From positions 16,525-80,524 of IMG/VR virus record IMGVR_UViG_3300034418_008897: DNA of 64,000 nt; one strand, 5' to 3'. The stretch is from a virus. Below the pieces are notes generated by a model. That model did not search any database and was not told where the DNA came from. It saw only the letters and a list, made by a program, of their open reading frames with translations. The position numbers and the translations under genes are program-made. Positions 1 to 64,000 of this stretch are shown here, piece after piece. Within the stretch, counting starts at the first letter, position 1. The number at the start of each line of letters is the position of its first letter.

Positions 1-147
1 AGATTGAATTAAATTATCCATAGCCTGTTTTGTTTCTAAAACATTATCATAAACAAAACTTAAAACTTGATCATTATGTTTTACTTCATAAACAACCTTT
101 GTGCCTTTTGTATTTAATTCATTTTCTAATGCTATAAAATCTGCCAT
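1..147 (-). CDS. Hypothetical protein, runs off the left window edge (MADFIALENELNTKG...)
   Basis: ATG at 147, just after the stop of 151..798; frame stays open to position 1. Confidence 0.55.
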   Translation of the reverse strand, partial: MADFIALENELNTKGTKVVYEVKHNDQVLSFVYDNVLETKQAMDNLIQS

Positions 148-150
148 ATC

Positions 151-798
151 TTAATATTTTAATTGTAAATGAGGTCTTACACTACTTCTATTTACACTTG
201 TTGGTTTAACTGTATCTGAATATTGATACGCACCTTTGTTCGTACTTGCACTTGTGCTGTCCGTATCCCAAAACGGATAATTTGTTGAATCATAAGCACC
301 GTCATTATTAATCCACATAAATACTACGTTGTCTGTACCATTATAACAAAAGTTAGTAGAAAAAGTTAAGTCTTTCCAACCTGCTGCCGATGTCTGAAAC
401 CAACTTGAATCAAATACAGTCGTTTCATCTGAAACTGGTAAAAAAGCATTTACACCATTAAGAGTTAAACCACTTCCAAATGTACCACTTGTGTTAATAG
501 TTGAAGCTGGTAACTCTGTAGCAGTAGTATGATACATCTTAATAGTCTGATTTAATTGTGTTATACCTGAAGGTTCTGTATAAGCTTTTTCAAGTAACAA
601 TCCTGTAAACTGTTTAGCTGCACCTAATTCAGCAGCTGTCATTAACCAAATTCCTAATGAGTAATTGTAATATCCTGAGTATGGAACATAATGTAATACA
701 GTTCCTGCACCATTAATATATGTAGTGGTTGTACCTGTAACAGGAGCACAACGAGGTGATCTTGAACCCTGATTAAAAAATTGTCCTAAGTGTATCAT
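151..798 (-). CDS. Putative tail fibre tip / receptor-binding-associated protein
   Basis: 215 aa, T/S/G/Y-rich beta-type sequence, directly downstream of a long fibre gene. Confidence 0.5.
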   Translation of the reverse strand: MIHLGQFFNQGSRSPRCAPVTGTTTTYINGAGTVLHYVPYSGYYNYSLGIWLMTAAELGAAKQFTGLLLEKAYTEPSGITQLNQTIKMYHTTATELPASTINTSGTFGSGLTLNGVNAFLPVSDETTVFDSSWFQTSAAGWKDLTFSTNFCYNGTDNVVFMWINNDGAYDSTNYPFWDTDSTSASTNKGAYQYSDTVKPTSVNRSSVRPHLQLKY

Positions 799-801
799 AT
801 T

Positions 802-3800
802 TTATTGATAATCTTGTGCGTAATTTCCAAATAAATTAATACCATCATAATAAAATACAATAGTATCAATAGCAAATGGACTTGTAGTAATAGTAGGTGC
901 TGTACCTCCTGGCCATTTAACAGAACCTCCTGATACTATATAAGTTCCAATATCTACAAAGTTTGCTGATTTTTGAATAACCTTTAAGAAGTAAGTTCCA
1001 CCTGATTGCATATTAGTGAATGTTAAAATTATATTTGCTGTAGCATTAGTCAAATCTAACACCATACTGTTACCGTTATCACAATTAAAAGTAGCAAGGT
1101 TAGTTGTTACTCCTGTAGAGTGTTGAGGAGAATAGAATTGACCATCACTTCTAACATTACCACCAAACCTATTAAGCTCAGAACCTACTTGGTATACACC
1201 ATAAACATTAGTTGCTGTACCTTGAATACTAAAAGGCTCTATTCTAATACCTGAAACTGTACCTACAGTATCTCCTGAAGAGACTCTTAACATTCTAATA
1301 TGGAAACCATTTGCAAGACCATGATCGTATTGAGTAGCAAAGTCTAATGAATACCCATTTAATGAATCTGAAGTAACGTTTAAAAAACTACCTGTAACAG
1401 CGTGTATTGATGAAAATGCACCTTTAACTGTAGGTTGTGCAGTTAAACTTAATTGAGACTTTATAGGTGAATATAATCTTGTTGCCAAATCATTATCAGA
1501 AACAAAACCTGAAACTTGAAAAGTTTGTTTAGAACCACCTGTATGAACACCTATATTCTTAGATATAAGAACTCTATCTCCATCATCCTGCATTATTCCA
1601 TTTACTAAAGTATTAGTAGTTGAATCCCATTTAGGAATTACATTTGCAGTATAACTACCAACGAGTGCATAACCTGCTGTAGAGTGGTCTCCCCAACCGT
1701 ATGCTATATCCCATTGACCTACTTTAGGATCTGTAATAGTATTAACACCCATGTCAATATTAAACAAGTTAGCATCTAATGTACCACCTAATTGTGGGGT
1801 TGTATCATCTATTAAGTTAGACATACCACTAACTGCAGGTGTTTGCCAAGAAGCGTTACCGTTTGAATCAGAAGTAAGGACTTTTCCTGCTGCCTGTAAA
1901 CCATCAACTAATTTAAGAGAGTAAGCGTTTCCTGAACCACCGTTTGAAGCTTCAAAATATCCGCCAACATTATCAGATGAACTATCAATAGAAACTATTG
2001 AGTAAACACCATATTGCTTATTAGTTACACCTGTAAAAGTACCTGTAAGTGAAGATAAGTATCCAATATTAGAATCAGCTACACCATAACCGTTTCCAAT
2101 ATTTGTAACAACACCATTAATTGTTGTTGTAGAAGCAGTTGAAAGACCATACAATTGGAAAGCAGCACCTGTTACAATAGAAGTAGTTGAAGAACTACTT
2201 ATATGTAAACCTACTTGCTTAGATGTAGAAGCAAAAAGCACCGTACCTGGCGAAGGGGCTGTTCCATCTAAACCAATATTACCTAATCCATTATCTCTAA
2301 TAGAGCCACTCTCTAAAGTATTTGTAGTACTGTTCCAACGTGGAACGCGAGTGTCTGAGTAAGTACCTACCTTAGCGTAAGTTCCTAAATCTGTAACATC
2401 AGCCTCTGTAATATCTGCCCAATTAGCTTTACCATCTGACGTAACAGATTTTAAAAACTTACCTATTCCTTGCGTACCATCACTTAATCTAACTGAATAA
2501 GGATTAGTACCATTAGCTATAAATACACCACCAACGTTTTCAAGAGTAGACCCTGTAGCTACGGCAACTATACCGTTATTTGTACCTGAATTAATTCCTT
2601 GAGTAGATAATTGAAGAGCAGAAGCATTTGATCCCCCTGAATAAGAATTTATATTATACTGTGTGAACTGTAAAGGACTTGATATTCTTAAAGTGTTATT
2701 TGCATCAGGACTTACATTGATACCTAATGTTGTACCATTATCTCTAATTAATGAATCACCTAATGTACTTCCATCAGGAGTCCATCTAGCGACATAATTA
2801 TTAGTGCCTGAACCTTCTGTAAAAGTATTTGTTGTTAAATATGTATGTTGTGCATTTGTTAAATGAAAATATTCTCCACCAGTCCCACCTTGTATCCCTG
2901 AAAGATCATTATGAGCAGTTACATTTGTCGATTTAAATACTAAATCAAATGCAGAATCTACTGATACAGGAGAACTATTTCCTTGTTGACAAATTACTCT
3001 ACCAACAAGTATAGTATGTGATTCTACTAATTCAGGTATAGAAGGAGAAGCTTCTAATTCGGCCGCAGCTAAAGAGTTATGTTCTTGTCTACCTATAACT
3101 TCATATAAATGACTACCAGATTCTATACCTTTATAATACCAATTTGTTACATATTTACCAGAACCTAATGCAACTAGATTAGTTCCATTATCGTAATTAG
3201 TGTTATTAGCAATTCCTGATCCTGCCCCAGTTACAGTTCTATCCCATACTCCTGCTGTATGATAATTAGAAAAAAGAACATCATCCCAGCTATTAATTGC
3301 TGGTGTAATTTCTCTATTAGCGCCATTCCAAATATCTCCAGCAGCAATATTTACTTGAAGTGGGTCATTACCACCTGTAGTTATTCCTAAGCCACTAGCC
3401 CTTTCAAATTTATTAGTTTCATATATTCTATGTAATAATTTATTACTTAAACCAGAACCTTCAAATCCCCAGTCTAAAATATGTAAAAAATTACCTGCTC
3501 TATATAATGTTATATATTTTGCTCTATCTGATCTATTATAATCAGGCTCTGATGTTGTAATAACCCATTGTGGAGACCCTAAATTATAATCTAAATATAT
3601 ATAATTTGTTGATTCATCAGTAAGAGCAGTTAATTCAGTGCCTGTTGTACCACCTGCAACTGTATAATTATTAGCAACTCCTGTCCAATTTTGATCGTTA
3701 TAAAGAGTAACATCTACCGTAGGTATAGTAAGAGTACCATCTAAATTATCTGTCCATGTAGAACCAGTATGCAAAATACCATTCGACCCTAAACCATTAA

Positions 3801-3960
3801 GTTGTATTCCTAATGCTACCCAATTAGACCCATCATAATAATAATTTATACCTGTGCTGTTATCAATTGCTTGATCACCAATTGTTGCACTATGTACAGG
3901 TACAGAATCGCACATGTAAACTGTAATTCCTTGTTCTAATTTTGAATATACTATTGCCAT
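802..3960 (-). CDS. Long tail fibre protein
   Basis: 1052 aa, G/S/T-rich; repeats (R/K)W...(I/M)xD(N/D)G x3 and DG.Q..GK.L...DG/NG.A.W x2; DTTPQLGGTLD motif; C-terminal VKWPGGTAPTIT...D motif typical of fibre ends. Confidence 0.75.
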   Translation of the reverse strand: MAIVYSKLEQGITVYMCDSVPVHSATIGDQAIDNSTGINYYYDGSNWVALGIQLNGLGSNGILHTGSTWTDNLDGTLTIPTVDVTLYNDQNWTGVANNYTVAGGTTGTELTALTDESTNYIYLDYNLGSPQWVITTSEPDYNRSDRAKYITLYRAGNFLHILDWGFEGSGLSNKLLHRIYETNKFERASGLGITTGGNDPLQVNIAAGDIWNGANREITPAINSWDDVLFSNYHTAGVWDRTVTGAGSGIANNTNYDNGTNLVALGSGKYVTNWYYKGIESGSHLYEVIGRQEHNSLAAAELEASPSIPELVESHTILVGRVICQQGNSSPVSVDSAFDLVFKSTNVTAHNDLSGIQGGTGGEYFHLTNAQHTYLTTNTFTEGSGTNNYVARWTPDGSTLGDSLIRDNGTTLGINVSPDANNTLRISSPLQFTQYNINSYSGGSNASALQLSTQGINSGTNNGIVAVATGSTLENVGGVFIANGTNPYSVRLSDGTQGIGKFLKSVTSDGKANWADITEADVTDLGTYAKVGTYSDTRVPRWNSTTNTLESGSIRDNGLGNIGLDGTAPSPGTVLFASTSKQVGLHISSSSTTSIVTGAAFQLYGLSTASTTTINGVVTNIGNGYGVADSNIGYLSSLTGTFTGVTNKQYGVYSIVSIDSSSDNVGGYFEASNGGSGNAYSLKLVDGLQAAGKVLTSDSNGNASWQTPAVSGMSNLIDDTTPQLGGTLDANLFNIDMGVNTITDPKVGQWDIAYGWGDHSTAGYALVGSYTANVIPKWDSTTNTLVNGIMQDDGDRVLISKNIGVHTGGSKQTFQVSGFVSDNDLATRLYSPIKSQLSLTAQPTVKGAFSSIHAVTGSFLNVTSDSLNGYSLDFATQYDHGLANGFHIRMLRVSSGDTVGTVSGIRIEPFSIQGTATNVYGVYQVGSELNRFGGNVRSDGQFYSPQHSTGVTTNLATFNCDNGNSMVLDLTNATANIILTFTNMQSGGTYFLKVIQKSANFVDIGTYIVSGGSVKWPGGTAPTITTSPFAIDTIVFYYDGINLFGNYAQDYQ

Positions 3961-3962
3961 AA

Positions 3963-4283
3963 TTAACTATTTAATAATTGTGTACACAATAAACTAACAG
4001 CATCTACAATTGGTTTATCATCACCTAAATCACTCACTTCTAATCTTACTACATCACCTTCATTCGGTTCTAAATCCCATGTATTACTTTCTGCTGTATG
4101 AACAATATATTTAATATCCGCAACTTTAGTTAATGCAAAAGTCTTAAGATTATCTAATACTGTTTTTTGTTCTGTTGTTAATTCAGAGTAGAATCGTGGA
4201 GTAGGGGTTAATTCTTCATTATCAGCAATAATCATTAACACTCCATCACTATCTCTATATACTATTTGTTTTACTGTTTCCAT
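3963..4283 (-). CDS. Small fibre-associated protein (putative assembly chaperone)
   Basis: 106 aa between fibre genes; shares TxEQKTVLDN with 6328..6609. Confidence 0.5.
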   Translation of the reverse strand: METVKQIVYRDSDGVLMIIADNEELTPTPRFYSELTTEQKTVLDNLKTFALTKVADIKYIVHTAESNTWDLEPNEGDVVRLEVSDLGDDKPIVDAVSLLCTQLLNS

Positions 4284-4309
4284 GTGTTAAATATATTAAC
4301 TTTTATTTA

Positions 4310-6325
4310 TTAAAAATCGTAACTTGTATCTTCATAAGTTGTACCTCCAACTAAAATGTTTGGTGCGTATGCTGTTCCGTAGGTTGTATCTGAAAAAGTA
4401 TCTGCTAATCTAAACCCTGCTGCACCGTTTGTAACTACTCCAAAATTCATAACATCTTGTGCTGTCCCAGTATTAGATGTTATTTGTAATGGTGCTAACC
4501 CATTTGCCACTTTTAAATATGGTTGTCCTTTTAATATGACTGTTGAAGTATCTGATTGCTTCCATATTAAACCTGATTTTGAACCTGCTTGTGAGCATAT
4601 AATCTTACCACCGTCTACAAACAGTTTACCACCAGCACTTACTTTTATTGCAGGTGTAGTTGTACTATTTTCAGTTCCAATTTTTCTAAAAAGTTCTATT
4701 GTACCACCATTAAGATTTACAGTTCCTGTTAAAACAGAAGTGTACCATTGACTATATGACCAACCTAAATAACAATTACTTGGGATATTTAATGTACCTG
4801 CTAAATTACCTATAAACTTACAGAAAAATCTACCTGTAACAGTCATTTCACAACCTGCACCTATAGTAACTCCTGTACAATTCTCCCCGCTAAAAGAGTC
4901 ATAATTTCCAGAATTTTCAATATATAACTTACATGTACCACTTAATGATATACCTGATATACCATTTGCTATAGTGTTACTTCTCCCAGGTGTTATTATA
5001 CCGATTGATGAACTTGCACCAATATAAGTACCTTGAAATGCAAGAACATTTACTAAACTATTATTGGTTATTGTACCTATTGTTGTACCGCTAAATACAG
5101 CAAACCCAGTTGAACCTGAACCTGAGCCACCACTAACATTGATATTTGTATATCTTATATTACCGCTAAATACTGAATCAGAGTAGCCATTGCCAGACTG
5201 TGCTTCTAGCGTAGTTCCGGACATATCACCTGTAAAATTCAATCCTGCAGTATAGTTGAATATATTAATACTTCCTATTACTTTATCATTAACTGTTGCA
5301 CCTGTTGATGTAGATTTAAAATCAAAAGCATTAACTGATGAAGGAGTTTGTGTTATACCCCAAGAATATAAATATCCCCTATTAATAGATATTCCACCAA
5401 GTAAGCCATATTTATTACCCTTCCAGTATATATTTCCATTAGTGTCAAACCATGCGATAGAACCTAGATTTGCTATAAAATTAGGACAGTCTATGTTAAT
5501 TGTATTAAAACTTTGTACACCGAAAAAGTATAATTGGTTACCTGTACCAATAGAGTAATAATCATGTAATGTAATTGATATGTCTGCTGTTCCTGATACT
5601 GAATTACTGTAATACAACACAGAAGAACTACTTGTCCCTTTTAAATATCCACCATTAACTTTAAAATTAACATTTGATACGGATAATCTTTCAAACAATC
5701 TACCTGAAAATGCTATAGTAGAACTACCAAAATCATAACTAATTGCTTCTTTATACCAATTTCCAGTAGCAACAAAACTACCGTTTAAAACTAACGTATA
5801 AGCCTTGTACCAAGTTAATGTTGTTCCTACAACAGTTGATGTAGTTGCTTTAGAAATTGTTATAGTGTTTAAATCGCCCCCCTCATTTCCCTTAGAAACA
5901 ATTGTTGTACCATAAGCAACACCACTACCAACAATATACATACCTACTTCTAATGTAGCATTATCAGCATCTGAAATACCACTAATAGTAGTATTAGTGT
6001 TAGTATTACCAGTAATAGTTGCTGTATTGTTAATTTGTGTTAAAGCGTATTCAGGTGTTAAGAAAGGTTTTGACAGATCACCGCTAGTAGCCTCATCAAC
6101 TCCACTTACTGAATCTACATATAAAATTTGAGCTTGTGAAGTAGATGTTTCAGGTGCATAAGCTCCTATTACAACTCCATTAGTATCTTTATAATTTACT
6201 ATTTCTGTTGCTATATCATAAAAATAAGTGTCATTAGGAACACTAGCCCAGTCTGCTGAATCAGCTGTAGTATGAGTGTATTTAACACCCGCTACCATTT
6301 TTGTTGTTATTGCAGTTACTGCCAT
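4310..6325 (-). CDS. Tail spike, putative beta-helix
   Basis: 671 aa; ILYVDSVSG.D..SG...KPFLT..YAL cap motif followed by G/S/T/N-rich beta repeats. Confidence 0.6.
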   Translation of the reverse strand: MAVTAITTKMVAGVKYTHTTADSADWASVPNDTYFYDIATEIVNYKDTNGVVIGAYAPETSTSQAQILYVDSVSGVDEATSGDLSKPFLTPEYALTQINNTATITGNTNTNTTISGISDADNATLEVGMYIVGSGVAYGTTIVSKGNEGGDLNTITISKATTSTVVGTTLTWYKAYTLVLNGSFVATGNWYKEAISYDFGSSTIAFSGRLFERLSVSNVNFKVNGGYLKGTSSSSVLYYSNSVSGTADISITLHDYYSIGTGNQLYFFGVQSFNTINIDCPNFIANLGSIAWFDTNGNIYWKGNKYGLLGGISINRGYLYSWGITQTPSSVNAFDFKSTSTGATVNDKVIGSINIFNYTAGLNFTGDMSGTTLEAQSGNGYSDSVFSGNIRYTNINVSGGSGSGSTGFAVFSGTTIGTITNNSLVNVLAFQGTYIGASSSIGIITPGRSNTIANGISGISLSGTCKLYIENSGNYDSFSGENCTGVTIGAGCEMTVTGRFFCKFIGNLAGTLNIPSNCYLGWSYSQWYTSVLTGTVNLNGGTIELFRKIGTENSTTTPAIKVSAGGKLFVDGGKIICSQAGSKSGLIWKQSDTSTVILKGQPYLKVANGLAPLQITSNTGTAQDVMNFGVVTNGAAGFRLADTFSDTTYGTAYAPNILVGGTTYEDTSYDF

Positions 6326-6327
6326 TT

Positions 6328-6609
6328 TTAAATATTATTAGATGTTATAAAATTATCTAAAACTGTTTTTTGTTCCGCAGTCATAGAATCGTAATCTAAT
6401 TCTACAACACTTTCAGGAATACCCATTTTTATATTATAGAATTTTATTATTCTTTTAATCGGTTGATTAACATTAATTGTTAATAAATCTTGCGTGTCCA
6501 TAAAAGTAGATTCAAATGTAGTGTCATTAAAAGTTGTGCCTGCTTGTTGTTGCATATCAGCATCGTATCTATATACAACATTTTCTATTATGTCAAATTT
6601 TTCTGTCAT
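6328..6609 (-). CDS. Small fibre-associated protein (putative assembly chaperone)
   Basis: 93 aa; shares TxEQKTVLDN with 3963..4283. Confidence 0.5.
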   Translation of the reverse strand: MTEKFDIIENVVYRYDADMQQQAGTTFNDTTFESTFMDTQDLLTINVNQPIKRIIKFYNIKMGIPESVVELDYDSMTAEQKTVLDNFITSNNI

Positions 6610-7880
6610 TATATTAAAATATTACCTTGTGAATCACTTGTGTTTGTAATTGTCTGTGTTACATTTGCTGTATTAACAGGTGTAGTTGAACCAATAAATG
6701 TGTTATTAGCGATTGCAGAAGTTGTTCCACCTGATGCTGTTAAACAGTATGCACTAGCATCAGAAACTTGTAGTACATTATTCTGAATATAGCAAAATGT
6801 TGCACCAACTGTACCACCAATTGCATGACCACCAGCATTTGCCCAACCAGATTTAATTGTACAATTTTGTATAGTTCCTAATCTGCCAGTTAATGCAACA
6901 TTTGAAGTTGATTCTATAACTGAATTTCTTAATATACAAGAACCTGCAAAAAATGTATAATAACCAACACCTGATGAAGACTTTACATGGCAATTATCTA
7001 ATTGACTAGACGAAGCACCATAATTACTTGTTGAAATGCCTATAGAATTTTTAAAAGCTCCACCACCTAGACCAGCACCACTTGTAGATATACCGACAGA
7101 ATTATACCCAAAATTACTAACAATACCACTTCCACTTGTTGAACGCCCTATACAATTAGATACAACACCATTACAAGTTATAGCTGTCACAGATATAGAT
7201 ATACCAGTACAATCATAACAATTACCAGTAGGGTTAGTTATACCTGAACCTGTACCATAACTTTCAGCAAAACAATTATACATTGTAGAACTAACTGTTC
7301 CTGTTAATGCATTACCATATGCTCTAACATTTAATCCTTTAATTGTACATCTAACAACAACACCTGTACCATAGTCATTATCACAATACACACTACTAAA
7401 TTCAACAACAGATATATCAAAATTTGAATAAAAACAATAACCTGTTTCGCCTATTGCTCTCCCTGTTCTTAGAACATTAAGATTTTTAACTTTACATCTT
7501 GTTGAATTAGGTACAGTAAAAGCATTAGTTGCATCATCAACACTTAAAGTGTATGTATGACCATTACCATTTATTGTAACTTCATTTTTTAATGTTATTG
7601 TAACACTACCAGTTTCCTCAACATCAGCAAACATTTCAATAGTATCGCCGCTAACTGCCGCAGCCATTGCAAGAGTTAATGTTGCATAATAAGTGTATTT
7701 ACCATTTCCGTCAGATATACCAAAAACACCTGTAGGTATTAAAGTAGAAACTAAACCACTGTTAACACCACCATTAGCATCTACTCCTAATAGTTTTACT
7801 ATAGGATCTGCAGAGTAATCTTGCTCTATTAAAGCAGTGTTTACTTTTAATAACCCTTTTATATATTTAACTAAAGACAT
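6609..7880 (-). CDS. Tail spike with parallel beta-helix (pectin-lyase-like) repeats
   Basis: YATLTLAMAAAVSGDTI cap; repeated (N/D)C/S.G.STSG.G units. Confidence 0.65.
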   Translation of the reverse strand: MSLVKYIKGLLKVNTALIEQDYSADPIVKLLGVDANGGVNSGLVSTLIPTGVFGISDGNGKYTYYATLTLAMAAAVSGDTIEMFADVEETGSVTITLKNEVTINGNGHTYTLSVDDATNAFTVPNSTRCKVKNLNVLRTGRAIGETGYCFYSNFDISVVEFSSVYCDNDYGTGVVVRCTIKGLNVRAYGNALTGTVSSTMYNCFAESYGTGSGITNPTGNCYDCTGISISVTAITCNGVVSNCIGRSTSGSGIVSNFGYNSVGISTSGAGLGGGAFKNSIGISTSNYGASSSQLDNCHVKSSSGVGYYTFFAGSCILRNSVIESTSNVALTGRLGTIQNCTIKSGWANAGGHAIGGTVGATFCYIQNNVLQVSDASAYCLTASGGTTSAIANNTFIGSTTPVNTANVTQTITNTSDSQGNILI

Positions 7881-7882
7881 AA

Positions 7883-8140
7883 TTATAATTCTTTAAAATA
7901 TTTTAGTATATTATCTTCTATATATAAATCACCTGGTAAAAATTTAGGCTTAATATCTAAAGTAATCTCTGAAGGAAAAATTATTTCTTTCTCACCTTCT
8001 AAAACTATCTCTTCCCCTAAATAGTTATATATAGTTTCACCAACAATAAAAGCTATTTGTAGTTCTTTATTTGCTAAATAATCTAATCCTTCCTCTAAAG
8101 AATTGAATTTTAATAATATTATGAATTCTTTTTCTAACAT
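7883..8140 (-). CDS. Small acidic fibre-associated protein
   Basis: 85 aa, tightly packed between two spike genes. Confidence 0.5.
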   Translation of the reverse strand: MLEKEFIILLKFNSLEEGLDYLANKELQIAFIVGETIYNYLGEEIVLEGEKEIIFPSEITLDIKPKFLPGDLYIEDNILKYFKEL

Positions 8141-8141
8141 A

Positions 8142-10445
8142 TTAGTAAATTAAATCTGTTAATATTGTTATTTCTCCTAATAAATTTGTTATCGTATAAT
8201 TTGTATTTACTAAAGTATTAGATGATATAACTGAATTAGTACCTGCATATTCTATGCCGTCCCCTGTATTTGAATAAATACTAGAGTTTAAAATCTGTAA
8301 ATCTCCGTTGTTAGTTGAGTTTGTTAAAGTATTATTTGTACCTAAATTTACTATATTACTGTTTAATATTGCAACATTTAAATATTTACCATCAGCTCCA
8401 ACATTTACATCACTATTTAATTTTAAAACAGTATTTATAAAGCTTAAGCTAGATAAAGTTGTAGAAGTGTTGTTATACAATTCTGCTCCTGTCACTGTAG
8501 ATTCTATATTAGAATTAGTGAACAAAGTAATAGATCCGTTTTTAGTGTCGGTTAAAGAAGCAAACTTACCTTCTATATTACCTTTAAAAATAACTTTATT
8601 ATTTGCACCGAAATTTATAAATAAAGTATTTGTAGTATCAGTAGTACCTTCTACTTTAATATTACCTTCTATATTTATACTATTATTAGAACAGTAACCA
8701 GATCCAAAAGCACCATTTGCGCAATGTACAATAGTTTTGCCACTTCCTGTGTTAGTTTTTAAAATTATATTTCCTTTGTAATTTATTACACTATTAGGGC
8801 CTATCATTTCAAAAAGAGAACCACCAAAACTATTTTCATAAGCTTCTTCTAAATCTCCGTAGATATTTAAAACAAAATCTGATAAAGAAGATGGATCGAA
8901 TACTTCAGTTATTACGCCATTACCATAAGTAGCTGTATTTCTATCAAAAAGTATTTTATCTATTTTTATATTTATGTTTTTATGTTTAACCTCTCTAAGC
9001 CTTATTAAGTTTTTAGTTAAGTTAGAACAATATTTACCTGTAAAATTAATAATAGAAGAATCAGAAAAAGTTGATCTTATATAAAAAGGGTAACCAAATC
9101 CTACTATACTAACATAATTATAATATCTTCTTTCCGTATTTATATTTATAAATACTTCAGCGTCAGTACCAGCACCCATAATAAAATACATAGAACCAGC
9201 TCCACCGTTACCGCCAGAATAACTAAAATATTCTTCTTGACAATTTATATTTAAATTGATAGAAGTAGCAGCAGTATTACTTTTTACTATAGTAATAATA
9301 TCATTATGGTCACTATATAAAGTTTTTAATTCTACATTAAAAGTATAACCACCGTCAGTAGCTGCGTCGCTAAGTAAAAAATAACCTTTACCGTTGCTAC
9401 TATCAGGACCGTTACCATAGTTATAAAATTCTAAATAACCTTCTACAGTACAAGTTTCCCCTGAAACAACTCTACAATCAAATAAAGATAAATTTTCCCC
9501 AGCAGAATTTTCGTTATGAATTTCTATTTTACAATTAGGTTCAAAGTAATAAGTAACTCCATCTTTCCATAAATCTATCTCTGCTTGTCTTCCATTCCAT
9601 TGATTAGAAGTAGAGTTTCTATTATCGTAAACAATAGTCTGAGAGAAAACATAAATTAAATCTCCTGAAGTAGCTGCAGTTTTAGCTGCGTATAAAGTAG
9701 CATAAGGGTAATTAATATTTCCTTTTTGTGCTAAAGAATTGTCCCCATTTTCAGAAACGTATAATATATTTCCTAAGTTTAAATATTTAAGATCTTTAAA
9801 TACTATATTATCAGTATTAACTACAGGTAACTCTGTTATTTGTTCATAAATTCTACCTGTACTTTCTACTTTCCATAATCTGAAATAAAACTCACTTGTT
9901 TTATTCGAGATTCTTGTTAATATCCAACCTTCAGTAGCTCCATCACCAATTCTAGTTAATTCATAATCCCCATTATAAAATTGAGAGGTTTGATCTTTTA
10001 CCAATACTTTCATACCTAAAAAAGGCGTTACACCTTGTAAAGTAGGGAAAATATCTGTTCCTAATGCATTAAGAGAGTTATTAGAAATATTAAAAGGGCC
10101 GATTAATTCCCCCACAGTCTCTACATCTACATAAGCTAAAGAAGGACTATAATTTGCTTCTACAAAATTAAAAGATCTATTTGAATAGTCTATACCGTTA
10201 GCTTGTATATTAACTGGGTACGTAATACTAGCAGGTAAAACGCCTGTAGAAGATTCTTTCCAAATGTATTCTTGTTCTTCTTCTACTACATAAACTTTCA
10301 TACCTTCATAATATCTAAAAGCCTCAAAATTTGAGGCCCCTAAATCAATTAATTCAGCTAAAGTATTAAATACTAGTCTATCATCAATAGGAGTTTGACT
10401 ACCAACCCTCCAACCAGTAGATATAATTTTTTTGTTATCGTCCAT
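8142..10445 (-). CDS. Tail fibre/spike protein
   Basis: 767 aa; N-terminal PIDDR module shared with 11133..12680; VLVKDQT...NGDY motif; ILYVSENGD...PYATLYAA..AATSGD cap; N/I/S-rich beta region. Confidence 0.65.
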   Translation of the reverse strand: MDDNKKIISTGWRVGSQTPIDDRLVFNTLAELIDLGASNFEAFRYYEGMKVYVVEEEQEYIWKESSTGVLPASITYPVNIQANGIDYSNRSFNFVEANYSPSLAYVDVETVGELIGPFNISNNSLNALGTDIFPTLQGVTPFLGMKVLVKDQTSQFYNGDYELTRIGDGATEGWILTRISNKTSEFYFRLWKVESTGRIYEQITELPVVNTDNIVFKDLKYLNLGNILYVSENGDNSLAQKGNINYPYATLYAAKTAATSGDLIYVFSQTIVYDNRNSTSNQWNGRQAEIDLWKDGVTYYFEPNCKIEIHNENSAGENLSLFDCRVVSGETCTVEGYLEFYNYGNGPDSSNGKGYFLLSDAATDGGYTFNVELKTLYSDHNDIITIVKSNTAATSINLNINCQEEYFSYSGGNGGAGSMYFIMGAGTDAEVFININTERRYYNYVSIVGFGYPFYIRSTFSDSSIINFTGKYCSNLTKNLIRLREVKHKNINIKIDKILFDRNTATYGNGVITEVFDPSSLSDFVLNIYGDLEEAYENSFGGSLFEMIGPNSVINYKGNIILKTNTGSGKTIVHCANGAFGSGYCSNNSINIEGNIKVEGTTDTTNTLFINFGANNKVIFKGNIEGKFASLTDTKNGSITLFTNSNIESTVTGAELYNNTSTTLSSLSFINTVLKLNSDVNVGADGKYLNVAILNSNIVNLGTNNTLTNSTNNGDLQILNSSIYSNTGDGIEYAGTNSVISSNTLVNTNYTITNLLGEITILTDLIY

Positions 10446-11131
10446 TAGTAAACTAATTTATAGCGGTAAACAGCTGGTGTTAATGCTAGTTTTGAAACAT
10501 ATATTTTTCTGCTATTAGAAGCATCTACTATTGTATTAAATTCGCTTAATACACTAGAATCAGTATTATCTGAAATATCTAATAAAGTACCGAAAGAATC
10601 AGGTACTACAATAACAATTCTACCTGTATTAACTGCTGTAATAGTAAACAAATTAATAGACTGTAACTGAGATAAATCCGTCAAAGTACCTTCTATAGCT
10701 GGTGTTAAATCTCCAGGAATAGTGATATCATCACCAGGTAGAGCTAATTGACCAACTAAAGTTTTAGCCAATACAGTTACATTTACTGTAGCATTAGTAG
10801 TAAAGTTAGAACCATTAGCATCTTGATAATCTATAATTAATGTATAAGTATAAACACCAACTGTAGTAGGCTCTGCAAGTAAAACATGGCTAATAGTATT
10901 ACCAAATCCTGAAATTAAAGAAACATTAGAAGAATCTCTTAAATCCCAAGTAATGCTTACTCCATCATTAGGAGTAATAACACCATCTATAGTAACAGAA
11001 ATAGGAGTATCTGATTCATAATAATAGTCAGGTGTAGCTGTCAATATAGCAGTAGGTGCAGCAAAGCCACTCACGCTATTACTAGAAAAGCTATTATCTA
11101 AAATATTTTTTAATTGTCTTGCGCTAATCAT
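10445..11131 (-). CDS. Putative tail/structural protein (Ig-like)
   Basis: 228 aa, T/V-rich; C-terminal GRIVIVVP motif shared with 12722..13420. Confidence 0.5.
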   Translation of the reverse strand: MISARQLKNILDNSFSSNSVSGFAAPTAILTATPDYYYESDTPISVTIDGVITPNDGVSITWDLRDSSNVSLISGFGNTISHVLLAEPTTVGVYTYTLIIDYQDANGSNFTTNATVNVTVLAKTLVGQLALPGDDITIPGDLTPAIEGTLTDLSQLQSINLFTITAVNTGRIVIVVPDSFGTLLDISDNTDSSVLSEFNTIVDASNSRKIYVSKLALTPAVYRYKLVY

Positions 11132-11132
11132 T

Positions 11133-12680
11133 TTAAGAAAGTTTTTTTATAGTTAAAGTTCCACCATAACCTGACATATTTTCAAGAGTAGAATAAGCCG
11201 AACCTAAATAACAAGATATAGCTTCTCTAGTAGTCATTTTTATTAGATATTTAACTGTCATAGTATAGTGTTGAGTGCCAGCCTCAGAAAATTGACCTGC
11301 AGGACTGTATATAGCTTTTAAACCAGAAAAACCTGCAGGATAAGCAGTAGAGCTAGTTATCACATCAGTAGATTTAACTAAATTTATATAAAAAACCGGT
11401 TGAGCATCGTTAGTACTATAAAATTTACAATCATATTCTATTTCAAACAAAGTACCATTTACAGAGTCTACCCATTTAGGTTTAAAACTATAAGCCGAAG
11501 TAATTCCGTTTATAGTATCAAAATCAAAATAAGAATCTAAATTACCAGTTGCTGTTCTGCTAAACCTTAAAGCATTAACACTATCGTTGAAATCACCTAC
11601 TGGTACTTGCTCTAAGGCATATTGAGTTACCATGTCTTTAGGAGACTCTATCATAAACCAATTTGAAGGATCTGATCCGTTTAAACCTGCAGGTAACATC
11701 CATATACCAAAATTTAAAGGTTGGCCTATAGACAAGCCTTTTGATGGTGTCATATTAACATACCTATCTTCATTAACTATAGTAGTTATTTCTGGAAATG
11801 GCGGCGATGGAGGTTGTGGCGGTGTACATAAATCAGCTAAAAAAGTAGCTGTATTTGATGCAGCTGAATTTAATCTTAAAGTACTCCAAGTTATAGAAAT
11901 TTCATTTTTAGGATAAGGTTTTATAGTAATTATATCATTAGTAAGGTCTATTCTTTCACTAGGAGCAACAGTTAAATTATTTTGTTTAGTTTCATTTAAA
12001 ATTTTACCTTGATTAGCAGATAAAGCGGTATTAATAGAAGTACTAGTTAAACTATCTTCTACAACTAAGCTTAATACTGTATTAACCCAGTCGGTAGACT
12101 TAATAAATTGAGTAGCTGAAACTTGTACTATAGCTGTGTCTTGTTTTTCAAAAGTAACAGATTCATTTCCTACAGTACGACCTCTTAAATCCATATTGAA
12201 GCCATCTTCTATTACAATTTTACCTGTATTAGCAGATGTATAATCTTCATGCTTTAAAGTCAATGTTTGCCCTACACCTGTAAAGAAAGTTAGTTTTACA
12301 TCGTCTGGGAAATTAGTAATAGTTTGTACCGAAGCAGTTGTACCACCTACAATATTTACTAAAACAGAATCACACAGCTCTATACTAGGAGAAACTAAAT
12401 TTAAATCTAAATTTGTAGTTAAAGGTGTTATATTTAAAGTACCAGTAACTAATCCCGCAGAAGATTGTTTTACCCAGATTAAAAACCCAGGATTATTAGG
12501 GTCTTCTTCTACTCTATAGTTAGAATTATCCTCTTGTACATATATAGTTGCCCCTAAAAATAGAAAATTATCAGGGGTCATAGGATTAGGTAAGTCTGCG
12601 ATAAGAGCTAAAGGAGCTAATCTACTGTCTAAAGGACTAGCTTTTTTAAGGTCAAAATCGTTATATATTTCTGCAGGCAT
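11133..12680 (-). CDS. Tail fibre-associated protein
   Basis: PLDSR N-terminal module; DSLTSTS..ALSANQGKILNE fibre repeat. Confidence 0.6.
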   Translation of the reverse strand: MPAEIYNDFDLKKASPLDSRLAPLALIADLPNPMTPDNFLFLGATIYVQEDNSNYRVEEDPNNPGFLIWVKQSSAGLVTGTLNITPLTTNLDLNLVSPSIELCDSVLVNIVGGTTASVQTITNFPDDVKLTFFTGVGQTLTLKHEDYTSANTGKIVIEDGFNMDLRGRTVGNESVTFEKQDTAIVQVSATQFIKSTDWVNTVLSLVVEDSLTSTSINTALSANQGKILNETKQNNLTVAPSERIDLTNDIITIKPYPKNEISITWSTLRLNSAASNTATFLADLCTPPQPPSPPFPEITTIVNEDRYVNMTPSKGLSIGQPLNFGIWMLPAGLNGSDPSNWFMIESPKDMVTQYALEQVPVGDFNDSVNALRFSRTATGNLDSYFDFDTINGITSAYSFKPKWVDSVNGTLFEIEYDCKFYSTNDAQPVFYINLVKSTDVITSSTAYPAGFSGLKAIYSPAGQFSEAGTQHYTMTVKYLIKMTTREAISCYLGSAYSTLENMSGYGGTLTIKKLS

Positions 12681-12721
12681 AATTTATTATTTGAATTTTT
12701 ATATTAAAAATAACTCTATAT

Positions 12722-13420
12722 TTAAGAGAAATTTATTGTGAAGTATTTCAGGTTAGTACCAGTTAATTGAGTATCCCATTTTAAAATATAATAAGTAAAA
12801 GAACCACTGACTATAATATTAAAATCAGAAACAGGATAAATAATACCATTACTCTCTGTAACTGAAACAATAGGAGAAGTCCCTACAGGCATAACAATGT
12901 AAATTCTACCAAATATAGAATTTGTCATAGAAAAAGTTAAATTGGTATTTGCTTGTTTTGATAATCCTGTAATATCTGGAGTAAGTGAATTAGCTTTTAC
13001 ACCATAATACATAGGTAAAACAGCTGTCATAGTGTGGCTACCGTTTAATACAATATCTGGATCAACTCCATTTGATAAAGTAACAGTTGTTGTAACTACA
13101 AAAGTAGAACCTACTGCGCCTAAAATAATTGTAGTCGATGCTCCTGTTAAAGTATCTGTACTTCCTATTGTATCAGGCGCTCCATTAGGATAACTGATTA
13201 CGTGGCTGCTTGCTTGAACTGAGTAACCAGAAGGTATATTTACTACAGTAGAAGTATAAGCAATGCTCCCGTTATAGTTTTCTTCTAATTCGTTAACACC
13301 TAAAGAGTTAGTCAATACTACTCTAGGTACTACATTGCTACCGCCACCGCTACCACCGCTACCACCGCCGGCTTTTAGTATTAGTTCTGAAATTGTTAAA
13401 TCATAAATGTTAGATTCCAT
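12722..13420 (-). CDS. Putative tail/structural protein
   Basis: Gly linker; C-terminal GRIYIVMP motif shared with 10445..11131. Confidence 0.5.
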   Translation of the reverse strand: MESNIYDLTISELILKAGGGSGGSGGGSNVVPRVVLTNSLGVNELEENYNGSIAYTSTVVNIPSGYSVQASSHVISYPNGAPDTIGSTDTLTGASTTIILGAVGSTFVVTTTVTLSNGVDPDIVLNGSHTMTAVLPMYYGVKANSLTPDITGLSKQANTNLTFSMTNSIFGRIYIVMPVGTSPIVSVTESNGIIYPVSDFNIIVSGSFTYYILKWDTQLTGTNLKYFTINFS

Positions 13421-13432
13421 TGTTCTATTTTA

Positions 13433-16400
13433 TTAATTAAATGAATAAACAAAAGACGATAATATAGCTTGTATAGTTACATAATCGTACCCTTCGTAAG
13501 TAAATTTTATTTTTATTGCTTTATCTCTAATGTCAACGCCTTTATCGTTTTTACCAGCTTCTATATAAAGATGGTCCTCTATATATTCCATATTTTGCTT
13601 TATAATACCAAAGTCAATAGTGTTAAAAGTAAAACCAGCCGGTAAAGTACCTGATATATTATTACCATTTTGATCTAAAATTTCATTGTAAAATACACCA
13701 TTTGAATCCTGAACTTTTTTTCCTATTATGTAAATTACCCCTGCAAATACAACATAACCGCCTTCTAACCTTTCTACTTCTTGTTCACTCATATCAGCAA
13801 TATTTATAACTGCATTACTAGATAAAGTAGATGTTGTTATATTCCAACCAACAGAAGGCTCTAGCTCTTGTCTTTGTTTTAATTTTTGTTCATAATCATT
13901 GTTATTACTCAAAAAGTTATCGTAATCAAAATCATTTTCTAATAAAGTATAAGTAACTCTACCAGGGAAAGCTCGGTTAGAAATAACCATTAAGCTATTT
14001 ATTACTTTTTGAACAGCAGATTTATCTACTAAAACAAATTCAAAAATAAATTGTTCTTGATTTCCATATATATAAGAATAAGGAACCTTATCAGAAAAAT
14101 GTTTCCATATACTTTCTCTATCTGCAATAGCATTAAAAGAATATAGATTATTTTCTATATTAAACATCCATAAAGGGTTCCAAGATAATTTAGATACCCA
14201 TTTTTGTAAAGTTTCATTATAATAAATAGAAGCTATTTTATTTTTATCGCAAATACTTTCATAAGTACCTATATATAAATTTTCTTCTCCTTCCCTAACT
14301 TTTCTATTGATTTCTGCTTCAGCCCTTCCTCTATTAATTTCAAATTCCCCTTCAGCCCTTTCTGCAGCATTATTTAAAAATTGATTAGCGCCAAATACTT
14401 CTGCAGATTGACTAGTATTACTAACTTGCACCTTATTATTTATGTAATCTAAAGCAGGGCCTAAAGCAGGATTATATGTTTCTGCTTTGGTTGTATCTCT
14501 TACAGTTGTATCTTTTACGGTTGTAGTTCTTACTATTTCTGTTTCCTTACAAGAACCTAACACATCAGTAGTAAATTTGCCGTTTTCTAGGTTCATATAA
14601 GAAAATACAACATCATTACGTTCTCTATCGTAGTTAGCTTTTACATAATTACGAGCTGGAGAATTGTTTATCCTCTTTTTATATTCTTTTAATACAGATT
14701 GTACAGCAAAATCACTGATAATTTCTAAGCCGTACTGGCTATTAATTCCCACAACACGCCAAATTCTGTTTTTTCTTAAATCACAACCGTATATAGCTTG
14801 ATCTGTTTTTATAATACTAAATTGCTGGTCACTACCATATTCTGTAGATATAACTTGCATTTTAGGAGCTAGTACTTCAGCGTTGTCTATAAATACCCCG
14901 CCGTCTTGTTGTGATAACATTGTTTTTTGGTTGATAGGTATCACACCAACACCTTGCTCAAATATACAATAAACATTGTTATTATGTGTAATAAGCTTGG
15001 TTATTTGACCAAATTGTCTATTGTAGTCTTTAAAATTTAATCCAGAAAAATCTAAATAACCATTTTCAAAACTACCTGATACACTCGCTTCAGAAACATA
15101 AACTCTATTACTAAAATCTAAATTAAACACAGGCGATCTATCGTTTAAAGCCACTGAGAATTTGTCGTGTATATTATCATTATAACCAAAGTTATAAGCT
15201 GAAGATTCTCTTTGCCTAGAATCTCTAATACTATTTATAGATCTAACTGGGTAAAAACTTCTACCTTGCCCATATATACTAAGTTCGGTCGCAACACTTT
15301 TATCTTCTATTCTTAAATTTACATTGTAATTATTTTCAGTTACTAATGGCATTACAAAACCCTTTTCTATTAATCCTGTAGAACGATTTCCATCAGTGTA
15401 TCCAGTAGGATCTGTAGCAATTGGGTTTTCTTGTATACCTAAACCAAGCATTATATTTTTATATATATGCGCTATATAACAATCCCCGGAATATAAACTG
15501 ACTTCAGTTAATGTATTTAAATCATCTAAAGTATATCTTTCAGTAATAGCGTAGTAGGCTTCCGTGCTTGACAAAGAATTATATTTATTTTTCCAATTAG
15601 TTTGAGTTAAAACCCCATCCATGGAATCATAAACATTAGTTAATACGCCTAAGTTAAAGCCATTAAATTGAACTTGCCATACATAATCTTGGATATCATT
15701 ACCAGTTAATCCTTGCCCATTGCCTTTACCAACGTTTGAAAAAGTATTTATATTTTTCACTCTATAAGGGTCATTTTCCAAAGGTACAACTAAGGCATTA
15801 TCCCCTTGTTTGGCTTTTATACCTATATAATCAGAATATTGAGTATTAGAGCTGAATAATTCAGAAGCAATATTTGTGCCCGTAGAGACAACATTACTAG
15901 GCCAACTTGGCTCAAAAGTTGCTGGATTTTGACTAGCAGAAGCAGCATAATAAATATTTCTATCTTCTTTAGCAGAGAATTGCCTAGCTCCAAAAGCATC
16001 TTGATCATAGCCTATATAAGATAAATTATAAGTGTTATCACTTATTAAATCTAAAGGGTTAGTAAAATTACTTTTAAAATTTTCTAAGTTTAAAACTTTT
16101 ATTGGGGTTACCTCAGCGGGATCAACACTTATACTAGGCCCAAAAGAGTAAGAAGAAATTTTTAACTTATTAAGCACAGGTGTTTGAACAATAAAGACAT
16201 TAGAAGTATAACCATTAATTTGTTTTAAGTTACTGTGGTTAGATTTTTTTCTAACATGATAAACACCAAAATTTATTGCTATCTGTAAATCTGTATTTAA
16301 AGGTGTATTAGGTGTTATATAAGGAAAAGTACTGTTAGCTTTTAATTTAGGTGCAAAATTACCGTCCTGTGTTTCCCAGTTGTCATAAGCTGTTATCCTT

Positions 16401-18811
16401 GTATATTTGCTGTATACTATTTGATTAGCACTATTTACTTCTATATAAAGATAAAATCGTTCTCTCTGATTATTATTGTTGCCCCCTGGATCAAATTTAT
16501 TAACTGCATTTATTCTCCATTTTTGAACGGTAACACCAGTACCAGCAGTAGTTGAAGATTGGCCTAAATAATTCCAGTTACCTATCAAATCTTCTATTTC
16601 CATTCCATTATTACCGACATTACCAGCAGAAGAAGCACCATAAGGAACTAATTGTACATTATTTAATGCGGTATTTCCACCAGAAACAGCATTAGGCGCA
16701 ACTATACTATTTGCTTTTATAGGGTCTGTTACGCCATTAAAAAATAATCCTTTCTGGCTGCTGTTGAAAGTAGTAGCCATTATAGCAGGGTCAGCTAATT
16801 GGTCAGCAGCATAAAAAGCCCAATACATCTCTGGAAGCCCCCCATTAAATTCATTTTGCCCAGTATTTGCGTAACTCCAATCTTGTGCTGGATAAATTTG
16901 ACCTTGTTTAGATATAGGCACATGATTATTTACATCATCAGTACTATCTTTAGTTATTTCTTGAATTCTACCTGGGCAAGGTAATATTTTCAAAGGCACT
17001 TCTTTTATATCATTGTAAGCTCCAGCGCCTATAGGACCATCAATATCAGCTATAAACTCTCTGTCATCTAGTCCACCTGTGTACCACTCTGTGTAAGAAG
17101 TATTATAATCATATCTACCAGTGTTTCTTATTTTTTGATTTACAGGTAACCTATTAGTGTTTGTAGTAAACCCTTGTACTATACAATCTCTTTTACGTTC
17201 TTTCCTAGTAAAAAAGAAACCTGTAGTTTCATTTTGAACCACGGTACTACTCTTTAAAGGAGTTAAATCTATATCAAAATATTTTATTTCTGTAGTATCT
17301 GCATCAAAATTACCAGTAGAATTTTTAAACATAGTTCTGTTTTTATAAGTACGATATATACCTAATCTATTTTCAGAACTATTTGTTTTAAACCCATTAT
17401 CGCCAAAATTGTCACCTGAAGTATAAACAAAATTACCATCATAATTATCACCGCCCCTTATAGGCAACGCAGGAGATAGAGTACCGTCTTTCATCATAAA
17501 TACTATACCTAATTCATATGTTTCCCCCGCCCAATAACCTAATTTATTATATACATTATCAGGTTTAGCATAACCTTCGCCTAAACCTTTTATTAATAAA
17601 TCTTCGCTTTTTTCTTTTACTTTTAATTGTAAAGCTACTGTTCTTAAGTCTTCGTAGTCATTTAAATTTGTGGTAACATTCCCCAATAATAATCGATCAT
17701 CATATTGAGTCATTGTTTTTACTGTATTAATAGAAGAATAAGTTAAGTTTAAATTGTTTCTATCATATAATATACTGTCTTCGTTACCATAAATAGTAAT
17801 ACTTATACTTTGAGTAGGAGAGGTTATATTGTTAGGTATATCATATATATCAACAATCTCGTATACTAAAGTAGAAGGGCTGACTAAATCTTGTCCTTCT
17901 GAATAATAAACTTTAATACCTGAAAATTTTGTATCTAGATTAGATAAAGTAAATTTTACAGCTTTTCCTGTGTTTTCATCATTATTAGCGCCTATATTAT
18001 CATAAGCAAAAATAACTAACCTAGATTCTTCTACAACATCAGTTAAAGAACCGTCGCTATCTATATATCTAAAATAAAATCTACGCCCACCACCTTTATG
18101 AGCTCCGCCTGGAAATACGCCATCAAATTGTAATTTTAATATTTGACTAGTAGTTTTAATTAATTTAGTAGCGTCAAATTCTAAATTAGAATAAGTATTG
18201 GTGTCTTTCTTTTGTCTTCTATTTGCAATAGCAGCCCTTTTACCGTCTTCATGTAATTTAAATCTACTATTCACTAGTCTTACAGGGTTATAATCATCTG
18301 TAAAAATTATATTAATAGATTCATCATAAGAAGGTTGCAATTCTATTTCTATTAACCTATCAGCTTGAAAATTTAATTTAGCTGTTCTAAAAGGGCTTTG
18401 GTGAGAAATATCAGTTGAAGCTAAAGGATTAGTACCACTATAAAAATTATGCAAAGGAGCATAGGCTTGTACTAAAGGAAAATATTCTTCAGGATCTTGA
18501 GAATTATTTATAGCCGTCCAATCAGGGCTAGGAAAAGTACCTATTTCACCTGAGATAAAAGTACCATCATTATGAAATTTACCAGATAATATATAAGCAA
18601 TATTTTCATGAACTGCTACTCCTAAAGGTCTATAATCTTTAGTCAAACTAGAAAATAGATCTGTACCCTTCATATTTTGAAGAATTAACTGGTTAGCTCC
18701 ATCTGTTGTTAATGCGGCATTAATAGCATCAACCATAGTATCTGCTTTAGCATTTAATGGGTGCGCATCAGTATTTAATTCTGTAAATGTATTAAACGTA
18801 GAATTGCTCAT
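13433..18811 (-). CDS. Tail stabilisation / muzzle protein (crAss Tstab-like)
   Basis: 1792 aa; NTF..LNTD N-terminus, GYWAGETYELGIVF, GDCYI and YNETLQKWVS motifs; adjacent to IHF-like and tubular genes as in crAss-like phages. Confidence 0.7.
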   Translation of the reverse strand: MSNSTFNTFTELNTDAHPLNAKADTMVDAINAALTTDGANQLILQNMKGTDLFSSLTKDYRPLGVAVHENIAYILSGKFHNDGTFISGEIGTFPSPDWTAINNSQDPEEYFPLVQAYAPLHNFYSGTNPLASTDISHQSPFRTAKLNFQADRLIEIELQPSYDESINIIFTDDYNPVRLVNSRFKLHEDGKRAAIANRRQKKDTNTYSNLEFDATKLIKTTSQILKLQFDGVFPGGAHKGGGRRFYFRYIDSDGSLTDVVEESRLVIFAYDNIGANNDENTGKAVKFTLSNLDTKFSGIKVYYSEGQDLVSPSTLVYEIVDIYDIPNNITSPTQSISITIYGNEDSILYDRNNLNLTYSSINTVKTMTQYDDRLLLGNVTTNLNDYEDLRTVALQLKVKEKSEDLLIKGLGEGYAKPDNVYNKLGYWAGETYELGIVFMMKDGTLSPALPIRGGDNYDGNFVYTSGDNFGDNGFKTNSSENRLGIYRTYKNRTMFKNSTGNFDADTTEIKYFDIDLTPLKSSTVVQNETTGFFFTRKERKRDCIVQGFTTNTNRLPVNQKIRNTGRYDYNTSYTEWYTGGLDDREFIADIDGPIGAGAYNDIKEVPLKILPCPGRIQEITKDSTDDVNNHVPISKQGQIYPAQDWSYANTGQNEFNGGLPEMYWAFYAADQLADPAIMATTFNSSQKGLFFNGVTDPIKANSIVAPNAVSGGNTALNNVQLVPYGASSAGNVGNNGMEIEDLIGNWNYLGQSSTTAGTGVTVQKWRINAVNKFDPGGNNNNQRERFYLYIEVNSANQIVYSKYTRITAYDNWETQDGNFAPKLKANSTFPYITPNTPLNTDLQIAINFGVYHVRKKSNHSNLKQINGYTSNVFIVQTPVLNKLKISSYSFGPSISVDPAEVTPIKVLNLENFKSNFTNPLDLISDNTYNLSYIGYDQDAFGARQFSAKEDRNIYYAASASQNPATFEPSWPSNVVSTGTNIASELFSSNTQYSDYIGIKAKQGDNALVVPLENDPYRVKNINTFSNVGKGNGQGLTGNDIQDYVWQVQFNGFNLGVLTNVYDSMDGVLTQTNWKNKYNSLSSTEAYYAITERYTLDDLNTLTEVSLYSGDCYIAHIYKNIMLGLGIQENPIATDPTGYTDGNRSTGLIEKGFVMPLVTENNYNVNLRIEDKSVATELSIYGQGRSFYPVRSINSIRDSRQRESSAYNFGYNDNIHDKFSVALNDRSPVFNLDFSNRVYVSEASVSGSFENGYLDFSGLNFKDYNRQFGQITKLITHNNNVYCIFEQGVGVIPINQKTMLSQQDGGVFIDNAEVLAPKMQVISTEYGSDQQFSIIKTDQAIYGCDLRKNRIWRVVGINSQYGLEIISDFAVQSVLKEYKKRINNSPARNYVKANYDRERNDVVFSYMNLENGKFTTDVLGSCKETEIVRTTTVKDTTVRDTTKAETYNPALGPALDYINNKVQVSNTSQSAEVFGANQFLNNAAERAEGEFEINRGRAEAEINRKVREGEENLYIGTYESICDKNKIASIYYNETLQKWVSKLSWNPLWMFNIENNLYSFNAIADRESIWKHFSDKVPYSYIYGNQEQFIFEFVLVDKSAVQKVINSLMVISNRAFPGRVTYTLLENDFDYDNFLSNNNDYEQKLKQRQELEPSVGWNITTSTLSSNAVINIADMSEQEVERLEGGYVVFAGVIYIIGKKVQDSNGVFYNEILDQNGNNISGTLPAGFTFNTIDFGIIKQNMEYIEDHLYIEAGKNDKGVDIRDKAIKIKFTYEGYDYVTIQAILSSFVYSFN

Positions 18812-19565
18812 ATTTCTCTTTATGTATACGTTGTAATCGTTTTTTAACTACTTTTTTCATAATAGCATCATGAAATCTTCCTAATGCTCTAAAAAATCTT
18901 ACTTCACCTGTTTTATCTATAAATCTTACTTCTTCGCCTCTTTTAAGCTCCTCTAGTAAAAGATTAAAACAATGTACAACAAGTTTTTTTACTTTATCTT
19001 CTTGAATATAAGAAAAGGTATCATAAAGGTACGGTAAAAAATAATCTATACTCCTTGGTCTTACTGAAAATTTTTCTCCGCTATTAGCGTGTGCTACCAT
19101 ATTATTATATATGTCTTTAGGTACATATATTTTTAATTCTTTTTTCTTTTGTCTAGGTGCAAACCTAAAAGTTAAATAAGGCACAGTGTTATTGGTTTGT
19201 GTCATATCCACGTAGCCTAATTTACCATGCTTTACTTTACTCCTAACAATAGCATCATTTAATTCTCCAACAAAAATAACAGCTTTACTATTACCTGGAA
19301 ATTTAAATGAACATTTACCTGTTGCTACTTCCCACAATATAGCTTGCAATAAAGTATTAAATATTTTTCTAATTAAGGCAGGGTTGTCTTTACAACTATA
19401 AAAATTTCTTATTCTTCCTTTAGGAGCAGTTTTCTTTTTAACTAAATACTCTTTACAAGTTTGTCTGTCAGAAGGAAAGATATCTTTAGATGTCAACATT
19501 AAAGTTGTATCATATTCTGATCTTTTATATCCTTTTCCTTTTTCATTTATACCATAAAAAGGCAT
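18792..19565 (-). CDS. IHF/HU-like basic protein of the crAss tail module
   Basis: Two HU-like helix-strand segments (IFNTLLQAILWEVATGK..FKFPG; LVVHCFNLLLEELKRGEEVRF); lies between the Ttub-like and Tstab-like genes. Confidence 0.55.
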   Translation of the reverse strand: MPFYGINEKGKGYKRSEYDTTLMLTSKDIFPSDRQTCKEYLVKKKTAPKGRIRNFYSCKDNPALIRKIFNTLLQAILWEVATGKCSFKFPGNSKAVIFVGELNDAIVRSKVKHGKLGYVDMTQTNNTVPYLTFRFAPRQKKKELKIYVPKDIYNNMVAHANSGEKFSVRPRSIDYFLPYLYDTFSYIQEDKVKKLVVHCFNLLLEELKRGEEVRFIDKTGEVRFFRALGRFHDAIMKKVVKKRLQRIHKEKYEQFYV

Positions 19566-20329
19566 TATTGTAGGGGTTTATAACTTGAATTAAAAACTTT
19601 TCTATTATGAGTTGTCATAGCAGAAAATACTCTATTCCATTGGTTTTGTGTAATATATTCTGGTATTTTAGCAGCAGCCATTAATCTCCCTGCTTCTTGC
19701 TTAATATAAGGTAATATAGAAGCTGCCCCCGGGTCTCTCATAAATAGTTTCTTTTGAGTATCTATAAAAGCTAATTGAGCCGCAATAGCTTCAGCTTCTT
19801 TTCTGTATAATAAAGGGTTATTATCATCGTCTACACAAATACCTCTATAAATACAAGTACCACTGAAACCTATTAATTCTTCTGTAAATTGCAAGGATTT
19901 ATTTCCACCTTTATCTCCAATTAAATTATAAGGCATATAAGAACCTAGAGGATGTAGCTCGCTATTTTGCGGTAATGGTACTCTTGTATAAGTTGGGTCA
20001 TTTACTACATCCGCTAAATAACCGTTGGGTGAAATATTAGAATCAGAATACAGTAAAGTAAAGTCTCCTTCTGCTCCAGTAATACTATTACCCTCATTAC
20101 TAGAAACCGCTTCAATAAATTCTACGTTGCAAGGTAGCTCTACAATACCAGATTGTGGTACAGTAAATTTAAAAGTATAAATACCTGTAGCTATATTACC
20201 TATAGATCTAAAAACGTTGTAAGCACGCTCTAAATAATCATCTGGTTGCATTTCTATATCATACAAATCTCTAAGTAAATACTTAGGATACATAAAATCA
20301 TAAAATGGAGAAGCTGCTTGTTCTTGCAT
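19565..20329 (-). CDS. Tail tubular / ring protein (Ttub-like)
   Basis: VELPCNVEFIEAV and IYRGICVDDDNNPL motifs; size and position. Confidence 0.65.
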   Translation of the reverse strand: MQEQAASPFYDFMYPKYLLRDLYDIEMQPDDYLERAYNVFRSIGNIATGIYTFKFTVPQSGIVELPCNVEFIEAVSSNEGNSITGAEGDFTLLYSDSNISPNGYLADVVNDPTYTRVPLPQNSELHPLGSYMPYNLIGDKGGNKSLQFTEELIGFSGTCIYRGICVDDDNNPLLYRKEAEAIAAQLAFIDTQKKLFMRDPGAASILPYIKQEAGRLMAAAKIPEYITQNQWNRVFSAMTTHNRKVFNSSYKPLQ

Positions 20330-20333
20330 ATTT

Positions 20334-20954
20334 TTATTTTTTGTATATTAAACTATTTAAAATACCGCCTTTTTTCCATAATTCAGTACAAGCTAAATGT
20401 CTTGCTGTACCTGGTTTCGCAGTACTACATTTATGTCTTGCTTTAAAAGCTTTTCTTTTGGAGTCTACATTATTTACATAACGTTTATCTCCTGCATGGA
20501 CTAGTTTCTTTTTACCATCTATACAGTAAAGCTTCATAATTTTTTTATGCTTACGGGTAGATCTTTTAGTTTGACCGCATTTCATATCTGATTTTACAGA
20601 CCCGCCCTTTTTATATAGCAACATTCCTAATTTAGCTTTTGAAACTTTTTTACCCATACCTTTATTTTTCTTTTCGGATATTTTCTTTTTTAAATTTTTA
20701 CCTTTAGGCATATTAGGAGTTTTTGAGCTGACTTTTTTACTGGGTCTACAATACTCAGTTTTACCACCTGAACCGCAATCTTCACCAGAAATTTTATCTT
20801 TCCATTTTTCGTCTCCCCATCTTTTTAAATCCGACCCTTTTTTAGTTTTTCTTACATCTCCTTTAGACTTTCTACATTTAGCAATAAGTTGACTACGCCT
20901 AGCAGAGTTGGGCATTTTAGCAGCAAATTTTTTATAACAAGCATCTTTACTCAT
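20334..20954 (-). CDS. Highly basic Cys-containing protein, putative internal head / DNA-binding protein
   Basis: KDACY..., LKRW.DEKW.D, YCRPSKKVSSKTP, KAFKARHKC motifs; carries LLYKKGG and KKGGIL tags. Confidence 0.5.
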   Translation of the reverse strand: MSKDACYKKFAAKMPNSARRSQLIAKCRKSKGDVRKTKKGSDLKRWGDEKWKDKISGEDCGSGGKTEYCRPSKKVSSKTPNMPKGKNLKKKISEKKNKGMGKKVSKAKLGMLLYKKGGSVKSDMKCGQTKRSTRKHKKIMKLYCIDGKKKLVHAGDKRYVNNVDSKRKAFKARHKCSTAKPGTARHLACTELWKKGGILNSLIYKK

Positions 20955-21520
20955 TACTTAGCTAATTCAGCCATCTCGTTATCTAAAAACCTTAAAGCAG
21001 TAGCATCTGTACCAAATGCTTCTAGCTTGTCTAACCAAGTTTGCATTTTAGTAAGCTCTTCATGTTGTTCTTTAACATATTTCAAAGCAAGCTCATATAA
21101 CATATGATCTCCATGAGACATTGCTGCAGATGCTAATTCTTTGCATTGTTTAGTGATCTCTACCTCATGCTCATAAGATTTTTGTATAATATCTGGTAAT
21201 CCTTTATAATCAGAAATTATCTTAGGCATTTCTCTTATTTCAGGTTGTATACCTAAACCTAAAAGATAAGCTCTAGCCCAATCTACATGGGCCATTTCTT
21301 CATGAGCATATTTATGCCATAAAGCCCCAGCTCCAGTATAACCTAAATTATCTAAAAACATGTACATATCTTCATACATTCGAGAAGACTTTTCTTCTTC
21401 TTGAGCGCGAAAATTTAACATATCTATACAATGCTCGCTAATCAAACTATTTTTGATTAACTTTTTTTCAGTTTTATCTCCTGTTGGAGTGTCGTTATTT
21501 AAAATCTCTTTTAAAGCCAT
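20954..21520 (-). CDS. ftnA: Ferritin (non-haem type)
   Basis: QEEEKSSRMY, HEEMAH, HEVEIT and EQHEE ferroxidase-type motifs; 188 aa. Confidence 0.85.
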   Translation of the reverse strand: MALKEILNNDTPTGDKTEKKLIKNSLISEHCIDMLNFRAQEEEKSSRMYEDMYMFLDNLGYTGAGALWHKYAHEEMAHVDWARAYLLGLGIQPEIREMPKIISDYKGLPDIIQKSYEHEVEITKQCKELASAAMSHGDHMLYELALKYVKEQHEELTKMQTWLDKLEAFGTDATALRFLDNEMAELAK

Positions 21521-21522
21521 AA

Positions 21523-22218
21523 TTATTGAACTATATCATTTTGTTGATTAGGTAAAGGTTGTACATTTAATTGTCTAAAGTATCTAATATACTTCTCAGT
21601 TAAAGTATCTATAATAGCCATTTGCATATGTAAAGGAGCTGGATATTCTTTATCTAAAGCGTCAGGGTCTAAAGCTAAAATATCCATTGGGTGATTAAAC
21701 ATTGCTCTTAAAGAAACATATTTAAGTGGGTTATACTTGCCTAAGTTAAAGAAATAAATAGTATTTTTACCATTGTGGTTCATAGATGTATCTACCCAAG
21801 CAAAAGGTTTATGGGCAGTTCTTATTCTCACCCTGTGATTTTGAATATCATCTGTATTATAATAAACAGCAAATTCTTCTTGTTTATTTGCTAACCCTAA
21901 AAACTCTATAGCACTGTCATCAGGAGTGGCTAATAAAGTAGGCACTTCTATAGCAGGCACTTGTGAGTCACAATTAGGAATAAAACTACAAATAGTTGAA
22001 GCTAAATCTTTTTGCTCTAATATTATATTATCAAGTGTTTGTATTAAATATTTACTATTTAGTTTAAAAGTAGTAGAATATTTATTTACAAAATCAGCCC
22101 TAGCTAAGTCTATTTCATCATATAATTGCTCTATACTGAAAGATTGATCGCTGATGTTACCAGATAATCCATCTGCCACTCTATTTCTAATACTACTAGC
22201 AAGTTCTAAAGAAGTCAT
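21523..22218 (-). CDS. Putative neck/ring protein
   Basis: 231 aa, C-terminal EYP...QPLPNQQND; position in the capsid module. Confidence 0.5.
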   Translation of the reverse strand: MTSLELASSIRNRVADGLSGNISDQSFSIEQLYDEIDLARADFVNKYSTTFKLNSKYLIQTLDNIILEQKDLASTICSFIPNCDSQVPAIEVPTLLATPDDSAIEFLGLANKQEEFAVYYNTDDIQNHRVRIRTAHKPFAWVDTSMNHNGKNTIYFFNLGKYNPLKYVSLRAMFNHPMDILALDPDALDKEYPAPLHMQMAIIDTLTEKYIRYFRQLNVQPLPNQQNDIVQ

Positions 22219-22274
22219 AAAAATCTTATTTATGAAATATAATATAAAAGATAAGCCGAAAAACTAAGTAAAAT

Positions 22275-22304
22275 AAAAAACCCCCTTAACTTAATAAGAG
22301 GGCT
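22275..22304 (-). terminator. Intrinsic terminator after 22331..23350
   Basis: Minus strand GCCCTCTTA-TTAAGT-TAAGGGGGT followed by a T run. Confidence 0.7.
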
Positions 22305-22330
22305 TAGTATATAGGTTGTTAGTATTCCTA

Positions 22331-23350
22331 TTATGCGATAAAAGCAGCGCTTGTAGCAACAGAAGAACCATCAGCTAAAATTAATACTTCTGATGTTTCT
22401 TGAGCTAAAGTTAAAGGCGCAGCAGTTACAGTAGCAGTTAAATCAGCTAAAGCAGCAGCTCTTAAAATAGCAACAGCAGCTAATTTATCAGCAGCACCGT
22501 TAGCAGCCAAACAAGTCGCTTCATTCATCCAAAGAACGAACTCGTGAGTAGCTGGTAATGGACCGTGGTCTGCAGCGATAGTAGAGATTTTTTCTGTGTA
22601 AGGAGCAGAAACTTTAAAATATAAAGCACTATAAGTTCCTCTTAAATCAACTCTAGTATCAGCTGTATCAACTCCGTATGGATCAACATTTCCTGGAGTA
22701 GCCATTCTAATAGACTCTTCTAAGAATTTACCTAATCCTTCACCTTCGAAAGCAGTAGCAACAGTTGCGTTTAAAGCTAAAGCTACCCAATTTTGAGAAC
22801 CAATTCCTTGCGCACTTCTTCTGATTTCAACTCTTTTAAAAGAAACTGATTCGTATCCAGATAAAGTAGTTAAACGGATATCAGCTGCACCATTAGATGC
22901 TACTGAAAAAGGAAAAGCAGCAGTTGGGAATTCAGCAATAAAGTCAGTGTAAGCAGTAACTAAAGCTGTACGAATATCAGCAGCAGCAACAGCAGCTAAA
23001 GGCTTAGTTGTTAAAGAAAAAGTTCTTGTTCTTCCTAATTTAGAAGCAACTGCTAATTCTGATTGGTAGCGAGTAGTATCTACTTCAACTCTCAACTCAA
23101 CAACTTCACCAATAGCAATACCTGCAGGAGCAGTTACAGTAAAGTCTTTACTTTCGTTAACAGCAGCTCTACCTCTACGTAATTGGATATCAGTAATAGC
23201 TGATAATTCGAAGTGTCCGAAACCTTCGATTAATAATTTGTCTGTTGCAGCTACAGCAGCAGCAGTCGTTCTTTCAACACCTGCGCTAGAAAATACTCTT
23301 ACGCTATCAGGAGTGTTGATAACTCTTTGTTTGTCAGATAATGTAAACAT
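22331..23350 (-). CDS. Putative auxiliary capsid / decoration protein
   Basis: 339 aa, Ala-rich, codon choice resembling the MCP gene, followed by its own terminator. Confidence 0.55.
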   Translation of the reverse strand: MFTLSDKQRVINTPDSVRVFSSAGVERTTAAAVAATDKLLIEGFGHFELSAITDIQLRRGRAAVNESKDFTVTAPAGIAIGEVVELRVEVDTTRYQSELAVASKLGRTRTFSLTTKPLAAVAAADIRTALVTAYTDFIAEFPTAAFPFSVASNGAADIRLTTLSGYESVSFKRVEIRRSAQGIGSQNWVALALNATVATAFEGEGLGKFLEESIRMATPGNVDPYGVDTADTRVDLRGTYSALYFKVSAPYTEKISTIAADHGPLPATHEFVLWMNEATCLAANGAADKLAAVAILRAAALADLTATVTAAPLTLAQETSEVLILADGSSVATSAAFIA

Positions 23351-23402
23351 TTGTTTAATTAATTTTTTGTGTAACTTGTACCAGTGTAATTACACGGTTT
23401 AT

Positions 23403-23425
23403 AAAAAAAGGAGCTGGTATCCCCT
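23403..23425 (-). terminator. Possible weak intrinsic terminator
   Basis: Minus strand AGGGG-ATACCAG-CTCCT followed by a T run. Confidence 0.35.
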
Positions 23426-23473
23426 AAAACTACTGTAATATTACAATTTTATTTTAATATATAAGGTAAATTA

Positions 23474-24235
23474 TCACGTAGTGCTTTGATTTACTTGAAC
23501 ATGTGTATTTAATCTAGGATCAGAACTGTTCTCTAAAATTAATTTTACAACTCTTTTGATAATTTCGTTGCAAACATACTCTGGAAATTCTAATACCGCA
23601 GACGTATCTACTGGTACGTCTCTTTGACCTACAGTAAGATTAACTACTTCTGGTTTTTTTAAATAATCTAAACTTACTTCAGTAATGTTAAATTTTTTAC
23701 TGTCACCATAATAAAAAGTTAAATTAGGTAAAACAGAACCGGCAGAGCCATCTGTAAAATCATGAAATACTCTACTTGCACTTGGCTTTAAATAAGCATT
23801 GTTTATAATACCGTTTGCAGTATGACTATTTAATTTTTTAGATGGTTTAGTGTCTTCATGTCCTTTTGGGTAGCATTTATAAGGGAATTTAGCAACTGTA
23901 GTTACGTTAGTTCCTACCATATGCCAATAATTATCAGGTGCTGGAAATTTAATAAAATCTGAACTATACCTTTTACCTGTAGTAATGTTTAAAATTACTG
24001 CAGGGTTAGAAGAATAATAGCCTGTATTATTAGAAATAATAAAGGTATTAGGTACAATTAATGGGCTGATATCATCCGTTATTTGTTGGCTTACTTGAAA
24101 TTTATTATATCTTTCATTTATATACTCTTGAATACCTTTATTAATAAAATAATTATAATCATCAAGATGTAAAGAAGGGGCTTTTGCCTTCCTTAATTCT
24201 CTTAATATATTTTCATAAGCCCCTTTTACAGTCAT
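23474..24235 (-). CDS. Putative head-tail ring protein
   Basis: DYNYFINKG..EYINERY; LDYLKKP..V; LEFPEYVCNEII; position downstream of MCP. Confidence 0.55.
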   Translation of the reverse strand: MTVKGAYENILRELRKAKAPSLHLDDYNYFINKGIQEYINERYNKFQVSQQITDDISPLIVPNTFIISNNTGYYSSNPAVILNITTGKRYSSDFIKFPAPDNYWHMVGTNVTTVAKFPYKCYPKGHEDTKPSKKLNSHTANGIINNAYLKPSASRVFHDFTDGSAGSVLPNLTFYYGDSKKFNITEVSLDYLKKPEVVNLTVGQRDVPVDTSAVLEFPEYVCNEIIKRVVKLILENSSDPRLNTHVQVNQSTT

Positions 24236-24251
24236 TTTAATTACGTTTTAA

Positions 24252-25115
24252 TTATTTTCCCTCTTCTAATTTCTTTTTTCTTGCTTCTTGAGCTAATTCA
24301 ATAGGAGTTTGTTTTTTCTCTGTAGTTGGTTTAGCTATAGCTTTTTTAGAATTATAATAATCAGGATCTACATCTCTTTCTAATAACTCTAAAATATCTT
24401 CATTTTGTTGTAAAAAAGCAATAGCTGACTCATCAGATAACCCTAAAATAGTAGTACCATATTTAATTACTCTTGTTTCTGGGTCTTCAATAATGAAACG
24501 TGCTTTTTTAGCTTTTAAATACAACAAATTAATTTTCATTGATTTATCTCTATAAATACGTTCAATAGTCTTAGGTTCTGTTTTTGCTTTTTCTAATAAA
24601 AACTCTTCAACAGTATCTGGATTTTCACCTTCCATATCAAAACCTAATAACAAAGCTCTATTAACATGGTTAGATCGAGGATCATTAATAACTAATTCCA
24701 TAGCTTTAAAAATGTCCATTGACTTTTTGTTTTTAATCTGAGACTCTCTACCTTCGATATGAACATAGAATAAAGCTTTAGAAGATTGAGCTTCCTCAAA
24801 AGACATAGCTATTTCCGGACAATGCTTTAACCATTGCCATGTTATTTTATCTACTTCCGTATTTAAATCTAAAATCAAACCGTCTTTTAAAACTAATTTA
24901 GTATTTAAATGCGGGTCTACTTTATTACCCACTGTTACATAATATTCTCTGGCTTCTTTATCTCGATCAGATAATCTTTCTACACCAGCCCACCAGTTTG
25001 TCATAGGGTCATATGCTGGTTGTACAGTATGTTTAGTAGTTTTGTAAACCGCTTTAATTTCTATAACTCTATCTGTTACAGTTCCATTTTCTAATTGTTC
25101 AATTTCTGTTATCAT
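24252..25115 (-). CDS. Conserved capsid-module protein (crAss MCP-adjacent gene)
   Basis: 287 aa directly downstream of MCP; LDLNTEVDKITW.WL motif. Confidence 0.5.
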   Translation of the reverse strand: MITEIEQLENGTVTDRVIEIKAVYKTTKHTVQPAYDPMTNWWAGVERLSDRDKEAREYYVTVGNKVDPHLNTKLVLKDGLILDLNTEVDKITWQWLKHCPEIAMSFEEAQSSKALFYVHIEGRESQIKNKKSMDIFKAMELVINDPRSNHVNRALLLGFDMEGENPDTVEEFLLEKAKTEPKTIERIYRDKSMKINLLYLKAKKARFIIEDPETRVIKYGTTILGLSDESAIAFLQQNEDILELLERDVDPDYYNSKKAIAKPTTEKKQTPIELAQEARKKKLEEGK

Positions 25116-25181
25116 ATTTACATATTTTATTATTATGGTATAATATACTTAATATTTTTTAAAAAATAAGGGGAATAAAAT

Positions 25182-25206
25182 AAAAAGGGCAGCCTAAGCT
25201 ACCCTC
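25182..25206 (-). terminator. Intrinsic terminator after MCP
   Basis: Minus strand AGGGTAGC-TTAG-GCTGCCCT followed by a T run. Confidence 0.7.
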
Positions 25207-25232
25207 TTTTGTATTTTTTATTTCACTGTTAA

Positions 25233-26648
25233 TTAAGCGATTCTTGCTTCTTGTACAATGAAAGATTTGTAAGGATTGAATACAACAGCTCCAGAGTATC
25301 CTAATAAGTGGTATTCTGAACCGTGAACTCCTGTAGAAACTTCTCCTGAAGTTTTTCCATCAGCTCCACCCATTCCATGTAAGTTACCAGAAATCATTTC
25401 TGATCCTTCTAATGTGAACGTAGCAACGTTTGGACGTCCTGAAGATAAATCAGCACCAGTATCTAAGAAAATACCGTATCCACCTTCTGGGTACTCTTGA
25501 GAAAGTACTCTATCTGGCATAAAAGAGATAGTGTTTCCTTGGAAGTGGTAAGTATCAAACTCAGCACCAACTTTAACTTTTCCACCAGCTGCTTTAGAGT
25601 AGAAGTATGCTCCATCTGCTGAAGATTGGAAACGTAATTCAGAACTCATCAATTTACCAACTTGGTCGTAGAAACGCTCGTTACAAATAACTGCGTAAAT
25701 GTTTCCTGTTGGAGCATCAGATTTTTCACGCATAGTAGCTAATACGTCATCTAATACGTCGATAGTCAAGATAGAGTAAGAGAATTTATCACAGTATCTT
25801 TCGATTTGTGGAATAACTCCGTCTCCCATTGGAATATCGCGTCCATGATCATCTTGATCTAAACATTTACCGTTAACATCGTAGTTAGTTTCAGAGAACA
25901 AACAGTTTTGCTCACGAGAAATTAAGAAAGTATCTAAACATTCTTTCTCTTTTTTATTCATCTTGTAATAAGAAGAAGAATCTTTACTATCTTTTCCAGT
26001 TTGGATATAAATATCTTCCATCATTGCGAAATCAGCTGACCAAGAAGTAGAAGCTCTTTGACGAGATAAGTAGTTACGGTGAGTTTCAGTGTTAGAAATC
26101 CACTTAGTATAACCTCTTTCAGATAATTCTGGGTGGTAATTTGAACGATAACGAGTATCTTTACCAGCAGCAGCATAAGCAGTGTTGATAGTCTTAGACA
26201 TATCATTACCAACTAATACCACTTTGTATTCCCAACGAGATTGAGATAATTTCTTAGGAGTAGAAACAACGAATAATTGTTGTTTATTATCCAATGTGAA
26301 AGTATCGTTTTTATCGTAGTATCTTTCAGCTAAGATAATAGACTCTACGTTTTTGTTAGCTCCATCTCCAGAAATAGAACCCACGATTCTTACTTTTTTA
26401 ATAAAGTTTACGTCGATATTCCACTCAATAACCATAGAGTTAATTGGTGTGAAAGATCCTGAACCTTTTTTAGGGTTGTAATAAACGTTTTTTAACGCGT
26501 CTGTCAACGTAGCTAAAGCTAGTTGTTTGTACATAGTAACTACAGTACCTAATTTATGAGGCTTAGCTCCTAATAAAGTACCGAAATTTTGTACAGTTTT
26601 TGTGTCGCCTAGATGCTGAACGACTGAATTTCTGTCTACAATTTTCAT
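25233..26648 (-). CDS. Major capsid protein (crAss-like)
   Basis: 471 aa; IEWNIDVN, SNYHPELSERG and IPMGDGVIPQIE motifs; high-expression codon choice; portal-scaffold-MCP synteny. Confidence 0.85.
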   Translation of the reverse strand: MKIVDRNSVVQHLGDTKTVQNFGTLLGAKPHKLGTVVTMYKQLALATLTDALKNVYYNPKKGSGSFTPINSMVIEWNIDVNFIKKVRIVGSISGDGANKNVESIILAERYYDKNDTFTLDNKQQLFVVSTPKKLSQSRWEYKVVLVGNDMSKTINTAYAAAGKDTRYRSNYHPELSERGYTKWISNTETHRNYLSRQRASTSWSADFAMMEDIYIQTGKDSKDSSSYYKMNKKEKECLDTFLISREQNCLFSETNYDVNGKCLDQDDHGRDIPMGDGVIPQIERYCDKFSYSILTIDVLDDVLATMREKSDAPTGNIYAVICNERFYDQVGKLMSSELRFQSSADGAYFYSKAAGGKVKVGAEFDTYHFQGNTISFMPDRVLSQEYPEGGYGIFLDTGADLSSGRPNVATFTLEGSEMISGNLHGMGGADGKTSGEVSTGVHGSEYHLLGYSGAVVFNPYKSFIVQEARIA

Positions 26649-26742
26649 TTTGCTTTTGTTTTGTGGATGGTAGTGCCACCCTTTGTTTATAATTAATTAA
26701 TACTTCCTTAAATTAAAAGATTTTTAAACTTTAAGGGAAAAT

Positions 26743-27909
26743 TTAAAAATCACTGTGTAAATCATCTAAATCTACAAAATTTTCTTTTCTAATAGGTTCT
26801 TCTTTACTAGACCCTGAAGTGCTATTGTTATTTATACTCCCACTTATTGGTCTAGAAGGCATACCATTTAAAGCTTCATTTTTACCGTTTTGATAAGCTT
26901 TAGCAATTTCTTTTTTATAATATTGTTCTAAATTGTCGAAATAAGCTTCTCCATTTTTATACATCCAAGCAGCTTTAAATAAAGTTTTAGGATCAGAAAA
27001 AACTTCTTCCATAAATAAAGAGTCTCCATATTCATTAGTCTCTAGTAAATCATGTAAGATATTATTTTTATCTTCATCACTAACTTTAAAACCGGCAATA
27101 TCGTTAATATCTTGTACTACGGTTACAATAGTAGACCTTTGTTCTTCCAACATATTATTGAACTCTTCTTGTTGTTGTAATTCTACGGTTCTATTAATTT
27201 CTTCTTGTTGTTTTGTAAATTGCTCTCTTAGGCGATTTACATTTTTTTCATACAATTTACTCTCTTTCTGCCTAGTAAGTTCTTCCGCTAAATCTTCTTC
27301 TGAAGCTTCTGGGTCACTTTCTTTTAGCCATCTCATCATAACTGCATCGTCAGCCATACTAGAAAAATCTGTAGAATTAGATTCGTTAAAAGCTAAAATT
27401 TGCTCTACCCTTGCTTGTGCTAATGATTCAATAGATTGTTGTAGCGGTTGGTTTTGCTGTCTTAACCAGTTAATTAAACCTATTTCTTCTTCATCTAAAC
27501 CATATCTAGACTCAATATCTGGAGAAGATGTAGCAGATAAATCTTGTAAAATATTGAATTTTTCTGATTCTGTTAACTCATTGAAATGTTTAGCCTCACC
27601 ATCTTCAAAGTTAATCATACCCCCTACAATCCCATACTTAGATAAAAATTGTTCAATACCTGGTGTATTATCATCTACTTGAGACTCTCCTTCAGCTCCT
27701 ATTTGGCTTCTGTCTGAACTTGTTTGGTCACTTTGACTATCTTTTTCATTGCTTGCACTAGTTTCAGAGGCACTTTGCCCTTCGGCTGTTTTTTCAGTTC
27801 CTTCTGTGCTTTCTGCATTTACTTCAGATGTAAATTGCGTTCCTTCTTGTGTTCCTTCTTGAGCGTCATCATCGTTATGTAACGCGTCAAGGTTTAATTC
27901 TTCACTCAT
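26743..27909 (-). CDS. Putative capsid scaffolding protein
   Basis: Acidic disordered N-terminus plus coiled coil, immediately upstream of MCP. Confidence 0.65.
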   Translation of the reverse strand: MSEELNLDALHNDDDAQEGTQEGTQFTSEVNAESTEGTEKTAEGQSASETSASNEKDSQSDQTSSDRSQIGAEGESQVDDNTPGIEQFLSKYGIVGGMINFEDGEAKHFNELTESEKFNILQDLSATSSPDIESRYGLDEEEIGLINWLRQQNQPLQQSIESLAQARVEQILAFNESNSTDFSSMADDAVMMRWLKESDPEASEEDLAEELTRQKESKLYEKNVNRLREQFTKQQEEINRTVELQQQEEFNNMLEEQRSTIVTVVQDINDIAGFKVSDEDKNNILHDLLETNEYGDSLFMEEVFSDPKTLFKAAWMYKNGEAYFDNLEQYYKKEIAKAYQNGKNEALNGMPSRPISGSINNNSTSGSSKEEPIRKENFVDLDDLHSDF

Positions 27910-27970
27910 ATTATCTTATTTATTTGTTATTAACTTTCTTATTATAAAGAAAAAATTTTAATCTTTCTAG

Positions 27971-28402
27971 TTAGTTTGTACTGTCACTAGCAACCCTTAA
28001 GTAAAATTTACCATTTATAATAGTTCCAAACCAAACTTGTTTCTTACCTGCTGTTACAGTATAAGAGTTTGTGGTATTAGCCGGATCATCTAAAAATACA
28101 TACTCAGGAGAAAAGTTAAAAACTTTGTCTAAAGTATTATTAGAATTATCTAAAACAAAACTATGTAAACTTCTATTTTCAGCTTTAGTAGGATAAGTAA
28201 AACTTACCGGCAATCCATTACCTATAGGTGAAATATAATGTATATAAGAATGGTCATGCATTAGATTAGGAGTAATAACTGAACTATTATCTGTGATTAA
28301 TATCTGTCTGCTATCTGTGTCAGGTTTGTTAAAAATCTGCATAGCTCTAGGATTCCTAGTTGATTGTCCTAGTATAGTGTTATTTAATTGCGTGTTTGGC
28401 AT
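27971..28402 (-). CDS. Hypothetical structural protein (probable start MPNTQ at 28402)
   Basis: ORF track 27971..28456 overlaps the upstream gene; the ATG at 28402 removes the overlap. Confidence 0.5.
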   Translation of the reverse strand: MPNTQLNNTILGQSTRNPRAMQIFNKPDTDSRQILITDNSSVITPNLMHDHSYIHYISPIGNGLPVSFTYPTKAENRSLHSFVLDNSNNTLDKVFNFSPEYVFLDDPANTTNSYTVTAGKKQVWFGTIINGKFYLRVASDSTN

Positions 28403-28425
28403 AATATATTTATTTAAAATTTTCT

Positions 28426-28860
28426 TTATTGGTAAATTCCGCTGCCTGTATTCCAAGGACTACTACCTAAACTAGTCGGAGTTCCTGTTGGAGGTACGTA
28501 AGGACTTCTACCAGGAATTCCTGTGGGTGGTACGTAAGGACTTACTGTGGGTGGAGCAGGATTAACATGATAATTAGTTTTATCTATTGTTTTGTTTCTT
28601 ACTTTTTTACAAGGGTTTTTATCTATGGCTTCTCTTAAGCACATTAATAAAGCCTCGTCTTCTCTAGGATTACTATGATCGTTGTTTTCAAAATAATCAA
28701 TAATCCCAGAAATAATTATAGCTTGAGCATATAATTTATCTAGATATTTAGAAGCCCCCATATAAGGTTCTTGCTGGGCTAAATTAAATTGTATATCCCC
28801 TAATAACAATCTACCATTTTCTATGGTATTAATATAATCATCTGTGTAATTTAATAGCAT
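28426..28860 (-). CDS. Hypothetical protein with Pro-rich tail
   Basis: 144 aa; SPYVPPTG occurs twice. Confidence 0.55.
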   Translation of the reverse strand: MLLNYTDDYINTIENGRLLLGDIQFNLAQQEPYMGASKYLDKLYAQAIIISGIIDYFENNDHSNPREDEALLMCLREAIDKNPCKKVRNKTIDKTNYHVNPAPPTVSPYVPPTGIPGRSPYVPPTGTPTSLGSSPWNTGSGIYQ

Positions 28861-28868
28861 AAATTTTA

Positions 28869-29948
28869 TTATTTACAAGTACAACCATTATCATAAATAC
28901 ACATTTGGCATAAAGCCCTAGAACTTTCTAGGATACATTGTGCTTCATGATATATTTCAGAATTAAATTGGACATAAGCCCCTAATCTTTTTTGCATTAG
29001 TTTTTGATAATGTAAAATAGAAGATGACCCAAAAGAAGGATGCTCACAACAATTACATTGTTTTTTCAATTCTTCTAATATAGCTTTATTTAATTCAACA
29101 GTAACTAAATGTTGCGTTTCTATATAATATATAGGGTCCCCTGGTAATGTTGAGTCTGTATATCCTCTCATAAAATCTAACCATTCTTCAAAGTTAGGAT
29201 TAGGAGACCAATTTGTTGTATCTGGCATCATTAAACCAGGATTGTTGGGGTCTGGAACTAAAGAACCACCAGAGCCTGTGCGGTTAATGTAGAATTTACT
29301 TTGTGGTTCATAATAAACAATAGATCCTGTTGCAGCTCCATTTAAAACTGGGTCAACTACAGACCACTTTTTACAAGCAATAACATAACTAGTGTACCAA
29401 CCGTCCAAGTAGATTCTATTATTTTCAACATTAGCTGGTAAAAATGAAGTTAAATGTGGCGCTCTATAAAAAGCTGTGTAAGCAGGTGTTCCTGGTGCAA
29501 TATTAGCTTGAGCAGTTAAAAATTGTTTAACTACTGTAAAACCTTGGCTATAATCAAAAGGAAAATTAGCGTAATCAGCTGGATCTGTTAAATTTGCTAA
29601 TTCTGGATTATAAGTAAATTCACTAGGTTTATAAGACCATTCATTTGAGTTATTATAACCAGGGATTTGATTTAAATCGGCCTCTGCCCCTGATTCAATC
29701 AATACAGTTTCAACCATCTGACCTGTCGAACAGTTTTTACCATTATAAGTCAAAAAAGTTTTTTTCACCATATCAGTACCTATTTGATAAGGTAAAATGT
29801 TATAATCTAAGTTATAATCAACTAAGTTTAAAGTTTGGCTAGGCTCATCCCAAGTCAAACTTATGTTTTCCAATGTTGGATTGACCCTAAACACAGGATC
29901 CATTAAACCACCACTAGTTGCCAAAGATTCTACTACTCTAATATCCAT
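28869..29948 (-). CDS. Putative structural protein with Cys-rich C-terminus
   Basis: 359 aa; DGWY motif, CNCC and CQMC...CTC. Confidence 0.5.
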   Translation of the reverse strand: MDIRVVESLATSGGLMDPVFRVNPTLENISLTWDEPSQTLNLVDYNLDYNILPYQIGTDMVKKTFLTYNGKNCSTGQMVETVLIESGAEADLNQIPGYNNSNEWSYKPSEFTYNPELANLTDPADYANFPFDYSQGFTVVKQFLTAQANIAPGTPAYTAFYRAPHLTSFLPANVENNRIYLDGWYTSYVIACKKWSVVDPVLNGAATGSIVYYEPQSKFYINRTGSGGSLVPDPNNPGLMMPDTTNWSPNPNFEEWLDFMRGYTDSTLPGDPIYYIETQHLVTVELNKAILEELKKQCNCCEHPSFGSSSILHYQKLMQKRLGAYVQFNSEIYHEAQCILESSRALCQMCIYDNGCTCK

Positions 29949-29950
29949 AA

Positions 29951-30601
29951 TTATTCTATTGTTCTATATATAACATCTTGTGCTTCATCATTTAAAATCC
30001 AGTTACCCACACCTTCTAATTTATAAGCGTAAGGCACTGTGCTTTTTTCTCTAGTTACAGTTTTATTACCATCTTTATCTGTAGTAATTACAGTAACATA
30101 TTTATAAATAGCATCTTTAAACTCTTTTGTTGGAGAGTTTTCTTCAAGTTCTATTTTTGGTTTTAATTCTTTAGAAGGAGAAATCTCAACAATAGATAAA
30201 GCCGCCCTCATTGGCATCTTATCTACTTTAGGCTTTTCTTTTTTAACTTCTTCAATTTTTGGAACAGAAGCTGCAACAGTTTTTAAAACTACTTTTTTAG
30301 GTTGCTTTATATCTTCAAAACTGCTTATATTAAACGGTTGATTATTTTTAGCTTCTAACCTTTTAATAGCTGGTACTATAACAGTAGCCTCATAAGATCT
30401 ATTTTTTTCAGTATAATCTTGGTATGCTTTAACTTTTTCCTCTTGAGTATTTAAAGTTTTTAATTTAGATTCTAATTCTTTAAAATAATTAAAAACTTTT
30501 GCGCTATCCGCTTCACTTTCTTTTAAGCCAGTTAAAGCTATGGGGTCTGTTGTGTAATAAACCCCGCTTGTACCACTCTGATATTTTTTTAGTAGTGACA
30601 T
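29951..30601 (-). CDS. Tagged putative cargo protein
   Basis: Starts MSLLKKYQSG, matching the N-terminal tag of the 37-49.6 kb array. Confidence 0.55.
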   Translation of the reverse strand: MSLLKKYQSGTSGVYYTTDPIALTGLKESEADSAKVFNYFKELESKLKTLNTQEEKVKAYQDYTEKNRSYEATVIVPAIKRLEAKNNQPFNISSFEDIKQPKKVVLKTVAASVPKIEEVKKEKPKVDKMPMRAALSIVEISPSKELKPKIELEENSPTKEFKDAIYKYVTVITTDKDGNKTVTREKSTVPYAYKLEGVGNWILNDEAQDVIYRTIE

Positions 30602-32971
30602 TTATAAATTATTTTTTATTTCCCTTGCATTACCCGCTACATTTTCTGCATATAACTGCTCTCTTTCTAAACGAACTACTTCTTTATCTTTCTCTACTTC
30701 AGCTGTAGCTGTTTTTTCATCTAAATCTAATCTTCTTTCGCTGATTTTAATTCGTTCTTCAGATTCTTTTTTACGAATCTCCAGATCTTGCATTTTATAT
30801 TCTCTATCTGATTTTTCAAGTTTTTCTTTTTCTTTTTGGGTTTTTTCTAGCTCTGTTTGCAATTGTTTAGCTTGCTCAGAAAGTTGCTCCAATTGTTGAG
30901 CCATTTGTTGCAGTTGATTATTCTCTTCTTTTTTCTTTTTAATACTTTCTGACAATAATAGATTAGCTTCTGTGATAGAGTCAGTCATCATCAATTTCAT
31001 CAATACCTCGTCTTCTATAGAGCCTTTACCTGCTAATTGAGGCGCAAGAGCGTTCAATTTTTCTAATTTTAAGTTTTCTTTACTAGAATTTACTAATTGA
31101 ATATTGAAATCAGTAAACCTAAAGTTTTCTGGAGAAGCATTAAATAAAATGTTTCTATGGCCAACTATATAAGCTCCTTTCTTACCTTCTTTATAAGTAA
31201 TTTTAGCTTGGTTTAATAAATCAATCAAAACAAATTTTCTACTATCAAAAACTAATTCAAATAAATCTTTTGTAATTAAAGATGTTTGTTTAATACCAGT
31301 TTTAACATTTGTGACTGCATCTCTTTGTTCAGCAGCTGCATACATATATCTGTTTATACCTGTAACAATATCAGCTTGTGCTTGTATAGATTCTAAAACA
31401 ACATTTAATTGTTGTATAATATTTCCATTTAAAGAACCTCTGAAATCCCCATAATGTTGGAATAAACCAGCTCCTTCTTCTGTTGGGTCGTATAATTCTA
31501 ATCCTTGTTTACGGAAAGCTACAAATTTAAGTAATCTTTCCATAAAATCTTGCCCTAATACTTTTGGTATAGCAGCTAAATTAACACGAGAGCCATCTAC
31601 ACCTGCGTTAGCAATTAAATTATCTCTAAAGAAAGTAATTACATCATAAGAATTTTGTAAGTCTTCTAGAGACAACGCTACTGAATATGGCCTAGTATTT
31701 CTATCGTTATAACCAACTCCATTTATAGATAAAGTAGTTTTCCAAGGCGCACTTATACTTCTAGGTGGATTTTTACTCTTACCTAAATTTAAATAAATGT
31801 CCCAACCAATTCTAACTCCTTCATACCTATCTAACCTATAGCCTTTCTTATTAGGTTCGCCGTAACCAGCATCTTTTCCACCTCTGAGGTCTTTATCTAA
31901 AACTTCGCTGTAATATTTGCTCTTTTTTATGGTTTCTACTACTTGATAGCTTTCTTTATCTTCTCCCGCAATTTCTACTTCATTGTTCGCTAACCATTCT
32001 ACATGGTATACAGGTAAAGTATCCCACATAGAATTCAAATGTTGGTTGTAGGTAGTATTCGCAGCTAATTCATAAATCCTATCCAACTGCCTTGGGTCCC
32101 TAATAACTTGAGCGCCTGATGAATCTGATTTACCGTATAAAATAGTTTTTTGTTCGTCAGTCATTACATGACCCCATTTATTTAAAATAGCTGTTCTAGT
32201 CATATAAGTCCTGTGAACTACTGCAGTTACATTAGGTTCGTTTCCGTTAGATAAAAACTGAAAGTTTGTATTTTTACTAAAAAATACATTTTCAGGTTTA
32301 CATATTTCTAATTTTGGGTCTTCCCCTTCTCGGTCTATATAAGTTCTATAATAAGCTTCCCCCGTTATTAATAAATCTAAAAGATATTGTTTTAGTTTTT
32401 GTTTTAAATCTATAGTAGGGTCTTGCTCAAAAAATTTAATTAAAGATTGAGCTGCAATTTCGTATTGAGAAACAAAATCACTATTTAATGTTTTATTCAA
32501 ATTTTCAATGAAGCTTTCTTCATAAGCTGTTTTAGGGCTTTCTTTACCGGCTTTTATTGCTTCTGTTGTATCTTTTTTAAATTGCTCTAACTTTTTTAAT
32601 ATTTCTTCGCTTTTCTTTTTCATCTTTTGCGCTTCTATATTATTTATAGTTTGAGCGTCATTCATAGAAATGCGATAGGTATACTCTTCATCTAAGAATA
32701 TACCTATTAATACATCTATTTTAGTTTTTACTAGAGGAGTCATTTTTACAGACATAGGAGTTTCTATGCCAAAAACTTGCTCTAAATATGCAAATTCTTC
32801 TTTATCCCGCACACCATCATATAAATTTCTAGCTTTTCTGATGTGTTCTTTTTCTCTAACTAAAGCAGAAATATAAAAATCAACGCTTTGACTTAAATAG
32901 TCAAATTTTGATTTATCCTCTTCAGATATAGAAACATCTTCAATGTGGTAGTAACGTTGTATAAGACTCAT
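30602..32971 (-). CDS. Portal protein
   Basis: 789 aa; KIDVLIG, DLLITGEAYY, RYEGVRIG..IY and ADIVTGINR motifs; C-terminal coiled coil; between terminase and scaffold. Confidence 0.85.
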   Translation of the reverse strand: MSLIQRYYHIEDVSISEEDKSKFDYLSQSVDFYISALVREKEHIRKARNLYDGVRDKEEFAYLEQVFGIETPMSVKMTPLVKTKIDVLIGIFLDEEYTYRISMNDAQTINNIEAQKMKKKSEEILKKLEQFKKDTTEAIKAGKESPKTAYEESFIENLNKTLNSDFVSQYEIAAQSLIKFFEQDPTIDLKQKLKQYLLDLLITGEAYYRTYIDREGEDPKLEICKPENVFFSKNTNFQFLSNGNEPNVTAVVHRTYMTRTAILNKWGHVMTDEQKTILYGKSDSSGAQVIRDPRQLDRIYELAANTTYNQHLNSMWDTLPVYHVEWLANNEVEIAGEDKESYQVVETIKKSKYYSEVLDKDLRGGKDAGYGEPNKKGYRLDRYEGVRIGWDIYLNLGKSKNPPRSISAPWKTTLSINGVGYNDRNTRPYSVALSLEDLQNSYDVITFFRDNLIANAGVDGSRVNLAAIPKVLGQDFMERLLKFVAFRKQGLELYDPTEEGAGLFQHYGDFRGSLNGNIIQQLNVVLESIQAQADIVTGINRYMYAAAEQRDAVTNVKTGIKQTSLITKDLFELVFDSRKFVLIDLLNQAKITYKEGKKGAYIVGHRNILFNASPENFRFTDFNIQLVNSSKENLKLEKLNALAPQLAGKGSIEDEVLMKLMMTDSITEANLLLSESIKKKKEENNQLQQMAQQLEQLSEQAKQLQTELEKTQKEKEKLEKSDREYKMQDLEIRKKESEERIKISERRLDLDEKTATAEVEKDKEVVRLEREQLYAENVAGNAREIKNNL

Positions 32972-32977
32972 CTTTTA

Positions 32978-33565
32978 TTATAATGTATATAAAATATCAA
33001 ACTGATTAACTGTTTTCAATTTACAATCACTTTCATTTAGTATAAGATTTCCACAAAATGGATCAAAAGCTACAACAGTGCCTTTTTTATATTTTTTAGC
33101 TTCTGGACCACAAGAAATAACTTCACCTTTTTGAGTTAAAGCTGATCTTGGATCTTCTTTACTATCATCATAAATACCGTCTTTTACAAGACCTTCACCT
33201 ATAATCTTAACTAAAATTCTATCACCTGTTGGTTTTACTGTTTCTTCTGTCATATTTTCAAAATTACTTGTTACTTTGGCCACTATATCATGACCTCTAA
33301 TTATCTTACAGTATCCATCTGTAGTTGGAACTCCATAACCTGCAAACTGAGAAAAAATAATATTTTCTCCCTCTTTCAGTTCAGGACACTGGCTTTCTTC
33401 AGTTGCTTTATCTCCTAACTTTAAAGCACTACCGTAATAGTACTCAATATTACTTTTAGTAGCAACTGGACCAGAACCAATATAGATTTCTCCATTTAAA
33501 TTAGGTAATTCTGTTACTTCAGCTAAAACGTTAAACCCTTCTGGTTTAATTGTTAATTTCTCCAT
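32978..33565 (-). CDS. groES: Tandem (two-domain) GroES-like co-chaperonin
   Basis: IKPEGFNVL...LKEGENIIFSQFAG...HDIVA, then VKPTGDRILVK...GEVISCGP...GTVVAF. Confidence 0.75.
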   Translation of the reverse strand: MEKLTIKPEGFNVLAEVTELPNLNGEIYIGSGPVATKSNIEYYYGSALKLGDKATEESQCPELKEGENIIFSQFAGYGVPTTDGYCKIIRGHDIVAKVTSNFENMTEETVKPTGDRILVKIIGEGLVKDGIYDDSKEDPRSALTQKGEVISCGPEAKKYKKGTVVAFDPFCGNLILNESDCKLKTVNQFDILYTL

Positions 33566-33626
33566 ATTGACTTATTTACATATTATAGAAGTATATTAAC
33601 AATTAAAACATACAGTTTAAGGTAAA

Positions 33627-35900
33627 TTAATCATACATATATTTAGGGTTTTTAGGGTCTGTCATATCTATCCACCTAACCCCACCATGTCTATTGAAAG
33701 ATTGCGCATCATTTCTAATTTGGTTTTTAAAAGCTTTTTCTTCGCTGTTTTGGTTAGGAATAACACCGTATCTTTTTATTTTTTTACCATTAACATATTC
33801 AGAATAGTACCCAAATAATTGCAAACCTTCTGTTGCTTTTTCTGGTGGTTTAGCTTCTCTACCCATAAGATCTTCATCAGACAGCTCACATAATCCCATA
33901 GCAATAACAAAATCGTATTTTGTTCTGTCTTCTCTATTGTAATCTTGTAATTGCTCTAATAATTCAGGAAACCAAATAATATCGTAAAAATCATCTATAT
34001 AAGCCTTTATTTTTTGGTCCATATGGTCAATTATGGGACCAGCAGCTGTAGTACCTATAAGATTAGTATGTTTGTTTGGATCGGCATTTTGTAAATTAAT
34101 AGATGGCCTTTTCTTTAGTAAGTGATAGAAGCCTTGATCTCTAAACCAACTTACAATACCTATTTTAGTGTATTCTATATTTACTTCAGCATTAAAATAA
34201 TAAGCTAATTTTAAAGCATTGTCCCAATCATCTCTTACATTGTCGGATCTTTTGTTATATTTAGCCACATATATATTAGAAGTAGTTCTAAAATAACCTT
34301 TAGACAAAATCCTTTTCTTTACTAATATTGCTAATTCTGATCCTTTTCTATTATCTTTTGCATAAGATGAATCTGCTAAACCTTGGTCAATACTATCACA
34401 ACCAGCAACATATAAATTAGACATAGGTTCTTTTTCGTCGTCCGCCGCGTCTTCTGATAACCAGTGAGGGTGCTCTAAAATTTCTACATCCCCAACAGGG
34501 CTAGGGTTCCAGGTAACACCTATAATTTTACCGTTTTCAGCCCTTTGCCATTTTAAAAATCCTTTACCTGGTTTTGGGCAATCTGGGTTATGAGAAATAT
34601 TTATACGTTGAGTGGCTATTTTATCTTGGTTGAATATATTAGTACCTCTTCTAGTAAATACTTCTTTAATATTCATAGGGTATTCTTGCAGTAAACCAGA
34701 ATAAGTTTCAGGTTCATTTTTAGCTGCTTCTCTTTCTTTATTTACTTGCTCTGTAGCAAGTTCTACATCAGGGCAACCAGTTACTTCCCAAGTACCAGCT
34801 CTTTTAATATGAGTTGGGCAAAAGAAACCTGATTCTATTTCAAAGTCGTTAGTTTCTAAAATTTCATGGGCCCTAGGATTACAAAATATACCTTCAGCTT
34901 CGTCATTCTCTATAGTACCACCAGTACCAGAATAAAGCACTTGACATTTTTTAATACTACCCATTACATACCATGAACCACGACTTTCTCTTTTACAAGC
35001 CCCTAAAGACCCTTTTTGGTGGGAAGGCGGGAAAGCTGCAAACTCTTCTATTAATTGCTTAGTTGGACGCTTACCCCTTGTTTTACCGGCGTTTTTACCG
35101 TAGATGATTTTTTCATATTTACTTAAATGACCTCTATCTTCTGTAGTACCGTCGGGTAATTCTACCCTTTCTCCTGCATATTTCATATCAGAAGAGTCTG
35201 TAATAAGTTTTAATTTTAAAGGTCTATGTAAAGCTTCTATAGCATTTAACCCGGATTCTATTTTATTCCAAGCCTCGTTTGTTGTTTCTTCATTGGTAGA
35301 AGATACCAAGATATGGCTTTCAACCATAAGTCTAAACTCACGGTCTAATATACAGTTGTACATGAAAGATTTACCTACACCACGACCACCCATAATGGCC
35401 GCATCTTTATTGTTTAAATAAGCTTTCCAACAATAATCAAAGAAGTATCTATCTATATTACTGTATTGAGGGTGAGAGGTTGTAAAGTCTTCTGTTGGTT
35501 TTCCATCTATATAAATAGGAACAGGAAAAACAAAAATATTTAACCAGTAAACAAAAAATGGATTATAATATTCACCATCAATAAATACTCCATCGTAGCA
35601 GTAATCTATTAAAGGCTTATACCATTCTTCCATATCTAAGCTGTCTGGGTGAAAACTAGGTATATTTCTCCAAGCTGTTAATTCTTTAGGCAAAGGCCTG
35701 TACACTAAATAATCAGTTAATTTTATTTCTTCATGGCCGGTAGGAACACCAGTTAATCTTTTAGGGGCATTAGTAACTTCAAATTCGCCATTCCATATTC
35801 TACCGTGCTCATCCTTTCTAAGAAAATCTAAGTCAAAAGGGTCATACTCATTTTTTACTCCAAAAAGTTCTGGTATTTTATCTACATTAACTGTTTTCAT
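33627..35900 (-). CDS. terL: Terminase large subunit
   Basis: Walker A GGRGVGKS, Walker B LIEEFA, GTGG motif, nuclease YVAGCDSID and D.VIAMG. Confidence 0.92.
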   Translation of the reverse strand: MKTVNVDKIPELFGVKNEYDPFDLDFLRKDEHGRIWNGEFEVTNAPKRLTGVPTGHEEIKLTDYLVYRPLPKELTAWRNIPSFHPDSLDMEEWYKPLIDYCYDGVFIDGEYYNPFFVYWLNIFVFPVPIYIDGKPTEDFTTSHPQYSNIDRYFFDYCWKAYLNNKDAAIMGGRGVGKSFMYNCILDREFRLMVESHILVSSTNEETTNEAWNKIESGLNAIEALHRPLKLKLITDSSDMKYAGERVELPDGTTEDRGHLSKYEKIIYGKNAGKTRGKRPTKQLIEEFAAFPPSHQKGSLGACKRESRGSWYVMGSIKKCQVLYSGTGGTIENDEAEGIFCNPRAHEILETNDFEIESGFFCPTHIKRAGTWEVTGCPDVELATEQVNKEREAAKNEPETYSGLLQEYPMNIKEVFTRRGTNIFNQDKIATQRINISHNPDCPKPGKGFLKWQRAENGKIIGVTWNPSPVGDVEILEHPHWLSEDAADDEKEPMSNLYVAGCDSIDQGLADSSYAKDNRKGSELAILVKKRILSKGYFRTTSNIYVAKYNKRSDNVRDDWDNALKLAYYFNAEVNIEYTKIGIVSWFRDQGFYHLLKKRPSINLQNADPNKHTNLIGTTAAGPIIDHMDQKIKAYIDDFYDIIWFPELLEQLQDYNREDRTKYDFVIAMGLCELSDEDLMGREAKPPEKATEGLQLFGYYSEYVNGKKIKRYGVIPNQNSEEKAFKNQIRNDAQSFNRHGGVRWIDMTDPKNPKYMYD

Positions 35901-36498
35901 TGTCTCGTCTTCTTACTAAACTACCTCTTTCTATGAGTGACGAACCTTTATTACCCCTAACTCTACCGGAATTTTCCATCTTTTTAGCAGCGTTCATAAC
36001 ACTGATTTTCAATGTCATTAGTTTACCTATATTTTCCGCTAATTTAGATAATATGGTTTCATTAGAAGCGAAACTAACTACACCAGTAGATTCGTTAACA
36101 TTCCTAATTATTTCTATTTCTTCTTCTTCTAGTTTAGTACGGGCTTCATCTATCTTTTTATCGATAGCCAATACAGCTCTTTCAGCAGAAGTTTCGTTGA
36201 AAAAGTTGTAAGCATCAATAGCCGCGTCTATTAATTTTTGTTCTTCAGCTGTAAATTTATCTTTTTTACCGGCAAAAGCCCTAACCATAGCTTGTTCAGG
36301 CTTCATACGATAATCTAGATCCCTCATAATATTGTCTTCTGACAAATCACAACAATAATAGACATAAATTAACATACGGTTTCCTAAATCTTCTGATTTT
36401 TTCTTTTTCCCGTATGCTAATATATTGTTGAATTCTTCTATTAATACTATATTGGGATCTATACAAACTTTGCTGTTATGTACAGTAAACTTTAGCAT
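35887..36498 (-). CDS. Putative terminase small subunit
   Basis: Helical 203 aa, overlaps the terL start, C-terminal RVRG motif. Confidence 0.5.
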   Translation of the reverse strand: MLKFTVHNSKVCIDPNIVLIEEFNNILAYGKKKKSEDLGNRMLIYVYYCCDLSEDNIMRDLDYRMKPEQAMVRAFAGKKDKFTAEEQKLIDAAIDAYNFFNETSAERAVLAIDKKIDEARTKLEEEEIEIIRNVNESTGVVSFASNETILSKLAENIGKLMTLKISVMNAAKKMENSGRVRGNKGSSLIERGSLVRRRDNENS

Positions 36499-36719
36499 AA
36501 TTTTTCTAAATCTTTTGAGCTAAAAGTTCTCTCTTGATACAACCCATCTTTTGTAAACCAAAAACAAGTTATACCTAATAAAATAGGTTTTTTAATAGCA
36601 GTGTCCTCTTTTGTAGGGCGGATTTTGCTAATTTTTTGCACAACCATTGTAGGTTTATGCGGGAGATCTTGTTTTAATTGCACTAAGTCTCCTGTGTGGA
36701 AGTAAACGTGTAAACTCAT
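36492..36719 (-). CDS. YodC/DUF2158-like small protein
   Basis: F.TGDLVQLK..P.MVV...ITCFWF..DG...RTF...DL pattern. Confidence 0.65.
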   Translation of the reverse strand: MSLHVYFHTGDLVQLKQDLPHKPTMVVQKISKIRPTKEDTAIKKPILLGITCFWFTKDGLYQERTFSSKDLEKLC

Positions 36720-36783
36720 ATTATCTTATTTTCTTTATTTATAAAGATATTATAAGACAAATATTTTAAATTTTCAAGTTAAT

Positions 36784-36966
36784 CTAAATTTTATATTTAT
36801 CCCATTTACTATCTTCTTCCATCTGCGGTCTGTGTAATCTTGCAATAGTAGTCTCTTTATAAGTTTTGTGTAAAGGATCTTTTTTAATTTTAGGTTCTAC
36901 AATTTTTTTATTGTCATCGTAAACTTCAAATCCTTCGTCGCTGTCGTGTAGATCGTCTAAGTTCAT
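36784..36966 (-). CDS. Small protein starting with the scaffold-type LDDLH motif
   Basis: MNLDDLHDSD; directly follows the stop of 36968..38704. Confidence 0.55.
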   Translation of the reverse strand: MNLDDLHDSDEGFEVYDDNKKIVEPKIKKDPLHKTYKETTIARLHRPQMEEDSKWDKYKI

Positions 36967-36967
36967 T

Positions 36968-38704
36968 TTAATTTTGTTTTTGATAGATAATTTTACCGTT
37001 TTTTATTTGTTTTATTATATTACCTTTCGAGTCAAAAAAATCTATTACTCTAGAATCTGCCCCTAAAGTATTATCTAAAACTTCTTGCTCTCTAGATACA
37101 GGGTTTGTTCTTCTTGAAATATAGGGCTCAAATCCTTCTTCTATAGTAGTCTTTATAAATCTATCTTTATAATTAGAGTTAGTTTCTATGCTTTTTTTCA
37201 TTAAGTCTCTTGCTGATTTTTCCCTTAATCTAGTTGCTTCTTTTAATTGATTAAACTCATCTAAATTTCTAGGCATACCAAGGCGAACAGAGTTAAAACT
37301 TTGAGGTTTTTCAACAGAAAGAAGAGTTGGTTGTTTTGCTTTTTTAATTGGGTATTTTAAAGCCATTACAGCAACCGGGTCTATCATTACATCAGCGATG
37401 GTATTAGTAACAGGATTATTTATTCCTTTGCTTTGTAAATAAGAACTTGGAGTTAAATGTTTGTTATTTGTAAACGCAGACATCATCATGTTTTGAGGAA
37501 TGCTAAACATATCTAATAAAGTAGTATTATTAGATAATTCTATTTTTTCTGTACCAGGTTTATTATTTCTTAAATTATCTTCGTAAATTTTATTTTTAAC
37601 ATCTTCTTCTTGTGCAGGTATAGCATTTTTATTTAACTCTGCTGCACGTTTACCATCTGGATCTTTAATTGGAACATATCCGTTTGTTTTTCCAGGAATA
37701 TTAATCATCCAACCAAATGCACCTTTCTGGTACCTTACACCTGGTCTACTTGGGTAGGTGTAGGTAACTGGACTTGTGCCATTTTGGTATTTTTTAATGT
37801 ATAAAATTCCGCCTTTGCGAGCCATCATTATTTTATTTTTATTATTTGTATTAGCAATAGTATTAAAAATTTCTAATAAATCATTGTCATTAAATCTCTG
37901 CTCTAATTGTTCAAGTTGATTTCTCCCATTTATACCTTTCATTTTAGCTTTTATTTTTTCTAAAATTTCCGGGGTCATTGTTTCTGTATAAGGATCGAAA
38001 ATGTTATTATCTTTTGCAAATTGCAATATTGCATCTTTTCTAGCACTTATTTCTTCTAATCTACCTAAATAATTTAATTCCTTCAAGTTATTAATAATAT
38101 GTTGCTTGCCTTGGTCGGTTTTTAAAAAATCTTCATAAGGCATCGACATAAAGAAATTATTTTCTTGTTCATATTTTAATTTAGCGTTTTGTGCTAATTT
38201 TGTGTCTTTAAAAAGCTCATATGCTTTATAAGGATTATTGTAATCAAATATAATTGCTTTTGCTTCAGGCATTTTTTCTGGCGTTGCAATTTGCCACTTT
38301 TGGTAATCATATTTTGGGAATGTATGGCCAGTTTCATTACTATTAGACATATGTCTATATTCATGAGTTTTAACATAAGGATTATAATCTGGCATATTTG
38401 TAAACAAAGTAACATTTCTTTTACCTTCATAATAATTAGGGCTAGGATTAGCTTCCCCTAATACATTTGATAAAATAGGAGGTTCATTTGTTTCAAAATC
38501 ATTTAAATTTTTTAACCTTTCAGTTATTATTTCATCTGCTTTCAGTTGTAATTCTTCTTTATTTAAATTTGGAAAATCTTTACTTAAAGAATTCAGTAAT
38601 AATTCTTTGTGTTTAGGTGAATTAAACCAACCTTCTAAATATTCTTTTGAGTCGCTTGGGCTAACTAAAGTATTACCTTTTTGATATTTTTTTAATAATG
38701 CCAT
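36968..38704 (-). CDS. Tagged cargo protein with zincin-like HExxH domain; appears to be two fused units
   Basis: MALLKKYQKG; THEYRH...EEISAR; internal KGGILYIKKYQNG; shared ~45-aa module. Confidence 0.65.
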   Translation of the reverse strand: MALLKKYQKGNTLVSPSDSKEYLEGWFNSPKHKELLLNSLSKDFPNLNKEELQLKADEIITERLKNLNDFETNEPPILSNVLGEANPSPNYYEGKRNVTLFTNMPDYNPYVKTHEYRHMSNSNETGHTFPKYDYQKWQIATPEKMPEAKAIIFDYNNPYKAYELFKDTKLAQNAKLKYEQENNFFMSMPYEDFLKTDQGKQHIINNLKELNYLGRLEEISARKDAILQFAKDNNIFDPYTETMTPEILEKIKAKMKGINGRNQLEQLEQRFNDNDLLEIFNTIANTNNKNKIMMARKGGILYIKKYQNGTSPVTYTYPSRPGVRYQKGAFGWMINIPGKTNGYVPIKDPDGKRAAELNKNAIPAQEEDVKNKIYEDNLRNNKPGTEKIELSNNTTLLDMFSIPQNMMMSAFTNNKHLTPSSYLQSKGINNPVTNTIADVMIDPVAVMALKYPIKKAKQPTLLSVEKPQSFNSVRLGMPRNLDEFNQLKEATRLREKSARDLMKKSIETNSNYKDRFIKTTIEEGFEPYISRRTNPVSREQEVLDNTLGADSRVIDFFDSKGNIIKQIKNGKIIYQKQN

Positions 38705-38728
38705 ATTATTATATATATTATAAATATT

Positions 38729-38884
38729 TTATTTTTTCAAGTTATGTATAGAATCTATTATATAATTTAAACAAGTATCATTATATTTAACGTAATATTT
38801 AGCAAATTTTGTTAAGTTATTTATATTTTCCGGGCTAGCATCTGCCATATCCCCTTTTAAAACTTCAGGTAAATCAAAATTCAT
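38729..38884 (-). CDS. Small hypothetical protein (probable start MNFDL at 38884)
   Basis: ATG 1 nt after the stop of 38886..41102. Confidence 0.4.
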   Translation of the reverse strand: MNFDLPEVLKGDMADASPENINNLTKFAKYYVKYNDTCLNYIIDSIHNLKK

Positions 38885-38885
38885 A

Positions 38886-41102
38886 TTACTTATTTCCTTT
38901 GTTATAATTTTCAAGGTCTTTTTTTACTCTGTCCATATGTCTTTTTGCCATATAGCCTAGAGGAATACTTGTTGCGCCAAGCAAACCAGCAGCCCCCTTT
39001 ATAAACTTATTATTTGAAGCTTTATCCCAGTCTCTAAGCACATCCATTTGCTTTGTATTAGCTGCATTTTTAGTACCCAACATAGTTAATTTAGCTGTTG
39101 TTTTTTGATTATCTCCTAAAGTACCTGGAGAAAATTCTTCAATAGTTTCAATAAGCTTATTGCCTTTATGATCAAAAAATTCACCTGAATCGTTGTAATA
39201 TATTCTATTTTTCAAATCAAAAGGTTTACCACCTGTTAAAGAAGAAACTTCAAAATCTCTGACTTTATTAGGTAAGAATTTCATCTTTTTTAATGGTTGT
39301 AAATCCCATGTATCTGTAAAATCAATAAATTTTCTACCTTGCTCATCTACACCTTTTGTAATCCAACCATTACCATGCACACCACCAAAATTTAATTCTT
39401 TTTCAATTTCCATAGTACCAAATGATTTTTTAGGATTATCTATTATTTTTTGCAGTTTATTCTTCTCTAATTTAAAATCATTCAGCGCTAATGTATTATC
39501 TGCGTTTTTAGAGAAAGTATTAAACTCAGGTTCTAATCCGTTGTATAATCTCCAAGAATCAAATCTATTTTTAGTAGCGTAAGTTTTTGGCTTAAACTTC
39601 AAAGCTTTAGGTGTTATTACTTCTAATGGGGCTCCAGCTACTGTAAATAAATCATAACCTATAGGAGTTATAGATCTATTAACAATTTTACCTAACAAAT
39701 TATTTTTAGCTTGCTTTGTATAGGTTTTCATTATTTCTTTTTGTCTCTCAGGACTAAATCTAAAACCAAAACCTTCATATTTATTTGTAAATTGATTCCA
39801 TTTAGCATCATTATATTTTCTTTTTAAACCTTTTAAAAAATCACCTTTGGGGGCAACAATATCTTCTCCAAGATTAATTAAATCTTGTGGAGCTACATGA
39901 GAAGCTACTCCATGAATAAAATCTACCTTATTTACATTTATATTTTTAAGTTCTGGATTTAATTTTACTAAAGATTCATATACAACATTTAATTCAACTG
40001 GCTCTACAAGTCCTGCTTGAGATCTTCTAGCAAATTCATTTAATCTATTAACATCAACTCCTTCTGGTAAAACATAGTCATGCCCAAATTGAGGATTTAC
40101 AAGTTTTGATTTTTTAATAGAAGGTTCAAATTTTTTAGTAACAAAATTATAATAGGAATCAGAATTCTTTTTAATAGCATCCACTGCTCTATAATGTACA
40201 GGATCTATACCTACTTGAGTCTTAGCAGATTGTAAATTATATTTTGGAAATTTATATTCAAAATTAGGTGAGCCTGGTAGTTGTTTAGTAAAATTATTAG
40301 CTAATAAACCCCTAGCATCATCTGCATATTTACCTAATACTTTACCGCCTAATCTTACCACATCAGGAGCCTTGTATAATAATCCTGCAGGAGCTGTAAC
40401 TATACCCGGCAAAGAAGCTGCATTTAAAGTATTTGGTGTGTATCTACCTGATAAAGCATCTCCTAATGTAGTAGGTTGATCGGCATTAGTAGCATATTTC
40501 ATAACAAATGAACCTGGTATATCTGCAAAAGAAAGAGCATCAGCAGCATTTCCTAATTTTTGCATTACACCTTTAGGGTAGTAATATTTCGCTTCTTCAG
40601 CTGGAGTTAATCCTTTTATATCAGGTGTAAAAGTCGGTCCTTGCTTTCCTGTTAAATTTAAGAAGCTGTTAGCTGCGGATACTGCTCCACCTTTGGTTCT
40701 TGCCCACAATGAAGGCTCTATATATTTAGCATATTTAGAGTTAGGCATTGCTTTAGAAAGAATCTTAGCGTTAACTAAGTTATTCATTATAGACTCTCTA
40801 TCTGTAAGATCTATATTATTTTCTTTAGCATACTGCTCTATAACATAATTATTTCTATCATAATCATATCGATTGTGTATCCTTTGTTCAGCTTGCTCAG
40901 GAAAATTTCTTTCGTTTACATTAAATAAATTTTGTAGTCCTTTATTACCTTTGTTTAAGTAATTATCTTTTTCATTTATAAGGTAATCACGATAAGGATT
41001 TTTAGAATTATAATCATTATAATACCTAGTTAAAGGAGTTATAGATGTTTCCTTTAACGTCTTTCCTTTTTGGTATTTTCCTATTTTATTATATAACATC
41101 AT
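38886..41102 (-). CDS. Tagged cargo protein with unknown C-terminal domain
   Basis: MMLYNKIGKYQKG; Gly/Ala helical mid-region; DSWRLYNGL...DTWDLQP...GKPF domain; hydrophobic C-terminal helix. Confidence 0.6.
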   Translation of the reverse strand: MMLYNKIGKYQKGKTLKETSITPLTRYYNDYNSKNPYRDYLINEKDNYLNKGNKGLQNLFNVNERNFPEQAEQRIHNRYDYDRNNYVIEQYAKENNIDLTDRESIMNNLVNAKILSKAMPNSKYAKYIEPSLWARTKGGAVSAANSFLNLTGKQGPTFTPDIKGLTPAEEAKYYYPKGVMQKLGNAADALSFADIPGSFVMKYATNADQPTTLGDALSGRYTPNTLNAASLPGIVTAPAGLLYKAPDVVRLGGKVLGKYADDARGLLANNFTKQLPGSPNFEYKFPKYNLQSAKTQVGIDPVHYRAVDAIKKNSDSYYNFVTKKFEPSIKKSKLVNPQFGHDYVLPEGVDVNRLNEFARRSQAGLVEPVELNVVYESLVKLNPELKNINVNKVDFIHGVASHVAPQDLINLGEDIVAPKGDFLKGLKRKYNDAKWNQFTNKYEGFGFRFSPERQKEIMKTYTKQAKNNLLGKIVNRSITPIGYDLFTVAGAPLEVITPKALKFKPKTYATKNRFDSWRLYNGLEPEFNTFSKNADNTLALNDFKLEKNKLQKIIDNPKKSFGTMEIEKELNFGGVHGNGWITKGVDEQGRKFIDFTDTWDLQPLKKMKFLPNKVRDFEVSSLTGGKPFDLKNRIYYNDSGEFFDHKGNKLIETIEEFSPGTLGDNQKTTAKLTMLGTKNAANTKQMDVLRDWDKASNNKFIKGAAGLLGATSIPLGYMAKRHMDRVKKDLENYNKGNK

Positions 41103-41104
41103 TT

Positions 41105-43618
41105 TTAATTTTGTTTTTTATTCCAAGGGTTATAAAGTAAAGATCCTAAACCTATTGGAGCTAATGCCTTATATATATTAGGGTTAGTCATGTCAAACAT
41201 TCCATTATTACCTATTAAAGATTTAAGTCTATTGTTACCTTTAAAGAATATTACATCATCCCCTATATCTTCTCCTGGTTTTAACTTTAAAGAATTATCA
41301 TAATTATCTACAACATTTTTAGCTGTAAAAGAATCGAACCCTTGTTTTTTATATCTTTCTGCTAATTTATTAGTAGTAAGAGGCGAAGTTTCACGAGCAT
41401 TAGGATCTAAAAAATCATTTTTTTGGATTGTCATATCTTTTTTATAAGGGGCAGATTCAGGTAAAGATTTTAAATATTTTTCTGCTGCTTGTTTTGATCT
41501 AAATGTATTTCCTTCTGGAGACAGCATATTACCAAAAGCATCATATTGCATACCTTCTTTATTATTAGAACCTACGACATAACCACTTTTCTTACCTATC
41601 CAACTATTTCCTTTATAATCTACAGATTTATTTTTACCTAAATTTGCTCCTAATTCTAGCACCTTACCTTTATCCCCAGCATAAGTTTTAGCTATGTTTT
41701 TGTTAGTAGTCGTAAAAATTAGGTCAGGGTATAAATTTCCACTAGTTAATCTTTCTGCTTTACTTAAATCAAATTCTGTTAAATCTCTAGCTGGAGTTCC
41801 GTGGTATAGTACATTTTTATACATATTTTCAGCTTGTTTTTCCCCCCCTGCAAATCTTGTTAAATTTTTAGATTTCATTTGGACAAACTGTTCTGGACTA
41901 CCGTTGAATTTAGTACCGTCACTATATTTCATCCATGTTCCATCAGCTTTAGCTTGTTGCTCAATAGCATTATACTCTTGCATTAAAGCTTTATTTTCTG
42001 GTATTTCTTTATTCCATTTACCCCAATCTATTTCAGATTTAAAATCTTGAGTAGGTAATAAATCAGATAAGTATTTATTTGTATTGATTACTTTAGATTT
42101 ATCTGCTTTTGCTACTACTTCATCTATACTGTTTTTCCATTCTGTTATATCGTATTTAGCACCGCGTTTTTCTATTCTTTTTACAAACTCATCTTTTGGT
42201 ATATTTATAATTTTATCAAAAGAGTCTAAATTATTCCTTAATAAGTTTGTATTTGATGTAAACAATACTTGCCCTTTACTTTTAGCTTCTTTTTTAACTT
42301 CATCAAATAAAGACTGCATCATTTGATTATATTCTTTATTCCATACTTCATTACCTCCGTTCTTTACTTGATATGTAGAAATATTATACTTTTTTGCAAT
42401 ATCATTTACTGAATTATTTATAACATCTGCATAGTCATCATCTAAAGATAAAAACCTATTGTCACCGGCTTGCTTTAAATAACTTTTACCTATAGTTGGA
42501 TGACCAAATATAATTTCATCTGTGTTATTTATTACCGGTTCAAAAACACTTCCTGTAGCTTGCCCTACATCTTGAGCTTTTGCTCCTACAACTGCTTTAT
42601 TATAAGCTTTTCTAACAATTGGATTATATTTTGCACTAGCTGGGTTTAATTGAGGCACTAACACAGATCTGAAATCGTTAGCTACACTAGTTGGAGTGGA
42701 ACTAATCCTAGGAATTATTTTATTACCTATAATATTGTTTAATTTAGAAGAGTTGCTTAACCTCATAGTTTCCAAAGCAGCGCTTTCTCCCATGTTCATT
42801 AACCTACCAGAACGACCAATTAATTTAGTACCTGGTATAAGATCTAAAGCCGTAAATGCCGTTGAAGTTAAAGCATTTTGCCAATCCTCCATTTTACCGC
42901 TTTTTATTGCTTTTCTTATGTCCTCTTCAGTGTAAAGAGCATCATTACCAGCATTAATTAAAGCAGTAGTTGGGTGTAAATATGAAGCTGCGTTTAAACC
43001 TTTTAAAACAGTGTTATTATCAAAAACGGGATCTGAAAATCCAGGCGATCTTTCCATAGCACTATAATTCATAGGCATATTGAAAGGCCCAGGTTTTAAA
43101 AAATAAGCTGTTGCTACTAGAGGGTTTCTAATTATGTTTCCAGCTTTATCTGCCCAAGTATATTCAGGAGCCGATTGTATTGTCCCAGGATCTTTCGGAT
43201 ATACCATTGCTGGTATATAACTATCTATTTTGTTTGTATCTAATAGGATTTTAGCTTTATCTTCTTCAGACAACCAATTAGCATTTTTAATTTTATCTAC
43301 TACTATAGATCTTTCAGCAGCTCTTCTTTTTGAACCCTCTTCAACTATATTAGCAGCTGTATTAGCTATAAGTAAATTTTTTGGTTGAGTTGATTCAGCA
43401 ACTTCTACTCTAGGTAAAGAATTAAAATTAGCTGTATTAAAATTAGAATAAGGTATAGCGTTCTTATTTAATTCTGCTGTTCTTTGTTCTACATTTCCAG
43501 CAGTTAATGGTAAATATTTACCATTAATTTCTTTAAACCATTTATCTCCTTCTTTCTTATAATTGTGGTTATTATATCTATAATACCCGCCGTCTTGATA
43601 TTTTTTTAATAATGCCAT
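41105..43618 (-). CDS. Tagged polyvalent-like cargo protein: P-loop kinase-like domain plus ADP-ribosyltransferase-like domain
   Basis: MALLKKYQDGG; IIFGHPTIGKS; LYHGT...EFDLS...IFTT.NKNIAKTY; LKSLIGNNGMFD..NPNIY. Confidence 0.65.
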   Translation of the reverse strand: MALLKKYQDGGYYRYNNHNYKKEGDKWFKEINGKYLPLTAGNVEQRTAELNKNAIPYSNFNTANFNSLPRVEVAESTQPKNLLIANTAANIVEEGSKRRAAERSIVVDKIKNANWLSEEDKAKILLDTNKIDSYIPAMVYPKDPGTIQSAPEYTWADKAGNIIRNPLVATAYFLKPGPFNMPMNYSAMERSPGFSDPVFDNNTVLKGLNAASYLHPTTALINAGNDALYTEEDIRKAIKSGKMEDWQNALTSTAFTALDLIPGTKLIGRSGRLMNMGESAALETMRLSNSSKLNNIIGNKIIPRISSTPTSVANDFRSVLVPQLNPASAKYNPIVRKAYNKAVVGAKAQDVGQATGSVFEPVINNTDEIIFGHPTIGKSYLKQAGDNRFLSLDDDYADVINNSVNDIAKKYNISTYQVKNGGNEVWNKEYNQMMQSLFDEVKKEAKSKGQVLFTSNTNLLRNNLDSFDKIINIPKDEFVKRIEKRGAKYDITEWKNSIDEVVAKADKSKVINTNKYLSDLLPTQDFKSEIDWGKWNKEIPENKALMQEYNAIEQQAKADGTWMKYSDGTKFNGSPEQFVQMKSKNLTRFAGGEKQAENMYKNVLYHGTPARDLTEFDLSKAERLTSGNLYPDLIFTTTNKNIAKTYAGDKGKVLELGANLGKNKSVDYKGNSWIGKKSGYVVGSNNKEGMQYDAFGNMLSPEGNTFRSKQAAEKYLKSLPESAPYKKDMTIQKNDFLDPNARETSPLTTNKLAERYKKQGFDSFTAKNVVDNYDNSLKLKPGEDIGDDVIFFKGNNRLKSLIGNNGMFDMTNPNIYKALAPIGLGSLLYNPWNKKQN

Positions 43619-43623
43619 AATAC

Positions 43624-45429
43624 TTATTTTGCAAAGTTTTTAGCAAAATTAGCCTTCTTGACCATCTTACTACTATATTTATTCTTATTAGCTAAAATAT
43701 GGCTAGCTGCTTCTTGAACATCCATGCCCATTTTTGTAGCTTGCGCTTTAAATGTACCTTTCTTTTCAGGATCTATTTTTATAGTATTTCCTTTTTTATA
43801 TAAAAGACCACCTTTTTTAAAAATTGCAGTTTGAGGTATACTCTTACCTGCTGTTGATCTTATATAATTATCTAAATTATACATGGTTTTATTTACATAC
43901 TTATTTTTTGTGGCATCACCACGCAATAGTACACCTGGACTACGCCAAGCAGTTGCCCATCTTTCTTCAGGGCTTAATTCTACATTACCCTCTGCTTGCC
44001 TATAAACTTCACCGTTTTTTACACTGTATAAATTGCCTTGATTGGGGTAGTATTTTTCTACTTCTTTTCTTAATAAAGCAGTTTTATATTGATCATCAAC
44101 GTCATAATTTAAGAATACTCTTTTACCATTAGGTAGCATATAATAACCATCAAATGTTTCATCTGGTTTTTGAAATGAACTACCTCTTAAATCCCTGGAA
44201 AAGAATTGCTTAGGTGAAGACCACATACCAGGAGCTTCTTTACTTTTAATAACCCTAGGATTTTCATTACCCCTATTATATAAGCTCTTAGAAGATTTAT
44301 CCAATTGGCTCAAATATATCATAGAAGCTAAACCAGCTTTATAAGGATCTTTTAAATCAGATCTAGATCTAATACCATATTTATCCGCTATACTCGCTAA
44401 CCTAGGGTCGTTAAAAATATTATCTGGGTTTATTTGAGTCATACCTATACTACTACCTACTAATTCTGAAGCATACCCTTTGATTCCCTTCAAAGATTTA
44501 CCGCCTTTGGTTTCGGTCATAGCAGTTGCGGTTAAAAAGTTAACCATTTGTTTGTATTTATCTGGGTCTAAATTTAAATCTTTAGCTAAATTATTTGCGT
44601 GTTGAACTAAAGCTAAAGTAAAATTACCTAAATCATGAGTTAAATATTTTTCCCCCTCACTACTATTATTTACTGCTTTTTCAAAACCAACTGATTTTTT
44701 AATTTTATCATAAGGATTTTGCACTTCAAAATCGTAGGATTTATTTTGCTCATCAAAAAACTTTTGAAAAAATTCTCTATTTAAATTTAAATTTTCTTCT
44801 GGTGCTATAACTGTTTGCAAATTATATTTTTTCCACACTTCTCTAGCTTCTGATAAAGTATATAATTTTTTATCATAAGCATCCATTAATATAGATTCCC
44901 CAGTATCTTTATCCCATCCTACTTTGATCATAGTATGGTTAGAATTTTTATAGCCTTTGGCTTTAGAATAACCATATGGGTGCATATCTTGATCAGGTCC
45001 CCATAAATAAAAAGTACCTACAGGGGTATCTAAATCAAAATTTTCATTTCTATTTTCATCTAAAATATTGTAAAAAGTCTTACCACTATCTGCGTATACC
45101 CCTGCTAAATCCCAACTGTCTACAGATCCCTTGTAATCACCTTTTAAATAAGGGTATTTTTCTATTTGTTCTGGTGTTGGTTGAGTAGATGTTGTCAATA
45201 AACCTCTAGCGTTTTCTATATCACCTATAGTTTTTACTCCAGGAATATAACCTAAACCTTTAGTATATAACAAACAAGCGTCCCCTTTACAATTACCCAG
45301 AGTACCTTCTAACATATTATCTCTAAAAAAGTCAGAATTAGCTCTGTCTTCTGCAGTATAAATTACTTTATCTATGCGAGTATTAAATCCTTTACCTGGT
45401 TGAAATTTTTTTACTTTGTTATATAGCAT
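43624..45429 (-). CDS. Tagged cargo protein, putative bifunctional peptidoglycan hydrolase (Cys/His peptidase-like plus lysozyme-like)
   Basis: MLYNKVKKFQPG; GDACLLY..DSWD..NHTMI; TETKGG..SIGMTQI..DPYKAGLASMIYL; FKKGGLLYKK followed by a basic KKANFAKNF tail. Confidence 0.55.
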   Translation of the reverse strand: MLYNKVKKFQPGKGFNTRIDKVIYTAEDRANSDFFRDNMLEGTLGNCKGDACLLYTKGLGYIPGVKTIGDIENARGLLTTSTQPTPEQIEKYPYLKGDYKGSVDSWDLAGVYADSGKTFYNILDENRNENFDLDTPVGTFYLWGPDQDMHPYGYSKAKGYKNSNHTMIKVGWDKDTGESILMDAYDKKLYTLSEAREVWKKYNLQTVIAPEENLNLNREFFQKFFDEQNKSYDFEVQNPYDKIKKSVGFEKAVNNSSEGEKYLTHDLGNFTLALVQHANNLAKDLNLDPDKYKQMVNFLTATAMTETKGGKSLKGIKGYASELVGSSIGMTQINPDNIFNDPRLASIADKYGIRSRSDLKDPYKAGLASMIYLSQLDKSSKSLYNRGNENPRVIKSKEAPGMWSSPKQFFSRDLRGSSFQKPDETFDGYYMLPNGKRVFLNYDVDDQYKTALLRKEVEKYYPNQGNLYSVKNGEVYRQAEGNVELSPEERWATAWRSPGVLLRGDATKNKYVNKTMYNLDNYIRSTAGKSIPQTAIFKKGGLLYKKGNTIKIDPEKKGTFKAQATKMGMDVQEAASHILANKNKYSSKMVKKANFAKNFAK

Positions 45430-45444
45430 ATCTTTTTTTTTGTT

Positions 45445-46338
45445 TTATTTTTTATACAATAAACCGCCTTTTTTGAATTTGTAAGTTTTAACAGCTTTAG
45501 CATATTGTCTTTCAAACTCAGGGTTAGATTTATATAAAATTTTATTTACATAATCTCTAGTTTCTCTAGGTAGCTCGTTCATCCACTCTTTCCCTTTATA
45601 AATATCTACGCCTTTTTTCTTTTGTTCATTCAAATATTCTAAAAAATTACCTCTTCCATGGTTGTAAGCTGCTAAAGTTTTAGCTAACCTTATCTCATTA
45701 GATTGATTAGGTTTATTAATGAAAGATGCATTATACAAATCAGTCATGTACCATTTCTGAATCTTAGCACTAACTTCAGGATCATATAAACTATCTGTAG
45801 ATTTTATTATTCCTGCTTTTACAGCATCCCCCTTTACATCAGGCATTATTTGCGCTAAGCCAGCAGCACCAGCGGGAGATACTGATTTAGGGTTAAAGCT
45901 AGATTCTTTAAATTGTTGTCTTAATAAAAAATCATTAGTGAATATTTCAGAATTTACTTTAGGCTCTGCTTTAGGCTCAGGTTTAGCATCTGATACAAGT
46001 TTAGGCTCAGAAGAATCTTTAATATATCTTTCTGGTTTTTCTGGTTCACCAAAGAAAGACTTACCATAAGCAGGTACATCTGTTCTTAGTTGTGTAGATG
46101 GTAATCTAAGCTCATCATTTAACTTTGATTTGCGAGATCCATCGGGGTCTTTTATAGCTACATAGTAACCATTAGTACTTTCATTCTTTATAAACCAATC
46201 ATCAAAAGCATCTTTCATATAAGTAGATCCTGGTCTTTCAGGGTGTACATATATTTTTTTATCGAAAATATCTGCTTCATTTATAGTTCTACCTGGAGCT
46301 TTAGGTTTTGGTTTTTTATCGTTGTACAATAAAGACAT
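45445..46338 (-). CDS. Tagged lytic transglycosylase (SLT family); probable start MSLLY at 46338
   Basis: KESSFNP..VSPAGAAGLAQIMP, LAAYNHG and ETRDYV motifs; ends FKKGGLLYKK. Confidence 0.85.
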   Translation of the reverse strand: MSLLYNDKKPKPKAPGRTINEADIFDKKIYVHPERPGSTYMKDAFDDWFIKNESTNGYYVAIKDPDGSRKSKLNDELRLPSTQLRTDVPAYGKSFFGEPEKPERYIKDSSEPKLVSDAKPEPKAEPKVNSEIFTNDFLLRQQFKESSFNPKSVSPAGAAGLAQIMPDVKGDAVKAGIIKSTDSLYDPEVSAKIQKWYMTDLYNASFINKPNQSNEIRLAKTLAAYNHGRGNFLEYLNEQKKKGVDIYKGKEWMNELPRETRDYVNKILYKSNPEFERQYAKAVKTYKFKKGGLLYKK

Positions 46339-46346
46339 AATTAAAA

Positions 46347-46601
46347 TCAATTCATTAAACTAAATTTTTGTCTGTAAGCTAATTTCTTACTAACTACCTC
46401 ATTATCAGCAATTTCTCTTACAGAACAAAATATAATATTTTCTTCTCCATACTTATCATACATATTTTGTATAGCTTCTACAGGATGTTTTCCTTCTCTT
46501 AAAAGCTTAAGATGTACAGAAACACTAGCATTAAAATCTTGAGTAGTATTAATGTAGATGTACTCATCTTGTATACTAGTTATGTAGTAAAGAGTTGCCA
46601 T
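46347..46601 (-). CDS. Degenerate GIY-YIG-like domain protein
   Basis: TLYYI...YIYIN...H.KLLREGKH...IQNMYDKYGEENI.F resembles GIY-YIG but lacks the YIG glycine and catalytic Arg. Confidence 0.5.
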   Translation of the reverse strand: MATLYYITSIQDEYIYINTTQDFNASVSVHLKLLREGKHPVEAIQNMYDKYGEENIIFCSVREIADNEVVSKKLAYRQKFSLMN

Positions 46602-46625
46602 AGAAATTTATAGTAAATAAAAAAG

Positions 46626-46654
46626 AAAAAACCAGAATAAATTAATATCCTGGC
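46626..46654 (-). terminator. Possible intrinsic terminator after 46682..47428
   Basis: Minus strand CCAGGATA-TTAATT-TATTCTGG followed by a T run. Confidence 0.55.
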
Positions 46655-46681
46655 TGAAATTTTTATATGTAAAATAATAAA

Positions 46682-47428
46682 TTAAAATCTATATTTTAAA
46701 CCTGCTCTGATATTATAATTAGAGTCGTATTTACCTTTATCATATCTACCTTCTAAATTACCTGATAATTTAGGCGTGAAATATTTTTCGGCATTAATAT
46801 TAGCGCCTACTCTGTAGTTTTCATTCTTACCTAGACCTTTTTCAGCGGAAGCAGAAACCCCTAAATAACCATTCTTCAAAGGCACTCCTTTATTAACATT
46901 ATAGCCTAAAGAAAAGCTAGGGCGGCTTATACCTTTATATGTCACAAATTCAGGAAATCCGGGTGCACTAGGTATTTTATCCATAGCGTAGTTAGCCTCA
47001 GCCTTGACCCCTAGGGACCCTAAATTTTTAGGTAAGTCTTTGTATAAACTAGACTCGAACCTATTAAACTCTTCTATCTGCGGATATTGTTCTATTATTT
47101 TTTCACCATTTTTATCTACATCTTCATAAATTCTCATTCTCTTTGCCTTCTCAAGGCTAGCCATACCATCAACTCTAAAACCTTTAGGCAAAGCAGCACC
47201 AGCACCACCCATTTTCATATAGTCATTGGGAGCTTCTAATCTTTCTTCATGGCTCCACCCATAAGCAGTAGGATTCCATCTACCAACAGGAGCTGATAAA
47301 TTTATCCTAGGTTCTTCTTTTTCTACTAAAGGGCTGGTATTCATAAACTTATGTTTAAGGTCTAAATCCTTTATATAGGAATTTATAGTACCTTCTGTTT
47401 GATATTTTTTAGTATATAGTAAAGACAT
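46682..47428 (-). CDS. Tagged protein with outer-membrane beta-barrel-like C-terminal half
   Basis: MSLLYTKKYQTEG; alternating amphipathic strands; ends YNIRAGLKYRF. Confidence 0.55.
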   Translation of the reverse strand: MSLLYTKKYQTEGTINSYIKDLDLKHKFMNTSPLVEKEEPRINLSAPVGRWNPTAYGWSHEERLEAPNDYMKMGGAGAALPKGFRVDGMASLEKAKRMRIYEDVDKNGEKIIEQYPQIEEFNRFESSLYKDLPKNLGSLGVKAEANYAMDKIPSAPGFPEFVTYKGISRPSFSLGYNVNKGVPLKNGYLGVSASAEKGLGKNENYRVGANINAEKYFTPKLSGNLEGRYDKGKYDSNYNIRAGLKYRF

Positions 47429-47430
47429 AA

Positions 47431-48855
47431 TTATTTTTTATTATATAATATTCCTCCTTTGTTAAACTTATAACTACCGTAATAATTAGGTTTAGTACTC
47501 TCTTCTCCTGTTTCTGGGTTATAGTATAATATAGGTTCACTTACATCTTGCCAACCATCGCTATCTTTAAAAAAAGCATCTTTTTGAGTTCTAACTTCTT
47601 TTACTTGATGTCTGCCTGTTTTAGGGTTAAATACTAAAACTGTTTGCATTCTAGGGCTCGTCATAAGCGGAGTATAATAATCTTTAAGAGAGCCTGTTTT
47701 TTCTATAATAGGTCTAAAATCTGGTTTTTTAACCATAGGTCTCATTTCCATTTTATCTGGAATGATTGGTTTAGGCTTACTTATTAATCCAAGATTAAAT
47801 TTTATAGATTTTTTACCATTAGTAATTAAAGGATGATCATACCGACTAGTTGATGGTGGTAAAGTTCCAGTTAAATTCTTATAATCTTTAAACAAATCCT
47901 CCAATTTTTTCTCTTCTAATTTCCACTTAAGAGCCCCATTATAATCATCAGGCTTTATTTGTTTTAACTTTGCTAATCTTTCTTGTTGCATCTTATAGAT
48001 AGCCAATTCCAAATCGTATTTTTTCTTTTCATATTCAAAACTTGTCTTTTTAGGTGGCTCAATAGAAACAAGAGTCTTTTTTAACGAAACACCAGTATTG
48101 TTACTTTTTAAATCTACACTATCTATAGGTTTAGCATTTTTGTCCAAAAAAGCAGATCTTTTTGCTACGTCTGTTTTTAATTCTACAAACTTACCATTAA
48201 TTTCTTTTTGCCATTTACCATTTACTTTCCTATAAGTATTACCTCCATAAGTATAAGAACCTGCCCAATTTTTAGGATTAGAAGGTGGTAATATAGGTTG
48301 TATAGGGTTAGCAGGAATTTCGTCTTGCAAATAAAAATATTCTTTTTTTTGTTGATTATAAATTTTATCAGAAATTAACTCTCGTTCTTTGTCCGACGAT
48401 GCTTGCTCATAGTCCTCCCAAAGGCTACTAAAATAAGGAGAATGAATATGAGTACCTATAAGACGACCCCCGTGTAATTGATTTAACCTACTAGGAATTT
48501 TATTCCATAAATCATCACCTGACCCTATTAAAATTCCTTGTTCATCTTTAAGAATTATTTTATCACCTCTATTTTCAGGCTCATAACCGGCAGCAGCAAT
48601 TTGAGCAAAAATAGGACTTTTCCAACGATCATAATCCCATATACTATAATTATTTATATTATTTTGTATTTGATTTCGCGTAGTTTTAAAATCCTCCACT
48701 GCTTGTACATGCCTAGTATTACTATCGTTGTAAGCTTGCAATCTATTATTATATTCATCCCAAGTTTGAGCCTGGTAAGGATTAGTTTGAGGACGATAAT
48801 TTAAAGGATCTATCCTTCTACCTTTTTGAAATTTTTCTACATATAATAAACTCAT
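47431..48855 (-). CDS. Tagged cargo protein, unknown function
   Basis: MSLLYVEKFQKG; shared ~45-aa module; ends FNKGGILYNKK. Confidence 0.6.
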   Translation of the reverse strand: MSLLYVEKFQKGRRIDPLNYRPQTNPYQAQTWDEYNNRLQAYNDSNTRHVQAVEDFKTTRNQIQNNINNYSIWDYDRWKSPIFAQIAAAGYEPENRGDKIILKDEQGILIGSGDDLWNKIPSRLNQLHGGRLIGTHIHSPYFSSLWEDYEQASSDKERELISDKIYNQQKKEYFYLQDEIPANPIQPILPPSNPKNWAGSYTYGGNTYRKVNGKWQKEINGKFVELKTDVAKRSAFLDKNAKPIDSVDLKSNNTGVSLKKTLVSIEPPKKTSFEYEKKKYDLELAIYKMQQERLAKLKQIKPDDYNGALKWKLEEKKLEDLFKDYKNLTGTLPPSTSRYDHPLITNGKKSIKFNLGLISKPKPIIPDKMEMRPMVKKPDFRPIIEKTGSLKDYYTPLMTSPRMQTVLVFNPKTGRHQVKEVRTQKDAFFKDSDGWQDVSEPILYYNPETGEESTKPNYYGSYKFNKGGILYNKK

Positions 48856-48859
48856 ATTA

Positions 48860-49597
48860 TTAGGAATTATATCTTTGGTTAACCCAGTTCCCTCCTTGTG
48901 GTTGAGGCTTAACTTTATGTTGAGGCTTGACCTTCTTTCTTATAGCATTTAAATTAGCTGTTGCACTTAGCCCTGCGTTCCAAGTAAAATAAGGTTTGTC
49001 TTTATAACTTGAATTTGCTATACCTGCATTGCCGTATAAATTAAAAGAAAAAGGAGATTTTTTAGGTTGATAAGACAAACGCCCATAAGTACCCATAGTA
49101 GCTTCACCTTTTGCTTCTTGTTCTTTTTTAAGTAAACCTGCAAGGGATAAATAGTACCCATAAGTCCCTTTTAAATTAGAACCGTATTTACCTATATCGA
49201 ATTTAGAGCCTAGATGTCCTTGATGAGTTAATTTTAACCCATCATTATTAAATGAAGCTCCTATTCCTAACCCCATATCATATTTTTTACGAGGATTTTC
49301 TGTTACTTCTAAACCTAGCCTACCATATAATTTATTATTAGAATCTAAGGCTAAACCTACATCTCCATAAGTACGATTACCATCTAAACTAGTAACATTA
49401 GGATTTTTTATTCTATGTGTGTACATAAAATTAGTGTTGTAATTATTATCCCCTAGATTTGAATAATAATCGTTGCCGCCTTGTGTATATACAGCAAAAT
49501 TACTATTTAAAGGCATGCCGGTTTTTTTATTCCTCCCTTGTATATCATGCAGGCCAGTACCGCCTATTTGAAATTTTTGTACGTATAGTAAAGACAT
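48860..49597 (-). CDS. Tagged protein, beta-barrel-like
   Basis: MSLLYVQKFQIGG; Gly/aromatic alternating strands (YGDVGLAL, YGRLGLEV, FSFNLYGNAG, FTWNAGLSA). Confidence 0.5.
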   Translation of the reverse strand: MSLLYVQKFQIGGTGLHDIQGRNKKTGMPLNSNFAVYTQGGNDYYSNLGDNNYNTNFMYTHRIKNPNVTSLDGNRTYGDVGLALDSNNKLYGRLGLEVTENPRKKYDMGLGIGASFNNDGLKLTHQGHLGSKFDIGKYGSNLKGTYGYYLSLAGLLKKEQEAKGEATMGTYGRLSYQPKKSPFSFNLYGNAGIANSSYKDKPYFTWNAGLSATANLNAIRKKVKPQHKVKPQPQGGNWVNQRYNS

Positions 49598-49599
49598 AG

Positions 49600-50110
49600 T
49601 GTATAAATATAAAGTTATATAGCAAATATTTCCGTAAAAGCAAAGAAAAATCCGCAGTGTAATATAGGTACTTGTAGAAAAAGCCCCCCCGGTAGTAGAG
49701 TAAAAAGAAGAAGAGTAGAAAATAGAAGTTGCAGAAAAAGAGGGGGGGGTAAGTTGAAAAATAGTGAAAGTTGGAAATAAAACAGAGAGGGAAGGGCTAG
49801 TCGTCTTGTCCCCCCGGCGGGCGCTTTGCGGGGGTTTGGTTCGTTGCTGCCGCGGCTCGTTATTGGGCGGGGGGTTACTTTCACGGTCCTGGTGATGGGG
49901 GCACTGCTTTCATCTTCGGCCTTGTTATCGTATTTAAGTTAACTTTGCTTGCTAGCGTGTCCGCTGCTGCGCTTGGCTCTCTTCTGCGTTTGGGTTCTAC
50001 TCGTCCGACCTCTCTAGGGGGTAGCCTGGTGTTGTCTTATTACACACGAGGGGGGGGGTGCCCTAGAGTTTTATTATGCCTAGATAACGGGCTTGGTACG
50101 TTATTATAAC
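49600..50110. other. Divergent strand-switch region, GC-rich; candidate genome terminus, origin or early promoter region
   Basis: Transcription flips from minus to plus; C7, G8 and G9 homopolymer tracts; abrupt change in base composition. Confidence 0.5.
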
Positions 50111-50187
50111 AACAACAACCAGAGCTGTATGGTTTTACAAGACACAATAGCTTAGTGAAAATCTTGTTTATTTAAAAAATAAAGAAA

Positions 50188-50514
50188 ATGACAACAACAA
50201 ACAAAAAAGGTTATTCTTGGGTAGATTGCCCAACTTTAACAGAAAGAATCGACAGATTAAGAGAGCAAATCAAAGCCGGAGAATTTGTGTATACAGGTAG
50301 TAGAATACACCCTACTACAAAGCATGAGATATTCCATGCTATAAAACCTAGTACAAGATTTATGATAAGATTCACTTTTAAATTTAATAGTGATGGTGAA
50401 AAGTATTGTAATTGGTTCGCTATGATCGGGTCAACAAAGGAGCAGGAACAATTTCTAAAAGAAGTTGGTCATGAAGCGTACCAGGAGTACCAGTCTAAAG
50501 AAATAGATTGGTAA
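50188..50514 (+). CDS. Early hypothetical protein
   Basis: 108 aa, A-rich leader, first gene after the switch. Confidence 0.65.
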   Translation: MTTTNKKGYSWVDCPTLTERIDRLREQIKAGEFVYTGSRIHPTTKHEIFHAIKPSTRFMIRFTFKFNSDGEKYCNWFAMIGSTKEQEQFLKEVGHEAYQEYQSKEIDW

Positions 50515-50583
50515 TATCTAAAAATCAAAGCATGTCCGTACCAGACGGGGCTGAGAAGTGCTGAAAGCCAATCTGTTATTTAC

Positions 50584-50631
50584 TAACAACCTTAGATGGG
50601 TGTAAAGGTTAAACCATCACAAAATATTATG
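50584..50631 (+). repeat. Leader pseudoknot repeat, copy 1
   Basis: AACCTT/AAGGTT crossed with GATGG/CCATC; ends 10 nt before the ATG at 50629. Confidence 0.75.
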
Positions 50632-50787
50632 GAAAGAATATTTCGGTTGCAAATTACAAGAACAGCAATCTCAAACCCTGAATGGGTTGAAATAGTAGCT
50701 GCTTCTGAAACAGAAGCACAAACTAAATACTATTCAATGAACCCAACCCACTTCATTATTTGGACTATTGATTCTTTAAATGAGTAA
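50629..50787 (+). CDS. Early hypothetical protein (probable start MERIF)
   Basis: ATG at the same offset from the repeat as in copy 2. Confidence 0.55.
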   Translation: MERIFRLQITRTAISNPEWVEIVAASETEAQTKYYSMNPTHFIIWTIDSLNE

Positions 50788-50804
50788 CTTTGTAAATTAA
50801 ATAT

Positions 50805-50852
50805 TAACAACCTTAGATGAGGGTATAGGTTAAATCATCACAAAATATTATG
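50805..50852 (+). repeat. Leader pseudoknot repeat, copy 2
   Basis: AACCT/AGGTT crossed with GATGA/TCATC; ends 10 nt before the ATG at 50850. Confidence 0.75.
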
Positions 50853-51182
50853 GAAGTAATTAATTTAACACCGCATGCTATTAAAGTAGTAGGTAAAGAT
50901 GGCGAAAGAGTTTATCAACCATCAGGATTGGTAGCTCGAGTAGAGCAATCTGTTGTAGAAACAGGTGATTATATAGATGGGTTCTCAGTGAGCCAATCTG
51001 TATTTGGAGATATAGTAAATCTCCCAGCACCTCAACCTGGGGTGTACTATCTAGTGTCAGCTATGGTTTTAGGGGCTTTGGCTGGCTCTAGAAGTGATGT
51101 AGTAGCACCTAAGACGGATGCTACGGCCATAAGAAATGAGAAAGGCCATATAGTGGCTGTTAGAGGTTTCTTAAAATATTAA
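50850..51182 (+). CDS. Conserved phage protein (INLTPH...PSG.VARV family)
   Basis: INLTPH, LPAPQPGVYYLVS and RNEKGHIVAVRGF motifs. Confidence 0.65.
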   Translation: MEVINLTPHAIKVVGKDGERVYQPSGLVARVEQSVVETGDYIDGFSVSQSVFGDIVNLPAPQPGVYYLVSAMVLGALAGSRSDVVAPKTDATAIRNEKGHIVAVRGFLKY

Positions 51183-51229
51183 AAAATTACTAATTTAAAG
51201 CTGACCTATCGGCATGACGGGGAAATTAT

Positions 51230-51502
51230 ATGGAATGCATGGAAGATATAAATGACGCATTTGCGTCAGGTTTATTGTTTTTCCCTAAAACTTCTGACGA
51301 AGAATGGGAAAGAAGAAGGATTGAGTCAGAAGAAAGACTCAAAGAGTATAAAAAGACGGAAGGGCAGGTCCGTCATATAAAAAAAGGTAACTATTGGTTA
51401 CCGATTATAATCATGGAAGTAAAAGCTTACCATGAAGTAATAATAAAAATAATTGCAACGAAAGAAGTAAAAACAGTTGCATTTTACGAAATAAAATACT
51501 AG
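51230..51502 (+). CDS. Early hypothetical protein
   Basis: 90-aa ORF in the early gene run. Confidence 0.55.
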   Translation: MECMEDINDAFASGLLFFPKTSDEEWERRRIESEERLKEYKKTEGQVRHIKKGNYWLPIIIMEVKAYHEVIIKIIATKEVKTVAFYEIKY

Positions 51503-51509
51503 TAAAAGT

Positions 51510-51719
51510 ATGGATAAATTGTATTACGTGTATTTTAACACTGGATCTCTTGCCCCCATGTGGGTTAAGAAAAACGAAAGTTTTGCTGCTAAACTGAACA
51601 GTATAGTTGGAAAAGATAAACAGAATGAAATTACTTCGGTAGAATTAATAAAAACTTCACCGAGTATAAGTAAAGAAGTTTTAGACTCATTATTTAATAA
51701 ACCATTAAACAATAATTAA
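51510..51719 (+). CDS. Early hypothetical protein
   Basis: 69-aa ORF in the early gene run. Confidence 0.55.
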   Translation: MDKLYYVYFNTGSLAPMWVKKNESFAAKLNSIVGKDKQNEITSVELIKTSPSISKEVLDSLFNKPLNNN

Positions 51720-51720
51720 G

Positions 51721-52014
51721 ATGAACAATATATCAAAACAAGAAACTGAACTAAAAGCAATAGGCTTAGATTTAAACCTAAATTACGTAAACAATAGCGT
51801 AATAATAGTGAAAGGCCATAAAATAGTAGCGCCTGAAGAATGTATAGTGCGAGCTATACAATTAAAAATAAGAGAAGGGGAATTAAAACCACAAGACGTC
51901 GAGCTATACGACAATAAGAAAAGGATAGAAATCAGACCAGATGGTATGATAAAAGAAAAATTAGAATCAAATTTTTATCAACTTAGTGCTAATTTAGCAT
52001 TTAAGTTATTCTAA
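51721..52014 (+). CDS. Stand-alone DUF3696-like protein
   Basis: RAIQLKIREGELKPQDVELY...IEIRPDG.I......FYQ resembles the C-terminus of defence-associated ABC/AAA ATPases. Confidence 0.45.
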   Translation: MNNISKQETELKAIGLDLNLNYVNNSVIIVKGHKIVAPEECIVRAIQLKIREGELKPQDVELYDNKKRIEIRPDGMIKEKLESNFYQLSANLAFKLF

Positions 52015-52031
52015 AACAAATAATTAAATAT

Positions 52032-52080
52032 TAACAACCCTAGATGATAGTATAGGTTAGATCATCACAACAACAACATG
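52032..52080 (+). repeat. Leader pseudoknot repeat, copy 3
   Basis: AACC/GGTT crossed with GATGAT/ATCATC; ends 11 nt before the ATG at 52078. Confidence 0.75.
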
Positions 52081-52605
52081 AGAGTACCAAATTATGAATT
52101 GTATTTAGGCTTGCGAAGCGAGCTAGACGGTAGAATTGCTATAGGTGGTTCTACTGCACTTGTAGTTAGAGGTGAATTACCTGCTGACTACAAACCAGGA
52201 GATCTGGACTTGTGCATTGAGCACGAGATCCAACTAAGCATTATAGATACTTACCTGACCCAAAGAGGTTGGGAAATGTCTATAGACATACCAAATGGTA
52301 ATGCCTTTACTGTTAGAAGGCAATACAAGCTGGATGGAGAGAAAGTAGATTTCTTCATCATACCTGACTTAGACCGTTGGGTAGATTACATGGACGGAAA
52401 CGTTTATGTTAAGCCCCAAGTTATATGGGCCGCGCGTGGTTATTATGCTGGCGTAGGCTCAGACAAAGCCCAAAACCAACTAGTAAAGAATGGTATGATT
52501 AGGCCATTTGTACCCAACTCAACCCCTAACTCAAAATTGACTAAGAGACAAGTAATACGCCGTATTATCGGCGATGTTAAACACTTAATTAAGAGTATAT
52601 TATGA
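52078..52605 (+). CDS. Nucleotidyltransferase-fold protein
   Basis: IGGSTAL..RG...PGDLDL...KVDFF (GS / DxD / D pattern). Confidence 0.7.
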   Translation: MRVPNYELYLGLRSELDGRIAIGGSTALVVRGELPADYKPGDLDLCIEHEIQLSIIDTYLTQRGWEMSIDIPNGNAFTVRRQYKLDGEKVDFFIIPDLDRWVDYMDGNVYVKPQVIWAARGYYAGVGSDKAQNQLVKNGMIRPFVPNSTPNSKLTKRQVIRRIIGDVKHLIKSIL

Positions 52606-52901
52606 AAAAATTAATGATGACGGTGCTACTAAAGTCAGTAGCTAATCTTTCACCTGATAAATATAAGGTGGGAGCTATCTATGTTCAAGGCTGGAGAATC
52701 AGCTTTGGATATAATACTAGTAGAGATTACGGTAGTCATGCAGAGGACATGGCTATTCGTATGTTCGAGAAGCTCTACAAGCCCAGAGCACAAAAAGGAA
52801 CTATGTATTGTACATGGTCTCCATGTTCTGTATGTGCAAAGAATCTCTTTAACCTAGGTATAAGGCCTTGGTATTTAGATCGATACACTGGCAAACTCTA
52901 A
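52602..52901 (+). CDS. Minimal cytidine/dCMP deaminase-family protein
   Basis: KVGA..., GYN, HAE and SPCSVC zinc motifs. Confidence 0.8.
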   Translation: MKKLMMTVLLKSVANLSPDKYKVGAIYVQGWRISFGYNTSRDYGSHAEDMAIRMFEKLYKPRAQKGTMYCTWSPCSVCAKNLFNLGIRPWYLDRYTGKL

Positions 52902-52963
52902 ACTCGTCTGAGCGAGTATAAATAGGCTTTAGGCTCAGAGCGTCCCACTTCGGTGGGGGTAGT
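52902..52963 (+). ncRNA. Pistol self-cleaving ribozyme
   Basis: P1 ACTCG/CGAGT; loop TCTGAG pairs with CTCAGA; ATAAATAG linker; P2 GCT/AGT; TTAGG; GCG; P3 TCCCAC-TTCG-GTGGGG; GT cleavage dinucleotide at 52959-52960. Confidence 0.9.
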
Positions 52964-52985
52964 ATTAATTTAAAATTTAAAAGTT

Positions 52986-53273
52986 ATGTTAGTAAGAGAA
53001 AAATGTGATCAAGAAATGATCAGGATTGCGGATCAAGAAATGGGATTCGCTATTAATCCCAAAAATGGTGTCTTTGCGGACACTGAACAAGAGGGACAAG
53101 ACCTAGAAGCATTATATGCTGAGGTGCAAAGAGTTAAGGAGACTTGCAGATGCTGGACTCCGAGTAATAAGGAAGGTGTTAGTTGCTACACTGAACTAGG
53201 AAAAGGCAATATCATAATAGTAGAAGATCAAGGGTATGTAGGTATCTTCTACAACAACTATTTATTCATTTAA
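52986..53273 (+). CDS. Early hypothetical protein
   Basis: 95 aa; leader TAAAATTTAAAAGTTATG shared with the next gene. Confidence 0.6.
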   Translation: MLVREKCDQEMIRIADQEMGFAINPKNGVFADTEQEGQDLEALYAEVQRVKETCRCWTPSNKEGVSCYTELGKGNIIIVEDQGYVGIFYNNYLFI

Positions 53274-53289
53274 TTAAAATTTAAAAGTT

Positions 53290-53496
53290 ATGAAAACAAG
53301 AAGACCAAGAATTAATCAAGAAACAAAAGTAGAAAGAAAGATAGAATTTTCTACTAGATTTGCAAAAGACAAAAACCCTAACTGGGATAAAAATATACGC
53401 TCTAAAGAAGGAGAGCGTAAAGTAAAAGCTAAACCAACGCCGCAAGATAAATGGGCTGAGTTTAAAGCTTTTGCAGCAACAGAATTAAATTATTAA
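53290..53496 (+). CDS. Basic hypothetical protein
   Basis: 68 aa; same leader as 52986. Confidence 0.55.
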   Translation: MKTRRPRINQETKVERKIEFSTRFAKDKNPNWDKNIRSKEGERKVKAKPTPQDKWAEFKAFAATELNY

Positions 53497-53513
53497 TTAA
53501 ATTAACAAATAAG

Positions 53514-53651
53514 ATGAAGAAAATATTATTAGAAAATGGTACTGTAAAATACGGTATACAATACTATCGTGTGTTAGAGTTAAAAGAAAATCAAGTATTA
53601 TTAATGATTAGTAAAAAACCAACTTGGGTTGATATTAAAGAATTAAACTAA
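53514..53651 (+). CDS. Small hypothetical protein (45 aa, MKKILLENG...)
   Basis: Translated by hand; below the ORF-track size cutoff. Confidence 0.45.
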   Translation: MKKILLENGTVKYGIQYYRVLELKENQVLLMISKKPTWVDIKELN

Positions 53652-53667
53652 TCAACTAACCTATCAC

Positions 53668-53724
53668 CTTAGTCTTCCTTTCTTCCTCGCCTTAGTCTTC
53701 CCTTCGTCGGAGTCTTCCCTTCGG
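53668..53724 (+). repeat. Pyrimidine-rich triple repeat AGTCTTCC(C/T)TTC
   Basis: Three copies upstream of 53798, followed by the hairpin CGTGAGAC-A-GTCTCACG. Confidence 0.6.
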
Positions 53725-53797
53725 CCTCGCGGTTTTTTGGCGTGAGACAGTCTCACGTGTAGTATATTATTTTTTTAAACTTTTAAATTTTTAGATT

Positions 53798-54280
53798 ATG
53801 TTAAAGATTAACAGACAAGCAGCATTAAAGCAGTTCAGAACTCAATCAGCGAAAGGCTTAAAATTAGAGCCAGGAACTGAGATTAGTGTTATGGAAGTAC
53901 GTGAGAACAACAACGAGGATGGTTCAGTGACTCACTCTTTAATCTGTTCAACAGATAAATCACTTGTGATTAACATCTCTTTATCTGATTACTTCAAAAT
54001 GGGAGTGGTAAACAATGGATCTCATTACACTTCAGAGGAAGGTGATGAGGACATCGAGATCTTCCAATCGTTCACTATCGAAACGGCAGAAGACCGTAAA
54101 GATAGAAACGGTGACTTAGTTTATCCTTTATATGCTTATGAAGGATGGGACGAGATGAGAGATGAAATCAGAGCAGGTAATGCTAAATTCGATTGGAATG
54201 CTCTAATTGAATCAGGATTGAAAGAAGGTATTACAGACCGTATCAGTCCATTACAAGATTATACTATCAAAATCGGATAG
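53798..54280 (+). CDS. Probably highly expressed acidic protein, possibly ssDNA-binding
   Basis: 160 aa; ATC/TTC/AAC codon preference like MCP; own terminator; function is a guess. Confidence 0.45.
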   Translation: MLKINRQAALKQFRTQSAKGLKLEPGTEISVMEVRENNNEDGSVTHSLICSTDKSLVINISLSDYFKMGVVNNGSHYTSEEGDEDIEIFQSFTIETAEDRKDRNGDLVYPLYAYEGWDEMRDEIRAGNAKFDWNALIESGLKEGITDRISPLQDYTIKIG

Positions 54281-54290
54281 TATTACACTC

Positions 54291-54330
54291 ATATGGGGTA
54301 GCATAGAAATATGTTACCCTATATTTTTTT
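54291..54330 (+). terminator. Intrinsic terminator
   Basis: ATATGGGGTAGCATA-GAAA-TATGTTACCCTATAT followed by a T run. Confidence 0.8.
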
Positions 54331-54407
54331 AAAGGGGCTTATGGCTAATAACCCGATCTAGCTCTATAATTATTTTTTTTTAAACCATTAATAGTAAATA
54401 ACCCGAT

Positions 54408-54644
54408 ATGGCAACAATAAAACACAACTTTAAAGGTAATTTTGAATTCCCTTTATACAATCAACACGAAATTAAAAGTATTTTAAATGATATCAATGCA
54501 GATATCAGAGAAGTAGAAGAAGATATTAATCATTATTCTCTTATAGGAGATATGGAAAATGAGATGAATTGTTTAGAAGAATCAGTTGTATTAAATTGCG
54601 TTAAGTACGACTATGAAGAATTACTTCAAGCAGCTTTAAATTAA
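54408..54644 (+). CDS. Acidic hypothetical protein
   Basis: 78-aa ORF. Confidence 0.55.
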   Translation: MATIKHNFKGNFEFPLYNQHEIKSILNDINADIREVEEDINHYSLIGDMENEMNCLEESVVLNCVKYDYEELLQAALN

Positions 54645-54651
54645 TTATGTT

Positions 54652-54816
54652 ATGAAAAATTTTTTTAAAAGTGCTTTTGCATTGTGCCTATATGTTATTA
54701 TAGGCTCTTTGCTATTAGCGTATAGGTTTTCAGATAGTAGTTTAGCTGTAGAGATATTTACAGTAATAGCTATAGTATATTTAATATTGCTACCTAGTTG
54801 TAGCACAAAAAATTAA
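54652..54816 (+). CDS. Small membrane protein (54 aa, two hydrophobic segments)
   Basis: Translated by hand: MKNFFKSAFALCLYVIIGSLLLAY... Confidence 0.45.
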   Translation: MKNFFKSAFALCLYVIIGSLLLAYRFSDSSLAVEIFTVIAIVYLILLPSCSTKN

Positions 54817-54822
54817 AAGATT

Positions 54823-55038
54823 ATGTTAGAATTAATTATATCAATAGGTTACTTCTTAGGTATAGGTTATACTATAGAAGATTACAGTAGTGTTAACGGT
54901 AATTATGTAAATGATTTTAAATCTAGACTAGGTTTAGTTATATACATTTCATTTGTATTTTTATATTCACCTGTGTTTTTATTAATAGATTTAGGTAGAT
55001 TATTATATAAATTAAACAGTAAAGAAGATGACAAATAG
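54823..55038 (+). CDS. Small membrane protein
   Basis: Two hydrophobic segments. Confidence 0.55.
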   Translation: MLELIISIGYFLGIGYTIEDYSSVNGNYVNDFKSRLGLVIYISFVFLYSPVFLLIDLGRLLYKLNSKEDDK

Positions 55039-55411
55039 AGAAGAATATGCAAAATTTGCAGAGAAGCACCCTAACAGTGTAACAATTAGAGCAGCAGTTA
55101 TAAATCATTCTGTAGAAGATTATATTGCTGGACACACTATGAATTTAGTTGTAGTGTATGAAGATAATCACGGTAGTGTGGTTTTCTTAGACCCTTACTG
55201 CGGTGTAGCAGACATTTTAAATTGGGATGGTAATGAACCCCTAGCTTTTAAAGACAATGAAGATATTAAACCTTTTTTGTCTAAATGTATGTTAGATTTT
55301 AACATTCAAGACCCGGCTTTTACTAAAATTTACAAGAGCTTAAATTTCTTTGATGAGCATTTTGAAGCTCCTATAAACTTCGAAAGGTATGGGGTTGTAG
55401 AAGTAGAGTAA
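55028..55411 (+). CDS. Hypothetical protein
   Basis: 127-aa ORF overlapping the previous stop. Confidence 0.6.
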   Translation: MTNREEYAKFAEKHPNSVTIRAAVINHSVEDYIAGHTMNLVVVYEDNHGSVVFLDPYCGVADILNWDGNEPLAFKDNEDIKPFLSKCMLDFNIQDPAFTKIYKSLNFFDEHFEAPINFERYGVVEVE

Positions 55412-55452
55412 TAACTTGAGGGAGATACGTCTCCCTTTTAAATTTAAAAATT

Positions 55453-55647
55453 ATGAGAGAGACTTTATTTTTCTTAGCGTATTTAGCTTTTCTATTAGCT
55501 ATATTATATTTTACTTTCGTATCCTTTAGTTGGATGATGTTAGCTATAGCAGCTTGTTTAGCTATATTATGTTTAGCAGCAATAATTAATCTTTTACTAC
55601 CCAAAACAACTAACGTTTTTAAATACTTTTTACGTAATAAAAAATAA
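55453..55647 (+). CDS. Small membrane protein (two TM segments)
   Basis: Long hydrophobic stretch with a basic C-terminus. Confidence 0.55.
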   Translation: MRETLFFLAYLAFLLAILYFTFVSFSWMMLAIAACLAILCLAAIINLLLPKTTNVFKYFLRNKK

Positions 55648-55734
55648 AAGTATGAATGAAGAAGAAAGAAACAAAGAACTAGATGACAAAGAAGGTTGTA
55701 TAATGATTTTTATAACGTTATTTACCCTTTTTAT

Positions 55735-55766
55735 TTTGTGGTTAGCTAGTAACTTGTATAAATTTG
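55735..55766 (+). promoter_or_regulatory. Possible Bacteroidota primary-sigma promoter
   Basis: TTTG-N20-TAAATTTG matches the -33/-7 consensus; chance matches are likely in AT-rich DNA. Confidence 0.35.
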
Positions 55767-56213
55767 TATAAATTGTTGGTTTATAGATTGTTGTTGTTGT
55801 TTTAAAATTTAGAGTGGGGGTCGCACGGTGTGTAAATCCCCCTCTTTAAATAAAATAAACTCTTCAACTTTATATAAAATATATAATATTAATATATATA
55901 AGCAACGTCTACATAACGTGCCACACTACTGCACTAACAAGACAGTAGCACACACAAATAATTTTATTATTTTGTATACTATAAGGCCATACGCCTTTTT
56001 TATATATAATTATTTTTTAAAAAAAGTATAAAATATGGTTAAATTTAGAGTAATATTGATACCGATAGTAAGGTTAAATGAAGATGACTCTGCTGATTAT
56101 AAAGAGTGGAGAGAAGTAGAATATCGTAGTGCGAAGGAAGCGTTAGATGATTTAGAAAAAGATTATTTAGTAGTAAATATAGAAAGAATAAAATAATTAT
56201 TAAAAGTAAAAAT

Positions 56214-56879
56214 ATGAAAGTAGGAGATAAAATATTAGGTTTTAAATTTTTTTATAGCGACTTATCTTATGTAAAAGAAATGGATAATTTTATAGGTAAA
56301 GTAGGTACTATAATAACTATAATTGATGATACCATAGAAATAGATTTTAATGGTGAAGGTATATGGTGGTATCCTAAAGAAGAGGCTAAATTATATTTAG
56401 TAGATGAAACTATTAAAGTTAGAGTTATAAAACCTAATATAATAGACCTTGATTTAGGTAAAGTTTATCCTGTATTGGAACAAAATGAAAGTTATTATCG
56501 GGTATTAGATAATGTAGGTCATGCTAGGTGGATAATGAAAGAATATTTTAGTTTAGTAAAGGAAAATGATGATGTTATGTATAGACTTAAAGAAGAAGTT
56601 AAAAAATATTTAAAAGAAGATAATCCTTTGAAAGATAAAACTATGTCTATGGAGGATTGGAGTATGACTAGTTTTTCTAGCGTAGCCTTAGAGGAGGCGG
56701 ATTATAGTGTGGATTTGAGTTCTATAGATAAAGATGAAATGGAGGAAGTAAGTGAGGGTTTTATAGAAGTTGCTAAATTTTTTAACTATAGAGATAAAGC
56801 TTTTTGGTTAAATCCTAACTATAATTGGGAATTGAAATATTATGATAAAGAAGTATTTTTAGAACCAACTAAAAAATAA
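56214..56879 (+). CDS. Hypothetical protein with SH3/KOW-like segments
   Basis: MKVGDK...EMDNFIGKVGTI...WWYP; second unit GKVYPV...YYRVLDNVG. Confidence 0.55.
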   Translation: MKVGDKILGFKFFYSDLSYVKEMDNFIGKVGTIITIIDDTIEIDFNGEGIWWYPKEEAKLYLVDETIKVRVIKPNIIDLDLGKVYPVLEQNESYYRVLDNVGHARWIMKEYFSLVKENDDVMYRLKEEVKKYLKEDNPLKDKTMSMEDWSMTSFSSVALEEADYSVDLSSIDKDEMEEVSEGFIEVAKFFNYRDKAFWLNPNYNWELKYYDKEVFLEPTKK

Positions 56880-56908
56880 AATTATGTTAAATCTTATTAC
56901 ACTTTGAT

Positions 56909-57316
56909 ATGGTTACAATATTTAGAATGGGGTATATACTCTTATTGAGTTATAACCCGTGTGATGTATTTTATTATTTTAATGTAGATGAAATGCATGG
57001 ATTGTCTTTAAAAGAATGTCAAGAACATGTAAATACAAAAGATTCGGCATATATTGCTGGATGGAGCAATTTTATTCCTAAAGAATCAGGTGAGTATAAT
57101 GATGATGATGCTAGATTTGTATTCATTAATTTATCAAGATGCACAGATCCTGTAAAAACAACAGGTCTTATTATGCATGAGATGATGCATCATTCTTTAT
57201 GGATGAATAGTTATAATGCAGAAACTAGAGAAGAAGAGATTATTACCTGGGCTGAAGAAGAAACTTATGAGGTTTATGAAATAATTAAACCTATGTTAAG
57301 TTTTAAATCAGAGTAA
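56909..57316 (+). CDS. HExxH zincin-like protein
   Basis: IMHEMMHH...REE. Confidence 0.55.
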   Translation: MVTIFRMGYILLLSYNPCDVFYYFNVDEMHGLSLKECQEHVNTKDSAYIAGWSNFIPKESGEYNDDDARFVFINLSRCTDPVKTTGLIMHEMMHHSLWMNSYNAETREEEIITWAEEETYEVYEIIKPMLSFKSE

Positions 57317-57370
57317 AATATTTAATTGCAGTGAAAAACGATTAATTTAATCATTTAATAGTGTAAAATT

Positions 57371-57604
57371 ATGGAAAGAATAGAAGTAATGCATAGATTA
57401 TTTAGAATATTAGTTTCTAATAAATTCATAAAAGTAGGCGATTTTTATAATATATCTATAGAAAGAGGTTCTATAAAATTACAAGGTGTATTTTGTAGTA
57501 AAATAACAAGAAAATATATGGAACTAGGAGCTAAATTTCACATAGAAGCCAATGGATTTGTATATTTAAAAAAGGGTAGTGTAGAAATTGTTTTAACAGA
57601 TTAA
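57371..57604 (+). CDS. Hypothetical protein
   Basis: 77-aa ORF. Confidence 0.55.
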   Translation: MERIEVMHRLFRILVSNKFIKVGDFYNISIERGSIKLQGVFCSKITRKYMELGAKFHIEANGFVYLKKGSVEIVLTD

Positions 57605-57605
57605 T

Positions 57606-57872
57606 ATGAATAATAAATATGAAATAGAATATTGGGATAGAGTAGATTATTATAGCGTAAATTCTAAAGTTAAAAGTACTGAAATTTGGGAAGGTTCTAA
57701 AGAAGAAATATTTAAAAAATTTTATGATAAAAATAATTCTCTTCGATATTGTAATGGTAGTTATTATAAGTTTAAAAATAAATTAATTGAAAAAGAATAT
57801 AAAGAATGGTATGATTCTTTAAGTGAAAATACAAAATTTAATATGTACTACGGTAATGGTATTGTTGATTAA
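57606..57872 (+). CDS. Hypothetical protein
   Basis: 88-aa ORF. Confidence 0.55.
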   Translation: MNNKYEIEYWDRVDYYSVNSKVKSTEIWEGSKEEIFKKFYDKNNSLRYCNGSYYKFKNKLIEKEYKEWYDSLSENTKFNMYYGNGIVD

Positions 57873-57883
57873 AAAAAATAAGA

Positions 57884-58075
57884 ATGAATAACAATAAACA
57901 CATATGGGAAGGTTGGACTGTTCAAGATTTTATAAACGAGTTAGAGATAACTTTTCCTTATCAGACATTTAAAACAAAAGAAGAAGTTAAAGAATGGTGT
58001 AAATCAGAACAACCTTATTATAAAAAACATATACCTGAAGTGTATGCACATTTTTTAAGTAAAACTAATTTTTAA
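57884..58075 (+). CDS. Conserved phage protein (IWEGWTVQDFI...QPYYKK)
   Basis: 63-aa ORF. Confidence 0.55.
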   Translation: MNNNKHIWEGWTVQDFINELEITFPYQTFKTKEEVKEWCKSEQPYYKKHIPEVYAHFLSKTNF

Positions 58076-58096
58076 TAAATTAAAAATTAAAATAAA

Positions 58097-58507
58097 ATGA
58101 AAAAAATATTATTTATCATAATGTTACTCTTAGTAGGAGTAAGTTATGGACAAGAAAATGAACAAGAAGAAGCTATATTTGTAACAACAGGTAGCTTTAG
58201 TAAATTTGAAAACCAAAATAACCCAGAAGAATCTTTCATAAGTGAAGGTAAAATAAATCAGATTTATGTATTTAAATTTTATGAAGGTTGGACTAAAGGA
58301 TCTTTAGTATCTAGAGGTAGCGATATAAGTTTAAAAATTATTAATGTAAAACAAAAAACCGACAATACTATATTAATAGAAGCTAAAGATATAGAAAATA
58401 CTATAATGTATATTAAAGTAGATTTTGTAAATGAAGTAGTAGAAACTTTAATAGGCCTTAATGGAGGTTATTTAACTACGACCCACAATTTATTAACTTA
58501 TAATTAA
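58097..58507 (+). CDS. Secreted protein with Bacteroidota-style signal peptide
   Basis: MKKILFIIMLLLVGVSYG|Q. Confidence 0.6.
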   Translation: MKKILFIIMLLLVGVSYGQENEQEEAIFVTTGSFSKFENQNNPEESFISEGKINQIYVFKFYEGWTKGSLVSRGSDISLKIINVKQKTDNTILIEAKDIENTIMYIKVDFVNEVVETLIGLNGGYLTTTHNLLTYN

Positions 58508-58683
58508 TGAAATTAGAAAAAATGGAAGGTAAAAAATATGGCTCAGAATATTGTTATTTTTTTAATGAAGATGGTCAATGGATAGGTTATTTTAAAGCTG
58601 TATTTTCTAGAAGTTATTATGTTAAAGATACTAGATGTGGTTATTATTTTCATAATTCTTTATACAAATCTTATTATATATAA
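58507..58683 (+). CDS. MKL-family paralogue 1 (58 aa)
   Basis: Translated by hand: MKLEK...IGY...SYY...CGY...KSYYI. Confidence 0.55.
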   Translation: MKLEKMEGKKYGSEYCYFFNEDGQWIGYFKAVFSRSYYVKDTRCGYYFHNSLYKSYYI

Positions 58684-58792
58684 AATTGTGTCCCGCCTAG
58701 CCTCTCTCACGAAACATTGGTGGCGTAGCGGTTCTCCTTTATAATACCGGTTAAATTAGAGAGTCAGTTATCTTAATAAGATGCTGACAAAA

Positions 58793-58866
58793 GCTCCTGT
58801 AGCTCAGTTGGTTAGAGCACCTGACTCATAATCAGGTGGTCCTAGGTTCGAGCCCTAGCAGGAGCA
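58793..58866 (+). tRNA. tRNA with CAU anticodon, probably Ile2 (lysidine type); elongator Met not excluded
   Basis: GCTCCTG/CAGGAGC acceptor; CCTGA-CTCATAA-TCAGG anticodon arm; CTAGG-TTCGAGC-CCTAG T arm; no encoded CCA. Confidence 0.9.
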
Positions 58867-58882
58867 CTTAAATATTTAAATT

Positions 58883-59083
58883 ATGAAATTAGTAAAAGCA
58901 GGAAATAAAAACAATTTCCATTTTGAATACCATGAAACATTATTAAATGAATATCTAGTATTAAACTTTGAAGGTTACCACATATGTAAATATAATAATA
59001 AAATAATATCTAAAAAATATTGGTTAAGTGATGAAATAAAAGGTTTTTGTATCACCAGAAACGAAAAAAGTTATAACATATGA
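58883..59083 (+). CDS. MKL-family paralogue 2
   Basis: MKL...EGY...KKYW...KGF...KSYNI. Confidence 0.6.
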   Translation: MKLVKAGNKNNFHFEYHETLLNEYLVLNFEGYHICKYNNKIISKKYWLSDEIKGFCITRNEKSYNI

Positions 59084-59104
59084 AATTAAATTAAAATAAA
59101 TATT

Positions 59105-59416
59105 ATGGAAAAATTTGTAGAAGACGGTCAAGTAGCCGTATTATATAGCCCAAGTTTTGGAGCTGGATGGTCAACATGGAATAGTAATAAGGATATTATT
59201 TTTGATAAAAGAATAGTAAAAAAAGTATTAGCTAAAAAACATTCTGAAATAACTGAAGAATGGATGAAAAAGATAGGTTATAAAAATATTTATTGCGGTG
59301 GTGCAGAAGATTTAACAATAATATGGTTACCTATATCATCTAAATTTATTATAAATGAGTATGATGGCTTTGAATCTATAGAACTATATGATGATATTAA
59401 CTTTATAACTGCTTAA
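59105..59416 (+). CDS. Conserved phage protein (VAVLYSP.FGAGWSTWN...EYDG.E)
   Basis: Recognisable motif family of unknown function. Confidence 0.6.
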   Translation: MEKFVEDGQVAVLYSPSFGAGWSTWNSNKDIIFDKRIVKKVLAKKHSEITEEWMKKIGYKNIYCGGAEDLTIIWLPISSKFIINEYDGFESIELYDDINFITA

Positions 59417-59418
59417 TT

Positions 59419-59985
59419 ATGCCTAATTATTGTTGGAATTCTATTACTATATACAAAGAAGATATTAAATTATTGGAAGAATTAAAATCAAAATTTGAAA
59501 ATAATAGCTTTAATTATAGTATAGATTATTATAAAAATTTATTTCCTGCTGATTATATTTTACCAGATATAGAAATTCATGACATTTATAGTGTTAGTAG
59601 TACTTTTGGCTCTAAGTGGTTTGATTTATCTAGCTGCTATATAGAAGAAGATAATACTTTGATATTAAATGGAGATAGTGCTTGGGGCCCTATTGTACCT
59701 TTAGTAAAAATGCTATCAGAAGCTTATCAATGTAATACTTCTATATATTATGAAGAACCAGGTTGTGATTTTGGTGGTAAAGCTGAATATAATTGTGGAG
59801 AAATTGTAGAAGAATTACACACTACTTACTTGCATATAAGATATATAGATGATGGATTAGAAGCTATTTATAATGAATTTCAAGAAGGTTTTATAAGTTG
59901 TGAAAGATTGGCTGAAATATCTGAATTTGTAAGTGATGAGGATTTTGAAGAAATATTAAATAATTATAAAGATGTACAAAATTAA
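59419..59985 (+). CDS. DUF1281/YubB ferredoxin-like domain protein
   Basis: MPNYCWN, FGSKW, SAWGP and YEEPGCDFGG motifs. Confidence 0.65.
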   Translation: MPNYCWNSITIYKEDIKLLEELKSKFENNSFNYSIDYYKNLFPADYILPDIEIHDIYSVSSTFGSKWFDLSSCYIEEDNTLILNGDSAWGPIVPLVKMLSEAYQCNTSIYYEEPGCDFGGKAEYNCGEIVEELHTTYLHIRYIDDGLEAIYNEFQEGFISCERLAEISEFVSDEDFEEILNNYKDVQN

Positions 59986-60244
59986 AAAAGATAATAAGCA
60001 TAGAAATTCTATGAACAACAGAAAAAGTTTAACAATTAAATTTAAAGTTTTAGATAAACATTGTTTTAAAAAAATGTCAGTTAAACTAAAAATGAAAAAC
60101 CCTGAGTTGCAAGAAATGAATTAAAAATTTAACATTACCTCATTGACCATTTCAAAAGCTATATGCTGATGTGATGTAGAGAATTTAATGTACGCATTGA
60201 ATTATAAATAATGTTATTAAGTATAAACAGTAAAATTTAAAATT

Positions 60245-60478
60245 ATGGAAAAAAGAACAATAGTATTAGAACCATCAACTAACACTCACTCATTAAATGC
60301 TAATGATGTTAAGGTTGAAAAAATCGACAATTCAATTTTAAAATTGACAATCGATGGTGAAGGAATTGTAACGCATGGTGAACATGGAACATTGACTACA
60401 GAATCAAAGAATGTTATTAAATATGTACAACAAGAGTACAATCCGGTTACAAGAAAGTTAAGAAACGCTTTCGATTAA
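60245..60478 (+). CDS. His-motif small protein, usual partner of DUF6745-like genes
   Basis: THSL...THGEHGTL...QQEYNP...RNAFD. Confidence 0.55.
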   Translation: MEKRTIVLEPSTNTHSLNANDVKVEKIDNSILKLTIDGEGIVTHGEHGTLTTESKNVIKYVQQEYNPVTRKLRNAFD

Positions 60479-60495
60479 TTAAACCTTAAATTACT

Positions 60496-60521
60496 AGCCA
60501 GGTGTTAATGCCTGGCTTTTT
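60496..60521 (+). terminator. Intrinsic terminator
   Basis: AGCCAGG-TGTTAATG-CCTGGCT followed by TTTT. Confidence 0.75.
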
Positions 60522-60524
60522 ATT

Positions 60525-60731
60525 ATGAAGTTAGAGAGGGAAAAATTATTTTATTCAGAAGAAATTGCTTTGTATCTTAGGTTTGCACAAGGTAAAGGTT
60601 TTTTAAAAAGGTTTGAAGGGTTATATGCCTATGATTTTCCTAGGATTGAGGAATATCATAAATGTTATTTTAAAAACAATGAAGCAATAGGGTTAGCCTT
60701 AAATACAGAGGGAATAGAATATTTCATTTAA
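60525..60731 (+). CDS. MKL-family paralogue 3
   Basis: MKL...EGL...KCYF...IGL...EYFI. Confidence 0.55.
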   Translation: MKLEREKLFYSEEIALYLRFAQGKGFLKRFEGLYAYDFPRIEEYHKCYFKNNEAIGLALNTEGIEYFI

Positions 60732-60750
60732 AAATTAAATTATAAAAATT

Positions 60751-61671
60751 ATGGAAGAAATAATTATTAACATTACATCTATAGAGCAATTAAAAGGATT
60801 ATCTTTAAACTTAACAACAGGTAAATTCTATGACAATGTAAAAAATAAAGATGTAGTAAAATTATTGAAACAAGTATTCACAAATAAAGCTCGTTTTAAA
60901 TCACGTTTTGTAGATTTGCTAAACTCTATTAAAACTAGATTAGATGCTTTCCCAAACTTTCCAGAAGGATTTTTTGACAATTTAGGGGAAGATGATTACT
61001 ATGAATTTGTAAGGTATATTGATTATAACAAAATGCCATATGAAGAAGTAAAAGCATATTGGGCTAAAATGGAAAAGGAACATGGTATCACATATGACAT
61101 ACAAGATACTTCTGTATTTGAATGTGAAGGCCTAATGAATGAATTGTTGGATATGTATGATGATGCTACACCATTCACATATGAGGAAGCATTCAAAATT
61201 GAAAATGAAGAATTTCAAGCAATGGTATTCGGTACTATTGATATTGTTGATATGATTAAAGAATTAGGTTCTAAAAGAATCAAAACAGATGGTAAACGTG
61301 TCAAACATAAAGATTTTTCAACATCAGGAGAATTTCTAGGTATGAAAGAATACGATGTTATTTATGAAACTCATGAAGTAAATTGTAGTAAATTAGGTTT
61401 AAATAGTAATGCTTATGCTTTGAGATGTTGGTGTACTACTACGGATAAAGAACATTGGTTATGGATAGAAGATCAATACAAAGATGATCCATTAGAAGCA
61501 GTAGCATCAACAATGAGAGTACATGAAAATATCATACCACATATTAAAGAAATTAAACGTCAAGGAGATATATTATTAGTTGAAACTGGTGATATAGATA
61601 TCAAACCAGAAGGTGAAATGATTCCTTTAACAGCAGGGCAATATTTTGGGTTTTTAACAGCTCAATCATAA
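60751..61671 (+). CDS. DUF6745-like protein with C-terminal RQGD motif
   Basis: IENEEFQ..., CWCTTTDKEHWLW..., LEAVA and KRQGDILL. Confidence 0.5.
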   Translation: MEEIIINITSIEQLKGLSLNLTTGKFYDNVKNKDVVKLLKQVFTNKARFKSRFVDLLNSIKTRLDAFPNFPEGFFDNLGEDDYYEFVRYIDYNKMPYEEVKAYWAKMEKEHGITYDIQDTSVFECEGLMNELLDMYDDATPFTYEEAFKIENEEFQAMVFGTIDIVDMIKELGSKRIKTDGKRVKHKDFSTSGEFLGMKEYDVIYETHEVNCSKLGLNSNAYALRCWCTTTDKEHWLWIEDQYKDDPLEAVASTMRVHENIIPHIKEIKRQGDILLVETGDIDIKPEGEMIPLTAGQYFGFLTAQS

Positions 61672-61736
61672 AATACTTACATCAAGCGTATTTCCTTAGA
61701 TTTCACCTGCAAATGGACTACTAAAAATAATGATAA

Positions 61737-61925
61737 ATGAAATTAAAACACCACAAATACATTAATGAAATAGGATTAACTAGCTTTTTTAGAGCTATTC
61801 ATTCAAATTATGGTATGTTGAGAATTGGTTATCTTATAGAAAGAGACAATAAATTATATTATAACAATAAACACGAACTTGTAGGTTATGGTATTTATGG
61901 AAGATTTAAAAATTATTGGATATGA
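61737..61925 (+). CDS. MKL-family paralogue 4
   Basis: MKL...IGY...KLYY...VGY...KNYWI. Confidence 0.55.
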   Translation: MKLKHHKYINEIGLTSFFRAIHSNYGMLRIGYLIERDNKLYYNNKHELVGYGIYGRFKNYWI

Positions 61926-62098
61926 AATTAATAAAAAATGAATATAACTCTACAAAATGGTTTCACACTTATTATAAAAGAAGTAAAAAATCAATTAATG
62001 AAGGATTATGTGTTACTAAATTAAGTAAAAAATATTATTTATTTGATGAAATAGTGGGTTTTGAACTATCTAAAAATGAAAAAAGTTATTATATATAA
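61922..62098 (+). CDS. MKL-family paralogue 5 (probable start 61922)
   Basis: MKL...EGL...KKYY...VGF...KSYYI. Confidence 0.55.
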   Translation: MKLIKNEYNSTKWFHTYYKRSKKSINEGLCVTKLSKKYYLFDEIVGFELSKNEKSYYI

Positions 62099-62583
62099 TG
62101 GGAACAAATTTTTATTCAATACCTAAAGTTAAAGACTTAGAAAAGAAAAGACAAAAATTAATTGAAGAAATTCAATCAATGGACATATCAAATGCCGAGC
62201 TTTGTGAAAATCGCTTTAGAATTCATGAAGATGGTTGGGATAGATTATCACCTTGGGATAAATTTATTAACGGTAATTCAATACATTTAGGTAAACGCTC
62301 AATGGGATGGAAGTTTTGTTGGAACTTTAACGATAACAAATACTACTCAAATAAAGAAGAATTATTAGACTTTATTCGTAGTAGAAGAGTTGTCGATGAA
62401 TATGGTGATGAACTACAACCAGATCAATTTATTCAAATGGCATTAGATTGGGGTGAACCCGATGGTATGGTTGCAGATGAAGAGTATATGAAAGAACATC
62501 ATTTTTGGATGTCAGACCCGTCATTATACGCAGATAGAGAAATAGACGGTTTAAGAGTATCATCAAGTACGGAATTTAGTTAA
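62098..62583 (+). CDS. Conserved phage protein (MGTNFY...IHLGKRS.GWKF)
   Basis: Recognisable motif family of unknown function. Confidence 0.6.
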   Translation: MGTNFYSIPKVKDLEKKRQKLIEEIQSMDISNAELCENRFRIHEDGWDRLSPWDKFINGNSIHLGKRSMGWKFCWNFNDNKYYSNKEELLDFIRSRRVVDEYGDELQPDQFIQMALDWGEPDGMVADEEYMKEHHFWMSDPSLYADREIDGLRVSSSTEFS

Positions 62584-62601
62584 AAATTAAAAATTAAAAA
62601 T

Positions 62602-62841
62602 ATGTATACAGATATTTCAACAACAAAAGGATACCCAAAAACTTTAATAATCAGAAACCACGAAGGTGGGATGATATGGCAAGTTTATCACGTTGAAAAA
62701 TTGAGTGAAGCTGATAAATTATCAAGCAACGCAACAATGAACGGTTTTGAAGCCATAACTTTAGAGGACTACCAAGAATATATGCAAGAAACTTGGCCTG
62801 AATGGAGAGAAACAGAAGGTAGTAAAGAAATAATTAAATGA
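62602..62841 (+). CDS. Hypothetical protein
   Basis: 79-aa ORF. Confidence 0.55.
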   Translation: MYTDISTTKGYPKTLIIRNHEGGMIWQVYHVEKLSEADKLSSNATMNGFEAITLEDYQEYMQETWPEWRETEGSKEIIK

Positions 62842-63011
62842 AATTAATACTTTTTAAAAGCAATGAATTTTATTGTTATAAGTCCCAAGACATCGTAACA
62901 AGACGTATAGGTTATAGAAATTATTATAATCAAGAGAAATGTTATTATAATAATTCAGGTATTATTATAGGTTATGAATATTATAATAAATTACATTATT
63001 ATAATATATAA
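62838..63011 (+). CDS. MKL-family paralogue 6 (57 aa)
   Basis: Translated by hand: MKLIL...IGY...KCYY...IGY...HYYNI. Confidence 0.55.
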   Translation: MKLILFKSNEFYCYKSQDIVTRRIGYRNYYNQEKCYYNNSGIIIGYEYYNKLHYYNI

Positions 63012-63167
63012 AATAATTAGCCCTCTGCCTAGCGCTGGGTATGGATCGAAGATGGGGACGGCGGTCTTAAATGACAATAGGTTTTTGAACCTAGCACACT
63101 TCCCTCCGAATCGTGGGTCGGCACAGTTTTTACCGTTTCTGGGGTTATTTTGTAAAAAACGGTTTAT

Positions 63168-63293
63168 AGTCAGGTGGCGGAATTGGTAGACGCATGAATA
63201 AAGGTTAATAGTAAAGATAACGAAGAGTAACCTTGAGATACCCGTAAAGTCAGCTCATAAGTTATCATATAGGTTCGAATCCTGTCCTGACTA
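63168..63293 (+). ncRNA. tRNA-like RNA with Leu-type D arm and no canonical anticodon arm
   Basis: AGTCAGG/CCTGACT acceptor; TGGCGGAATTGGTAGACGC D arm; ATAGG-TTCGAAT-CCTGT T arm; 75-nt branched insert between the D and T arms. Confidence 0.75.
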
Positions 63294-63315
63294 CAAATTA
63301 CAAATTACAAAAGTT

Positions 63316-63528
63316 ATGAAAAATAAAGATTTAAAAATAGAACAAAGAAAATCAGTGTCTATGAACTTCAATGATGCTTGGCACAAAGAAGGAGATTTTA
63401 TAGAGGTAACTGAATGGTCTAATGAAGAAGGTTGGGATATACAAATAAATGATACTAATCATTTTTCTTTTCACTTTACAGAATTTAAGGCTTTAAAGAA
63501 GTTAATAAATTTTTTAGAAAAAAGTTAA
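63316..63528 (+). CDS. Conserved phage protein (DFIEVTEWSN.EGWDI)
   Basis: 70-aa ORF. Confidence 0.55.
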   Translation: MKNKDLKIEQRKSVSMNFNDAWHKEGDFIEVTEWSNEEGWDIQINDTNHFSFHFTEFKALKKLINFLEKS

Positions 63529-63534
63529 TTATAT

Positions 63535-63732
63535 ATGAAGTTGATATTAAGTAAAAGTTATTATGATAATAATCAATTATATTTTCTTAATTTTTCTACA
63601 TATGGTATAATTATGCAGGGTTATGAAATAATTAATTGGTACGATGAAACTGTGTCTAAAGTATATTATATTAATAATGAGAAGATTGGTTTTGAAATTA
63701 AAGAAAGTACAATAAAACACTATAATATATGA
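63535..63732 (+). CDS. MKL-family paralogue 7
   Basis: MKLIL...QGY...KVYY...IGF...KHYNI. Confidence 0.55.
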   Translation: MKLILSKSYYDNNQLYFLNFSTYGIIMQGYEIINWYDETVSKVYYINNEKIGFEIKESTIKHYNI

Positions 63733-64000
63733 AAAATATTTACATAGGAGATATACACGGTCGTGATATATGGAAACAGATAGTAGCAGAGAATGAAGAT
63801 GCTGACAATATTGTATTCATTGGTGATTATTTTGATTCATTTGATATACCAGGTGTTGTACAATTAAGAAATGCTAGAGATATAGTAGAATTTAAAAAAT
63901 CCACAGAATTAGATCCTAGCAAACGAGTTTACTTGTTAATAGGAAACCATGATATTCATTATATGCGAGGTATTAACGGTAAAGGTACAACTAGTGGTTT
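63729..64000 (+). CDS. Calcineurin-like metallophosphoesterase, truncated at the window end
   Basis: IGDIHG, FIGDYFD and LIGNHD motifs (translated by hand). Confidence 0.85.
   Translation, partial: MKNIYIGDIHGRDIWKQIVAENEDADNIVFIGDYFDSFDIPGVVQLRNARDIVEFKKSTELDPSKRVYLLIGNHDIHYMRGINGKGTTSG

Follow-up and report, generated by a model that had tools for sequence, protein, structure and literature searches.

The locus described here raises a simple question: why should eight neighbouring genes of one phage, most of them with unrelated payloads, begin with variants of the same short peptide? The genes lie in a window of 64,000 nucleotides, the whole stretch of DNA that was analysed (positions 16,525 to 80,524 of the IMG/VR record IMGVR_UViG_3300034418_008897). 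A preliminary description had read the peptide as a portable packaging or maturation-cleavage signal that lets the phage load a swappable set of effectors, and as a whole that interpretation is partly supported. The best explanation, to which we assign a probability of roughly 55%, is that the peptide is a lineage-specific bipartite junction linking modules of crAss-like virion cargo or polyvalent proteins, and that it acts as a handle or hinge and not as an obligatory protease site.

The source phage and its virion

By its gene content the source virus is an uncultured crAss-like phage. Because a 1792-aa protein matches the muzzle family PF25731 (crAss_MUZ, E 1.5e-33), and the large terminase (TerL) and portal proteins match the crass-type PHROGs phrog_6681 (1.6e-46) and phrog_6547 (2.1e-51), its virion is crAss-type. 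In a tblastn search TerL matched Crassvirales and uncultured gut phages alone, with identities of 21-35%, and neither the source phage nor its module-bearing relatives were found in the INPHARED phage collection. The contig spans 80.5 kb and is about 65% complete. Fibre-like genes follow the muzzle gene, and the tagged array forms the start of the leftward gene block, adjoining the early region and standing at the head of the structural genes; the late timing of the array is assumed from this position.

The tagged array

The sequence LLY-x-KK-[YF]-Q-x-G opens eight genes upstream of the terminase gene, while KGG-[IL]LY-x-K ends, or occurs inside, several of them (Table 1). All eight N-terminal tags first reported for 36968-49597 are present, as are the C-terminal halves, which close g301 and g474 and lie 55 residues before the end of g601. 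In g301 the true start codon is the ATG at 46338 instead of the TTG at 46350. The C-terminus of g245 (..GGNWVNQRY..) resembles the GGW-type half-junction of other clades.

Table 1. Tagged genes and neighbouring landmarks (window coordinates; all entries lie on the minus strand)
Gene	Coordinates	Strand	Tags and regions
g245	48860..49597	-	N-terminal start MSLLYVQKFQIGG
g474	47431..48855	-	N-tag MSLLYVEKFQKG; internal module, residues 199-254 (48094-48261); C-terminal half-junction FNKGGILYNKK
g248	46682..47428	-	N-tag MSLLYTKKYQTEG; C-terminal end ..AGLKYRF
g301	45445..46338	-	shortened N-tag MSLLYNDKK; module, residues 30-74 (46117-46251); SLT domain (45610-45909); C-terminal half-junction FKKGGLLYKK
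g601	43624..45429	-	N-tag MLYNKVKKFQPG; candidate Cys/His region; SLT-like region; internal junction FKKGGLLYKKG (43789-43821); C-terminal mini-domain (43627-43788)
g837	41105..43618	-	N-tag MALLKKYQDGG; module, residues 11-67 (43418-43588); Walker-A region; ART-PolyVal domain (41195-41812); C-terminal end ..GLGSLLYNPWNKKQN
g738	38886..41102	-	N-tag MMLYNKIGKYQKG
g578	36968..38704	-	N-tag MALLKKYQKG; HExxH domain; intact internal junction KGGILYIKKYQNG, residues 297-309 (37778-37816); module, residues 314-371 (37592-37765); degenerate C-terminal half ..NGKIIYQKQN
Large terminase (context)	33627..35900	-	array immediately upstream, same strand
Portal protein (context)	30602..32971	-	untagged
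g216	29951..30601	-	tagged MSLLKKYQSG; directly after the portal gene
Major capsid protein (context)	25233..26648	-	untagged
g206	20334..20954	-	DUF5872 protein; internal LLYKKGG; C-terminal WKKGGILNSLIYKK
Crassvirus muzzle protein (context)	13433..18811	-	PF25731; untagged

A regular expression for the full tag matched nine times in minus-strand ORFs against a mean of 0.02 (maximum 1) in 500 shuffles, an enrichment of at least 400-fold, and had no match in plus-strand (early) ORFs. The tag is absent from TerL, portal, major capsid protein, muzzle and fibres, and all of its carriers are minus-strand proteins of the late block.

The genes had been portrayed as otherwise dissimilar, but they are not wholly so: four of them share a module of about 50 residues directly behind the tag, and g301 and g601 have an SLT-like domain in common. 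Most array genes carry a single payload, with two to four modules each in g837, g601 and g578. Profile matches confirm two payloads, namely the SLT lytic transglycosylase domain of g301 (PF01464, E 5.6e-17) and the ART-PolyVal domain of g837 (PF18760, E 6.1e-9, 37.2 bits with a cut-off of 31.2), a family also matched by 11 of 17 relatives. Furthermore, g301 matches PHROGs of internal virion and lytic tail proteins. The HExxH peptidase and the beta-barrels of the preliminary description are leads from structural comparison. The HExxH domain of g578 may be zincin-like, as its weak Atlas neighbours are SprT-like, M78 and DUF2268 zincins (TM by query <0.4), and a Pfam scan of this domain gave no match. 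The g248 protein, which lacks a signal peptide and for which sequence search found no relatives, is a predicted outer-membrane-type beta-barrel; its Atlas structural neighbours are all outer-membrane barrels, with TM by query of 0.48-0.64 (at least 0.54 in nine of ten). A homing-endonuclease-like fragment also lies inside the array.

Two halves of one junction

Where the peptide lies within a protein, an upstream half, [aromatic]-K-K-G-G-[IL]-L-Y-K-K, is kept at the C-terminus of the preceding module, and a downstream half, (LLY-x-K)K-[YF]-Q-x-G(G), leads into the next. N-terminal copies lack the upstream GG, and C-terminal copies lack the downstream Q-x-GG. The intact junction inside g578 and the fused forms found in relatives support the earlier proposal that the peptides at the two protein ends are parts of a single split motif.

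Close relatives (TerL 68-88% identical) have different gene sets upstream of TerL and retain the tags, both at N-termini (MSLLYKYQSGG, MILRKYQLGG, MLLKKYQNGD) and at C-termini (..NGGVLYGKR, ..KKGLLY). The short N-terminal leader is found on nine N-termini in the source genome and on 18 non-identical ones in close relatives. With other genes at the same place behind the same tags, these arrays support the notion of a swappable gene set. Gene sequences show directly that the junction is a point of fission and fusion: in locus L054 an 87-aa ORF ends FKKGGKLLYKKKSKMC and the next ORF starts MLLYKKGG and encodes a mini-domain, while the same mini-domain is fused behind FKKGGLLYKKG in g601.

Fission and fusion exactly at this point, together with array content that varies while junctions are kept, might also mark the junction as an in-frame, structurally neutral point of recombination between co-infecting phages, the terminal halves being leftovers. 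The first 24 nt, which are identical in g837 and g578, and the homing-endonuclease-like fragment would fit such an exchange scar, yet we regard it as quite improbable. Among 93 pairs of identical tag residues, 68 share their codon, where codon usage predicts 63.4; since same-codon use is no higher than expected, conservation acts on the peptide and not on the DNA. Moreover, clades whose DNA cannot be aligned still conserve the peptide, and its C-terminal half-sites are enriched far above background, which a neutral scar would not maintain.

Gene order suggests a further arrangement. At three places a gene with an upstream half is directly followed by one with a downstream half (g474 to g248, g301 to g601 and g837 to g738), as if the C-terminal half of one protein bound the N-terminal half or module of the next, giving an ordered non-covalent chain for sequential ejection. 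Such clipping seems very doubtful, because within a clade the two halves are alike in charge (basic in the source clade, acidic in the GYVIEE clade), which argues against their direct pairing. In the AF2 model of a natural fused junction, moreover, the upstream element (pLDDT about 50-70) is not packed onto the module, and the stretch ..IPSLNQMQDGG.. falls below 50. AF2 likewise gives the tag of the source phage a pLDDT of about 50, and the adjacent module one of about 85.

Fused forms in other crAss-like phages

A profile of the tag plus its module matched 299 representative proteins, 159 of them at E<=1e-10, mostly at internal positions in proteins of 500-2900 aa and in up to three copies each. 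All loci examined from uncultured phages with the junction peptide are crAss-like. A GG stands at most 14 residues upstream in 143 of 195 modules, and [Y/F/M]-x-x-GG in 106. A C-terminal ..G-Y-[IV]-[IV]-E.. occurs in 28 of 147 proteins, compared to 1.1% of random windows. MAFFT pairs the source-clade C-terminus GLIYKTMK with GYVIEELN, and LRKYQTGG with LNQMQDGG; the same core is displayed at both protein ends in the source clade and in the GGW[LI]xKY clade. The source phage did not invent the tag, which is its lineage's version of a junction peptide that occurs widely among polyvalent proteins of uncultured phages. A literature search found no description of this peptide.

Polyvalent proteins string together two to fifteen disparate enzymatic domains in one polypeptide and are, by prediction, packaged and injected (Iyer, Burroughs, Anand, de Souza, Aravind 2017, PMC5512222). 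The array resembles them in that g837 holds the family's own ART-PolyVal domain and the genes are associated with head genes, and the HExxH domain of g578 may correspond to their zincin-like domain; it differs in being split into single-payload genes that retain junction halves. In PMC5512222 the words 'linker' and 'glycine' are absent and no junction peptide is described.

The link to crAss001 cargo

Motif-bearing polyvalent proteins are encoded directly after the muzzle gene in two loci (L033 and L068) and two small genes further on in a third (L010). This is the position of the crAss001 cargo genes gp45 and gp46, so that fused relatives of the array proteins occupy the C1/C2 site. The gp45 product (C1) was detected in virions, likewise crAss-type with a muzzle, by mass spectrometry and cryo-EM (Bayfield et al. 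2023, PMC10172136; PDB 7QOG and related entries). Aromatic-x-x-GG motifs occur in C1, and its portal-bound segment opens with a GG-WLNTQ-GG junction, AFGG-WLNTQGG at residues 425-435 being the first residues of the portal-resolved part (425-552). Since both the fused forms and C1 carry the motif, the split tag can be read as the two halves of a crAss-type cargo junction.

By sequence comparison the g601 mini-domain is homologous to C1 residues 371-421, outside the portal-binding domain. Its profile scores 22.8 bits against gp45, compared to 7.5 for the best of 2000 shuffles, and pairwise E values are 1e-6 and 7e-4; a PDB-wide phmmer search with a single mini-domain sequence reached only E 0.34. 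A six-frame search of the 80.5-kb, 65% complete contig gave no hit at E<=1 to the portal-binding domain itself (PF25725, crAss_CARG1), and the likeness of g519 to C1 is limited to a Gly-rich stretch. The two systems also differ in layout: C1 is a single protein of 842 residues whose gene follows the muzzle gene, whereas the source phage has at least eight genes that stand upstream of TerL and not directly downstream of its muzzle gene. ART and SLT payloads occur in the array but are not reported for C1 (PMC10172136), and the basic core LLY-x-KK of the source phage is unlike that of C1. Furthermore, the junction cannot be a universal crass cargo address, because a regular-expression scan of the crAss001 cargo proteins gp46, gp47 and gp49 found no such motif.

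Virion cargo or ejection proteins, as first proposed, remain the best reading of the tagged genes, given the synteny of the fused forms with crAss001 cargo, the homology between g601 and C1 and the ART-PolyVal payload. There is very little chance that the tag instead directs or regulates proteins acting inside the infected cell, for instance to lyse it or to remodel its envelope. The presence of wall hydrolases and barrel-like proteins among the payloads would suit such a role, as would the adjoining early region and a candidate patatin-like gene (a reading of its GGGxRG motif) that is interleaved, untagged, in relatives. However, the tag is neither hydrophobic nor of twin-arginine type, the phage encodes a separate endolysin and small membrane proteins outside the array, and the homology links lead to virion cargo and polyvalent-protein domains.

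A hinge or a cleavage site

A Gly-Gly and a short leader at the N-terminus are classic marks of processing, as in the capsid targeting sequence (CTS) of T4 with gp21 and in double-glycine leaders. The junction could be cut at or near G-G by a phage or host protease, with the N-terminal 11-13 residues as a removable CTS-like leader and internal cuts freeing enzymes in the capsid or after injection. It is predicted to be exposed and flexible, the HExxH domain of g578 has weak zincin neighbours, and zincin-like MPTase domains are predicted to process polyvalent proteins (Iyer et al. 2017, PMC5512222). Even so, maturation cleavage appears unlikely. The second Gly is present in just two of the nine N-terminal and internal tags of the source genome, and C-terminal half-sites, 17-fold enriched at protein ends, stop 2-5 residues past the core and so lack a prime side. 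Pfam and PHROG scans that covered all but about a dozen small ORFs of the late block gave no protease of the prohead type, C39 or clan CE, although with the contig about 65% complete a protease gene could sit in the missing part. In addition, crAss001 C1 was modelled as one tail-to-capsid chain across three such motifs, and peptides of the connecting stretch were detected (PMC10172136). A handle or hinge is favoured over a cut site because half-sites are kept at protein ends and the second Gly is poorly conserved. The display of one core at both ends of proteins in two clades, and the low pLDDT of the tag and of the fused junction, also speak for this reading.

The T4 internal proteins (IPI-III, Alt) share an N-terminal CTS that is removed by the prohead protease gp21. 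The source tag is similar in being a short N-terminal peptide common to unrelated proteins that probably belong to the head, but the CTS is strictly N-terminal and cut at L/I-x-E, whereas the tag contains no Glu, also occurs at C-termini and inside proteins, and has no sequence likeness to it. Double-glycine leaders end in an invariant Gly-Gly and have a C39 peptidase as partner; this reading was rejected because the second Gly is scarce and the late proteins scanned gave no hit to C39 or another cysteine peptidase family. Encapsulin cargo-loading peptides are short and terminal, can be attached to either end of unrelated cargo by a flexible Gly-rich tether, and address the lumen of an HK97-fold shell through a known binding pocket. 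Their sequences are unrelated to the source tag, and the analogy is one of mechanism only.

Taken together, the array is best read as a fragmented polyvalent cargo protein. An ancestral multi-module protein would have been broken into at least eight separate genes, all of which still begin with the downstream half, while several also end with the upstream one. Their products would comprise an SLT transglycosylase, a further wall enzyme of SLT-like type, an ADP-ribosyltransferase, a zincin-like protein, barrel-like proteins and others, which most likely travel inside the capsid or tail lumen and leave the particle before or together with the DNA. Because the array enzymes bear halves of the peptide that joins modules of cargo proteins in relatives, this peptide is probably a hinge or docking handle for virion-carried proteins. 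It may be built as a flexible Gly hinge bearing the small basic-aromatic core LLY-x-KK, which any free end would present as a shared handle for docking or threading, and the junction would not need to be cut.

Tagged proteins outside the array

The motif extends beyond the limits first drawn at 36968-49597. At least five further late proteins carry it, namely g216, g206 and off-window proteins of 696, 101 and 519 aa. The g216 counterpart in locus L062 (205 aa) starts MILYKKYQTGG, and relatives of g206 in locus L064 stand within the array upstream of the terminase gene, with terminal tags.

The phage and its late gene block

Crass-like phages, which carry megadaltons of protein cargo, rank among the commonest viruses of Bacteroidota in the gut and in water. 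The window covers bases 16525-80524 of a source record that is linear, 80.5 kb long and an estimated 65% complete. Its structural genes form one long minus-strand block from about 49.6 kb downwards, and an opposite, early-type block of plus-strand genes lies beyond 50.1 kb; promoter and terminator counts were the same as in shuffled sequence. The large terminase (TerL) is only 21-35% identical to those of named Crassvirales, and the phage is therefore a distant, uncultured, crAss-like one. The terminase and portal genes are separated by that of the GroES-like protein, apparently a phage co-chaperonin in the head module.

Features discussed in the text; positions are those of the window unless a contig is named (L001, the whole source record; other L numbers, contigs of relatives)
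Feature	Position	Strand	Match
g245, array	48860-49597	(-)	
g474, array	47431-48855	(-)	
g248, array	46682-47428	(-)	
84-aa untagged ORF within array	46347-46601	(-)	N-terminal part of homing-endonuclease PHROGs, E 1.7e-4
g301, array	45445-46338	(-)	SLT, PF01464, 5.6e-17
g601, array	43624-45429	(-)	
g837, array	41105-43618	(-)	
g738, array	38886-41102	(-)	
g578, array	36968-38704	(-)	
g60, 60 aa	36784-36966	(-)	
Large terminase	33627-35900	(-)	phrog_6681, 1.6e-46
GroES-like, 195 aa	32978-33565	(-)	Cpn10/GroES PF00166, 2.7e-9, two stretches
Portal	30602-32971	(-)	phrog_6547, 2.1e-51
g216, tagged	29951-30601	(-)	
Acidic scaffold-like protein, 388 aa, pI 4.2	26743-27909	(-)	
Major capsid protein	25233-26648	(-)	
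g206, tagged	20334-20954		DUF5872
Muzzle, 1792 residues	13433-18811	(-)	PF25731 Crassvirus muzzle family, E 1.5e-33
519-aa protein	L001:12272-13831	(-)	
ORF >2290 aa	L001:1-6870	(-)	weak helicase/AAA, residues 1450-1790
Untagged ~305-aa protein	L052:5939-6856		patatin-like by eye
Untagged ~305-aa protein	L054:4575-5492		patatin-like by eye
Untagged ~305-aa protein	L056:6983-7897		patatin-like by eye
Untagged ~305-aa protein	L064:2038-2958		patatin-like by eye

Tagged genes in this genome

Eight array genes had been noted to start with variants of one tag, and three of them to carry FxKGG(I/L)LYxK at or near the C-terminus; the whole, KGG.LY.KK[YF]Q.G, had been proposed as a portable signal for packaging or maturation cleavage. 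All eight N-terminal tags were found as quoted, the start of the fifth gene, g301, being corrected to the ATG at 46338, and the three C-terminal halves are as described: FKKGGLLYKK ends g301, FNKGGILYNKK ends g474, and FKKGGLLYKKG stands 55 residues ahead of the C-terminus of g601. An unsplit junction, KGGILYIKKYQNG, occupies residues 297-309 of g578. The motif is not limited to 36968-49597, since further copies lie on g216, which adjoins the portal gene on its downstream side, on g206 and on three off-window proteins of 696, 101 and 519 residues (K[YF]Q-x-GG or [FY]KKGG copies). TerL, portal, major capsid (MCP), muzzle and fibre-like proteins carry no copies. A full-tag regex matched minus-strand ORFs nine times, the figure for 500 residue shuffles being 0.02, and matched no plus-strand ORF. 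A role for the tag outside the virion is very improbable.

The tagged genes, described as otherwise dissimilar, do carry diverse payloads, but a module of about 50 residues is common to four of them and an SLT-like domain to g301 and g601. The module (Y-x-Y..RPG..Y-x-K..W...NG-x-Y-x-PI-x-D..G-x-R..LNKNA) follows the tag in g837, g301 and g474 and the internal junction in g578.

Tag copies vary in synonymous codons, for instance TCT/AGT for Ser and four Leu codons, and identical residues share a codon in 68 of 93 pairs where codon usage predicts 63.4. As codon sharing is no higher than usage predicts, selection acts on the peptide, and a DNA-level repeat is ruled out. Two other candidates were rejected: a programmed frameshift or readthrough joining the genes, whose spacers (2, 4, 5 and 15 nt) put them in no consistent frame to one another, and an AU-rich translation ramp, since the motif is also C-terminal and internal and includes GC-rich Gly codons.

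Two halves of a widespread junction

In more distant phages, a peptide of the same kind, GG-W-[LI]-x-K-Y-Q-x-GG, is found within proteins of 1000-2500 residues and right at their termini, where one start reads MAKWLDKYKQGG and one end KKNGGWLSKYK. A tag-plus-module profile run on 1.84 billion representative proteins picked up 299 at E<=1e-3, of which 159 reach E<=1e-10; nearly all matches are internal and lie in proteins 500-2900 residues long, each holding up to three copies. Outside this genome, 143 of 195 module copies have GG within 14 residues upstream and 106 have [Y/F/M]-x-x-GG, the glycines being preceded by Q/A/D/P and then D/N/E. An ending of the type G-Y-[IV]-[IV]-E-x-hydrophobic closes 28 of 147 proteins, against 1.1% of random 14-residue windows. 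In its full general form the junction is DYIE-x-DLTPEEI-x-x-Y-x-x-GG-YIVEDIS(IPSLNQ)MQDGG and leads into the module, and MAFFT places the C-terminal GLIYKTMK of the phage's clade under GYVIEELN and the N-terminal LRKYQTGG under LNQMQDGG. The profile matches and this alignment thus recast the split tag: it consists of the two halves of a widespread junction. The core has turned basic (LLYKK) in this clade, in place of acidic (YIVEE).

Closer relatives catch the junction in its divided state. Sixteen IMG/VR contigs with TerL 68-88% identical retain the terminase-portal-capsid backbone and array differing small and large genes upstream of TerL. Their array N-termini include MSLLYKYQSGG, MILRKYQLGG, MLLKKYQNGD and MILYKKKYNTGGILKYQTGG; many C-termini read NGGVLYGKR, KKGLLY or AGLLYNKNKNK. 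In one contig (L054) the split is directly visible: an 87-residue ORF finishes in FKKGGKLLYKKKSKMC, and the next, one base on, opens with MLLYKKGG and encodes a 60-residue mini-domain that is fused behind FKKGGLLYKKG in g601. Junction halves acting as a head-to-tail clip are an improbable alternative; the junction as a scar of exchange is somewhat less so, yet still doubtful. As the split array shows, evolution can turn a polyvalent protein into several genes of one payload each while the junction halves are kept. The relatives also encode, inside or beside their tagged arrays, an untagged protein of about 305 residues with a G-G-G-x-R-G start, of which the window has no counterpart.

Relation to crAss001 cargo and known systems

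In two more distant phages (L033 and L068) the gene next after the muzzle-type giant gene encodes a polyvalent protein with the motif; in a third (L010) two small genes intervene, and the giant protein there matches PF25731 at 5.9e-38. The post-muzzle position of Bacteroides phage crAss001 holds gp45 (cargo protein C1) and gp46 (C2), both of which mass spectrometry detected in virions; cryo-EM further resolved C1 on the portal and within the tail barrel, with segment 425-552 bound to the portal wing (PMC10172136). The gp45 sequence has several aromatic-x-x-GG motifs, and its residues 425-435, AFGG-WLNTQGG, open that segment. Just before it, residues 371-421 are homologous to the C-terminal mini-domain of g601, with pairwise E values of 7e-4 for g601 and 1e-6 for the L054 ORF. 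A mini-domain profile from six relatives gave gp45 a score of 22.8 bits, where 2000 shuffles reached 7.5 at most. A PDB-wide single-sequence search reached only E 0.34, which makes the link a real but distant one.

The array system is not a member of PF25725, the Pfam family of the C1 portal-binding domain, which was not found in the 80.5-kb contig (estimated 65% complete). The 519-aa protein encoded upstream of the window combines a membrane-like, Gly-rich stretch with four [FY]K[KR]GG motifs and a conserved C-domain (NVILxGPSH[DE]E.NNTGVKGDKGLPVV). Its layout resembles C1; it is not called a C1 homologue here, since hhalign of its family with gp45 matched the Gly-rich stretch alone (probability 68%) and PF25725 was not found.

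By domain content, the system groups with polyvalent proteins (Iyer et al., PMC5512222), a paper that does not mention linkers, and with crassvirus cargo proteins. In its working it may be likened to the T4 capsid targeting sequence and encapsulin loading peptides; it falls outside the definition of a double-glycine leader. No paper with the motif strings was found in the searchable literature. This window contributes at least eight single-payload genes moved ahead of the terminase gene, the charge-inverted core, and a tag on a barrel-like protein lacking a signal peptide.

Handle, hinge or cut site

Copy position best discriminates between a handle and a cut site. N-terminal copies lack the upstream GG, C-terminal copies end 2-5 residues past the core without the downstream Q-x-GG, and internal copies have both. 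The same core stands at both protein ends in two clades, as LLY-x-KK here and WL-x-KY elsewhere. A short peptide that docks or threads and is held by a flexible tether would give this pattern; a two-sided protease site would not. Cleavage at the junction, one of the two roles first proposed, is accordingly unlikely: a protease needing both sides would not fit the terminal copies, the second Gly is retained in only two of nine tags of the genome, and no prohead, C39 or clan-CE protease was found among the late proteins scanned, about 12 small late ORFs lying outside the scan and the contig being incomplete. C1, moreover, was modelled by the crAss001 authors as a single chain across three such motifs (PMC10172136). 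A literature search found no paper on crAss-like cargo proteins in connection with proteolytic processing.

Because of the positional pattern and these three further points, the favoured reading (probability about 0.55) is that the peptide would be a flexible hinge plus a handle common to virion cargo proteins. In AF2 models the tag has pLDDT about 50 and the adjoining module about 85, with a confident four-strand-plus-helix fold; at a natural fused junction (P0103) IPSLNQMQDGG falls below 50, and the upstream element is modelled, with modest confidence, as a short helix standing clear of the module. Complex prediction of portal (67-row alignment) with tag-module scored 0.00, which speaks neither for nor against binding, and Foldseek of the module model against the PDB gave no match at E<=1e-3. 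A bolder and more tentative possibility is that the halves form a portable address-and-threading code, in which a core some 5-7 residues long, carried by a Gly hinge at either end of any protein, would suffice for docking, in the portal/tail lumen or capsid interior, and for unfolded feeding through the tail. If so, arbitrary enzymes, even an outer-membrane-type barrel, would be loadable just by adding the peptide.

A short, conserved, transplantable peptide that marks fused and split cargo genes alike offers a concrete handle on how crass cargo is chosen, tethered and threaded out. It also predicts which uncharacterised genes encode injected proteins and sets module boundaries for structural work.

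Payloads and neighbouring genes

The transglycosylase proposed among the payloads is borne out by the SLT domain of g301, whose PHROG matches are endolysin, lytic tail protein and internal virion protein. The C-domain of g837 passes the Pfam threshold for ART-PolyVal, and the P-loop match in g837 is weak; ART-PolyVal is an ADP-ribosyltransferase family defined on polyvalent proteins (PMC5512222). The ART region has one weak partial match in INPHARED, to uncultured phage cr271_1 (24% coverage, E 1e-4), where megablast and tblastn found no match for the array, a module-only protein or a fused polyvalent protein. Searches of the PDB with phmmer were unproductive for g578, g601, g837 and the 359-aa post-portal protein, and profile A8 found nothing. 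A zincin-like fold of the HExxH domain of g578 and an outer-membrane-barrel-like fold of g248 are model-based leads only; the Cys/His hydrolase of g601 and the barrel of g245 are putative. The g248 Atlas model has ten structural neighbours, every one an outer-membrane beta-barrel (autotransporter, Omp85, ShlB, FadL); TM by query runs from 0.48 to 0.64, nine at >=0.54, and a homologue search returned the protein itself alone. On this modelling, g248 could be a virion-delivered outer-membrane channel. Its cargo tag stands in signal-peptide position and its C-terminus reads AGLKYRF; relatives' arrays contain small tagged ORFs finishing in GVRYRF, GVSYKL or TSRF.

The 84-aa untagged ORF, flanked by two cargo genes, is probably what is left of a mobile endonuclease. 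The >2290-aa ORF runs past the contig end and lacks the junction motif; the genes just ahead of it encode the tagged proteins of 696 and 101 aa and one of 408 aa that bears no tag. A second terminal peptide occurs in the scaffold-like protein, which starts LNLDALHNDDD and finishes VDLDDLHSDF, and g60, just downstream of the array, starts MNLDDLHDSDE. In relatives, L-x-DLH-x-DD is found at both ends of the scaffold-like protein and in small array ORFs, and it may be the scaffold's capsid-binding motif, common to a small protein.

Follow-up and report, generated by a model that had tools for sequence, protein, structure and literature searches.

The early promoters of coliphage N4, read by the injected virion RNA polymerase of that phage, each form one hairpin, with a stem of 5-7 bp and a loop of 3 nt, that extrudes from supercoiled DNA. 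At the RNA level, the leader of T4 gene 32 is a single-copy translational operator whose pseudoknot nucleates the binding of gp32, and the RNase III sites between the genes of T7 early RNA are long irregular hairpins. In the PeSL cassettes of T4-type phages, a sigma-70 early promoter is reportedly joined to a simple stem-loop.

The early class of the model crAss-like phage phi14:2 is its rightward arm. This arm is served by the virion RNA polymerase (RNAP) gp66, an injected enzyme that is active in vitro solely on single-stranded or denatured DNA. A common motif upstream of the early phi14:2 transcripts was not found and the early promoter motif could not be defined; in the literature that we searched, no early promoter is defined for the injected RNAP of crAss-like phages. 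The virion RNAP gp96 of the Thermus phage P23-45 uses a conserved AT-rich pre-early promoter, as determined by mapped starts and ChIP-seq (PMC10770324). The motif described here sits where crAss-like phages launch infection, on the arm that the injected RNAP transcribes and for which the phi14:2 promoter is undefined. It also lies next to start codons, and the choice of these by Bacteroidota-type ribosomes on phage polycistronic RNA lacking Shine-Dalgarno (SD) sequences is poorly understood.

The source phage and its translation start sites

The window, a stretch of 64,000 nt that was analyzed as a whole, covers positions 16525-80524 of an IMG/VR contig of 80.5 kb whose completeness is rated at 65%. 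The window encodes a muzzle protein of the crassvirus type (PF25731, E 1.5e-33) as well as crAss-type portal and large terminase proteins (phrog_6547, phrog_6681), and its DNA is present in freshwater metagenomes. The window belongs to a deep-branching, uncultured freshwater crAss-like phage. The nearest deposited phages are Crassvirales, which share just 22-35% terminase identity with the window, and there is therefore no cultured system. Virion genes form a leftward block (151-49597) and small ORFan genes a rightward one (from 50188 on), the early arm; the two diverge from a 450-nt GC-rich non-coding region, referred to below as the strand-switch region. No virion RNAP gene was confirmed on the 65%-complete contig, and a 2292-aa open ORF with a DFDTD motif matched no solved structure or RNAP family. 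RNA contigs from four freshwater metatranscriptomes cover solely 53748-54317 and 54429-54580 of the window, outside the motif.

An SD-like tetramer was found upstream of 0 of the 53 ORFs in the window. The upstream regions of these ORFs are A/U-rich, and A occupies position -3 in 42 of the 53. These SD-less, A/U-rich starts match the Kozak-like initiation pattern described for Bacteroidota.

Three copies of a motif precede early genes

A 39-nt pattern occurs exactly three times in the window, at 50584-50622, 50805-50843 and 52032-52070, always on the + strand, whereas 100 shuffles gave 0 copies. No further copy was found elsewhere in the 80.5-kb contig, and the 66 kb outside the early arm contain none. 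The three copies fall into a stretch of 1.5 kb close to where the + arm begins, and the motif is the sole specific, non-low-complexity repeat of the 14.5-kb early arm. Each copy consists of a 36-nt core with two interleaved inverted repeats (stem 1 and stem 2), followed by a short leader and the start codon:

50584-50619, + strand: copy 1, allele v1; stem 1 of 6 bp (AACCTT/AAGGTT), stem 2 of 5 bp (GATGG/CCATC)
50620-50631, + strand: leader after copy 1 and ATG; 9-nt G-free caaaatatt, before a 52-aa ORFan gene (50629-50787)
50805-50840, + strand: copy 2, allele v2; stem 1 of 5 bp, stem 2 of 5 bp (GATGA/TCATC)
50841-50852, + strand: leader after copy 2 and ATG; 9-nt caaaatatt, before a 110-aa gene (50850-51182)
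52032-52067, + strand: copy 3, allele v3; stem 1 of 4 bp, stem 2 of 6 bp (GATGAT/ATCATC)
52068-52080, + strand: leader after copy 3 and ATG; 10-nt caacaacaac, before a 175-aa gene (52078-52605)

A sequence-only reading of this DNA had located the copies at 50584, 50805 and 52032 and had described a stem 1 of AACC(T)/(A)GGTT that crosses stem 2, a stem 2 series running from GATGG/CCATC through GATGA/TCATC to GATGAT/ATCATC, and copies that end 10-11 nt before an ATG. The exact pattern count, the shuffles and the scan of the whole contig bear out the three copies, the arms (AACC/GGTT and GATG/CATC) are interleaved in each of them, and the stem 2 series is as claimed. The distance from the end of stem 2 to the ATG (at 50629, 50850 and 52078) is 10, 10 and 11 nt, respectively. 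The genes behind the three copies are unrelated ORFans without a shared metabolic theme. The 110-aa gene corresponds to phrog_30542 and phrog_21731, families without assigned function, and the 175-aa protein has homologues at 48-61% identity. As ordinary genes of the window are A/U-rich upstream and have no SD, the motif-led starts form a distinct class.

The Rfam 15 models gave no match at the motif, neither at the gathering score nor at E<=5 with permissive filters. The earlier reading, which did not recognize the element as a known family, is thereby borne out on this point, and the element represents a conserved cis element at a fixed spacing from the start codon in all of the contexts described below. 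Rfam has a single match within 49500-53000, a pistol ribozyme (52902-52964, 74 bits), and in the related L143 a weak, sub-threshold hammerhead-like match lies at a neighboring junction. With ribozymes at neighboring junctions, the early intergenic RNA is therefore structured and processed.

The core is conserved among a few freshwater phages

We searched for relatives of the motif in several collections. The IMG/VR contig G001, which has 78% terminase identity to the window, bears one copy. A scan of JGI metagenomes yielded five true loci (L144, L147, L148, L149 and L150), one of which (L147) is the same contig as G001, and two chance look-alikes (L145 and L146), which have 52% GC, lie inside an ORF and lack stem 2. 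A search with a sequence-only model added one diverged copy in L144. Deposited phages, 185,579 species genomes and four additional related contigs of IMG/VR contained no copy. All 118 loci from a pattern scan of IMG/VR were single chance matches, and a protein-guided IMG/VR search for relatives of the early genes and a cargo gene returned nothing usable. As far as these searches reach, the motif family is limited to a few uncultured freshwater phage contigs.

In total, 9 distinct contexts from five lineages contain just four alleles of the 36-nt core. Allele v1 is identical in L144, where it precedes a different gene, v2 is identical in G001/L143 and L149, and v3 is identical in L150. Three to four alleles are thus 100% identical between lineages whose genes share 65-83% DNA identity, and the chance of 36/36 matches at about 80% identity is near 3e-4. 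Because the core is identical while the genes have diverged to this extent, it is under strong selection or has been exchanged. Each phage has 1-3 copies, which are co-oriented with the genes and clustered in the first 2.5 kb of the early arm.

The conservation begins abruptly at TAACAACC and stops at CATCA. The ATG is located 9 nt past the end of the core in eight contexts and 10 nt past it in one, so that the spacing is 9-10 nt in 9/9 contexts. The leaders in between differ by lineage (caaaatatt or caacaacaac; ttatacacc; cattacgct) and contain almost no G. In several lineages, the first leftward gene, too, has a similar leader (TTAYACRCY-ATG), and the leader is therefore a separate start-region module. 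Variation within the core is concentrated at the inner stem ends and in the inter-stem loop, while the four core pairs of each stem are invariant, as are most loop bases. The bases of the loops and of the 5′ flank are as conserved as the stems, which would suit sequence recognition by a protein such as an RNA polymerase. The motif is thus a genuine element, under strong selection and outside Rfam.

Genes and structured leaders are exchanged around the core

Every comparison shows recombination of genes, 5′ flanks and leaders around the core. In four of the five lineages (L143, L144, L149 and L150), the motif stands directly before the first early gene and closes the strand-switch region. The first early gene of the window (50188-50514) is homologous to those of L144, L149 and L150 (29-36% identity), and the first early gene of L143 is unrelated to all of these. 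In the window, other modules fill the slot that the motif holds in the relatives, and a further module lies next to copy 1:

50105-50166, + strand: TATAACAACAACAACC remnant and element B, with two hairpins (AACCA/TGGTT and CAAGA/TCTTG), in the slot before the first early gene
50529-50563, + strand: element C, immediately upstream of copy 1; a structured module of its own, also conserved

Between the window and L143, the hairpins of element B show compensatory changes (CAAGA/TCTTG vs CAAGG/CCTTG; AACCA/TGGTT vs CCCA/TGGG). Their loops are 8 and 19 nt long, and we judged them too large to extrude from duplex DNA, based on the single-stranded DNA (ssDNA) energies of the motif hairpins given below. 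Element C is found in the window, L143, L144 and L150, and occurs with or without the motif in the relatives. The 175-aa gene is preceded by v3 in the window, by element C and v1 in L144 and by element B in L143, where the gene is fused to a deaminase gene. The first four early genes of L143 each have a different structured upstream element. The proteins of L148 are 96-100% identical to those of the window, yet the DNA that abuts the 5′ edge of copy 1 is different. As in PeSL cassettes, the same alleles precede different genes, and the same gene stands behind different alleles or elements.

Potential of the core to form a pseudoknot

The H-type topology with interleaved arms is present in all four alleles, stem 1 having 4-6 bp (6, 5, 4 and 5) and stem 2 having 5-6 bp (5, 5, 6 and 6). 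The summed stacking of the best pair of crossing helices amounts to -14.5 to -17.3 kcal/mol in the four alleles, which are not independent of each other, as compared with -8.9 to -10.6 kcal/mol (sd about 2.1) in dinucleotide shuffles (p 0.003-0.018). Nested RNA folds of the motif are no better than those of shuffles (z -0.7 to +0.4). The loops are possible but atypical for classical H-type knots: L1 has 1-3 nt, which is sufficient, L3 has 2-3 nt over a stem 1 of 4-6 bp, and 5-6 nt separate the stems. As ssDNA, either strand of the motif forms hairpins with a minimum free energy of -1.8 to -3.2 kcal/mol, which is not better than shuffles, and with loops of 11-14 nt.

A change on both sides was found at one pair alone, in stem 2 (G:C to A:T), and the sixth stem 2 pair of copy 3 is a one-sided gain (G-A to U-A). 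Stem 1 shows no compensatory change; it shortens from 6 to 5 to 4 bp over copies 1-3, the fifth pair being broken (C-A) in copy 3, and across the four alleles its outermost pair goes from A-U to G-U once, while pairing is lost at two positions. The G-U at the outer end pairs on the sense strand only. Covariation over the four alleles is not above chance, as 139 of 500 column shuffles reach the observed pair count. The sequence-only reading had presented the motif as a pseudoknot with compensatory changes. The crossing-helix stacking speaks for a pseudoknot-forming potential, but the compensatory part comes down to one statistically insignificant double change; the claim was overstated, though it is not refuted.

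Other arrangements of the same sequence were considered and rejected. A helix pairing core positions 9 and 29 looked compensatory in three alleles, but gives a G-U wobble in the L144 allele and competes with stem 1. For a decoy-start switch, in which the 3′ arm of stem 2 pairs with the real start codon, inspection revealed no consistent complementarity across contexts. A mini-ORF within the motif (ATG NNN GTA TAG in v2 and v3) is not conserved, since it is open into the gene in v1. As an insulator keeping the start region unpaired, the native motif was no better than the shuffled motif in 8 contexts, as judged by predicted accessibility.

Possible roles as a translational leader or an early promoter

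We tentatively prefer to regard the motif as an RNA leader pseudoknot that would set translation initiation. The 36-nt core would be transcribed within early mRNAs and fold into a compact H-type pseudoknot, with AACC(U)/(A)GGUU as stem 1, GAUGR/YCAUC as stem 2 and a short, A-rich third loop. The 3′ edge of the putative knot, 10-11 nt upstream of the AUG, would fall at the upstream edge of the 30S footprint and be followed by a G-poor leader of 9-10 nt, presumably unstructured. In a phage and a host that do not use SD sequences, such a knot could set the translation efficiency of the first early genes, possibly as a structure that docks or positions the small subunit, or alternatively as an operator for a repressor that shuts the early genes off.

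Several observations argue for an RNA leader. Crossing-helix stacking exceeds that of shuffles in all alleles, and the allelic changes keep or add stem 2 pairs. The spacing between core and ATG is rigid despite differing leaders and genes, and the motif is always in sense orientation. In addition, it interchanges with other structured leaders (elements B and C), has ribozymes in its neighborhood and forms weak hairpins as ssDNA. On the other side stand the chance-level covariation, the nested folds that resemble those of shuffles, the atypical loops and the conservation of loops to the same degree as stems. Swapping the motif for shuffles leaves the predicted accessibility of the start region unchanged, and no promoter was identified upstream of the motif. 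Of the earlier proposal of an RNA-level element, the conservation, the position outside Rfam and the tie to start codons stand, as does, to judge from the crossing-helix stacking, the knot-forming potential, but the compensatory support is insignificant, stem 1 merely losing pairs apart from one G-U.

A close rival, nearly as likely as the RNA leader, is that the motif is the early promoter of this clade for a crAss-like virion RNAP. Transcription would start at or just after the core, giving leaders of <=10 nt, and the inverted repeats would be incidental or read single-stranded. A sole repeat of the early arm, absent elsewhere, co-oriented and present in 1-3 copies at the head of the arm, where it stands immediately before early gene 1 of L143, L144, L149 and L150, is the layout expected of early promoters, and in this respect speaks against the RNA leader. 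The promoter also fits the 100% identity of alleles between lineages, the retention of loops as well as stems, and the fixed short distance to the ATG, which is typical of leaderless or short-leader promoters. The early arm of phi14:2 is transcribed by a virion RNAP that needs single-stranded DNA in vitro, and the pre-early genes of P23-45 are preceded by a strongly conserved motif that the related RNAP of this phage uses. However, a plain duplex promoter leaves the crossing inverted repeats (p about 0.01) and the pairing-preserving changes unexplained. Not every unit has the motif, since the first early gene of the window has element B in its place and the next three genes of L143 bear three other unrelated structured elements. 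A virion RNAP gene was not confirmed on the incomplete contig, a scan for the sigma-70 -35/-10 consensus gave no site at any copy, and inspection revealed no Bacteroidota pair of -33 TTTG and -7 TAnnTTTG in or next to the core. The sequence-only reading had offered a structured virion RNAP promoter as its alternative; a promoter is favored by the sole early-arm repeat and the first-gene position in 4/5 lineages, but an N4-type extruded structure is unlikely, because folded promoter DNA of that type needs a short loop whereas the loops here are 11-14 nt, and the ssDNA hairpins reach just -1.8 to -3.2 kcal/mol. That a crAss-type virion RNAP recognizes the motif as a folded single strand, in the form of a knot rather than a simple hairpin, is a more doubtful variant, which would fit the in vitro activity of the phi14:2 enzyme on single-stranded DNA.

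The remaining explanations are considerably weaker. The polycistronic early transcript may require processing: it has no + strand terminator in 50100-53700, which fits a long transcript, and self-cleaving ribozymes lie at other early-arm junctions (the pistol ribozyme at 52902-52964 and the sub-threshold hammerhead-like match in L143). Twister-sister, pistol and hatchet are said to have been discovered as conserved motifs near known ribozymes. The motif, with its many invariant loop nucleotides and compact fold, might then be a site for a host or phage RNase, a 5′ protective knot or a new small ribozyme, in each case setting mRNA 5′ ends about 10 nt before the starts in the way that RNase III sites set them in T7 early RNA, but we consider such a processing or stability element improbable: its stems are too short for RNase III, 36 nt is smaller than any known self-cleaving class, and no Rfam ribozyme matched at E<=5. 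A new self-cleaving ribozyme of unusually small size, cutting early mRNAs 10 nt ahead of the starts, is less likely still. As improbable as processing in general is a repeat that has no regulatory role itself, namely a recombination hot spot or cassette junction spread by homologous exchange, with the inverted repeats as a by-product. Genes, flanks and leaders are indeed shuffled around the core everywhere, as the near-identical L148 illustrates at the 5′ edge of copy 1, but the perfect alleles, strict orientation and 9-10-nt spacing point to selection on the element itself, and a core of 36 nt whose alleles differ offers homologous recombination a poor substrate. The preQ1-I riboswitch resembles the motif in its 34-36 nt, its pseudoknot topology and its position next to the start codon. 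The small riboswitch that the sequence-only reading had listed, which would be a metabolite sensor of this size, is nevertheless the least credible of all, because the three downstream ORFans are unrelated and have no common metabolic theme and no Rfam match appeared at E<=5; moreover, the same gene carries other leaders in relatives.

Comparison with known systems

The motif is short and sharply bounded, and its natural alleles are ready-made stem mutants. Whether the motif is a polymerase start signal or a structured element of translation, the result would be informative. The restriction of the motif to a few contigs of uncultured freshwater phages without a known host limits its value, and the small family restricts both comparative power and immediate experimental value.

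Among known systems, the N4 early promoters P1-P3 (PMC4496689) resemble the motif in that as many as three co-oriented copies stand where the early arm begins and in that inverted repeats are combined with invariant bases. Like N4, the phage of the motif would, by kinship, inject its own RNA polymerase. Unlike N4, the motif has two interleaved repeats of 4-6 bp and loops of 11-14 nt, lacks sequence similarity to the N4 promoters and would be served by a different polymerase family. The promoter of P23-45 likewise lies upstream of the first genes, is strongly conserved and private to its phage, and is read by a virion-borne two-barrel RNAP related to that of crAss-like phages; in contrast to the motif, it is not described as structured, and it was defined by mapped starts and ChIP-seq (PMC10770324).

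With PeSL cassettes, the motif shares the character of a repeated module before small early ORFans that marks points of gene exchange between related phages, but no sigma-70-like or Bacteroidota-type promoter is recognizable in it. Like the RNase III sites of T7, the motif would be a structured intergenic element of a polycistronic early transcript. Unlike these sites, the motif is a candidate knot of 36 nt with stems too short for RNase III. The leader of T4 gene 32 has in common with the motif a small H-type pseudoknot 5′ of an unstructured phage mRNA leader and a role in translation, which for the motif is proposed. The T4 knot is single-copy and lies further from the start codon, whereas the motif is multi-copy, precedes unrelated genes and lies 10 nt from an SD-less AUG.

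Structured modules and start regions of the early arm

In the early arm of this crAss-like phage, the 36-nt motif preceding early-gene start codons is accompanied by two other structured upstream modules, elements B and C, and by an A/U-rich start region.

50105-50166 (+): element B, two hairpins; also in the related phage loci L143 (10857-10915) and L148
50529-50563 (+): element C (AGCATGTCCGT...GAGAAGTGCTG); also in L143 (12188-12222), L144 and L150
52972-52992, 53276-53296 and 54809-54829 (+): A/U-rich start region AAAATTTAAAAGTTATG

Both hairpin loops of element B, GAGCTGT and CACAATAGCTTAGTGAAA, are invariant, and its stems differ from phage to phage by compensatory changes. A kissing interaction of the two loops via AGCU is possible. 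Orthologous genes have element B upstream in place of the motif. Element C is a conserved intergenic structured module with no Rfam match, and the motif may be present or absent downstream of it. In L150, element C is followed by a AAAATTTAAAAGTTATG leader. This sequence is common to three other early genes, lying upstream of each, and constitutes a second class of start region, this one unstructured.

RNA coverage of a 160-aa gene

53798-54280 (+): 160-aa gene, within 53655-54330

RNA contigs of 450-562 nt from all four freshwater metatranscriptomes cover 53748-54317, including this gene, the sole stretch with longer RNA contigs within the 5 kb compared. An extra RNA contig of 153 nt was found at 54429-54580 in one metatranscriptome run. 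A hairpin (53740-53759) and a strong terminator (54291-54324) flank the 160-aa gene, and three CCTTAGTCTTCC-type repeats lie upstream of it. Homologues are present in L143, L144 and L149, and AGTCTTCCC is likewise located upstream in L143.

A ribozyme, tRNA loci and other candidates

52902-52964 (+): pistol self-cleaving ribozyme (RF02679, 74.3 bits)
58793-58867: normal tRNA-Met
63168-63293 (+): Rfam tRNA match, 36.2 bits, spanning 126 nt
L143 14117-14201: sub-threshold hammerhead-like match (RAGATH-1 hammerhead, 30 bits, E 0.056)
G000:C1:1-6876 (-), upstream of the window: L151 ORF, at least 2292 aa, open at the contig end

The pistol ribozyme separates a 99-aa deaminase-like gene from the small gene that follows, whose ATG is located 22 nt after the ribozyme. 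The hammerhead-like match is situated between early genes of L143, in which CTGATGAG...CGAAAC words are present too (13930-14005). The early arm of L143 (contig G001) also contains a GC-rich stretch of 630 nt without ORFs (15090-15720), which matched nothing in Rfam at E<=1; this stretch may represent an intron or else a structured RNA of large size. ARAGORN called no tRNA at 63168-63293; the locus may hold either a tRNA interrupted by an insertion or an RNA that resembles a tRNA.

The L151 ORF contains a DFDTD motif and gave weak helicase/ATPase matches at residues 1450-1790. It matched no solved structure, so it is no more than a candidate for the virion RNA polymerase.

Strand-switch region and paired leaders

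49585-49600 (-): 9-nt leader of the first leftward gene, TTAYACRCY before ATG
49600-50100: non-coding strand-switch region, 450 nt

Comparing the window leader with the motif leaders of L143, L144, L149 and L150, we found the same 9-nt type at the first leftward and first rightward genes. In L150, the two leaders form a perfect 11-nt inverted repeat (CATAGCGTAAT / ATTACGCTATG), which takes in both start codons and has its arms on either side of the strand-switch region. This region begins purine-rich; further on it is poor in A, rich in G and T, and contains long runs of G and of C. Several of its blocks, including a terminator-like hairpin CCCCGG...GCGGGGTTTTG on the + strand, are conserved in L143, L144, L149 and L150. 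The strand-switch region could be the physical genome end, or could encode an early non-coding RNA like those of the model crAss-like phage phi14:2.

Follow-up and report, generated by a model that had tools for sequence, protein, structure and literature searches.

Identity and structure of the ribozyme at the deaminase-to-ORF95 junction

A canonical pistol ribozyme lies between a cytidine/dCMP-deaminase-like gene and a 95-aa open reading frame (ORF95) in the genome of a freshwater phage, and the same junction differs among four related phages, a comparison which is new here: one carries the pistol, one a hammerhead-type element, one a broken pistol, and one a small ORF only. In the window, i.e., the whole 64-kb stretch of DNA that was analysed, the pistol is intact, both flanking genes are on its strand and it would probably cut their common transcript and uncouple the two halves of the operon.

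Positions 52902–52964 of the plus strand are a pistol ribozyme both by family and by structural elements. When both strands of the 64-kb window were searched, the Rfam model for pistol (RF02679, gathering score 34.5 bits) matched this region with 74.3 bits (E 1e-11), and the alignment covers model positions 1–68 of 68, i.e., the full length. All highly conserved (upper-case) positions of the RF02679 consensus are identical in the window, and the conserved nucleotides of the A-rich linker, of UUA-GC and of GAGCGU are intact relative to the Rfam consensus. The elements, all on the plus strand, are:

52902–52964, plus strand: pistol self-cleaving ribozyme with the canonical order of elements, from the match to RF02679
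52902–52906 with 52913–52917, plus strand: P1 hairpin (52902–52917) of 5 bp, ACUCG/CGAGU, from the sequence
52907–52912, plus strand: P1 loop UCUGAG, which is the 5′ strand of the pseudoknot and complementary to 52934–52939
52918–52925, plus strand: linker AUAAAUA (52918–52924), which fits the consensus AUAAAuA, followed by G52925
52926–52928 with 52961–52963, plus strand: P2 of 3 bp, GCU/AGU, from the sequence
52934–52939, plus strand: 3′ strand of the pseudoknot, CUCAGA, 6 bp, from the sequence and covariation
52943–52948 with 52953–52958, plus strand: P3 hairpin (52943–52958) of 6 bp with a UUCG tetraloop, from the sequence and RF02679
52959–52960, plus strand: predicted cleavage site G52959/U52960, aligned to the GU junction of RF02679
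52960–52985, plus strand: A/U-rich leader of 26 nt from the cut to the next ATG, from the sequence

Just two nucleotides, G52959-U52960, separate P3 from P2, as is the rule for pistols, where this junction is usually GU; P2 is flanked by a G52925/A52964 mismatch. The initial annotation had read a canonical pistol with each element in this order and had suggested a search with the Rfam model as a check; the sequence and the full-model match, well above the cut-off, bear this reading out. It had also placed the element at 52902–52963, where the start is correct and the end is one base short, as the Rfam match reaches 52964. Its predicted cut between G52959 and U52960 falls on the GU junction of the Rfam model, and its two statements on spacing hold: the deaminase stop codon TAA occupies 52899–52901, directly ahead of the first base of the pistol, and the next ATG is at 52986, so that a leader starting with U52960 has 26 nt. 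Folding without pseudoknots gave z = −2.18 and merged the P1 and pseudoknot strands, which is expected for such a calculation and is not a guide to the true fold. No second or permuted pistol core was found in the 64-kb window, and neither the window nor the other 16.5 kb of the 80.5-kb record contains another known ribozyme.

The element might be a chance resemblance or an inactive relic, and such relics do exist, e.g., the pistol with a 15-nt internal deletion in the related locus L051 described below. An E-value of 1e-11, a full-length match to the model and zero deviation at conserved positions make this exceedingly improbable for the window pistol.

Pairing and short P2 across pistols

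The secondary structure is supported by an alignment of the window pistol with 29 pistols from IMG/VR (n = 30). Across P1 and the pseudoknot 98.5% of cells are paired, and both sides have changed in 9 of 11 pairs; for P1 these values are 100% and 4 of 5 pairs, and for the pseudoknot 97.2% and 5 of 6 pairs. Not one of 500 shuffles reached the pairing observed for the whole structure, and in a control where the partner strand was slid by 1–3 columns only 23–45% of cells were paired. A19–A21 and G24 are invariant in all 30 pistols.

It is conceivable that a P2 of only 3 bp with a neighbouring G/A mismatch could reduce the stability of folding. The pistols of L003 and L018/L019 have the same short P2 next to a G/A mismatch, and that of L021 has it next to a G/G mismatch; all of them score 67–76 bits, and as it is shared with such high-scoring pistols, the short P2 is no anomaly of the window pistol.

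The carrier phage and the surrounding genes

The record, IMGVR_UViG_3300034418_008897, is 80.5 kb long and estimated to be 65% complete. The GC content is about 25–36%, and in the pistol region 31–36%. A minus-strand block at 1–49600 encodes a major head protein, a portal protein and a large terminase (PHROGs), and the best named relatives of the terminase are crAss-like phages with 21–35% identity; the carrier is an uncultured, distant crAss-like freshwater phage. A plus-strand block starts at about 50188 and consists of tightly packed small ORFs, nearly all without an assigned family. The genes around the pistol are:

52078–52605, plus strand: ORF of 175 aa without a Pfam or PHROG match, from the ORF call, with a 4-nt overlap with the start of the deaminase gene
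52602–52901, plus strand: cytidine/dCMP-deaminase-like gene of 99 aa with HAE and PCxxC motifs, from Pfam PF00383 and phrog_174
52986–53273, plus strand: ORF95, 95 aa, without a Pfam or PHROG family, from the ORF call

That the upstream neighbour is a deaminase, as had been proposed, is confirmed by dCMP_cyt_deam_1 (PF00383) with E 1.1e-14 and by the dCMP deaminase family phrog_174 with E 5.8e-10. The gap between its stop codon and the pistol is 0 nt, and a spacer of 21 nt separates the 3′ end of the pistol from the ATG of ORF95. No Shine-Dalgarno-like motif is present in the 26-nt leader (52960–52985), and no intrinsic terminator was called at the pistol by a terminator scan, so the reading of the pistol as an intrinsic terminator is unsupported. 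The crAss-like layout, together with the lack of Shine-Dalgarno motifs in the leaders, suggests that the block may be expressed early and that the host may belong to the Bacteroidota.

DNA of this phage is present in several freshwater metagenome runs, and a search for RNA runs with the locus gave no match. Contigs of the same phage from four freshwater runs have an identical pistol and only 3–4 differences per 1.8 kb, a divergence too low for them to say anything on selection. The additional depth at 52904–52958 in these runs is due to other pistols in unrelated contigs. A search of a phage collection with positions 50000–56000 gave no near-identical DNA, and a search of IMG/VR with the 99-aa deaminase as query gave no relative.

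The surroundings of the pistol have several features of their own. A 38-nt motif, AACAACCYUAGAUG...GGUUARAYCAUCACAA, is present in three plus-strand copies in the operon of the pistol (50585–50622, 50806–50843, and 52033–52070); it can form an H-type pseudoknot, and the copies end 6–7 nt before an ATG. It had 0 matches in shuffled sequences and no Rfam match at E ≤ 5, and 52037–52069, in the third copy, has a 97% identical counterpart at 1376–1408 of L051. Within the 175-aa ORF, 13 differences are clustered in the 75 nt of 52204–52278 when contigs of other freshwater runs are compared, and elsewhere in 51800–54000 these contigs differ at few sites; the patch may be hypervariable or recombinant. 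Further downstream, a plus-strand gap of 146 nt (53652–53797) holds three CCUUAGUCUUCC-like repeats and then a GUGAGAC/GUCUCAC hairpin with a T-run, and 53694–53743 is 88–90% identical in L049 and L051, above the conservation of the flanking genes. The gap might serve as a terminator/promoter or as a binding region for a protein. Between the two gene blocks, the divergent region (49640–50070) has several runs of 7–10 G or C and is far richer in GC than the rest of the genome. Finally, a tRNA-like gene at 63168–63293 (plus strand) has a Leu-type D arm, a T arm and an acceptor stem, and a 66-nt insert replaces the anticodon arm; it scores 36.2 bits with the Rfam tRNA model and was not called by ARAGORN.

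Placement of pistols in other IMG/VR phages

A strict core pattern retrieved 29 IMG/VR contigs, in which 41 pistols were confirmed by Rfam. Neighbouring ORFs were called mechanically (at least 40 aa) and are uncurated, and some of the 41 pistols are near-duplicates; read with this in mind, an upstream ORF on the same strand ends between −10 and +3 nt of the first base of the pistol in 24 of the 41. A start right after a stop codon is therefore a habit of the family, and in some IMG/VR pistols the upstream ORF terminates at the UGA within the P1 loop. A downstream ORF is present for 38 pistols, and in 23 of these its start lies no more than about 45 nt from the 3′ end of the pistol, mostly at 16–34 nt.

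Pistols often occur in arrays, i.e., six in about 4 kb (L015, 306–4313), four in 1.5 kb (L004, 520–2051), three in L006 (359–2041), and two together with two twister-P5 ribozymes in L012 (2993–5135). Other structured RNAs were seen in the same collection: two unrelated viral contigs have a GOLLD RNA at about 0.3–0.8 kb from a pistol (L017, 3639–4054 and 4845–4907; L021, 1867–2241 and 2550–2616), and a third contig has a HEARO RNA (L005, 1073–1287) at a distance of about 3 kb from one. There are also short pistol matches of 50–58 nt and 47–55 bits (L031, 7069–7118; L027, 1607–1657; L026, 13378–13435; L024, 6282–6338), the 3′ part of which has no recognisable canonical P3; these may be variants or truncated copies.

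Variation of the junction among related phages

Loci of relatives were taken from IMG/VR and JGI metagenomes. Homologues of ORF95 are few and comprise 3 clusters plus the loci L002 and L048–L051; the homologues P0003 and P0002 have 86% and 91% identity. The junctions compare as follows:

Window and L048 (same strain): ORF95 100% identical; 63-nt pistol and 21-nt spacer
L049: ORF95 89% identical; ORF of 55 aa, no ribozyme
L051: ORF95 52% identical, deaminase region with 73% nucleotide identity; ORF of 92 aa, then a broken pistol
L002: ORF95 46% identical, syntenic over six genes; type II hammerhead, then an ORF of 107 aa

The pistol of L051 has lost 15 nt in an internal deletion, which comprises the end of the 3′ strand of P1, the whole linker and the 5′ strand of P2, and it goes undetected by Rfam. 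Little has changed in P3, in the GGU site and in the leader, the last of which is about 90% identical to that of the window. A detached 5′ half and a circularly permuted pistol were looked for in L051 and neither was found. As in the window, the counterparts of the 175-aa ORF and of the deaminase gene in L051 are two ORFs with a 4-nt overlap. The blastn identity between the window and L051 is about 71% for 52930–53149 versus 73% for the deaminase region, and the idea of a recombination island is weakly supported, the identity of about 90% being limited to a short segment that spans P3 and the leader.

The near identity of P3 and leader in L051, where the ribozyme core is deleted, could suggest that the element acts mainly as a structured RNA that does not cut, e.g., as a 3′ protective hairpin, as a site where transcription pauses or terminates, or as a translational insulator, and P3 is indeed a stable, GC-rich hairpin with a UUCG loop in a region of 31–36% GC. 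P3 is however not followed by a U-run, the terminator scan makes no call, and all positions of the catalytic core are conserved in the window, which would be needless for a mere hairpin. We consider such a non-cutting function very unlikely.

In L002 the place of the pistol is taken by another element:

L002 3576–3639, in the 86-nt gap after the deaminase stop: type II hammerhead-type element, from its anatomy

The order of its parts is CC, GAAA at 3578, stem III, GUC ending at 3604, stem I, CUGAUGA and GG, and the predicted cut is after 3604. CUGANGA, GAAA, the A15.1-U16.1 pair and a non-G at position 17 are all present in the core. Stem I has 6 bp and stem III 10 bp, both closed by loops, and stem II, which is open, has 2 bp (CC/GG). 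A pseudoknot of 5 bp between GAGCA in loop I and UGCUC in the 3′ tail has a probability of about 0.04 by shuffling of the tail. A descriptor for the type II architecture gave a single match in 806 kb, which is the L002 site, compared with a mean of 0.1 in shuffled sequence. The Rfam model RF02276 did not match the element even at E ≤ 10. It also misses both copies in L065, and it gives 35.7 bits for L053 and 36.8 bits for one of the four in the L057 record, where the cut-off is 37; because the model also misses the L065 copies, its failure in L002 is not taken as disproof, and the element is judged to be hammerhead-type by anatomy and not by Rfam. The core pattern is found in at least 120 IMG/VR contigs, and among 134 matches examined stem II has 2–5 bp in 129 and a pseudoknot of at least 5 bp between loop I and the 3′ tail is present in 40. 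A type II hammerhead architecture of that kind has been described (Perreault et al., 2011, PMC3088659).

The L002 element starts 2 nt past the deaminase stop codon and ends 21 nt before an ATG, which is the distance between pistol and ATG in the window. The gene that follows is distantly homologous to the gene that opens the block in the window (50188–50514; E 2e-8). The two genes ahead of the junction may be organised differently: the 175-aa ORF and the deaminase both align to one mechanically called ORF of 282 aa in L002 (2726–3574), which has a GTG start and an odd N-terminus. At its C-terminal end the 175-aa ORF of the window has about 40 additional residues, for which L002 has no equivalent. 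The pistol is absent from 16 contigs with a TerL 68–88% identical to that of the window, which are fragments of 4–38%; L002, which is also a TerL relative and has no pistol, is the only one of these relatives that covers the homologous region, so that the absence carries little weight.

From the hammerhead in L002, the broken pistol in L051 and the lack of a ribozyme in L049 it follows that the function of the ribozyme at this junction is replaceable and dispensable, and not essential. An active pistol might even be a passenger of the turnover of gene cassettes that came in with an exchanged module, or marks its edge, and is of little or no benefit to the phage. The junction behaves as a hot spot, since four relatives have four contents (a pistol; a 55-aa ORF; a 92-aa ORF with a broken pistol; a hammerhead with a 107-aa ORF), and the 55-aa ORF of L049 and the 92-aa ORF of L051 are unrelated to each other. 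In addition, L049 and L051 have 92.5% identical deaminase ends and yet differ in ORF95, which indicates mosaicism, and many unrelated contigs from the same lakes match the pistol core only. On the other hand, the fact that L002 has a second and unrelated class of ribozyme in this place speaks for selection on cutting at the boundary and against hitch-hiking, every core nucleotide is intact in the window pistol, and the placement throughout the family, with a stop codon, the ribozyme, a leader of about 20–30 nt and an ATG, looks functional. We therefore regard a mere passenger as an improbable, though not negligible, explanation. It is tempting to speculate, at similarly low odds, that the junction is a hot spot for cassette exchange, where pistol and hammerhead are interchangeable boundary modules that provide a cassette with its own 5′ end and leader instead of a promoter, and that the conserved cores shared by unrelated phages of the same lake serve as short homology for cassette recombination.

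Proposed function at the cistron boundary

Cutting of the co-transcript by an intact pistol, which is the reading that we prefer, may proceed as follows. The deaminase gene and ORF95 would be transcribed together. Once the polymerase has passed 52964 the RNA would fold and, with Mg2+ alone, cut itself between G52959 and U52960. The upstream message, with the 175-aa ORF and the deaminase, would retain its stop codon and end in a pseudoknotted body of 58 nt with a 2′,3′-cyclic phosphate, and the downstream message would start with a 5′-OH and an unstructured, A/U-rich leader of 26 nt. As the 3′ product is held by no more than three P2 pairs, it would leave fast, and the cut would be effectively irreversible. 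Ends with a 5′-OH or a cyclic phosphate slow the end-dependent nucleases of bacterial RNA decay. The two halves of the operon would then probably no longer be coupled in their stability and translation, with no need for a host nuclease.

The biochemistry of the class is compatible with such a scheme. Pistol cleaves by an internal phosphoester transfer within GU, the length of this junction is strictly conserved, and the rate has been estimated at about 10 to more than 10 min−1 at physiological Mg2+ (Harris et al., 2015, PMC4604425). Ribozymes that flank phage genes are active both in vitro and in E. coli, and the processing of long transcripts has been proposed as their role (PMC3088659), and the idea that processing leads to different stabilities or translation efficiencies has been restated (PMC6765202). 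Host-independent processing of the polycistronic mRNA, as the initial annotation suggested, would fit both this published hypothesis and the anatomy of the junction, i.e., genes on the same strand, a gap of 0 nt to the stop codon and a leader of 26 nt past the cut.

Relation to known systems and meaning

The window pistol shares with the pistol class (RF02679) the order of elements, the conserved nucleotides, the 6-bp pseudoknot, the 2-nt GU junction and the association with phage genes, and there is no structural difference, with P2 (3 bp and G/A) at the short end of the range. What differs is the carrier, here a distant crAss-like freshwater phage. The class was found near phage genes (Weinberg et al., 2015, cited in Harris et al., 2015, PMC4604425), and one pistol tested is from Alistipes putredinis (PMC4604425).

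The clustered hammerheads of prophages are likewise self-cleaving ribozymes between phage genes on the same strand; they have been proposed to cut long transcripts into gene-length mRNAs, and such arrays were found to cleave in vitro as well as in E. coli (Perreault et al., 2011, PMC3088659). The window has another class of ribozyme, and a single one per operon instead of an array. The haloviruses HF1 and HF2 have the hammerhead variant HHphage in an early polycistronic unit, where a start codon follows it after a few nucleotides and where a 5′ end has been mapped to within 3 nt of the cleavage site (PMC3088659). HHphage precedes the first gene of its transcript, whereas the window pistol sits between two cistrons. 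A synthetic counterpart also exists. RiboJ is an engineered insulator of the hammerhead type, derived from sTRSV, and it too is a ribozyme upstream of a cistron that strips off the upstream RNA context and leaves a defined leader with a 5′-OH. RiboJ is a product of engineering, whereas the natural role of the window pistol is deduced.

Publications already exist on the pistol class and its link to phage genes, on arrays of ribozymes, and on the processing hypothesis, which is the standard one for phage ribozymes (Perreault et al., 2011; Weinberg et al., 2019). On its own the window pistol is useful for annotation and unsurprising, and the modest additional value lies in the comparison. The role of the self-cleaving ribozymes of bacteria and phages is an open question (PMC6765202), and the four states of the deaminase-to-ORF95 junction amount to a small natural experiment that asks if a cut between cistrons makes a difference and how it affects the flanking genes. 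Any functional model must explain the rule, seen here and in most IMG/VR pistols, that a stop codon is followed by the ribozyme, a leader of about 20–30 nt and an ATG.

Follow-up and report, generated by a model that had tools for sequence, protein, structure and literature searches.

The closest known system to the element described here is RNA1 of phage T5, recorded in AY543070 at 30501-30644 as a misc_RNA, 'tRNA-like stable RNA with unknown functions'. It is kept in 487 records of T5-like phages. Composite RNAs built on a tRNA have also been engineered: in the tRNA scaffold, a recombinant RNA is embedded in a tRNA body for processing and stability, with the cargo placed in the anticodon stem. 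Among natural RNAs, the YrlA Y RNAs are permuted tRNA mimics encoded beside Ro60, which join a tRNA-like domain to a Ro-binding stem and occur in phages (PMC4201824). For leucine tRNAs, the features read by the Escherichia coli synthetase are known: leucine identity resides in A73, the A15-U48 pair, G18G19 and A20a; LeuRS dispenses with the anticodon and the variable arm, a minimal tRNA-Leu without both still being charged; and the anticodon arm is needed for editing only (PMC9976931).

Here we analyse a phage-borne element that an initial annotation, made from the DNA letters, had described as a tRNA mimic with intact acceptor, D and T arms and an altered anticodon region. It lies in a window, the whole 64-kb stretch of DNA that was analysed, which forms the final part of an 80.5-kb IMG/VR viral record. 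PHROGs for portal, terminase and capsid were found in this record, the relatives of its terminase among GenBank phages are all Crassvirales (21-35% identity), and the stretch occurs in sequencing runs of freshwater or estuary metagenomes. The carrier is a freshwater crAss-like phage.

Results

A tRNA frame without an anticodon arm

The Rfam tRNA model (RF00005) spans positions 63168-63293 (+ strand) of the window end to end, with 36.2 bits against a gathering score of 29 and model positions 1-71 covered; its alignment skips 66 nt at the place of the anticodon arm. This match bears out the coordinates, the 7-bp acceptor AGTCAGG/CCTGACT, A73, the Leu-type D arm and the T arm as first read from the sequence. 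ARAGORN calls no tRNA at 63168-63293, its sole tRNA call in the window being a tRNA-Met at 58793. The element is 126 nt long, of which 75 nt form an insert between the D and T arms; we refer to the tRNA frame around the insert as the shell. Its parts are as follows.

63168-63174, + strand: 5' strand of the acceptor stem, AGTCAGG (7 bp), pairing with 63286-63292; its last 4 nt are those of host tRNA-Leu
63175-63193, + strand: U8, G9 and the Leu-type D arm (GCG/CGC stem; loop with A14, A15 and G18G19), identical to host tRNA-Leu
63194-63215, + strand: linker of 22 nt at the place of the anticodon arm, including AGGTTA (63202-63207); unpaired in the MFE fold
63202-63207, + strand: putative pseudoknot strand AGGTTA, with partner TAACCT at 63228-63233; the same pairing as hairpin 1 of the initial annotation
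63216-63266, + strand: predicted expanded variable arm, about 51 nt, assigned from homologue pairing, the family register and host tRNA-Leu
63216-63221 and 63261-63266, + strand: closing helix of the variable arm, GATAAC/GTTATC, from the alignment of 33 homologues
63225-63227 and 63254-63256, + strand: inner helix of the variable arm, GAG/CTC
about 63234-63253, + strand: variable tip of the arm
63267-63268, + strand: spacer AU, positions 47 and 48, U48 being the Levitt-pair partner of A15; the same AT spacer is found in host tRNA-Leu
63269-63285, + strand: T arm, ATAGG TTCGAAT CCTGT, from the Rfam alignment; three of five pairs are compensated in homologues
63286-63293, + strand: 3' strand of the acceptor stem, CCTGACT, and discriminator A73; CCA is not encoded, the tail being CAAA

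A 5-bp stem with a 7-nt loop, the mark of an anticodon arm, is absent from the insert (63194-63268) by sequence, by the Rfam alignment and by ARAGORN, and the insert has no Rfam match up to an E value of 10. The view that this is a tRNA-like RNA gene and not a tRNA therefore holds: the frame matches RF00005 and the anticodon stem-loop is missing. Since, in addition, the isotypes that ARAGORN proposes for homologues conflict with one another, the element is not a decoding tRNA. It sits in a block of small ORFs on the + strand, with the next ORF starting 23 nt downstream; no terminator was found near the element.

A GC-rich stretch immediately upstream (63008-63167) was considered as part of a co-folded RNA and rejected, as it folds worse than shuffles (z +1.48). 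No exact homologue of its 26-nt core was found in IMG/VR, and the stretch is not kept upstream of homologous shells. An ORF lying over it (62974-63189) was likewise rejected as a protein gene, its translation looking non-protein-like.

Conservation of the insert and its fold

The same class of insert is present in 55 viral contigs including the window's own, collected with two differently anchored patterns (41 contigs, then 54) and comprising complete records of 105 kb to ~271 kb among others. In every one of these 55 contigs the insert sits inside the shell. The flanks of the loci are unrelated, and no neighbouring ORF is common to the class, the best real ORF recurring in 14/55 loci. In one contig, L197, the shell around this insert is strongly diverged, with other acceptor, D and T sequences throughout, which shows that insert and shell are separable, exchangeable modules.

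Selection on the RNA is evident from compensatory changes in the acceptor, D and T stems, which occur at seven pairs in 26 distinct sequences (0 of 500 shuffles scored as high); acceptor pair C4:G69, for example, is replaced by G:C in five homologues. The element at 63168-63293 (+) is real, and selection acts on it. Damaged copies account for 5 of the 28 distinct sequences of the first collection, with the 5' half replaced in L215 and L220, the 3' end altered in L033 and one extra base in the acceptor stem of L053 and L206.

Across 33 distinct homologues the insert is almost invariant over ~55 positions save for the ~20-nt tip. This invariance is partly imposed by the collecting patterns, each of which fixed a different part of the insert while the other part was still nearly invariant; recent horizontal spread, as well as the patterns, could contribute in part. 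The earlier proposal that the tRNA-like RNA displays a conserved extra domain agrees with these alignments. We also observed that the linker of this class opens AUG AAU AAA GGU UAA UAG, a frame that other insert classes do not have; third-position bias in it (three of four variable sites, p ~0.11) is not significant.

The insert had been drawn as a three-way junction replacing the anticodon arm: a basal stem (63194-63201/63262-63268) bearing hairpin 1 (63202-63207/63228-63233) and hairpin 2 (63234-63237/63254-63257), with GTAAAG in both loops. All three stems can form in the window copy. The MFE fold differs from this drawing, and the single-sequence fold is no better than shuffles, with z −0.87 for the whole element and −1.59 for the insert. 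Among the 33 homologues, hairpin 2 (TGAG/CTCA) has only 67% of cells paired, two of the four pairs being broken in 16 and 27 sequences, and the basal stem shows four uncompensated breaks. A rival helix that uses the 3' strand of the basal stem, GATAAC/GTTATC, is 100% paired in the same alignment, with five changes, all to G-U. AGGTTA/TAACCT, the former hairpin 1, has 99.5% of cells paired, with two G-U changes and one break. A compensatory double change was found in none of the insert helices among these homologues, so covariation cannot settle the fold of the insert. The first reading thus stands for the existence of three stems in this copy and fails for hairpin 2 and the basal stem in the homologues; nor does the second GTAAAG (63244-63249) belong to the pattern, as it is not kept in homologues.

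The wider family described below supplies a register for the insert. Of 97 unrelated insert classes, 38 have an MFE fold with exactly two unpaired nucleotides before the T stem, where 10.4 were expected; the 5' partner of the terminal helix never starts before insert position 6 in the 97 classes; and the last insert base is T (U48) in 94 of them. Host tRNA-Leu genes share this layout, with AU between their variable-arm helix and the T stem. Together, the family register, U48 and the host tRNA-Leu layout indicate that the main helix of the insert, GATAAC/GTTATC, is an expanded variable arm, and that the anticodon arm has been lost, its place now being taken by the 22-nt linker. The three-way junction is, on this register, the wrong anatomy.

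Linkers from 37 unrelated classes exceed their shuffled versions in complementarity to the arm interior (mean z −0.72, p 3e-4), and linker-arm pairing is likewise possible in the relatives from phages BS-TP2 and SPP1. In the window copy, AGGTTA of the linker may pair into the arm (TAACCT) as a pseudoknot.

A family of phage elements

IMG/VR was scanned with patterns for the D arm alone or for the D arm with a distant T arm, each returning more than 100 contigs. At least 196 tRNA-Leu-framed elements were parsed, at least 145 of them having D and T arms 39-137 nt apart; among the matches listed, ARAGORN misses 137 of the 145 long-insert members. Among the matches listed, too, genes that share the D arm and have a gap of ordinary length are called by ARAGORN as Leu in 44 cases out of 49. 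The acceptor of the window copy, AGTCAGG/CCTGACT, is the commonest (79/196 regex matches, among those listed). Further regularities, again among the matches listed, are the discriminator A73 (91/110 members), T as the base at −1 (85/108) and the rarity of an encoded CCA (3/110).

The inserts are far more diverse than the frame. From 108 distinct long inserts we obtained at least 97 unrelated classes, and no k-mers are common to the 97 classes above the level of shuffles. Taken as a population, the inserts give better folds than their dinucleotide shuffles do (mean z −0.85, p 4e-12). Arrays of three to six shells, with inserts that differ from one another, came to light in several loci with a covariance model of the window's insert class. 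A motif found post hoc, GU(A/U)AC(C/U), occurs in 13 of the 97 classes against 4.9 expected and is a lead only; it is present in the window, in BS-TP2 and in both RNAs of phage crAss001.

In a search of 185,579 prokaryote species, each represented by one genome, the 5' half of the shell was found in just five short MAG contigs, on which ground the family is called phage-borne. Other shells matched only the generic tRNA model in Rfam, which has no entry for the shell family as such, and no GenBank phage record covers both halves of the window's shell type. Full-text searches of the literature yielded no account of the family; a 2026 preprint about bacterial tRNA mimics deals with other RNAs. 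Nor is there a conserved neighbour gene: the best is common to at most 22 of ~130 family loci, and the recurring genes are generic replication and recombination genes. Thirteen loci have HNH endonuclease genes close to a shell.

In the window copy the Leu-type D arm, the T arm and the 7-bp acceptor surround an insert within the 39-137 nt range without an anticodon arm; its helix ends 2 nt before the T stem, its terminal base is U and its 5' linker exceeds the minimum of 6 nt. Judged from these features, the element belongs to a phage RNA family that is very large, almost undescribed and near-invariant in its tRNA-Leu upper body. Homologues with conserved arms and variable inserts had been predicted at the outset, and at least 97 insert classes of this kind were found, with no sign of random decay.

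Whole-record searches of cultured phages revealed unannotated relatives in BS-TP2 (PQ571275 19549-19659; 56 bits) and SPP1 (NC_004166 6646-6758; 37 bits) and two in crAss001. The respective hosts are B. salyersiae, B. subtilis and B. intestinalis. The SPP1 relative has no A73, and the revisited SPP1 genome paper makes no mention of tRNA or ncRNA. In crAss001, a Bacteroides phage, Gp96, a TROVE (Ro60-like) protein, is followed directly downstream by the two tRNA-framed RNAs, at MH675552 96201-96342 (142 nt) and 96451-96597 (147 nt).

Origin and leucine identity

In 240 of the 301 Bacteroidia genomes sampled, chromosomal tRNA-Leu genes match shell positions 4-27 with 100% identity, a tally that includes two unpublished genomes (G103 and G189), the identity claim being independent of both. 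Outside this D-arm part of tRNA-Leu, the rest of the element has no match in the 301 genomes. Besides positions 4-27, the window element shares with the class II tRNA-Leu of Bacteroidia the succession of variable-arm helix, AU and T stem, A73 and a tail lacking CCA (host genes have A73 and tails such as CAA, with no encoded CCA). The two differ in that the shell has no anticodon stem-loop, in the variable arm (51 nt as against ~10 in tRNA-Leu) and in acceptor pairs 1-3, which read AGU where the host acceptor, GCCCAGG, has GCC. Derivation from a host-type leucine tRNA of Bacteroidia appears to be the best explanation of these likenesses. We also considered the element as a mimic of some other host RNA and rejected this, the insert having no significant similarity in five MAGs and the D-arm part alone matching the 301 Bacteroidia genomes.

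Every LeuRS identity element defined in E. coli, the D/T loop contacts among them, is present in the window copy, which makes leucylation plausible, on rules that come from E. coli and may not be those of the Bacteroidota enzyme. The initial argument that LeuRS largely ignores the anticodon and reads A73 agrees with the published work (PMC9976931). The acceptor, D and T arms, A73 and U48, which are the features read by tRNA-processing enzymes and LeuRS, are retained, as had been proposed. A73, T at −1 and the absence of an encoded CCA would fit maturation by RNase P, RNase Z and the CCA-adding enzyme.

Evidence from RNA libraries

An exact metatranscriptome contig of 151 nt spans 63031-63181, so that it starts upstream of the element and takes in its first 14 nt, and a second exact contig spans 62965-63115. 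RNA-library contigs may include DNA and do not report RNA ends or levels, and these two lend weak support to transcription. In two RNA libraries, further contigs match just the two halves of the shell, with 33, 40 or 81 other letters between them; having other letters there, they represent other members of the family with their inserts retained, which is evidence against splicing in these relatives. No contig in the RNA libraries covers the window's own insert (63194-63268), which is no evidence of its absence.

Discussion

The element combines an anatomy and a conservation of its own with membership in a family restricted to phage DNA and without a conserved anticodon. We favour, with modest confidence, the reading that it is a non-decoding phage RNA gene whose product serves as a stable carrier, processed like a tRNA, for an effector module on the variable arm. 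For processing, stability, charging and effector role we infer the following course. The RNA would be transcribed within the block of small + strand ORFs, then excised by RNase P and RNase Z, and the CCA-adding enzyme would supply its CCA end. The tRNA core would confer stability, recognition by LeuRS being probable too. The module on the variable arm would be the specific effector part, binding a conserved partner, and the tRNA body would act as the carrier for processing and stability, a natural counterpart of the engineered tRNA scaffold.

More tentatively, and with less expectation of being right, we suggest a general form of this reading: crAss-like, jumbo, T5-like and SPP1-like phages might share one tRNA chassis, matured by the host and possibly leucylated, in which the variable arm is a slot for hundreds of effector modules, the window's module binding one conserved host component. 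If effector modules are indeed carried in this way, phages would have a widespread route to stable small RNAs from polycistronic transcripts. The cultured phage-host pairs make the question directly testable.

An unlikely alternative takes the shell to be the active part. Leucylated by host LeuRS, the RNA would act through its aminoacyl end or by occupying tRNA-binding machinery, for instance as a codon-independent leucine donor or as a competitor for LeuRS, EF-Tu, the ribosomal A site or the CCA-adding enzyme, with the insert mainly barring decoding. The E. coli leucine identity elements are indeed kept (among the matches listed, A73 in 91/110 and U48 in 94/97, with the G18G19 D loop), a tRNA-Leu reduced to its minimum, without anticodon and variable arms, is still charged (PMC9976931), and the 5' part of the shell is identical to host tRNA-Leu. 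However, structured inserts, near-invariance over ~55 positions and arrays of three to six shells with differing inserts are left unexplained by it; moreover, acceptor pairs 1-3 differ from those of host tRNA-Leu and the SPP1 relative lacks A73.

A role as sponge or decoy seems rather improbable to us; the target would be a host defence or toxin that binds the tRNA body, for instance an enzyme that modifies or cuts its acceptor end or elbow, and the inserts would tune binding or evade counter-recognition. Precedents exist, since phage tRNAs are known to neutralise tRNA-targeting defences, a T5 tRNA acting against PARIS, for example (PMC11464382), and a family that is confined to phages and hypervariable is what an arms race predicts. 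Against this, no linked anti-defence gene was found near the family loci, and the window's insert class is highly conserved and not fast-evolving. The more specific idea of the initial annotation, a decoy for anticodon nucleases, is unlikely because neither this copy nor the family has an anticodon loop, so that such nucleases cannot be the target.

The position of the crAss001 pair directly downstream of the TROVE protein Gp96 brings to mind a Y-RNA-like partner of Ro60 (TROVE/Rsr), that is, an unpermuted counterpart of YrlA, which itself unites a tRNA-like domain with a Ro-binding stem and occurs in phages (PMC4201824). The window element does not bear this link out: its own genome, three complete genomes carrying its insert class and ~260 shell loci yielded no TROVE gene, and among 61 sampled Bacteroidia genomes TROVE is encoded by six. 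The YrlA model of Rfam has no match either, and the motif GNCGAA(N)G is not conserved in the class, CGAAG occurring in the window copy only. We regard a role as Ro60 partner as very improbable here.

Equally little speaks for a tRNA-Leu pseudogene in decay, or for a scar left by recombination in a tRNA region that homing endonucleases visit, a reading that is strongly disfavoured. Copies with a replaced 5' half or altered ends (L215, L220 and L033) and the HNH genes at 13 loci speak for it, but the stems show compensatory changes, the insert is near-invariant in 55 contigs with unrelated flanks, and register and U48 are kept over 97 classes.

No intron type other than group I is known in bacterial tRNA genes. 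Such introns exceed ~200 nt, have a P1-P9 core and lie within the anticodon loop. That the element is an interrupted or unusual tRNA gene, from which removal of the insert would yield a decoding tRNA, is scarcely credible: although the frame is complete save for the insert and ARAGORN proposes a tRNA in 20 of 26 homologues when introns are allowed, these proposals conflict among orthologues (Leu, Phe, Ser and Met, with differing intron sites), no conserved anticodon stem-loop exists, the halves of an anticodon loop do not flank the insert, and the relatives' RNA-library contigs retain their inserts. At 75 nt and with no Rfam intron or tmRNA match, the insert is, as first noted, far too short for a group I intron and too short for a tmRNA. 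An antisense regulator of phage genes was rejected, the longest complementary match in the 64-kb window being 12 nt, as in shuffles.

We return to the reading of a tRNA-processed carrier and compare the element with systems already described. The tRNA-like domain of tmRNA resembles it in retaining the upper half of a tRNA without an anticodon, next to a large insert with pseudoknots, and tmRNA is chargeable. It is unlike the element in its alanine identity G3:U70 (pair 3:70 is U:A here, and RF00023 has no match), its degenerate D arm, its tag reading frame and an insert of ~300 nt. If the phage RNAs are charged, they would constitute a second class of anticodon-less aminoacyl-RNAs beside tmRNA.

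YrlA (RF02553; Chen et al. 2014, PMC4201824) likewise fuses a tRNA-like module of D, T and acceptor parts to a second functional module, is found in phages and in some cases is cut by RNase P and given CCA. It is, however, circularly permuted, running from the T arm through a closed acceptor-like stem to the D arm, ends in the Ro-binding stem and has a Ro60 gene adjacent, whereas the window element has its arms in tRNA order, ends at the acceptor stem, has no TROVE gene nearby and shows no RF02553 match.

The T4 species 1 RNA (rnaC), encoded in a phage tRNA cluster, is likewise small and stable and has paired ends and a T arm; it differs in having no Leu-type D arm and reaches 20.9 bits (E 0.02) with the window-class model. 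T5 RNA1 comes nearer. Like the window element, it combines a D arm and loop of Leu type with a standard T arm, the two being ~80 nt apart with no anticodon arm in between; its hairpin ends 2 nt before the T stem, U48 is present, and the setting is again among phage tRNA genes or small ORFs. It departs from the element in its D stem (CCG/CGG), in a longer, imperfect terminal stem with no clear A73, in an unrelated insert and in its score of 27 bits with the window-class covariance model, as for an ordinary tRNA; its hosts are Enterobacteria, as against Bacteroidota for the window element. The stable tRNA-like RNAs of T5 and T4 are thus not oddities of two coliphages, the same build recurring in more than 100 uncultured phage contigs with about 100 unrelated inserts.

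As in the engineered tRNA scaffold, a foreign RNA module lies within a tRNA body, where the cell would process and stabilise it; the difference is that here the arrangement is natural, the cargo is on the variable arm and the anticodon arm is deleted. If the effector modules are real, the family provides a natural precedent for that design.

Genomic surroundings of the shell RNA gene

The DNA 5′ of the tRNA-Leu shell RNA gene contains two unusual stretches:

62918–63007, palindromic-motif cluster, with at least five copies of TTATTATAAT/ATTATAATAA in both orientations
63019–63163, GC-rich stretch immediately 5′ of the shell RNA (42–48% GC versus ∼25–30% in the surroundings)

The first, 160–250 nt 5′ of the shell RNA gene, also holds a 24-nt direct repeat with a spacing of 60 nt; this repeat cluster is a possible operator or promoter region. 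The GC-rich stretch is covered by exact RNA-library contigs. Its folding was no better than that of shuffled sequences, homologous shells show no conserved counterpart at their 5′ side, and the ORF overlapping it looks spurious.

Two protein domains and two further RNA elements were recognized in the window:

52902–52964, + strand, Pistol self-cleaving ribozyme (Rfam RF02679, 74.3 bits; gathering score 34.5)
58793–58867, + strand, tRNA-Met (CAT) (75.6 bits)
59419–59985, + strand, ORF encoding a DUF1281_C domain (Api92-like, ferredoxin-like; E=3.5e-9)
63729–63998, + strand, ORF encoding a phosphoesterase domain of the calcineurin-like type (Metallophos, E=1.6e-7) and running off the contig end

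The Metallophos ORF is located two small ORFs downstream of the shell RNA gene. The tRNA-Met is the sole ordinary tRNA gene of the window, and a search for an ordinary tRNA-Leu across the 80.5-kb record found none. The ribozyme and the shell RNA gene share one + strand small-ORF region of the phage.

Altered copies and tandem arrays

Altered copies and clusters of shell RNAs were found in other contigs, designated by L-numbers:

L215, 256–384, and L220, 12466–12597, 5′-altered copies of the window's insert class
L159, 99–914; L154, 6685–8742; and L235, 1409–3536, tandem shell-RNA arrays

Both altered copies have lost the shell's 5′ half, comprising the acceptor and part of the D arm; unrelated sequence stands in its place up to GGTAGACGC, a replacement that may have arisen by recombination or endonuclease-driven rewriting. 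Each array packs three to six shell RNAs with differing insert lengths into 1–2.5 kb, and the contig carrying one of the three was binned into a Chitinophagaceae MAG.

Unannotated RNAs in named phages

Related RNAs, all lacking annotation, were located in three named phages:

PQ571275 (Bacteroides phage BS-TP2), 19549–19659, + strand, 111-nt shell RNA, 56 bits (L257, 1494–1604)
NC_004166 (SPP1), 6646–6758, + strand, shell-like RNA (L268, 647–759)
MH675552 (crAss001), 96201–96342 and 96451–96597, − strand, a 142-nt and a 147-nt tRNA-framed RNA (L267, 602–743 and 852–998)

The BS-TP2 RNA, flanked by a DUF2303 gene and NinG, has an insert class and gene context common to ∼20 IMG/VR contigs; a cultured host–phage pair is therefore available for the shell family. 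The SPP1 RNA, which sits between late-operon genes 9 and 11, combines a Leu-type D arm and an 8-bp terminal stem with a 7-bp arm helix that stops 2 nt short of the T stem, and lacks A73; the paper on the revisited SPP1 genome makes no mention of it.

Both crAss001 RNAs contain AGAGUUACUUCAA and lie immediately downstream of the gene for Gp96, a TROVE (Ro60-like) protein. In one of them the D arm is of class I and the insertion measures 82 nt (Rfam tRNA, 46.6 bits). YrlA Y RNAs are permuted tRNA mimics encoded beside a Ro60 gene, and the crAss001 pair are candidate unpermuted Y-RNA analogues.
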